A program made the position numbers and the translations under genes. The notes beneath the pieces are model-generated. The model saw only the letters and a list, made by a program, of their open reading frames with translations, had not been told where the DNA came from and ran no database searches. From IMG/VR virus record IMGVR_UViG_3300031910_000041, positions 1-24,178 of that record: a stretch of DNA of 24,178 nucleotides; one strand, written 5' to 3'. Positions 1 through 24,178 of this stretch are shown here, one piece after another (the stretch's first letter is position 1; the number at the start of each line of letters is the position of its first letter). This DNA comes from a virus. Taxonomy: Duplodnaviria; Caudoviricetes.

Positions 1-2
1 GC

Positions 3-596
3 GCAAATAGTGCGGACCGGGCCGGGCAGCACAAACATCTTGGGCAGCATCACCTCCGGCGGAAACAGCGGATTGCAAGCCAGCAGCAGACGGCGGGCAT
101 GCTCCCGGAAATGCAGGGCCGTCAACTCGATGGAGTGGATGCCCGCGCCGTCTTGTTTGACGTGGATTTCGGTGATCTTCCCCCCCCAGCGGCGCCGCCA
201 ATTCGGATGCAAAGGATCAAAGTCGATGATCAGATTCAAATCGGAGATCGGCATGGTCTGATGGGTCATCCAGTCGACCAGCCAATTGTCGTACAAAATG
301 GTGAGTGTGCATTTCCCGGTGTCCTCCATCAGCTCCTCCACCGAGCAGGACAACTCGCCTTCGAGGGTGTTCATCACGTTCAGGTCGCCGTCGGTGATCC
401 GGATCAGGGGGCGTTGTTTGGCGCCCTCGAGGACGGTGTGCCGGACCCCGTTCAGATAGGTGGCGCACGCCGCCGTGTCCGTCAACAAATCGGGGACGGC
501 CGGCCCGGCGATCGGCAGCTTGATCCATTGGTCGAACTGCAGGCCGATGTCGAAGTTCGTCGGGCCGCCCAACAATGCGCTGATGGCTTGACTCAC
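3..596 (-). CDS. Minor tail protein (Gp37-like hub), 3' partial
   Basis: Not in the ORF track because it runs off the window. GTG at 596 overlaps the upstream stop; manual translation VSQAISALLGG...RPLIRITDGDLN...WRRRWGGKITEIHV...ACNPLFPPEVMLPKMFVLPGP resembles mycobacteriophage minor tail proteins. Confidence 0.85.
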   Translation of the reverse strand, partial: MSQAISALLGGPTNFDIGLQFDQWIKLPIAGPAVPDLLTDTAACATYLNGVRHTVLEGAKQRPLIRITDGDLNVMNTLEGELSCSVEELMEDTGKCTLTILYDNWLVDWMTHQTMPISDLNLIIDFDPLHPNWRRRWGGKITEIHVKQDGAGIHSIELTALHFREHARRLLLACNPLFPPEVMLPKMFVLPGPVRTIC

Positions 597-1699
597 CGCG
601 ACCTCTTAAAGCGTTGTCCGACTTGGGCGACGATCACCCCGGCCGGATCACTGTGCCCGACGGTCAACTGGACGACGGTTTTCGGGGGGATCGCATAGAT
701 AAACCGGTTCGCAAACTGCAGTTGCAGGGGCAGGCCTTCGTTGGCGATGCCGCCCAGGAAGAAGTCGAGGATCTGGGATTGCCGGATCAGGTCGAACAAC
801 AAATTGTCTTGCGGGTCGTTGGCGGCGGTCAGGGTGCGGTGCGCGGGTTCGGTGTCACACATGAACGTTCCGACGCTGTTGGTGGTGACCGGCAGCGCGA
901 CCAGTCGGGTTGAGGCGTTGTCCTGCACGATCGCCTGCCCCGGCGAGCTGACGTAATAGGTCGCGTAGCTGGGCAAATCCCCGCGGTTGGCCAGTGGCAG
1001 CGTCCCCCAGTAGTAGGTCTGCCCGAGTAGGGCATCCAATGTTCCGGCCAGCAGACCGGCGGGGGGTGGTTTCGCCGGCCCGGCTTGGCTGGCTTGGAAC
1101 GGCAGTGTCAGGGCGGGTTTGGTGTAGTAGGGGCGGGCGGCCAGCCAGGTCAGATCCCAGGCGGAGAAGTTGTTCCCGAACGCGGTCGGGTCCTGCGTCT
1201 GCGGGGTTTGCACGGTGGTTTGTGGGCGGACCGGGATCCACCGCCACCCGGAGAATCGGGTGTAGACGGCGAGCCAGCCGTCGTTGGTTTCGTCCTGGCC
1301 GGCCCACCAGTGTTCTTCGGCCATCCGGTATTGATATTCGGTCAGGGGTGGGGCGTGGTTGCCGATGATGATCTTCAAATTCAGTTGCCGTTGGCCGACG
1401 TTCTGCCGTTGAATCGAGGCGCCCATCATGTAGGGGGAGTTGACGAGGACTTGTTCGGTGGGCCAGTTCTGGTCGCCCATGATCTGCCCGGAGCCGGACC
1501 CGGCGAGCCGTACCCCTTGGCGGCCTTTCCGGGGGCCGGCGAGGTCCCAGTAGTTTCCGAGCGGGTCGAGGTAGAGGATGTGGGTTTGCATGCCCCGCAG
1601 CGCGGGCGGCAACTGGTTGAAGGGGACAGCGGCGTCGGTGAACGGGGGGCGCCCCATGCTGGTGGTGGTGTTGCCCGGCGGGTAGGACGGCGTGGTCAT
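593..1699 (-). CDS. Minor tail protein (distal tail-like)
   Basis: 368 aa, directly after TMP; WDLAGP..G.QGV and YTRFSGWRW motifs typical of this position in mycobacteriophages. Confidence 0.85.
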   Translation of the reverse strand: MTTPSYPPGNTTTSMGRPPFTDAAVPFNQLPPALRGMQTHILYLDPLGNYWDLAGPRKGRQGVRLAGSGSGQIMGDQNWPTEQVLVNSPYMMGASIQRQNVGQRQLNLKIIIGNHAPPLTEYQYRMAEEHWWAGQDETNDGWLAVYTRFSGWRWIPVRPQTTVQTPQTQDPTAFGNNFSAWDLTWLAARPYYTKPALTLPFQASQAGPAKPPPAGLLAGTLDALLGQTYYWGTLPLANRGDLPSYATYYVSSPGQAIVQDNASTRLVALPVTTNSVGTFMCDTEPAHRTLTAANDPQDNLLFDLIRQSQILDFFLGGIANEGLPLQLQFANRFIYAIPPKTVVQLTVGHSDPAGVIVAQVGQRFKRSR

Positions 1700-4128
1700 G
1701 TCGCGTGCGGCAATCCCGCTGCCCCAGTGGTGGGGAAGCTAGCCTGGCTGGCGGCGGTTTGCAGGGCGGTGATGTGGTCGGCGGCGTTGTTCCCGGCGAT
1801 CACGGGGCTGTTCAGGGACACGCTGTTGATGTTGGTGGTCCCTGGACTGCCCGCGGTGCCCCCACTCCCGCCGCCGCCGGGGCCGCCGTGCGCGGCGCTC
1901 GCCATCTTCGCCAACCCCATCCCGTAGTTGAGGCCGGCCATGCCCATCTTCCAGGCGCCCCATTGGGTGAACGGTTTCCCGAACACGTCGGGGAACCCCA
2001 ACTCTTGGAACATGCCGGAGATGATGGACTGCCCGAGCTGCTCCCCACCACCGCCGCCCGCGCCGCCACCGCCAGCCCCGCCGCCCCCGCCGCCGCCGCC
2101 GCCCATGTCGACGCGGGAGCCGCCGCGCCCAGTCGCGGCCTGCATCTCAGCTTGAGAGGGGGCCTTCGTCATCGCCCAATGCACGTGATCGGTATGTTCG
2201 GCGAGCATGGCGGCGCCGTACACGTTGCCGAATTTCCCGTTTTTGATGCAGTTATTCGAGTCGAATCCTGGGCCGCTGTAGATGAGTTCGAGGGTGTATT
2301 GGGCCCAGTTCTGCGCCACCCAATTCGCCAGGTCGGCCATCTGTTCTTGGGTGCCGTGGAAGTCGAATGCGTATCCTTTGCCGTGCCAGCCCTGGTCTTT
2401 GGGATGGGTGGCGTTTTCCCAGGATCCGGTGCCGAAGGTGTTGGGGATCCCGAAGTTTTCGGTGACCCAGGAGCGGATCTCGTTTTCGTTGGGGGGTGCC
2501 GCGGTGGGGGCGCCGGCGGCGGCACCGAAATCGCCGCCACCTCCTCCGCCGCCGCCGGTGTAGCGGCCCCGGCCCCCTGCGCTGGTCCCCCCGCCGCCGC
2601 GGCCGCCGCCGCTCTGAGTCCACCACGTCTGCGCCCAGCGTTTCGGGCGCTGCGCCATCGGCACCCGTTCAGCGACGATGATCTGCTGCTCGCGGGTGGC
2701 ATGATCAGGGCGGTCAGCGAACTCCAGGCCGCCGAAGTCACGCCAGGTCGGCATGTCGAACTGCAGGCCACCGTAGTGGCCGGTGCCGCCGCTGTCGGGA
2801 TCCGCCCAGTTTCCGGACGATTCGGCCTGGGCGAGGGCGTCCCAGTCGGTGGTCGAGGATTCCTCACTCCGCCACCCGCTACGGCCACCCCCACCCCCAC
2901 CGCCACCGCCGCCGCCGCCGCCGCCGCCCCCTGCGGCGCCGCCGGTTTCCGGCGGATACCACTGGTTATAGAAACCACCTCCAGGCGGCGCATACGAAGG
3001 CAGCCCAGGTGGGTTCACCCCGCCCGGGGCGCGGGTGGCGCCTGCAGGGATGGGGCCGATGAACCCCTCTGCATAAGGTTCGGGCTGGCGGCTGTAGAAC
3101 GTCCCCCCGGAATCCTTAGGCCACCAATACTTTTGGTTAGGCCCAGCGGCAGCGTAAATCGATGACGGCGGCTCTCCCCAGCCTGTTCGGCCTAAAACGT
3201 GCTGCTGCATCCACCGCCCGATCGGCTCGCCTTTATCCAGCCTGTCGAGCCAACTGATATGCGAGTCAAGCCAGTCGTTGATATGGACGATGTCCGTAAA
3301 CAAATCTTTCGCGATTTCCAGATAGCCGATAAAGGTTGCGCCTTTGTCGATCCACCCGCCCAGGCCGCCGCTGGATGACTTCCCGAACTCGTCGCCCGCG
3401 GTTTTCGCCTGCTGCAAATGAGTCACAACATCGCTGGTTTTGTTGCTGATGTCATTGATCTCGGTGTCTACACCGGGCGGGATCTGCCAGCTTTTCATAT
3501 CGATGCCAACGGTGGCGGCGATGTCCGCGGTTTTCGACAGGCCGGTGTTGATGCTGTCGATGGCGCCGGTGACGTTGCTGCCTCTGAGGCCGTCGCCGAT
3601 GGCGCCGCCGATCGTGGCGCCGATCGCCGCCCCGTCGATACTCTGCAGCTTGGCTTTGATGCCGCCGCTGATTTTCTCCCCGGCGTCATTCCCGGTTTGT
3701 TCCGCGGTGGCGGTGATCCCCTTGTTGATGCTCGCGCCGATCTCTTTCCCGGCGTTTTCGGCGGCCGCTTTCGTCCCCGAGGACACGGGTTTCCCGGCGA
3801 CGACATCGGAGAGGACCCCGCCGCCGCCGCTGGGCGCGGTTTTCATGCCTTCGGCGATGCCGGTATTCAGGCCTTTCCCGATCTCGGTTCCAGCCCTTTG
3901 GGAGGCGGTTTTCGTCGCCGTCCCGATGGGTTTCCCTTGGATGACTTCGCCGAGGACAGAGGCATCCGACGGCAGCGCAACTTGTTTCATGCCTTCGGTG
4001 AAGCCCTGCAAAAACGTTTTCGCGCCTTCGCGGCCGGCGGCCAGGAACTGGTTGCCCAGCCCCGACATCTTCGGGGCGACGTTGATGAAAACGGTCCCAA
4101 GTTCATTCCCGCCCGCAGGGGTGGTCAT
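1696..4128 (-). CDS. Tape measure protein with Rpf-like transglycosylase and putative Zn-peptidase domains
   Basis: Follows the chaperones; N-term ELGTVFINVAP; DWDALAQAESSGNW...YGGLQF...ATREQQIIVAERV (Rpf); H...HGKGYAFDF...HTDHVH; ATG 4128 overlaps the upstream stop (alternative start 4134). Confidence 0.9.
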   Translation of the reverse strand: MTTPAGGNELGTVFINVAPKMSGLGNQFLAAGREGAKTFLQGFTEGMKQVALPSDASVLGEVIQGKPIGTATKTASQRAGTEIGKGLNTGIAEGMKTAPSGGGGVLSDVVAGKPVSSGTKAAAENAGKEIGASINKGITATAEQTGNDAGEKISGGIKAKLQSIDGAAIGATIGGAIGDGLRGSNVTGAIDSINTGLSKTADIAATVGIDMKSWQIPPGVDTEINDISNKTSDVVTHLQQAKTAGDEFGKSSSGGLGGWIDKGATFIGYLEIAKDLFTDIVHINDWLDSHISWLDRLDKGEPIGRWMQQHVLGRTGWGEPPSSIYAAAGPNQKYWWPKDSGGTFYSRQPEPYAEGFIGPIPAGATRAPGGVNPPGLPSYAPPGGGFYNQWYPPETGGAAGGGGGGGGGGGGGGGGRSGWRSEESSTTDWDALAQAESSGNWADPDSGGTGHYGGLQFDMPTWRDFGGLEFADRPDHATREQQIIVAERVPMAQRPKRWAQTWWTQSGGGRGGGGTSAGGRGRYTGGGGGGGGDFGAAAGAPTAAPPNENEIRSWVTENFGIPNTFGTGSWENATHPKDQGWHGKGYAFDFHGTQEQMADLANWVAQNWAQYTLELIYSGPGFDSNNCIKNGKFGNVYGAAMLAEHTDHVHWAMTKAPSQAEMQAATGRGGSRVDMGGGGGGGGGAGGGGAGGGGGEQLGQSIISGMFQELGFPDVFGKPFTQWGAWKMGMAGLNYGMGLAKMASAAHGGPGGGGSGGTAGSPGTTNINSVSLNSPVIAGNNAADHITALQTAASQASFPTTGAAGLPHAT

Positions 4129-4523
4129 CGCCACCGCCGCTCATGGGACTTGCCCTTGGGCCGCTGCTCGCGTTCGGCGTCGAGCGCGTCCATTTCCTCC
4201 CAGGTCATGACGTCGGCGGGAAACATCTGCTCGCCGGGCAGCCGATCCCCCAGGCCTGGGCGGTCGTAGGGTCCGGTCAGATGGGCGACACCGGCCTGGG
4301 CTTCGGCCATGTTCGCCAGGACATGGTCGGTGCGGGTCCAGCCGTCATCGAACGCGTGCCGCAACGCGGACCCGGGCGGGGCGGCCACCACAATCGAAAT
4401 CAGCTCATTGATGGTGAGCCGGTCGGTGAACATATCCGCGCTCCGGAAACCCAGCGTGAGTAGATCCCGTTGCAGGGCGTGGTGGAATCTGCCCACCGCC
4501 TGGGTGAGCATCAGGATTCCCCC
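4125..4523 (-). CDS. Tail assembly chaperone, -1 frame extension (T portion)
   Basis: Open -1 frame from the slippery site to the TMP start; an ATG at 4511 also overlaps the G stop. Confidence 0.8.
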   Translation of the reverse strand, partial: GGILMLTQAVGRFHHALQRDLLTLGFRSADMFTDRLTINELISIVVAAPPGSALRHAFDDGWTRTDHVLANMAEAQAGVAHLTGPYDRPGLGDRLPGEQMFPADVMTWEEMDALDAEREQRPKGKSHERRWR

Positions 4524-4951
4524 GGCGGCTCCCCACCCGTCGGGCGGTTGATCGGCTTGAACCACGCCGTATACATGTTGTTCTGATCGGTGGGATCGTC
4601 ATCGCCGAGGGCGGCGACCCGCAGCCGGATCGCTTTGGGGACTTCAGCTTTGATCAGCCATTCGAAGCCCTGGAACATTTCGTTGAGGTCATAGATCAGG
4701 CAGAAAAATTCTTGGCTGGTTTTCACCGTGGAGATGTGCGGGAGGACGATCGGGTCGCCGCCTTTGCGGGGCTTCCACACGAAAATCTTGCGGTCCCCGT
4801 ACGGGTGCTCAATGTCGGGCACTTTTGTCGGGGGTGGCAGCGGGGTAGGGTTGGCGGCGCCGTTACTCGCCGGGCCGTTGGTTTTCTGCGGCGCCGCCAA
4901 GCTCGCGGGTTTCGGGGCCGTCGCCCGTTTCCGGGGTGGGGCTGCGGTCAT
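4511..4951 (-). CDS. Tail assembly chaperone (G), 146 aa
   Basis: ATG 4951 overlaps the major tail stop (TGATG); ends ...GEPPGES* over G GGG GAA. Confidence 0.85.
   Translation of the reverse strand: MTAAPPRKRATAPKPASLAAPQKTNGPASNGAANPTPLPPPTKVPDIEHPYGDRKIFVWKPRKGGDPIVLPHISTVKTSQEFFCLIYDLNEMFQGFEWLIKAEVPKAIRLRVAALGDDDPTDQNNMYTAWFKPINRPTGGEPPGES
4517..4523 (-). promoter_or_regulatory. Programmed -1 frameshift slippery site GGGGGAA
   Basis: CCG GGG GAA TCC TGA; a -1 shift gives GGG GGA ATC CTG ATG, entering the downstream ORF. Confidence 0.85.
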
Positions 4952-5541
4952 CAGGTGAAGATCCCGTCGTCCCAGTATTCGATCGCGAAATCGTTGTTGT
5001 CGTCGGGGAACGCCTCCAGGGTGACGTCGAAGGTCGCCAATTCTTTGTGCGACCATTTCGGGCCGGCGATCGAGGTGGGGCGACCGTAGCCGACAACCAG
5101 GCGCGCCGACATCTTCTGGTAGTACGCATCGAAGACCCAAATCCCGGAATCCAGCAACTTCCCGTTGATGTGGCTGGTATACAGGGTGCCGGTGGTCGCC
5201 GTCGGCGGCGTTACGGTCACATTCGAGGATCCGTGGACAGCGTTCTGGACGTCTTTGTTCACCATTTGAAGGAGCTTGAATTTCAATTGCAGCCCGTAGT
5301 GATCCTGCAGGATGGCGATCAGGTTTCCGCCCCAGTCGTACTGTTTGCCTTCCGGCCGGTCTTCGACCCGGTCCAAACCGTTCTGTTCAACGCGGCCCAG
5401 GGTGACGAACGCGGGATCCAACGCGCTGGTGGAGTCGGTGGGCATCGTGGTGCCGAACGGGGCGAACCGCACGCCGCCGGTGACCTTAGGGGAGGGGGCG
5501 GCGATTTCCTGGACTTCGGCGATCACAACGGGGGCACTCAT
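4951..5541 (-). CDS. Major tail protein
   Basis: 196 aa, strong AGGAGG RBS, GGVRFAPFGTTMPTD...LG...DWGG motifs. Confidence 0.9.
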   Translation of the reverse strand: MSAPVVIAEVQEIAAPSPKVTGGVRFAPFGTTMPTDSTSALDPAFVTLGRVEQNGLDRVEDRPEGKQYDWGGNLIAILQDHYGLQLKFKLLQMVNKDVQNAVHGSSNVTVTPPTATTGTLYTSHINGKLLDSGIWVFDAYYQKMSARLVVGYGRPTSIAGPKWSHKELATFDVTLEAFPDDNNDFAIEYWDDGIFT

Positions 5542-5614
5542 TCGGTTTCCTCCTGCTCAAGCATGTAGCAATGCTGCACGGCTTAGCATTGCACGCCAAA
5601 AGGGGTTTCGGGGG

Positions 5615-6070
5615 TTAGGACACGGCGAGGGCCTGGCCGGGGATCCGCCACATCAGCATCGCCTTGTAGCGGGGCATGTTGACCAGGGGATCGTTTTGTT
5701 TGAACAGGTTGCCCTGCACTTTGGAATGCGCCACCCACCAGTCGACGCCGTCGGGGTCGGTGACGGTGAACGTGTAGATGCCGCGGGCCCCGTAGCCCAG
5801 GGCGGTGCGAAGGTTTTTCGCGGCAGCCGGTTCCTCGTTCTGCGGGGCGTAGGAGTGCAGGATCAGGGACAGGTCGAACATGATTTCGTCGTCCCGCATG
5901 AAGCCGCCACCAGCCTCCAAACGAAGCCAGGGGGTGACGGTGTCCGCGCGGGCCGCCGGTTTCGGCAGCCGGGTGGTGACCGGGACCGGGGACATCAGCG
6001 GGGTGAAATACGCCAGCGCCAACGATTCGGGGTCGGGGCCGACGATGCCGTACGGGGTTGGCGCGGTCAT
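5615..6070 (-). CDS. Tail terminator-like protein
   Basis: ATG 6070 overlaps the upstream stop; position before major tail; V.TRLP, GG, DP...PRY motifs. Confidence 0.75.
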   Translation of the reverse strand: MTAPTPYGIVGPDPESLALAYFTPLMSPVPVTTRLPKPAARADTVTPWLRLEAGGGFMRDDEIMFDLSLILHSYAPQNEEPAAAKNLRTALGYGARGIYTFTVTDPDGVDWWVAHSKVQGNLFKQNDPLVNMPRYKAMLMWRIPGQALAVS

Positions 6071-6447
6071 TGGGTGGCCGTCCCACCGAAATGCGCCAAC
6101 GCCTTGAACAGTGTCGAATTGTGGGCGTCGTCGATCATGGCCGCGAAATTGCTGGACCACACGTTAGCGCGGGCACGTTTGGAGTCCGGCCACGACTGCA
6201 CTTCGGTCACCGCGTAGATGGCGCCTTTCTGCACGGCGATGCTGTTGGCGTAGTCGGCGATCTGCGCCACCTCGTCAGCCAGGGCGGCGATGACGGCGGG
6301 GGCGTGCAGGGCTTGGATCGCGAACGCCGAGAAGGCGGCTTTGTCGATGACCATCTCGGAGCCGTCCCGGAAGGTGTGCGCCCCGGCCGGCGCGTCGGTA
6401 TCGGTGCCGGGATCATCGGCGCCGCCGCCGGCCAACGGTTCGGTCAT
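6067..6447 (-). CDS. Neck/tail-completion protein (putative)
   Basis: ATG 6447 with ATGA overlap; synteny; RARANVW...DDA.NSTL.KA motif. Confidence 0.65.
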   Translation of the reverse strand: MTEPLAGGGADDPGTDTDAPAGAHTFRDGSEMVIDKAAFSAFAIQALHAPAVIAALADEVAQIADYANSIAVQKGAIYAVTEVQSWPDSKRARANVWSSNFAAMIDDAHNSTLFKALAHFGGTATQ

Positions 6448-6842
6448 GTGATCCGCCGCAGCTTCACAACCCCACCCGCCCACGCGTACAGCTTTTTGAA
6501 CGGGCCCTGAAAGTCGCTGGTGGGGTCGCCGTTCACCCAATACTGCACCCCACCGTCATAGTTCCCGGACTCGTCGACGGTGCCGCCCAGGATCACCCCA
6601 TCGGACGCGGAATAGTGTTGCGGGTCGGGGACCGCCATATCCAGGGTGGTTTCGATGCGGTCAAGGAACTCCGGCGAAATCACTTCCGAGCTGCTGCCCA
6701 GCCGCCCGGCCTGGTGGTACGAATACACGTAGCGGATGACGGGGGCGCCGTCTTTGATCGGGTTGTTGCCGTGGGCGTCGGTGGTGGTGGTGTCCACGGT
6801 GCGGGGGGTGTGCAGCACCGGCCACGGCGCCGGGATCTTCAT
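6444..6842 (-). CDS. Head-to-tail stopper
   Basis: 132 aa; DAHGN near the N-term, V.G.P, C-term VVKLRRIT; synteny. Confidence 0.8.
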   Translation of the reverse strand: MKIPAPWPVLHTPRTVDTTTTDAHGNNPIKDGAPVIRYVYSYHQAGRLGSSSEVISPEFLDRIETTLDMAVPDPQHYSASDGVILGGTVDESGNYDGGVQYWVNGDPTSDFQGPFKKLYAWAGGVVKLRRIT

Positions 6843-7495
6843 CAGGCGACCACCGGCAGCCGGTAGGGGGCCAGCCGGTCCATCTGCTCACAGTTCAGGT
6901 TCAGGCCGGCGTTGCGGGTCAAGGTCAACTGGTAGCCGGGGGTGGTGATCCCGGACACATTACCGGCGGTCATTTCCGCCGCCACTTCCGCCAACTCGTA
7001 GGCCACCGATTTAACATCCGCCGGGACCGCCGGATAGCCGTGAGTAAAAGTGACGGTGGCGTAGCCGAAGTTCATCCACGGCAAATACGCCGGCGTGTCC
7101 GGCCCGTAGTAGAAGCCGGAATAGCCGCCCCAACCCCACCCCGTCAAACCCAGCGGCATGATCCAGCCGTTGGCGAACCACTCGTACATGTCGGGGTCGA
7201 TGGTGATGCTGGTGTTTACCCCGGTCTGCACGGTCAGCTGGGCGACATCGGTGACATACAGCGACGGGAGCATGATGCGGCCGTTGGTGCCGATCCGCAG
7301 CCGATCAACGGTGTCGGTGTCGTTCGGATAGATCCGCCACCCGCAATACGTCCGGATGCGGGCCCCGGCCACCGACAGGAAATAGTTGGGGTCCTGCGCC
7401 TGGAATGACGCCCAGTCCGGGTCGTTGGGGTCACACAGCGGCGGGTACGGGTCACGCCGTGCCGCTGGTGACGACACCGGACTGGGCGCAGTCAC
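6842..7495 (-). CDS. Head-to-tail adaptor
   Basis: 217 aa; IRTYCGWRIYP, VTFTHGY..VPADV, LAPYRL motifs. Confidence 0.85.
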   Translation of the reverse strand: MTAPSPVSSPAARRDPYPPLCDPNDPDWASFQAQDPNYFLSVAGARIRTYCGWRIYPNDTDTVDRLRIGTNGRIMLPSLYVTDVAQLTVQTGVNTSITIDPDMYEWFANGWIMPLGLTGWGWGGYSGFYYGPDTPAYLPWMNFGYATVTFTHGYPAVPADVKSVAYELAEVAAEMTAGNVSGITTPGYQLTLTRNAGLNLNCEQMDRLAPYRLPVVA

Positions 7496-7947
7496 TGTTC
7501 CGCCTCCTCGAGCAGGGCGATCAACTCACTTTTGCGGGCATTAGCGGGGTAGTCGACCTCGAGGTCATCCAGGGCGTTCTTGAGTTCGGTCACCGTCCAC
7601 CCCTCGAGGTCGACGCCCTCCGAAGCTTCGGTGTCCCACAACGACGGCTGCTCATCGGGTTCGGCTTCGGACGAACCGGCTGCACCCATCGGTTCCGCGG
7701 AGGCAAACGCGGGAAGTGGGACACCGAAGTCAGAATCCACCGCCACGGTCGCGGTATCGGGGAGCTCACCGGGCACCGACCGCGCCAACTCCACCAAATG
7801 GTCGGGCACCTGTTCACCGACGGCTTTAAACCGCTCCACCCCAGCCACGATCGACAACGCCCACCCGGTATCGGGGTTACGCACCCAGATCTTGCCGGGC
7901 GGCGGCGGCGGCATCCGCCCGAACCGGCCCGGCGCCGGCGCCGACAT
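7492..7947 (-). CDS. Hypothetical protein with C-terminal HeH/LEM (Rho-N-like) motif
   Basis: ATG 7947 (TGATG overlap); WTVTELKNALDDLEVDYPANARKSELIALL. Confidence 0.7.
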   Translation of the reverse strand: MSAPAPGRFGRMPPPPPGKIWVRNPDTGWALSIVAGVERFKAVGEQVPDHLVELARSVPGELPDTATVAVDSDFGVPLPAFASAEPMGAAGSSEAEPDEQPSLWDTEASEGVDLEGWTVTELKNALDDLEVDYPANARKSELIALLEEAEQ

Positions 7948-8135
7948 CAGGCGACCGCGATGCTGGTGGCGGTCGTGGTGACCTGCGCGGTGCCACCCCA
8001 ACCCGGGGCGGTGGCGTGGGCGGACTGCAGCCAGTTATGCAGGGCGAGCAGGGTGCAGGGCGTAGTCAATGCGCCGGGCGGCTTCGTCACACCGGAACGG
8101 GTTTCGGGGGATTCGGGGGAATCTTTAGCAACCAT
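7947..8135 (-). CDS. Small post-capsid protein (62 aa), homolog of 14934-15110
   Basis: MVAKDSP...LTTPCTLLALHNWL...VTTTATSIAVA; stop overlaps the next ATG; a conserved paralog supports coding status. Confidence 0.75.
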   Translation of the reverse strand: MVAKDSPESPETRSGVTKPPGALTTPCTLLALHNWLQSAHATAPGWGGTAQVTTTATSIAVA

Positions 8136-8199
8136 AGTGGGAAGCGTAACGCCCAACCGGTGAGCAATGCCCAACCGGTTGAGCGTGTCGCTTGCTGTC

Positions 8200-9621
8200 C
8201 TAGAAGGTGGGTGCGGTCAGCCCGGTGATCTCCACCACGGACGCCGGATAGCGGGCCGCGGTGAACGCTAAGTACGAATAGACTTGGAGCAGGACCGTGA
8301 GATTTGCTGCTCGGGTCTCTGGTAAGACCCTGGCCCTTATCCCAGACTCCCACAGTATGAGGTCAGAGGCCCGCATGACGTAGACGATGTCCTCAGTTCC
8401 CGCGCCGGAGTTGGTAGCTATGTTAGGGTCTGTAACTATCGGCAAACCCTGTAGGCGGCCGACGATCTGCTGGGAGTCGACGGCCTCCAAAATCCCTACG
8501 GCGTTCATGGGGTTGTTGGCTTCGGGCAGCACCACCGGACGGTTCTGGGTGTCGACCTGGGCGAGCAGCCAACCCCACCGCCGCGGGTGCATGACCACCA
8601 CTTCGGGCGGCAAAAACCTGGTGGTGTGTACCGTCTGGATCGCGTTGGCGATCGCAGAATACACCTGAGTCAGCGTGACCCCGGCGGCCGCGATCGACGT
8701 AATACCCGGGGTGTTATTCACACCCAGCACCTGACCGGATGACCCGGATCCGCCGATCACCTGCCCATCCAGTACCGCGGCGTGCGCGGCCACCAGGTCC
8801 CGGAACACGACATCATCGAACGCGATCGGGGACTGGTCAATCAGCTGGATCGCGAGCCCTTGCTGACCGGAGATCGTCCGCACGGGGGCGTTGATGAACG
8901 TGTCGGTCAGGTTGGTTTCCGAGACGGTGCTGTTGTCGGTGGCCTGGATGGCGACGCTGGTACCGGTAAGCATCTTCGGCACGTTTATGCTATCAGTACC
9001 CCCCGGCAACTGTTGCCGTTGGCACACATTCGCGAACGCCCGGCCCGGGCGGGCATACGTCACATACTGATCCATGAGCCATGCCGGGGGCACCGCATAC
9101 CCACCGGAACCGTCAACCCGGCTGATGTCGCGCCATTCCTGATATTCCGGGGCGGTGGCCACATCCTGCGCGTGATCAAACAACCGGCGCCGCGACTCCC
9201 CGTCGTGATCCTGATTCGTCGTATACCGGATCAAATCCCGCACATACGACCGCTGATGCTTGTTCTCCGCGGTGTACACGTTGGATTCGCGGACCGACAC
9301 GATCGCTTTCTGGGTGTTGCGGACCTGGGCGAGGTTCGCCTGGATCTGCCCGGTGCGCCTGACTTCTTCGCCGGTGTCTTTGATCCGGGCGTCGAGGGTT
9401 TCGATGTCGGTCCCCAGGGTCCGCATGGATTCGACGTGTTTGCGTACTTCGGCGTCCTCTTCGGCGGAGAGGGTGTCGCCGTGGGTGTCTTGGGCGACCA
9501 TCAGGATCGCGGTGGCTTTGGATTCGAGGTTGTCGCGTTTTTCGGCGAGTTCGGCGCGTTGGTCGATGAGCCGGTTGAGATAGGCTTGCAGGTCGATGGC
9601 GCCGGGAGCGTCGCTATTCAT
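8200..9621 (-). CDS. Major capsid protein, HK97 fold with N-terminal delta (scaffold) domain
   Basis: 473 aa after the protease; coiled-coil N-term, GGYAVP, VMHPRRW, L.GLPIV motifs. Confidence 0.95.
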   Translation of the reverse strand: MNSDAPGAIDLQAYLNRLIDQRAELAEKRDNLESKATAILMVAQDTHGDTLSAEEDAEVRKHVESMRTLGTDIETLDARIKDTGEEVRRTGQIQANLAQVRNTQKAIVSVRESNVYTAENKHQRSYVRDLIRYTTNQDHDGESRRRLFDHAQDVATAPEYQEWRDISRVDGSGGYAVPPAWLMDQYVTYARPGRAFANVCQRQQLPGGTDSINVPKMLTGTSVAIQATDNSTVSETNLTDTFINAPVRTISGQQGLAIQLIDQSPIAFDDVVFRDLVAAHAAVLDGQVIGGSGSSGQVLGVNNTPGITSIAAAGVTLTQVYSAIANAIQTVHTTRFLPPEVVVMHPRRWGWLLAQVDTQNRPVVLPEANNPMNAVGILEAVDSQQIVGRLQGLPIVTDPNIATNSGAGTEDIVYVMRASDLILWESGIRARVLPETRAANLTVLLQVYSYLAFTAARYPASVVEITGLTAPTF

Positions 9622-9731
9622 AGGGGTCTTCTTTCGGGCGTGACGGGATGGGTTGGTGACCGTGCCGGTCGTGCCCGTGCCGGGCGCCGCCGCCTGTGCC
9701 AGGTTCGCGGGTTCAACCGTTGAGGATACGT

Positions 9732-10727
9732 CTAGGGGGCGAGTGTGGGGGGGTAGGACACGCGGGCGGCCGCCAACTCAGCCAACCGGGCGGTGATGGA
9801 ACGCAAACCTGACGGATCGGCGGCGTCCCGAACCTTCTGCAGGGCAGCCTCAATCACCCCCACAGTGATCGGGTCTTCGCCCGGCCACGCTTCGGTCCCC
9901 GCTGGTTCGATCTCCTCGTCGTCTTCGTTGGGGGGTTCGCCGCGGACGACGCCGGGCGCCGGGGCGCTGAACGGGATCGGGTCCGCGCGGGCGTGGGCTT
10001 CGGTGTCGATCGGATACTTCCCGTTGCGCGGGTCCGCGTAAGCGACGTCGCCGTACGGCTTCTTGGGGTCTTTGTCGGCGCGGCACGCCTCCAGCGCATC
10101 GGCCAGGGAAGCGTCGAGGTGCCGCAGCTCAACGAGCTGGCCGTCGGACAGGTGGGAGGCGGCCTCCAACGCGTCGGCGATCGCGACCTGGGTCGTCGGG
10201 TTGGCGCCATAGTTCACGATCGAAACGTCGCCATGCTGCAGCGTGATTTCGGTGATCATCCGCTGCGTGTAGGAGGCATCCCAGACTTGATCTTTGACTC
10301 TAAACCCGAACGACATCTGGTCCATGATGGCCCGCCCATTGGCCTGCGGCCGCAGCTTCGGGATCAGCCGCTGCACGTCCCAGTCATCGGGATCGAGCTG
10401 GGCGCGGATCTTCAGCCCTTTCATGTCGCGGGTGACCTGTAGATTCTCAGTCGTCGTCCGCGCCAACGGCCAGCCTTCATGATTGACCAACAGCATCAGG
10501 TCCGGTTTGGTGGCCAGCGTGACATCGAAAGCGCGCTGGTCGATCCGCTCTGTCCATCCTCCGCGGTCAGGACCACCCAGGATGTCGTAAGGCTCCCAGG
10601 TGGCGGCGTAGCCCTCAATGACGATCTTGCCGCTGCGGTTTTCGCGGTACTCGAACGGGGTGGGGCAAGCGCGGGTTTCGCGGACGTCGAGGATTTTCGC
10701 GCGGTTCGGATGGACAGCGATGCTCAT
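9732..10727 (-). CDS. HK97-family prohead protease with C-terminal extension
   Basis: IEGYAATW, LLVNH...PLART, MSFGF, DVSIVNYGANP. Confidence 0.93.
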   Translation of the reverse strand: MSIAVHPNRAKILDVRETRACPTPFEYRENRSGKIVIEGYAATWEPYDILGGPDRGGWTERIDQRAFDVTLATKPDLMLLVNHEGWPLARTTTENLQVTRDMKGLKIRAQLDPDDWDVQRLIPKLRPQANGRAIMDQMSFGFRVKDQVWDASYTQRMITEITLQHGDVSIVNYGANPTTQVAIADALEAASHLSDGQLVELRHLDASLADALEACRADKDPKKPYGDVAYADPRNGKYPIDTEAHARADPIPFSAPAPGVVRGEPPNEDDEEIEPAGTEAWPGEDPITVGVIEAALQKVRDAADPSGLRSITARLAELAAARVSYPPTLAP

Positions 10728-12028
10728 TTCGTGACTCCTACGGATTGCCCGTTGCGGCTTGGTGGGGTTTGGGGTCGGCCGCCGAACCCCGGCTCACTGG
10801 TGGGGGGCTTCTCGCCCGGCGCCCCGGCCGCGGACAGTGCGGCGGTCTTCGCGGGGTCGAACCCAGACGGCGCCATATTCACCGGCTGCAAGAAAGTGTC
10901 CAAACCGTCAGCCGGCTCCATCTCCTCTTTCGCCCGAACCTCGTTGCGGTTAGCCCACCCAGCCTGAATCGCCGTCTGATACGCCTTATACCGGGTGTCG
11001 ATATCACCCCGGTAGAGGGCATCGAAGTCGGTGGAGATGTACTGGCCGCGGGGCAACAAATCAGACAACGCACTCTCAATACACGAAGTCCACGACCGGA
11101 ACGAATAAGTCACCGCACCCTGAGTAATCTGTTCAATTCCAGTTCCCCATGCGGTCGCGGCCTTCGTATGACCCAGCAGCACTGGCGGGACGCCGAACAT
11201 GATGCAAATGTCTTCCCTTTGAAATTCCCTCGTTTCCAAAAACTGGGACTCATCCGGGCTGATGGACAGGTTCTGCCACTTAAACCCACCAGTCAAGACG
11301 GCGGGGAGTCGCCGGCCACCATGAGACGCGATCCAATTCTGCTGCTGCCGCTCCACACTCTCGGGATCCAAATTCTGATCCGTCATCAACAACCCCGACG
11401 GCGAAGCCGATTCCTTAAACCAGCGGTAGCCATACTCTTCAGCCGACAGCGACAATCCGATCGCCACCGCGGCCTGCCGAATCGGGGACAGCCCCCACGG
11501 CTCACCGGGCATCGTGAAACGCCGGATGTGGCAGATGTCGTTTTTGTTGACCTGCTCACCCATCACCCGGTAGATCGGATCGAACCACGCCAAAATATCC
11601 GGGCGTCTCTCCAAAAACACGATGTCGGGGTGCATCGGCATCAACGCCGTCGGCGTCCCCCCGCTGTCCCGTGACGTGATCAGGTGATAAGAATTCCCGC
11701 GTAACGCCAAATTCGCGACGACCATCCATTTCCACTGAAAAAGGTTGAACCCAGGAAATGGCTGTCTAATGATGGCGGGCTGCGGATCCAGTTTGACCGG
11801 GATCCCTTTCTTATCTTTGCGGTACGCCGCCCACGGCAACGAGGCGATCGTGTCCGCCAGCAACCGCACACACCCATACACGGTCATGTTCGCCATGCTG
11901 CGATGCACCCCGACGAAGTCGTCGATGACCCCAACTTGGGGGGGTGGGACGAACGCCGACGATTGCAGGGCACGGACCTCAAGGGCGCCGAGCTCGGCGC
12001 GGTGCAGGAGGCGGGCGAGGATACTCAT
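10724..12028 (-). CDS. Portal protein (HK97 family)
   Basis: ATG 12028 (ATGA overlap); VYGCVRLLADTIASLP, LRGNSY, GLSPI, QFLETR, FGVPP, NEVR..E. Confidence 0.95.
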   Translation of the reverse strand: MSILARLLHRAELGALEVRALQSSAFVPPPQVGVIDDFVGVHRSMANMTVYGCVRLLADTIASLPWAAYRKDKKGIPVKLDPQPAIIRQPFPGFNLFQWKWMVVANLALRGNSYHLITSRDSGGTPTALMPMHPDIVFLERRPDILAWFDPIYRVMGEQVNKNDICHIRRFTMPGEPWGLSPIRQAAVAIGLSLSAEEYGYRWFKESASPSGLLMTDQNLDPESVERQQQNWIASHGGRRLPAVLTGGFKWQNLSISPDESQFLETREFQREDICIMFGVPPVLLGHTKAATAWGTGIEQITQGAVTYSFRSWTSCIESALSDLLPRGQYISTDFDALYRGDIDTRYKAYQTAIQAGWANRNEVRAKEEMEPADGLDTFLQPVNMAPSGFDPAKTAALSAAGAPGEKPPTSEPGFGGRPQTPPSRNGQSVGVTK

Positions 12029-12345
12029 CGGCTCACTGCGATCCCATAAAGAATCAACGCGACCCCCGCGATCATCAACCCCACATACGGGGCGATCAGC
12101 CAACCCCCCACCGCCAGGGCGGTGATCCCGGTCAACTCCAACACCGTCGACGCAACAGACGTGAAGTGGGGCGGTGCCCCCGCAGCGGCCGGGGGAGTCG
12201 GAACAGGGCTGGCCGCCGTGGGGTTCGGGGGCACCGCATTCTTCGGCAGGGTAGGTTTGTTGCCGAAGAACGAATCGGGGTCATCATCGGGGAACAACCG
12301 CTGCGAACCCAGCCGGGCACCGATCGGGGTCACATTCTCATCCAT
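12025..12345 (-). CDS. Small membrane protein between terL and portal
   Basis: 106 aa, two C-terminal hydrophobic helices; stop overlaps the portal ATG. Confidence 0.7.
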   Translation of the reverse strand: MDENVTPIGARLGSQRLFPDDDPDSFFGNKPTLPKNAVPPNPTAASPVPTPPAAAGAPPHFTSVASTVLELTGITALAVGGWLIAPYVGLMIAGVALILYGIAVSR

Positions 12346-13934
12346 GCCCGCTCCAGTTCATCGTCCAGGCGTACCGGCGGCTGCTCCCACTGTGCAATGA
12401 CTTCCTCGTCCGGCCACGCGTGACACACCGGGTTCTTGACATCGGGTATATAGTTCGCCAGCCACACCGCATTCGCCACCGCCACCAGGGGCGCGACATC
12501 GACTGGGGAGGCGCGGCGGTCGAACACCCACGCATCCCCCGTCCGCCGGGCCACCCCACTAGCGGCGGCCCGATCCAACACCGGGTCCGGGCGATGCCAA
12601 ATCGTGTGCTCCACCACCCCGTCGAACAACAACCCGCACGCCGTCTGCAAATCGATCCCGGCCACCACCGGGGTGACCTCCAAACCGGCGGCCACCATCT
12701 CCGGAATCAACCCCGAGACGGGGGCCGATGTTTTCTGCACCGCGATCCCCGCGAACTTCCCCTTCCGCGCCCCCAGCCAATCGATCACCCAATCCGTGCC
12801 CCCCGCCGACGCGATCAACTCGACATGCGTCCCACCCCCGGCCCGGGCCGCGGCGACCGCCACATAAGTCATCGACCGCTGATAATTCACGTCGACCGCC
12901 ACAAACGCGGCCGCCCCCCGAGCCCGATGCGACTCCGGGTCAAGGGTCTCGGCCCAATGCTCCGCCGGCATAATCCCCGGCTCCAACGCATCCACCCACA
13001 TACACAAATGCTCAGTCATAAAACCCGGCATGTTGCGGAACTGCTGCGCCTCCAAAAACCCCCGCAAATCCGCCAACCGAAACAACCCCGAACCCATCGC
13101 CGGATTCGCTAGCCGCCACACCGTCTCATCACGCGGATCACTGTCAGGTGGCGCCGACCACTCAAACAACCCAACCCGCGTGTCCTTCGTGGTGCCCGCC
13201 ACGATCCGCGCGTTCGCACCATCCCGCAGCGTACGGAGTACCTCACTTTTCGCGTCCCCCGCATTTGAACAACACACCACCTGCGGATGCGGCCGCGCCG
13301 TCGTCGTCGGCACAATCGCGTTCCACGCATCAGAATTCTGATGTTCACGCAACTCATCAAGCAGAACCAGATCCACGGCCATCCCCCGGCCACCCCGCCG
13401 ATTCGCCGCCACCACCCGCCACTGCCGACCGTTCGTCAACTCGATCCGATTCGACCCGTTATCCAACCGATGCTTGGTGTACTCCCCCCGCAAACCCCGA
13501 CACCCACCAAGATCCTCCGCGACCTCTTTCAACATCGCTTCGGCATACTTCAAGTTCTGACACGCCATCAACACCGTCTTCGCACCTGGACACCCCCCCG
13601 TCGACTGCCCCAACGGATCCATGAACAACCGCCACAACCCCAACCCCTTCAACCACTGCGACTTCCCGTTCTGCCGGGACACCAGCACACAGATCCTGGA
13701 GAACCGAAACCCCTGCCGGTCCGGGCCCTTCTCCAACGCGTGGACATACAGCCACTGCTGCCACTCCAGCAACCGCCAACCCAAACATTTCTCGAGGAAC
13801 TCGATGCAATCCCACCCCCAGGACCACTCCCGCGACAACCACCCCCCATACCCGATATGCGATTCGATCGGCGGGGTCGCCAACCTGGGGGTGACCGACC
13901 CGAGTTCGGTCGTCGTCAACAGGGTCGCCGTCAT
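12330..13934 (-). CDS. terL: Terminase large subunit
   Basis: 534 aa; Walker A SRQNGKS, Walker B VLLDELRE, SNAG, W..ANP, nuclease VAVD. Confidence 0.95.
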   Translation of the reverse strand: MTATLLTTTELGSVTPRLATPPIESHIGYGGWLSREWSWGWDCIEFLEKCLGWRLLEWQQWLYVHALEKGPDRQGFRFSRICVLVSRQNGKSQWLKGLGLWRLFMDPLGQSTGGCPGAKTVLMACQNLKYAEAMLKEVAEDLGGCRGLRGEYTKHRLDNGSNRIELTNGRQWRVVAANRRGGRGMAVDLVLLDELREHQNSDAWNAIVPTTTARPHPQVVCCSNAGDAKSEVLRTLRDGANARIVAGTTKDTRVGLFEWSAPPDSDPRDETVWRLANPAMGSGLFRLADLRGFLEAQQFRNMPGFMTEHLCMWVDALEPGIMPAEHWAETLDPESHRARGAAAFVAVDVNYQRSMTYVAVAAARAGGGTHVELIASAGGTDWVIDWLGARKGKFAGIAVQKTSAPVSGLIPEMVAAGLEVTPVVAGIDLQTACGLLFDGVVEHTIWHRPDPVLDRAAASGVARRTGDAWVFDRRASPVDVAPLVAVANAVWLANYIPDVKNPVCHAWPDEEVIAQWEQPPVRLDDELERAWMRM

Positions 13935-14197
13935 GCCTGCTGTTTCCGCTGGTAGCGGCGCCGAAATGAAGCCAACTCATCATCCGGCGCCAACTCACTA
14001 TCCGAAATCGGCGGCGTCGGCCCGACATCCACAGCCAACCCCAAATGCCGGCCCTGCTGCGCCAAAATCCGGCGCGCCACCTCAACCACCTTCGGATCCC
14101 CCGCCATCGCCCCCGGCCACACCGCAGCCAGCAACGACTCCAACCTCGCGGCATACACTTCAGTCTTCGACGGCGGCGCAGATTTCCGACGAGTCAT
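13931..14197 (-). CDS. Putative terminase small subunit (88 aa, no evident HTH)
   Basis: Stop overlaps the terL ATG; RLESLLAAVWPGAMAGD...RILAQQGRHLGL and C-term DELASFRRR; start chosen at ATG 14197. Confidence 0.7.
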   Translation of the reverse strand: MTRRKSAPPSKTEVYAARLESLLAAVWPGAMAGDPKVVEVARRILAQQGRHLGLAVDVGPTPPISDSELAPDDELASFRRRYQRKQQA

Positions 14198-14335
14198 GTG
14201 ATCGATTATGTCCCCTAAATGCCCCGAAACGCCCCCAACATGCCCCGAAAAGGACCCCGAAAGTGCCCCATAATGCCCCAATGACCAACGAAATCCGAAC
14301 ACGACCGTGACCAGCACCGACACCGCCATCCTGGT

Positions 14336-14399
14336 CGCTATTTGACACCACCGCGTTATTTAACACGGCAACGCTATTTGACACCCCGCGCTATTAGAC
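14336..14399. repeat. Four CG(C/T)TATT(T/A)(G/A)AC repeats, 17-18 bp period
   Basis: Copies at 14336, 14354, 14372, 14389; copies 1 and 3 share CGCTATTTGACACC exactly. Confidence 0.8.
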
Positions 14400-14612
14400 T
14401 ATCCGACAGATTGCACACCCGCCAGAACGGTGTTTGCTGGACGGGTTAACCAGCGGGTTCAGCCCTTTGCTAGTTTTCCGAAAATCGGCATTTCCGCAGG
14501 TCAGCGTTAGTTTAGCTAGGTAGCTTTACTTTGGGCGATGAGGCTCCGACCTGCGGTTATGCGTTCCCAAGGTGTGTTTTTTTGGTTGCTCAGAGAGAGA
14601 TTTGGCGAGTGG

Positions 14613-14665
14613 CCATCGGGGGCGTGGGGGTAGCTAGGGACTTTGCAACCCCCATCCCCCTGTTT
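14613..14665. repeat. 53-bp direct repeat copy 1, putative cos region
   Basis: ccatcgggggcgtgggggtagctagggactttgcaacccccatccccctgttt is identical to 24126-24178 and lies upstream of terS. Confidence 0.9.
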
Positions 14666-14933
14666 GCTGGCGTGGATGCCATGTTTGCTGGCCATTGCCC
14701 CATGTTTGCTGGGTTTGCTGGGGGTGGTGACCGTCGCCCGGCCATGGTCAGCGAGCCATGGTCACCAAAAACCATGGTCACCGGAGGGTAGGTACCCGCG
14801 CCGGAGGGTGGCGCGGACGGTGTCGCCGGGATGGTCCAGGCCCCCGAACAGCCCGCAAACGGCCCTGAAACGTCGACAAACAACCCTGAAACGTCCACAA
14901 AGTGGACAACCAGCCCGCGATGGTCGCGATCGT

Positions 14934-15110
14934 TTAGCCGACGGTGATTTCGCTGTTGGTGGTGGTGATGGTGGCGGCCACATCGGCGGCGGGGCCCAGC
15001 ACGTCGATGTCGGCGAGCCAGTGCCGCAGGGCGAGCAGGGTGCAGGGGGTGGTCAGCACCGGGGCGTTGGGTGCGATCGGCGGCTGTTTGCGTGGCTGCC
15101 TGCCGGTCAT
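14934..15110 (-). CDS. Small post-capsid protein (58 aa), homolog of 7947-8135
   Basis: ATG 15110 overlaps the capsid TGA; LTTPCTLLALRHWL...ITTTNSEITVG. Confidence 0.75.
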   Translation of the reverse strand: MTGRQPRKQPPIAPNAPVLTTPCTLLALRHWLADIDVLGPAADVAATITTTNSEITVG

Positions 15111-16462
15111 CAGAACGTGGGCGGCAAAAGCCCAGTCAGCTGGACAACTGATTGCGGGAAGCGGGCCGCGCTGAACGCCAAATACCCATACACCTGACAC
15201 AAAACAGTCAGTGTGGCTGCTTTCGGCTCCGGAAGCACACGCGCGCGCAAGCCCGATTCGTACAGGACAAGGTCGGAGGATCTCATCACGTAAATTTCGT
15301 CTTCGGTGCCGGCGCCGGCGGTGGTTTTGATGTTCGCGTCGACAACGATCGGCAGCCCGTGGGTTCTTCCGACGATCTGCTGGGGGTCGACGTCTTCGAT
15401 CACGCCGGCGGCATTGAACGGGCCATTAGCGTCTGGCACAAAAAGTGGCCTGTTCTGAAGATCCAGAAGCGACATCAGCCACGAAAACCGTCGTGGATGC
15501 ATAACAATGACCTCGGGCGGCAAGTATCGTGTCGTATTGATCAGCTGTATTGCGTTGGCAATGGCTGAATAGACGCCTTTGATGTCCAAGGACGATACCG
15601 TGACGGTTTGGATGCCTGGTGTGTTGGCGATGCCCAGGACTTGGCCGCTTGATCCGGTGCCGTACAAAATCTGCTGGTCGAGGCGCATGGCGTGGTCGGC
15701 GGTGAGGTCTTTGAAAATAACGTCATCCATCGCCACCGGCGACTGGTCGATCAGCTGAATGCTGATTCCTTGCTGGCCTGCGAGTGTTCGTACCGGCAGA
15801 TTTACGAATGTGTCGGTCAGGTCGACGTCGGTGACCGCGGTATTGTCCGCGGTTTGAATTCCGGTTTGGGTTCCGGTCAGGATTTTCGGCAGGTTGAGGT
15901 TGTCGCAGCCTCCGGGTAGGGGCAGGCGTTGCGCCAGGTTGGCGGTGGGTCGTCCGGGGCGGGCGAATTCGATGTACTGATTTACTAACCATGCCGGTGG
16001 TGAGAAGTATCCGCCGGTGCCGTCGACCCGGGAAATGTCGCGGTATTCGGTGCCGAAATCGGTGGCGATTTCTTCGGCGTGGGCGGCCAGCCGGCGGCGG
16101 GACTCTGACGTGTCGTCCATGTTGAGCTGGACGCGCATGAGGTCGCGGAAGTAGCTGGTTTGGCTGTGGGGGCGGTAGACGTTGCTGGTGGGGTTCATGG
16201 GGGTGCTTCTCCGGTCTTGGGTTGCGTGGCTGAGGTGGCGTAGGTGGGCGGGGATTTGGCCGCGCCGCAGTTCCTCGGTCTCGTCGGTGATTCTTTGCGA
16301 CAACGTGCGCAGCGTTTCGATGTGCTGATGTACTTCGGCGTCTTCTTGAGGGGTGAGGGTGTCGCGGCCGTCGGCTTTGGCGCGGGCCAGGATCGTTTCG
16401 GCTCGCTGTTGGCAGGTCTGGCGGCGGGTTTCGAGCTGGTCGATAAGGGCTTGGGATGGCAT
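15110..16462 (-). CDS. Second major capsid protein (satellite-encoded paralog), about 450 aa
   Basis: Gap-free alignment by eye to 8200-9621 from RDISRVDG to PTF; start chosen at ATG 16462 (MPSQALIDQL matches helper LQAYLNRL). Confidence 0.93.
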   Translation of the reverse strand: MPSQALIDQLETRRQTCQQRAETILARAKADGRDTLTPQEDAEVHQHIETLRTLSQRITDETEELRRGQIPAHLRHLSHATQDRRSTPMNPTSNVYRPHSQTSYFRDLMRVQLNMDDTSESRRRLAAHAEEIATDFGTEYRDISRVDGTGGYFSPPAWLVNQYIEFARPGRPTANLAQRLPLPGGCDNLNLPKILTGTQTGIQTADNTAVTDVDLTDTFVNLPVRTLAGQQGISIQLIDQSPVAMDDVIFKDLTADHAMRLDQQILYGTGSSGQVLGIANTPGIQTVTVSSLDIKGVYSAIANAIQLINTTRYLPPEVIVMHPRRFSWLMSLLDLQNRPLFVPDANGPFNAAGVIEDVDPQQIVGRTHGLPIVVDANIKTTAGAGTEDEIYVMRSSDLVLYESGLRARVLPEPKAATLTVLCQVYGYLAFSAARFPQSVVQLTGLLPPTF

Positions 16463-16902
16463 GGCACGCAGCGGCTTTCGGGGTAAGGCGAAACCGGCGG
16501 ACAGGCGCCGGTTTCGCACGCGTCAGGGACTTGGGTCCCTGACGACCCCTGACGACACCCCTTACGGGTGCCGGATCGGGAGCGTGCCGCCCTCACGGGT
16601 GCCGATCATCTCCGAGGGACCGGGAACTGGCTGTCCCTCCCGCGCAGCGCCGTGCACGACGATGCGGGGTCTACCGAGGATTATGCCCCGCCCCAGGGAG
16701 ATTGGCACAGACGAGCCGCGACAAACGGCCTGTCGCGGCGAACCTTGATCGCCCCTGGGGCCGGGATAGGGTCCATTTAACTACACGGTTGTCATTCAGA
16801 TATAGGCCTGGGCCAATTGGCCCACCCTTGCCGATTCCTGGAGCCGTATGGGGCCGTGGAGTGATCAGCGGCCCTCGGGTGGGGTGGGTTGTACGCGGGG
16901 GG

Positions 16903-17121
16903 TCAGTCTTCGGCGGCCAGGGCGGCGCTCAGCGCGTCGGCGAGGGCCCGGGCCGACTGTTTGGCTTCCTCGCTGGCGTGCGGGTCGCTGCTGACTAGTT
17001 CGGCGTCGTCGATCGCATCGAGTGTGCGGCCCGCAAGCCCTCGGGGATGCGGGCGCATCGGCCGGTCGCCGACCTCGGCGATGGCGGCGGCCTCGGCTGC
17101 GAGCTGTTCTTCGGGGTTCAT
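16903..17121 (-). CDS. Hypothetical helical protein (72 aa)
   Basis: ATG 17121 overlaps the upstream stop (ATGA); last gene of the coupled chain. Confidence 0.6.
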   Translation of the reverse strand: MNPEEQLAAEAAAIAEVGDRPMRPHPRGLAGRTLDAIDDAELVSSDPHASEEAKQSARALADALSAALAAED

Positions 17122-17495
17122 GGGGTTCCTGTGATCGGCCAGTTGATTTTCGGGGGCCGCAGCTTGGGCTGGGCGACGTTGATGATGGTGTGCGGGGTGC
17201 CGTCGGCCGGCGCCAGTGCGGCGGCGTCGGCGTGGCTGCGGTGGTAGCTCCAGGTGGCGTGCAAGTTCTGCGACGCCCACACCACGAGGGCGATCGTCGG
17301 GGGGTGTTTGTCGTCAACGCGGGGCACGGTGGCGCGATGTTGGCGCTGCCACTGGCGGGAGCGACGACGGGCGCAGACAAGGCACTCCTGGGATCCGGCG
17401 GCGTTGAGCCGGACGTTGGCCGGCGACAGGGGGTGGCCGAGATGACACGTCTGTTGCCGGGGGCGGCCCACACGGGTGATCATCGCACCGATCAC
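17118..17495 (-). CDS. Zn-binding protein (TCxxGH...N...G..xCxxC motif)
   Basis: GTG 17495 overlaps the upstream stop (alternative ATG 17483); QTCHLGHPLSPANVRLNAAGSQECLVCARRR. Confidence 0.65.
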   Translation of the reverse strand: MIGAMITRVGRPRQQTCHLGHPLSPANVRLNAAGSQECLVCARRRSRQWQRQHRATVPRVDDKHPPTIALVVWASQNLHATWSYHRSHADAAALAPADGTPHTIINVAQPKLRPPKINWPITGTP

Positions 17496-17722
17496 GCGAG
17501 CCTTGATGCCGGGTGCTCGCGTTCGGTCCAGGCGATGGCGGCATCGCAGACGCAGCACGACACCCACTCGTTGGCCGCCAGGACCGCGACCGGGACCAGC
17601 TTGGCGGGCGGCGGCGCCACCGAACGCAACAACCACAAACTGCCGTCGTTGCGGGTGGTGATCTCGTCCGCGGAAATCTGCGCGGTGCGGCCGTCGAACA
17701 AGGTGACTGTCCAGATGGTCAT
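17492..17722 (-). CDS. Hypothetical small beta-rich protein (76 aa)
   Basis: ATG 17722 with GAGG RBS and ATGA overlap; MTIWTVTLFDGRTAQISADE. Confidence 0.65.
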   Translation of the reverse strand: MTIWTVTLFDGRTAQISADEITTRNDGSLWLLRSVAPPPAKLVPVAVLAANEWVSCCVCDAAIAWTEREHPASRLA

Positions 17723-17991
17723 GCGGTCCTCTTTTCGGGGGTGTCGAGCACGAACCACGCGGCCGCTCGGGTGGCCAGCAGCAGATCGTGGTCGTAAAGG
17801 TCGTGCCAGGACTTGGGGCAGTGCGGGAAGTAGACCGCGTGCAAGTCACGGCGCTCCGTGCAGCGCCCGCACAGCAGCCGGGCGCCGTCGGTCAGCACAA
17901 AGTGCAAGCGGCGCCGGCCGATCCGTTTACCGCATTCGTCGCAGCGCAGCGCGGGCGCCGGGCCAGCGCCCCAAGGCCATCGGTCGGTCAT
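17719..17991 (-). CDS. Putative zinc-finger protein (90 aa)
   Basis: AAAGGA RBS; CDEC...CGRC and H/C-rich tail. Confidence 0.65.
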   Translation of the reverse strand: MTDRWPWGAGPAPALRCDECGKRIGRRRLHFVLTDGARLLCGRCTERRDLHAVYFPHCPKSWHDLYDHDLLLATRAAAWFVLDTPEKRTA

Positions 17992-18009
17992 ACGGAAAAT
18001 TCCTTTCAG

Positions 18010-19380
18010 TCAGAACGCGGGGTTTGCTGGGCAGTCGTCGCGGTGGCCTTGCTTCTCGATGTGCCAGCCGCATTCGGGGCAGCGGCCGGGGCCGGTCGGG
18101 GGGGCGAATCCGGTCGCTGCGCCGGGTTGGATAGGGGTCTCAAACAACCCGGAGAACCCGGATAACTCGGATAACCCGGATACATCACCAGGCGATCCGG
18201 CGCAATCTGCGCCGGGTGCGCCGGGTGCGCCGGGTTCTCCGGGTTGAATACGGCCTATTTTGAGTCGGCGCCAGACCGGCTCCAAGGTGGAGCGGACATA
18301 GCCGCGGGGGCCGCGGGTGTCGGGCCGGCACGATGTCACCTTCGCCGCCTGGTCGATCAGCAGACCCAATCTGGTCTCGGTGAGTTGTTTGCCGTAGGGG
18401 CTGTCGGCGCCCCAATAATCCGGGTGATGTCCGACGAGTTTGGCCACGAGCTGGCGGGTCGGCATGAACGGTTCACCCTCGGGCCAGATGATCCACAGGT
18501 CGCGCATCACGACCATGCCCGGCGGCAGTTTCTTCAGCCCGGCCTCACGCTCGGCCTTCTCCTGCGCCATATCCGCCTCGATCAACCGCAAGACGGTCTG
18601 CGGCCAGTGACCCCCGGCGGCGGCGGAGACCCGCGCCAATGGCCGCCACTTCTCCTTGCTCCGACCTATGCAGCCCGCGGGCAGATCGGCATCTATGCCG
18701 CGGATGTCGTCGCGGACTGCATCAGCGAAGGCGGCGATGCGGGCTCTCAGCGCGGCGGCCTCGTCTTCGATGTACTCCCAATCCGAATCCTCGATGCTGC
18801 CGTCAAGGTCGGGCATCAGCAGGATCCGGATCTGCCGCGAGGCGGTATCAGCGGGCAGGTTCGGATTGTTACCTGCCATCGCCAGCGGCGCGAACGTCGT
18901 CATTTCGTCGGCGTCCCAGCCGCCGCCCTTGGTGGGGATCAAAACGGGGCGTGTGGCGCCGTGGCGGTATCCGGTGTTGATGATGCCGAGCAGTTCCTCC
19001 ACACCCGGCTTGTCGGGGCGTAACGCCCGGTGCGCCTCGTCGATCAGGATGGTCCGCATCCGGTTCTCCAGCAGACGCGGTATCAGCGCCGGGGATGAGA
19101 TGGTGGCGGCCTGCACCGGGTCCACGCAGAGCCGGTTGAGGTGGTCGATCACGGTGGACTTGCCGCTGCCCTCCATGATCGAGTCGATCAGCAGCCGCGG
19201 AGTGGTGTACAGCTCGCGGACCAGGTGGGTGTGTACCGCCCACAACGCCAGCAAGTACAGGTCGTCGGTGTCGGTGACGGCGATGAACCGGACCCACCAT
19301 GTCACGAGGTCGTCGAGCAGCTCGGCTCCGTCGATGTCGCCGAACGTCTCCAGGTATTCGTCGGAGCGGTCCTCGGTCAT
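18010..19380 (-). CDS. DUF3631-like P-loop replication protein (resembles phiRv2 Rv2655c)
   Basis: ATG 19380 (ATGA overlap); GAELLDD, TPRL...GSGKS, ILIDEA, INTGY, C-term RGY; recognised from memory of the family. Confidence 0.85.
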   Translation of the reverse strand: MTEDRSDEYLETFGDIDGAELLDDLVTWWVRFIAVTDTDDLYLLALWAVHTHLVRELYTTPRLLIDSIMEGSGKSTVIDHLNRLCVDPVQAATISSPALIPRLLENRMRTILIDEAHRALRPDKPGVEELLGIINTGYRHGATRPVLIPTKGGGWDADEMTTFAPLAMAGNNPNLPADTASRQIRILLMPDLDGSIEDSDWEYIEDEAAALRARIAAFADAVRDDIRGIDADLPAGCIGRSKEKWRPLARVSAAAGGHWPQTVLRLIEADMAQEKAEREAGLKKLPPGMVVMRDLWIIWPEGEPFMPTRQLVAKLVGHHPDYWGADSPYGKQLTETRLGLLIDQAAKVTSCRPDTRGPRGYVRSTLEPVWRRLKIGRIQPGEPGAPGAPGADCAGSPGDVSGLSELSGFSGLFETPIQPGAATGFAPPTGPGRCPECGWHIEKQGHRDDCPANPAF

Positions 19381-19685
19381 GCGACCTCCCGCGGGATGTA
19401 GGCGCTGCGGCGCCAGAAGATTTCGGTGGCGACCGACGCCCACTCGGTCGAGGCAGATATGTCACGTGACGCCTCGGCGAGCGCGGTCTGGCCGGTTTCG
19501 ATCCGAAGCGCCCAGTGCTGGGCGGCGTCGAACAGGGCGGCGACCTTACGCGGGTCGGCGTCGTCGAGCGCGCACCACTCTGGGGTGCCGACCATCGGCA
19601 ACGGGCCAGCGGCATCGAGATAGGGCTGCAAATAGGGCTGCACCCACTCATGCACCGACCACCAGGAGACCGCGGCGCTACCCAT
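19377..19685 (-). CDS. DUF2742-like protein (resembles phiRv Rv2656c/Rv1583c)
   Basis: VSWWSVHE...GTPEWCALDDADP...AAQHWALRIET...AEASRDIS...YIPR; start ATG 19685 or TTG 19703. Confidence 0.85.
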   Translation of the reverse strand: MGSAAVSWWSVHEWVQPYLQPYLDAAGPLPMVGTPEWCALDDADPRKVAALFDAAQHWALRIETGQTALAEASRDISASTEWASVATEIFWRRSAYIPREVA

Positions 19686-19754
19686 CGCCGACCGCCAGAT
19701 CAAACTCTTCGCGTAAATCCCACCAACGAACCTGCTGCGAACCCCCGGCAGTCA

Positions 19755-20630
19755 TCAGACGCACCCGTCGCCGTCACCGATGCGTGCGATCCGCGCCAAC
19801 ACCTCGCGTTCGCTCTTTTCAGCCTCCTTGGTGATCCGCAACGCCTCCGGGTCGACGTTTCTCTCGATCGCAATTCGCAACAGATCGCGCAGCGTCGAGG
19901 ACGGCATGGCGTCGACCTCGACACAGTCCCCGAACCCGCTGTTGGTCTTGTCGGGCCGGGTGGGCAGATTCAGCCAGTCAATCTGCAGGGGTGTGACCGC
20001 GATCCGGAAGAATGTCAGCTCGATGTCGTCGTCGACAAACTCCTCCAACTTGCGGCAGATGGCGCGCCAGGCCTGCACGCCGTCGCGGTCGTGGTCGCCG
20101 ATGTTGTAGATCACGGCCGGGTTGCCCTCGGTGTTGATCTCCTCGGCCGTCTCCCACAGGAACGTCTCGGAGCTGTAGCCGCGCGAGATCAGCAGCGGCA
20201 CGTCGTACTCGGCGGTGACCGGATAGACCACGCCGCGGATGGCGTCTTTCTCACACCACACCTCGACGTGGATGCCCTGGTCGATCCACAGGTCACGCCG
20301 GTACATGCGGGCCGTGTTCTCCAGCGCCGCCTGGGCGCTGGAGAACGTTCGCGGCTTGAGCCGCAGCCGGGACCCATCGGTAATCCACTCGTAGGGGAGA
20401 TCACCACGGCGACGCATCTTCAGGGCTTGGCGCTGCACCACGGCGTAGCCGTGCTCGGTCTTGGGCACCAGCCCGCGTGACATGACGCGGTAGAACAGGC
20501 CGCGGACGGTGACCGGCTCCTCGGCCTCGGCGACCTCGTAGATGGCGGCGTCGATCTCGGCCAGCTCCGCCTTGGTCCTCCGACGCCGCTGACCGTTTAG
20601 TGCACTAGTCCCATAAACCGCGGTGCTCAC
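19755..20630 (-). CDS. Top6A/Spo11-like winged-helix + TOPRIM protein (Mini-A-like), 291 aa
   Basis: GTG 20630 overlaps the upstream stop; TVRGLFY, VEVWCEKDA, RGYSS, GDHDRDG, EVDAM. Confidence 0.75.
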   Translation of the reverse strand: MSTAVYGTSALNGQRRRRTKAELAEIDAAIYEVAEAEEPVTVRGLFYRVMSRGLVPKTEHGYAVVQRQALKMRRRGDLPYEWITDGSRLRLKPRTFSSAQAALENTARMYRRDLWIDQGIHVEVWCEKDAIRGVVYPVTAEYDVPLLISRGYSSETFLWETAEEINTEGNPAVIYNIGDHDRDGVQAWRAICRKLEEFVDDDIELTFFRIAVTPLQIDWLNLPTRPDKTNSGFGDCVEVDAMPSSTLRDLLRIAIERNVDPEALRITKEAEKSEREVLARIARIGDGDGCV

Positions 20631-20998
20631 TCGCCGGCCGCCAGTTCGTACAGGTTCTCGGCCAGGGCGCGGTCGCCGCCGCCGCGGCGCCACAACGCGC
20701 ACAGCACCTTCTGGGGAAGCAGCGGCGTGCAGCCGATGTCGAGGAGATGACTAGCGGCGGCGGCGCCGGCGTTAACCCAGCGATCCGACGGTGGCGCTTC
20801 GCCGCAATCGCAGGGCCAAGAGTTCGGGCATCCGCAGCGCAGCGGCCCGAGCCACAGCGAGGGGGCGTCGCGGTACCCGAGGTGTCGGGGCGCCGCGATA
20901 CCCTGTGGGTGCTGGTCTCTGCTGAGTGGTGACTGGCGACGGTGATGGTGGCGGGCGCTCTCAGGGGTGGGGGCGCCGCCCCTTCTGTCAGGCGGCAT
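20627..20998 (-). CDS. Cys-rich hypothetical protein
   Basis: PLRCGCPNSWPCDC...ALWRRGGGDRALAE; stop coupled to the next gene; start uncertain. Confidence 0.65.
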   Translation of the reverse strand: MPPDRRGGAPTPESARHHHRRQSPLSRDQHPQGIAAPRHLGYRDAPSLWLGPLRCGCPNSWPCDCGEAPPSDRWVNAGAAAASHLLDIGCTPLLPQKVLCALWRRGGGDRALAENLYELAAGE

Positions 20999-21047
20999 CG
21001 CTGGTCACCCGCTTACGCGCAAGCCTTTTCGGCCTTAGGCACCCGTG

Positions 21048-21242
21048 TCATGCGCCGGGCTTCACGGTGCGCGCGTCCAAATACGCCCGGACGTCGGCCC
21101 AGCGGTACCGCACCGCGCGACCGACCCGGATATACGGCAAGCCGATCCCCCGATACCGCTGCTGCGCCAGCGTGGAGGTGGTGACGTTCAGAGACTCGGC
21201 CACTTGCTCAGGCGTGGCGAGCTGGTCGTCCAGTTTGGGCAA
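21048..21242 (-). CDS. Excisionase/AlpA-like HTH protein (64 aa)
   Basis: TTG 21242 after GAAGGA; LATPEQVAESL...GLPYIRVGRAVRYRWADVRAYL. Confidence 0.88.
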   Translation of the reverse strand: MPKLDDQLATPEQVAESLNVTTSTLAQQRYRGIGLPYIRVGRAVRYRWADVRAYLDARTVKPGA

Positions 21243-21357
21243 TGTGATTCCTTCCCTGTGGCACGTATGAGTACGTGCAACTAGTTCGACGAAAACACAG
21301 CCGAGAGATCCGGTCAAGGGCTAGACGAGTGCCGTAGATCTACGTTATCTTCTGTGA
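21243..21357. promoter_or_regulatory. Divergent xis/repressor control region
   Basis: Inverted repeats GCACGTA-N4-TACGTGC (21261-21278), AACTAGTT (21279-21286), CGTAGATCTACG (21333-21344); TAGACG-18-TATCTT ending 6 nt before ATG 21358. Confidence 0.65.
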
Positions 21358-22077
21358 ATGGATTCCACTTCGTTCCAGGCCACCGTCGGAGCCAACTGCC
21401 GCCGGATACGTGACACCCACGGCGTCACGCAAGCCCAACTCGCTTCCCACGCGCGCCGCGTCGGGCTGCGCTGGACCGCCTCCAAGGTCGGCGATTTCGA
21501 GAGCGGCCGCAACGCGGTCTATGCCCATGTGCTGTTCGCGGCGGTGGCGGCGCTGGACAACGCGGTGGCCGAGGCCCCCGGCCCGTTTCGGGTATGGCAC
21601 GCCGGCGGGACCATGACCCAGCGCAAACGGCCCCGGGTGTATCTGCACGATCTTGTCGGATCGGATGGCTACGTGACGTTAAACGACGATTTCGCGCCGA
21701 CGGGCGACACGCTGGCGGCGTTCTGCTCGGGCAAACCGTGGGAGCTGCACGGCGGCGACGACGGTGCCACCGCCGGGCGAACCGACGAGCTGCTGGGTCC
21801 GGCCCCCGGCGTGTTCGGCGAGCGCTACCGGATGCGCCTGGGCGACGTCGAAGACATGCGCCGCCGCGCCACCATCACCGACACCCGGCTGGCCCGGCGT
21901 CTCGGCATCGAGCCCGACACCCTGCTGGGCCTGTCCTGGCGGCTGTGGCACCGCCCGTTCAGCGAGGAACGCGACCGCCGCGCCGGCACCTCAGTCGGCA
22001 GACGCGGACACATAGCGCGTGCACTGACCACCGAACTACAAGCCGAACTCTGGAAGGACCACCGTGGCAACGATTGA
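21358..22077 (+). CDS. XRE-family HTH repressor (Stl-like position)
   Basis: N-term CRRIRDTHGVTQAQLA...WTASKVGDFESGR; divergent from xis and upstream of int. Confidence 0.8.
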   Translation: MDSTSFQATVGANCRRIRDTHGVTQAQLASHARRVGLRWTASKVGDFESGRNAVYAHVLFAAVAALDNAVAEAPGPFRVWHAGGTMTQRKRPRVYLHDLVGSDGYVTLNDDFAPTGDTLAAFCSGKPWELHGGDDGATAGRTDELLGPAPGVFGERYRMRLGDVEDMRRRATITDTRLARRLGIEPDTLLGLSWRLWHRPFSEERDRRAGTSVGRRGHIARALTTELQAELWKDHRGND

Positions 22078-23164
22078 GAAATACCAAACCGCGGGCGGCG
22101 CAACGCTTTACATGGTGCGCTACCGCAAACCCGACAACAAACAGACCATGAAACGCGGCTTCGCCACCAAACGGGACGCGCAGATGTTCGCCGCGTCAGT
22201 GGAGGTCGCCAAGGCGCGCGGTGAGTACGTGGCGCCGTCGCTGGGCCGGGTCAGCGTGGCCGAGCTGGGCGGGGCGTGGCTGGCCCGTCAGCGCGGACAC
22301 ATGAAACCCTCCGGGTGGCGCAGCTACGAGTCCGCGTGGCGGGTCCACGTGGAGCCGCGCTGGGGCACCACCGCGCTGGCCGACGTCCGCTACTCGGACG
22401 TGGCCGCCTGGGTCGCGCAGCTGTCCGCGCGGCGCGGGCCGGTGATCGTGGAAACCGCGGCCTCGGTGCTGCGCCGCATCCTCGACGACGCGGTGGCCGA
22501 CCGGCTGCTGGCGTCCAACCCGGCCCGCGGCGTCAAACTGCCCAAGCGGGCACGGCGCCAGAACGTGTACCTGACCGCGCAGCAACTGCACGCCCTGGCA
22601 GATGAGGCCGGCCGCTACCGCCCGCTGGTGCTGCTGCTGGGTGTCGGCGGGCTGCGCTGGGGCGAAGCGGCGGCGCTGCGAGTCGGTGACGTGGATTTCC
22701 TGCGCCGCCGGGTGCATCTGCACCGCAACGCGGTGGTGATCGGGCGCGAGGTCCACGTCGGCTCGTTGAAGTCGGGGAAGAACCGCAGCGTGGCGCTGCC
22801 CGGTTTCGTCACCGACGCGCTCGCGCAGACGTGTGACGGCAAGGGCCGCGACGAGGTGCTGTGGCCGTCGGCGACCGGCGGGTATCTGGCCCCGCCGTCG
22901 TCGAGGAATTCGTGGCTGTCCGGGGCGGTCGCCCGCTGCCAGGCCGCCGACCCGACGTTTCCCCGGATCACCGCCCACGCGCTGCGGCACACCGCCGCAT
23001 CGTTGGCGATCAGCGCGGGGGCCAACGTCAAGGTGGTTCAGCGGATGCTCGGGCACGCCAGCGCCGCGATGACGCTCGATGTCTACGCCGACCTGTTCGA
23101 CTCCGACCTGGATGCGGTCGCCGACCGGCTCGACACCCTGCACCGGCAGGCGAGGAAGCGATGA
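22064..23164 (+). CDS. int: Tyrosine integrase
   Basis: 366 aa; arm-binding N-term; GLRWGE, K, HALRH, LGH, DVY catalytic motifs. Confidence 0.96.
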   Translation: MATIEKYQTAGGATLYMVRYRKPDNKQTMKRGFATKRDAQMFAASVEVAKARGEYVAPSLGRVSVAELGGAWLARQRGHMKPSGWRSYESAWRVHVEPRWGTTALADVRYSDVAAWVAQLSARRGPVIVETAASVLRRILDDAVADRLLASNPARGVKLPKRARRQNVYLTAQQLHALADEAGRYRPLVLLLGVGGLRWGEAAALRVGDVDFLRRRVHLHRNAVVIGREVHVGSLKSGKNRSVALPGFVTDALAQTCDGKGRDEVLWPSATGGYLAPPSSRNSWLSGAVARCQAADPTFPRITAHALRHTAASLAISAGANVKVVQRMLGHASAAMTLDVYADLFDSDLDAVADRLDTLHRQARKR

Positions 23165-23325
23165 CCGCGACCCCGCTGCTGGACTGCCCCACCCCGTACA
23201 AGCACGCCTACCGCAGCCGGGGGCAGGCGCTGGCCGGGTTCGTCGTCGGCCCTTTCACCCGGGCGCACCGCCCCTACCTGTGCCGGTGCGGATACTGGCA
23301 CATCACCAGCAACCCGCTGATCTGA
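23161..23325 (+). CDS. Small Zn-finger-like phage protein (54 aa)
   Basis: ATG overlaps the int stop; C..P.K.AY...RPYLCRCGYWHITS. Confidence 0.65.
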   Translation: MTATPLLDCPTPYKHAYRSRGQALAGFVVGPFTRAHRPYLCRCGYWHITSNPLI

Positions 23326-23328
23326 AAC

Positions 23329-23554
23329 GTGCTCAAAATGTGCTCACGGCGTGCTCAATCGCACGGATATTCGGATCAGAAACCGCGTCTACCAGCGTAA
23401 ACGTCGGCCCCACGGTTGAGCCTCCTGTCAGGATTGAACTGTTCTGAGCGGTCCTGGTCAGGGGGTCAAACCCGGCTTGAACTGCAAAAAGACAATAACG
23501 TAGTTCGACAGAGACCTACAGAAATGTGCTCAGATTGTGCTCACGATGTGCTCA
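23329..23554. other. attP-like site: tRNA-derived core with arm-type repeats on both sides
   Basis: Core 23417-23441 (minus: CAGTTCAATCCTGACAGGAGGCTCA); GTGCTCA x3 at 23329/23340/23351 and x3 at 23526/23537/23548. Confidence 0.85.
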
Positions 23555-23705
23555 CGCCCAGGGGCGCTGAATCGCTAATCACAGCATTCCGGCGGATTGT
23601 CGGAAATTTCGGCGGAAAGTACGAAATTCCGGCGGAAAGTCAAAAAGCCCAGCGGATTACAGCCGATACGCTTCCCACATGCGAAATTGGGCCTCCGACG
23701 TCCAG

Positions 23706-23861
23706 ATGACCCCGTACGAACGCGACCGCGCCATCCTCGAGCTACGGCAAAAGGGCCACACCTACCGCGCCATCGGCCGGGCCGTCGGCATGGCCCCGTC
23801 CGCCGTCCACGCCGCCTACCGACGCCTGGTGGCCGGCGGACCGGGCACCAGAGCCCGCTAG
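23706..23861 (+). CDS. Stand-alone HTH protein (51 aa)
   Basis: MTPYERDRAILELRQKGHTYRAIGRAVGMAPSAVHAAYRRL. Confidence 0.75.
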   Translation: MTPYERDRAILELRQKGHTYRAIGRAVGMAPSAVHAAYRRLVAGGPGTRAR

Positions 23862-24125
23862 CTAACTTTGTGACAAAACCCCAGCTCAGAGACATTTGCT
23901 GGCGGGGTTTGCTGGTTAGCTGGCCGCGTTAGCCTCTTCGCTGGCAGGTAGCTGACCCTGTTTGCTGGAATCGCAGATTTCGGGTTTTTGCAGGTCACGG
24001 TGATCTTGATAAGCGGACTAAACTCCCGGCTGACATGCAGAAAGGCGTATTTTAGCTGCTCAGAGGGGGTGTTTTTGGTCGCTAAGCGGACTTTTGTCCG
24101 TTCCAGGGAGATATTCGGCGAGCGC

Positions 24126-24178
24126 CCATCGGGGGCGTGGGGGTAGCTAGGGACTTTGCAACCCCCATCCCCCTGTTT
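24126..24178. repeat. 53-bp direct repeat copy 2, putative cos region (runs to window end)
   Basis: Exact match to 14613-14665. Confidence 0.9.

Follow-up and report, generated by a model that had tools for sequence, protein, structure and literature searches.

Does the 9,513-bp unit at the right of this soil contig belong to the genome of the siphovirus encoded beside it, or is it a separate element that was joined to that phage? The window analysed here is the whole record (positions 1-24,178), and an exact 53-nt repeat is present in it at 14613-14665 and 24126-24178, with a spacing of 9,513 and with the second copy forming the contig end. The earlier note had described a 9,513-bp unit between exact 53-bp copies; the repeat is real, and it is part of a 62-nt block (14611-14672) that is exact in the siphovirus and in the element. 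Further exact 20-mer repeats, among the matches listed, were only a 22-nt stretch of MCP-partner paralogy and a GCC run. We consider, with a probability of roughly 0.7, that the unit is a separate circular element sharing these exact 62 nt with the adjoining siphovirus, that it is likely a PICI-type cos satellite of this phage, and that the join at 14612 likely arose where the assembler passed from one sequence to the other within these 62 nt (features are listed in Table 1).

Table 1. Features of the phage part and of the 9,513-bp element, with the basis of each assignment
Feature	Position	Strand	Basis or remark
Phage head-tail connector and tail genes; tape measure with transglycosylase domain	1..7495	-	profile matches
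Phage head module	7947..13934	-	terL 12330-13934, portal 10724-12103, protease 9732-10727, MCP 8200-9621 (delta 164 aa), small partner
Phage TerS-like protein, 88 aa, without N-terminal HTH of longer relatives	13931..14197	-	position before terL
62-nt phage/element common segment, predicted cos core; site of probable mis-join	14611..14672	-	G-tract, GCAAAG box, end CCCCCGATGG; compared with mapped cluster N end
Element-specific cos flank (predicted)	14673..14830	-	CAGCAAA and GGTCACC/GGTGACC repeats
MCP partner, 59 aa, LTTPCTL motif; homologue of phage gene after MCP	14934..15113	-	49% over 39 aa, E 4e-10
HK97-fold major capsid protein (MCP), 450 aa	15110..16462	-	PF05065; delta 141 aa, one-heptad deletion in helix 2; shell 309 aa
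Four small ORFs (73, 122, 76, 90 aa)	16903..17991	-	three recur 5' of MCP in relative L061; one with weak HNH-associated zinc motif
DUF3631 protein, putative replication/helicase gene (predicted function)	18010..19380	-	PF12307, E 1e-13
DUF2742 protein	19377..19703	-	PF10888, E 7e-36
Protein of PHROG family labelled 'DNA topoisomerase'	19755..20630	-	phrog_6247, E 7e-41
HTH_17 excisionase/AlpA-like (Xis-like) regulator	21048..21317	-	profile matches
Divergent HTH_31 repressor-like protein	21358..22077	+	profile match; 82% to L114
Tyrosine integrase	22064..23164	+	PF00589, E 5e-20
attP	23329..23554	.	core 23418-23441 = 3' end of Mycobacterium tRNA-Thr(TGT); 3+3 arm repeats
Three direct repeats, 20-bp period; candidate iterons or operator	23586..23656	+	~84% conserved in L060/L061
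60-aa HTH adjoining predicted cos	23679..23861	+	like N-terminal HTH of full-length TerS in the phage's wider clade
Second cos flank of element (predicted)	23890..24123	-	ACCTGC box and three CAGCAAA repeats
Same segment, first 55 nt, at contig end; element closes into 14666	24124..24178	-	L034 continuation

The join inside the shared segment

Seven stretches of the JGI metagenomes hold the repeat, two of them being the window's own record. Among the five others, two independent assemblies (L030 and L032) run from phage through the repeat into the phage right arm, where L032 has an HNH gene (PF01844) ~340 nt beyond the repeat; a further independent assembly (L034) runs from element through the repeat into element, with 22347-24178 continuing into 14666-15711; and the remaining two (L031 and L033) break at the repeat edges. 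The question raised earlier of whether 24178 continues into 14666 is answered by L034, which closes the circle. All three repeat-spanning contigs other than the window are self-joins, phage to phage or element to element, and none of the five stretches joins the element to the phage right arm. Moreover, at its end the window contig includes the 62-nt block up to its 55th nucleotide and no further, and a stop 55 nt into a repeat is the signature of a de Bruijn graph with k=55. On the minus strand, identity had been described as ending right after CCCCCGATGG; it does so in the window, but this is not a true edge, since identity stops there solely owing to a lone G at 14612, where 6/6 other contigs checked have C. 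This 10-mer has two matches in the window (two or more were reached in 3/100 shuffles) and by itself is weak evidence.

The earlier note had preferred a real helper-satellite cointegrate. In such a molecule the phage genome would contain the element, with a cos copy at either side, as a result of recombination in the 62-nt block or of annealing of cos ends, and the element would be carried 1:1 until terminase excised it. Contig depth on either side of 14613, which the earlier note had named as a check, is nearly equal: in 4/4 runs, picked for containing both phage and element, the element/phage ratio was 0.78-0.95, the value expected of a fixed 1:1 cointegrate, and because of this near-equal depth a real join keeps some probability. 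The window contig itself is a further point for such a join, as are the perfect identity over 62 nt, which would permit exchange, a contig of depth 2 from run X1 that, like the window, has G at 14612, and an attP that is intact at full depth (in runs X2, X3 and X17 it is continuous at the depth of the element). Since a 62-nt repeat is beyond the resolution of Logan contigs, those that traverse it (X5 record 29) carried no weight as read evidence here, and bins lacking coverage were left uninterpreted. However, the three self-joins stand against a cointegrate, the other junction that it requires (element-left to phage-right) did not turn up, and the window contig halts 55 nt into the second copy without entering the phage right arm. 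We therefore regard a cointegrate as unlikely, and rank highest the assembly join of a circular satellite and its helper, which had previously been listed as an alternative. L003, a candidate for a second phage-element join, was rejected, being a phage with a distant DUF3631 gene. As a caution, satellites that share cos with a helper give chimeric viral contigs resembling cointegrates.

A predicted cos common to phage and element

In the phage, the shared 62-nt segment lies between the HNH gene and terS, and this segment is likely a cos, that is, a DNA-packaging signal, in keeping with the earlier proposal of a cos shared with the adjoining phage upstream of terS. The motif occupies the cos position in the phage relatives L004, L013 and L132, and is found 3' of MCP in the element relatives L060, L114 and L082. 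The cos regions of the window phage and the element match each other best (85% over 102 nt), and the same is true of those of L132 and L060 (83%); the latter phage and element form, judged by their sequences, a second pair with matching predicted cos variants, which is new here. For L114 and L082 the best phage matches in the set compared were 72% and 50%, with no close one.

According to PMC6544188, the mapped end of the cluster N phage Parmesanjohn is a 13-base 3' overhang, CCCGCCGCAATGG. Ahead of this end stand CAGCAAAC repeats, a GACCTGCGGAAA box and a G-tract, all of them present in the predicted cos region of the window too. The G-tract is 7 nt closer to ATGG in the window than in Parmesanjohn, and thus the exact cut position is not fixed. 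When 50,697 phage records were searched by BLASTN with the cos region of the phage, the matches were at chance level only (best E 0.2), so the cut site rests on motifs common with one cluster N end; the motif was not seen at the ends of Typha, the nearest terL relative. The 60-aa HTH protein next to the predicted cos has no oligomerisation part; a weak search among 85 candidates gave no longer homologue of it, and no stand-alone copy was present in 5/5 related phage fragments. This small DNA-binding protein could, by analogy, play an Rpp-like part.

Gene content and attachment site of the element

The morphogenesis genes of the element are MCP and the 59-aa partner only, as had been noticed before, and no terminase, portal, protease or tail gene is present in the closed 9,513-bp circle, which agrees with the proposed status of the unit as a satellite that depends on a helper for these functions. 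The 59-aa partner had no Pfam or Atlas match, the phrog_6247 ORF had no Pfam, PDB or PADLOC support, and promoter and terminator scans remained at or near chance level. DUF2742 and DUF3631 are presumably found in phiRv2 as well. When the unit is compared with the PICI core of SatelliteFinder (PMC10085698), a capsid morphogenesis gene (PF05065, HK97 fold) and an integrase (PF00589) are present, tail and lysis genes are absent from the 21 ORFs scanned, as that core expects of a PICI, and for the regulator category (AlpA/MerR/Stl-like) the candidates, as assigned by general domain profiles, are the divergent HTH_31 and HTH_17 genes adjoining the integrase. A small terminase, which is part of the same core, is absent, only the 60-aa HTH resembling the TerS N-terminus, and for primase-replicase no primase family matched in the element, which has only DUF3631 and DUF2742. 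A complete circular relative (L118, 10.3 kb) and a relative integrated at tRNA-Val (L049, 16.7 kb) both carry MCP, with no match to phage terL, portal or protease; the A1 profile matched 4/401 Mycobacteriaceae genomes at E 1e-60.

The attachment site is internal with both arm sets, as the earlier note had stated. Its core matches tRNA-Thr(TGT) of G002 at 24/24 positions, and three TGAGCAC repeats with 11-bp spacing stand on each side (23329-23357 and 23526-23554); this heptamer has eight matches in the window versus a shuffle mean of 2.2, and eight was reached in 0/100 shuffles. Among the closest genomic integrase loci, 18/20 have a tRNA gene within ~200 nt of the integrase 3' end, none of the 18 being tRNA-Thr, and the stretches adjoining tRNA-Thr in G002 gave no match to element genes. 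This exact element, which the earlier note had suggested looking for at tRNA genes, was not found in integrated form.

If the element were a remnant in decay, or an island that is not packaged, its MCP and cos would no longer matter; this would suit the long terminal branch of the element MCP (0.39-0.44) and some genomic relatives that look degenerate (L043, L047, L050), but we think this very improbable: the ORFs are intact, the cos is 100% identical to that of the co-occurring phage over 62 nt, attP is unintegrated, at least 86% of the 12000-21000 words were present in 24/24 among the runs listed, and the short-scaffold type covers 73 clusters at 90% identity. Least credible of all is another of the earlier alternatives, a single phage whose right arm would be a lysogeny module derived from a PICI. 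In its favour, no tyrosine integrase was found in 5/5 fragmentary records of related phages, but it is contradicted by the identical phage having a right arm in which HNH and other genes lie (L030, L031, L032), by the closing of the element on itself (L034) and by two MCP genes of different lineages.

Capsid protein and comparison with known satellites

The element MCP, for which an in-frame GTG start at 16519 is also possible, is 56% identical to the phage MCP overall, 46% in the delta (scaffold) domain and 64% in the shell domain; the shell has the same length in both (309 aa), whereas delta is 23 aa shorter in the element (141 versus 164 aa). With satellite and phage labels set from gene content after the first tree was seen (L055, L093 and L096 being phage-type) and 8 unclear loci left out (5 with span 22, 3 with span 29), the delta helix-2 span was 29 aa in 30/30 phage MCPs and 22 aa in 10/14 element MCPs. 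Hence the element-type scaffold helix is exactly 7 residues, or one heptad, shorter (10/14 element versus 0/30 phage), which is new here; among 114 homologues the span was 22 in 73 and 29 in 36. From an AlphaFold model of the element MCP, which was of low confidence overall (mean pLDDT 62), only the two delta helices were used. The AU test for monophyly of satellite shell domains gave p 0.08 with a quick tree and 0.023 with a careful tree, and the shell domain appears to have been re-acquired from phages several times.

For the element as a likely parasite of the co-occurring phage, packaged in small heads, we propose the following cycle. The integrase would insert it at tRNA-Thr(TGT) of a Mycobacterium host, and phage infection would lead to its excision and replication. 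Phage terminase and HNH would then cut the element's cos copy, and the element capsid protein, which has the same predicted cleavage motif and a shell domain of the same length, would assemble at the phage portal, either by itself or together with the phage capsid protein, and would be matured by the phage protease. With the shortened scaffold, we infer, the head would be smaller, large enough for 9.5 kb but too small for the phage genome, which is much larger, and phage connectors and tail would finish the particle.

Such a mode of action would likely resemble that of SaPIbov5 and Ccm with helper phi12, where PMC5052747 and PMC8569155 likewise describe the helper's cos, borrowed packaging and tail, and a homologue of the capsid protein that has the HK97 fold and a shortened delta domain. 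Of these marks of a cos-type SaPI, the element has the helper's predicted cos, by its 62-nt identity at the HNH-terS position, and the shorter delta domain with its heptad deletion. The differences are an actinobacterial host, an MCP 56% identical to that of the helper (24% for Ccm, PMC8569155), a shortening by 23 aa including one exact heptad (44 aa for Ccm, PMC5052747), a shell domain seemingly re-acquired from phages several times, and a TerS-like HTH adjoining the cos. Whether the element MCP can form a whole shell unaided, with borrowed portal, protease, terminase, connectors and tail, or is a Ccm-like modifier mixed with the phage protein, is close to balanced, and we put the first slightly below even. 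The full-length shell domain at 64% identity, where Ccm has only 24% to the phi12 protein, and the retained homologue of the phage post-MCP partner gene argue for an own shell; but high identity favours co-assembly too, and Ccm, as described in PMC8569155, has a full HK97 fold and makes pentamers only, with no shells alone.

In Mycobacterium, the text available from Abad et al. 2023 (PMC10654092) presents candidate PICIs with integrase and major capsid protein, states their induction, transduction, helpers and packaging route to be undemonstrated, and names no helper-cos match or scaffold feature for them. These islands at tRNA genes are similar to the element, and Data Set S4 of that paper may hold members of its family. 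The present locus is a candidate helper-satellite pair tied by an identical predicted cos, and predicts a packaging route for mycobacterial integrase and capsid islands. PhiRv1 and phiRv2 are alike in size (9-11 kb), integrase, excisionase and capsid gene, and in phiRv2 the integrase is of the tyrosine type and located at a tRNA (PMC12268328, PMC3986857); the gene content is phiRv2-like, as first described, only in this loose sense, as phiRv1 has a terminase, prohead protease and primase (PMC12268328), none of which is detectable in the element. Cos packaging by the helper, as predicted here, is described for EcCICFT073 (with Rpp) and PmCI172 (PMC6092414, PMC6739421), the latter also with small heads and a homologue of MCP; in the present element the predicted cos core is identical to the helper's and the flanking repeats differ. 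The EPIPs of Mycolicibacterium aichiense are also ~10-kb soil mycobacterial satellites with a capsid gene, but PMC12822802 gives them a serine integrase, TerS, head-tail adaptor/stopper, scaffold and tape measure, without homology to the helper; of these marks, serine integrase, TerS, adaptor/stopper and tape measure are absent from the element, and the cf-PICI marks (own terL, portal, protease, head-tail connectors, HNH) are absent from the closed circle. A helper-embedded PICI, as described in PMC10111431, is integrated via att in a helper late gene, whereas here attP is internal and intact and the join lies at cos.

More tentatively, the element may belong to a large family of capsid-only mycobacterial satellites, in which a fixed scaffold module one coiled-coil heptad shorter than that of the helpers would act as head-size switch, the shell domain and cos core would be repeatedly swapped with the exploited helper, and the stand-alone TerS-derived HTH would supply the DNA-binding domain lost by TerS of this helper clade; we hold this wider scheme to be doubtful. 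Control of HK97 head size by the delta domain is discussed as unresolved in PMC8569155, and the natural 7-residue indel by which satellite proteins differ from those of phages, on a shell 64% identical, offers a clean experiment on head size.

The join between phage and element

The earlier note had described an exact 53-bp repeat around a 9,513-bp unit, which we recovered at that spacing, the second copy being the end of the contig, itself one entire record of 24,178 bases. The sequence truly common to phage and element is 62 nt, and the contig end carries precisely the initial 55 nt of this block; position 14612 is a lone G here and a C in 6/6 other contigs. The terL of the siphovirus has its nearest cultured relatives in mycobacteriophages Typha and Bipper (∼51%). 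The element carries a second MCP, a 59-aa partner, DUF3631 and DUF2742 proteins, a protein annotated as a topoisomerase, divergent HTH regulators, a tyrosine integrase and also a small HTH, and a scan of its 21 ORFs gave no match to terminase, portal, protease, tail or lysis genes. As the earlier note had it, the MCP and one small partner are its morphogenesis genes, and its status as a satellite is supported. Genomes of related phage fragments are ∼85–100 kb by CheckV estimates, about ten times the element. Our main reading, which we put at roughly 70%, is a cos satellite that would integrate at tRNA-Thr, excise upon phage infection, be cut at its cos copy by terminase and HNH of the phage, and build small heads from its short-scaffold MCP with the phage portal and protease.

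Features of the window and of related stretches
Feature	Position	Strand	Content
Siphovirus structural operon	left of repeat	minus	TerS-like, terL, portal, protease, MCP, connectors, tail
TerS without N-terminal HTH	13931–14197
Shared block	14611–14672
53-nt repeat, copy 1	14613–14665
53-nt repeat, copy 2	24126–24178
LTTPCTL small domain	7947–8135; 14934–15113
LTTPCTL domain fused to N-terminal EIQ/EVQ beta-rich repeat	L016 255–728; L004 near 450–910		ORFs between cos and terS
Inverted repeat, DUF3631 gene 3′ end	18145–18246		35 nt, 9-bp units; origin-like
PHROG 'DNA topoisomerase' family protein	19755–20630		cargo; unmatched in all related element loci examined
att core	23418–23441		24 nt
Direct repeats, 20-bp period	23586–23656; L060 2346–2437		conserved although integrases differ; candidate origin or operator
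Matching cos variants, second phage–element pair	L060 2078; L132 3413
Variant att and cos regions	L034 1072–1119; 1768–1896		low depth

Scanning JGI metagenomes exactly for 25 nt of the repeat returned seven stretches, two of them the window record itself. In L030 and L032, the terS region of the phage continues across the repeat to the right arm of that phage, and L034, 100% identical over window 22347–24178, leads from the element integrase through attP and the repeat to the element MCP end, which answers the question of whether 24178 runs into 14666; the edges of the repeat are where L031 begins and L033 ends. In a de Bruijn graph with k=55, a path that runs into a collapsed repeat would follow the loop and end as soon as it meets a shared 55-mer again. 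The contig end matches this pattern, and we regard the element as a real satellite and the contig as a probable chimera. The earlier note had preferred a helper–satellite cointegrate, with the element physically joined within the phage genome at the repeat. Near-equal depth on either side of the join speaks for it (element 0.78–0.95 of phage in 4/4 runs, computed from the low-mismatch contigs listed in runs chosen because both parts were present), as does attP, uninterrupted at element depth in runs X2, X3 and X17. However, all three other contigs spanning the repeat are self-joins, the second junction that a cointegrate requires was not seen among the five other repeat-holding JGI stretches, and the contig stops where such a graph would stop it; a cointegrate is thus unlikely, and the note's alternative, an assembly join of a circular satellite and its helper, is favoured. 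That the element is a remnant is very improbable, and a single phage carrying the unit as its own module can practically be dismissed, because L030 and L032 join phage to phage and L034 joins element to element; all three readings are weaker than the cos satellite.

The predicted cos site and its neighbours

The 62-nt block is likely the cos. The phage gene order is HNH–block–terS–terL, with the HNH gene in L032 ending ∼340 nt beyond the block; among related phages, L004, L013 and L132 carry the block motif upstream of terS, with HNH on its other side in L013 and L132, and among related elements, L060, L114 and L082 carry it downstream of MCP. In cluster N phage Parmesanjohn, whose end has been mapped (PMC6544188), the 13-base 3′ overhang CCCGCCGCAATGG follows CAGCAAAC repeats, one GACCTGCGGAAA box and a G-tract. 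All three also surround the window phage block, the G-tract spacing being 7 nt off. The cut is predicted, probably at CGATGG, because conservation among the relatives stops there. These features support, as a prediction, the claim of a cos shared with the helper upstream of terS. Compared across 102 nt, window phage and window element were mutual best matches (85%), as were phage L132 and element L060 (83%); the four phages compared included no close partner for L114, whose best match reached 72%, or for L082, whose best phage match reached 50%. An ORF resembling serine integrases occurs in L060, whose MCP DNA is 72% identical to the window phage's versus 66% to the window element's.

TerS of the window phage and its close relatives (L010, L011, L036, L112, L132, L133) is 80–90 aa and without the N-terminal HTH of longer relatives (L003, L071, L086, L107, L108, Typha gp8), which this clade has lost; the family's PHROG label 'RNase E' looks like a misannotated TerS. 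The element's 60-aa HTH adjoins cos and resembles the TerS N-terminal HTH (profile E 1e-6 over 39 columns; pairwise E 2e-4), a likeness easily generic among HTHs. Comparable HTHs lie near MCP and HNH in L039, L080, L114 and L118, a search for longer homologues returned none, and an Rpp-like role is speculation. Inserts of ∼1 kb, candidate inteins or introns, interrupt matches to terL and sometimes portal in related phages L013, L016, L017, L070, L108 and L117.

The capsid protein of the element

The two MCPs are 56% identical overall, with 46% in the delta domain (element 141 aa, phage 164 aa) and 64% in the shell domain, where lengths are identical. A fold search with the element MCP led to HK97 capsids, and both proteins have an R-DISRVDG motif at the cleavage site predicted by analogy with HK97-type processing; the confident part of the element model is a hairpin of helices 4–30 and 38–67. 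The helix-2 span was 29 residues in 30/30 phage MCPs and 22 in 10/14 element MCPs (others 17, 18, 20 and, in degenerate L050, 36), with labels taken from gene content, fixed after the first tree was seen, and eight unclear loci set aside. Among the 114 measurable of 120 homologues listed, 73 had 22, 36 had 29 and 5 another value. The delta-domain tree separates elements from phages (13 versus 20 rows, 99/99, with a long-branch warning), whereas the shell-domain tree intermixes them, forcing at least four changes (AU test p 0.023 careful, 0.08 quick). Because one tree splits and the other mixes, it is suggested, not proven, that satellites keep a conserved scaffold and have acquired shell domains from phages again and again. 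That the element MCP builds the shell alone, not mixed with phage MCP, has slightly under even odds. The LTTPCTL domain is possibly a capsid decoration anchor.

Integration and related systems

The att site lies inside the element with three arm repeats per side, as the earlier note had it. Its core matched five places in 3/5 Mycobacteriaceae genomes searched (≤2 mismatches; zero in the control), two of them tRNA-Thr(TGT) 3′ ends, one exact. Integrase relatives at E 1e-100 or better occurred in 42/401 genomes, and 18 of the best 20 loci had a tRNA within ∼200 nt of the integrase 3′ end, none of these being tRNA-Thr. L114 shares the att core, and its integrase is 87% identical; two MCP-only relatives are a complete 10.3-kb circle with a serine integrase (L118) and a 16.7-kb island at tRNA-Val (L049). 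Genome searches found no integrated copy of the exact element.

The element likely operates like SaPIbov5 with Ccm (PMC5052747, PMC8569155), and it has the integrase plus MCP that define candidate Mycobacterium PICIs (PMC10654092). With neither TerS nor a recognisable primase, it would count under SatelliteFinder's core list (PMC10085698) as no more than a partial PICI. Unlike the window element, the Streptomyces satellites MulchRoom, MiniFlayer and Ando encode terminase and portal (PMC10690885, PMC13587820). We rejected a cf-PICI (no terminase, portal or protease in 21 ORFs), an EPIP (PMC12822802), a phiRv-type element and a helper-embedded PICI (PMC10111431). Searches limited to the open-access literature showed neither a mycobacterial helper–satellite cos match nor satellite delta domains that differ by a heptad indel.

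The same soils contain several related elements, because low-depth contigs in runs X1, X2, X3 and X17 show variants of the att and cos regions (L034 1072–1119 and 1768–1896). The short-scaffold elements L049 and L059 lie beside defence-like cargo, namely a methylase plus HerA and type I restriction genes.
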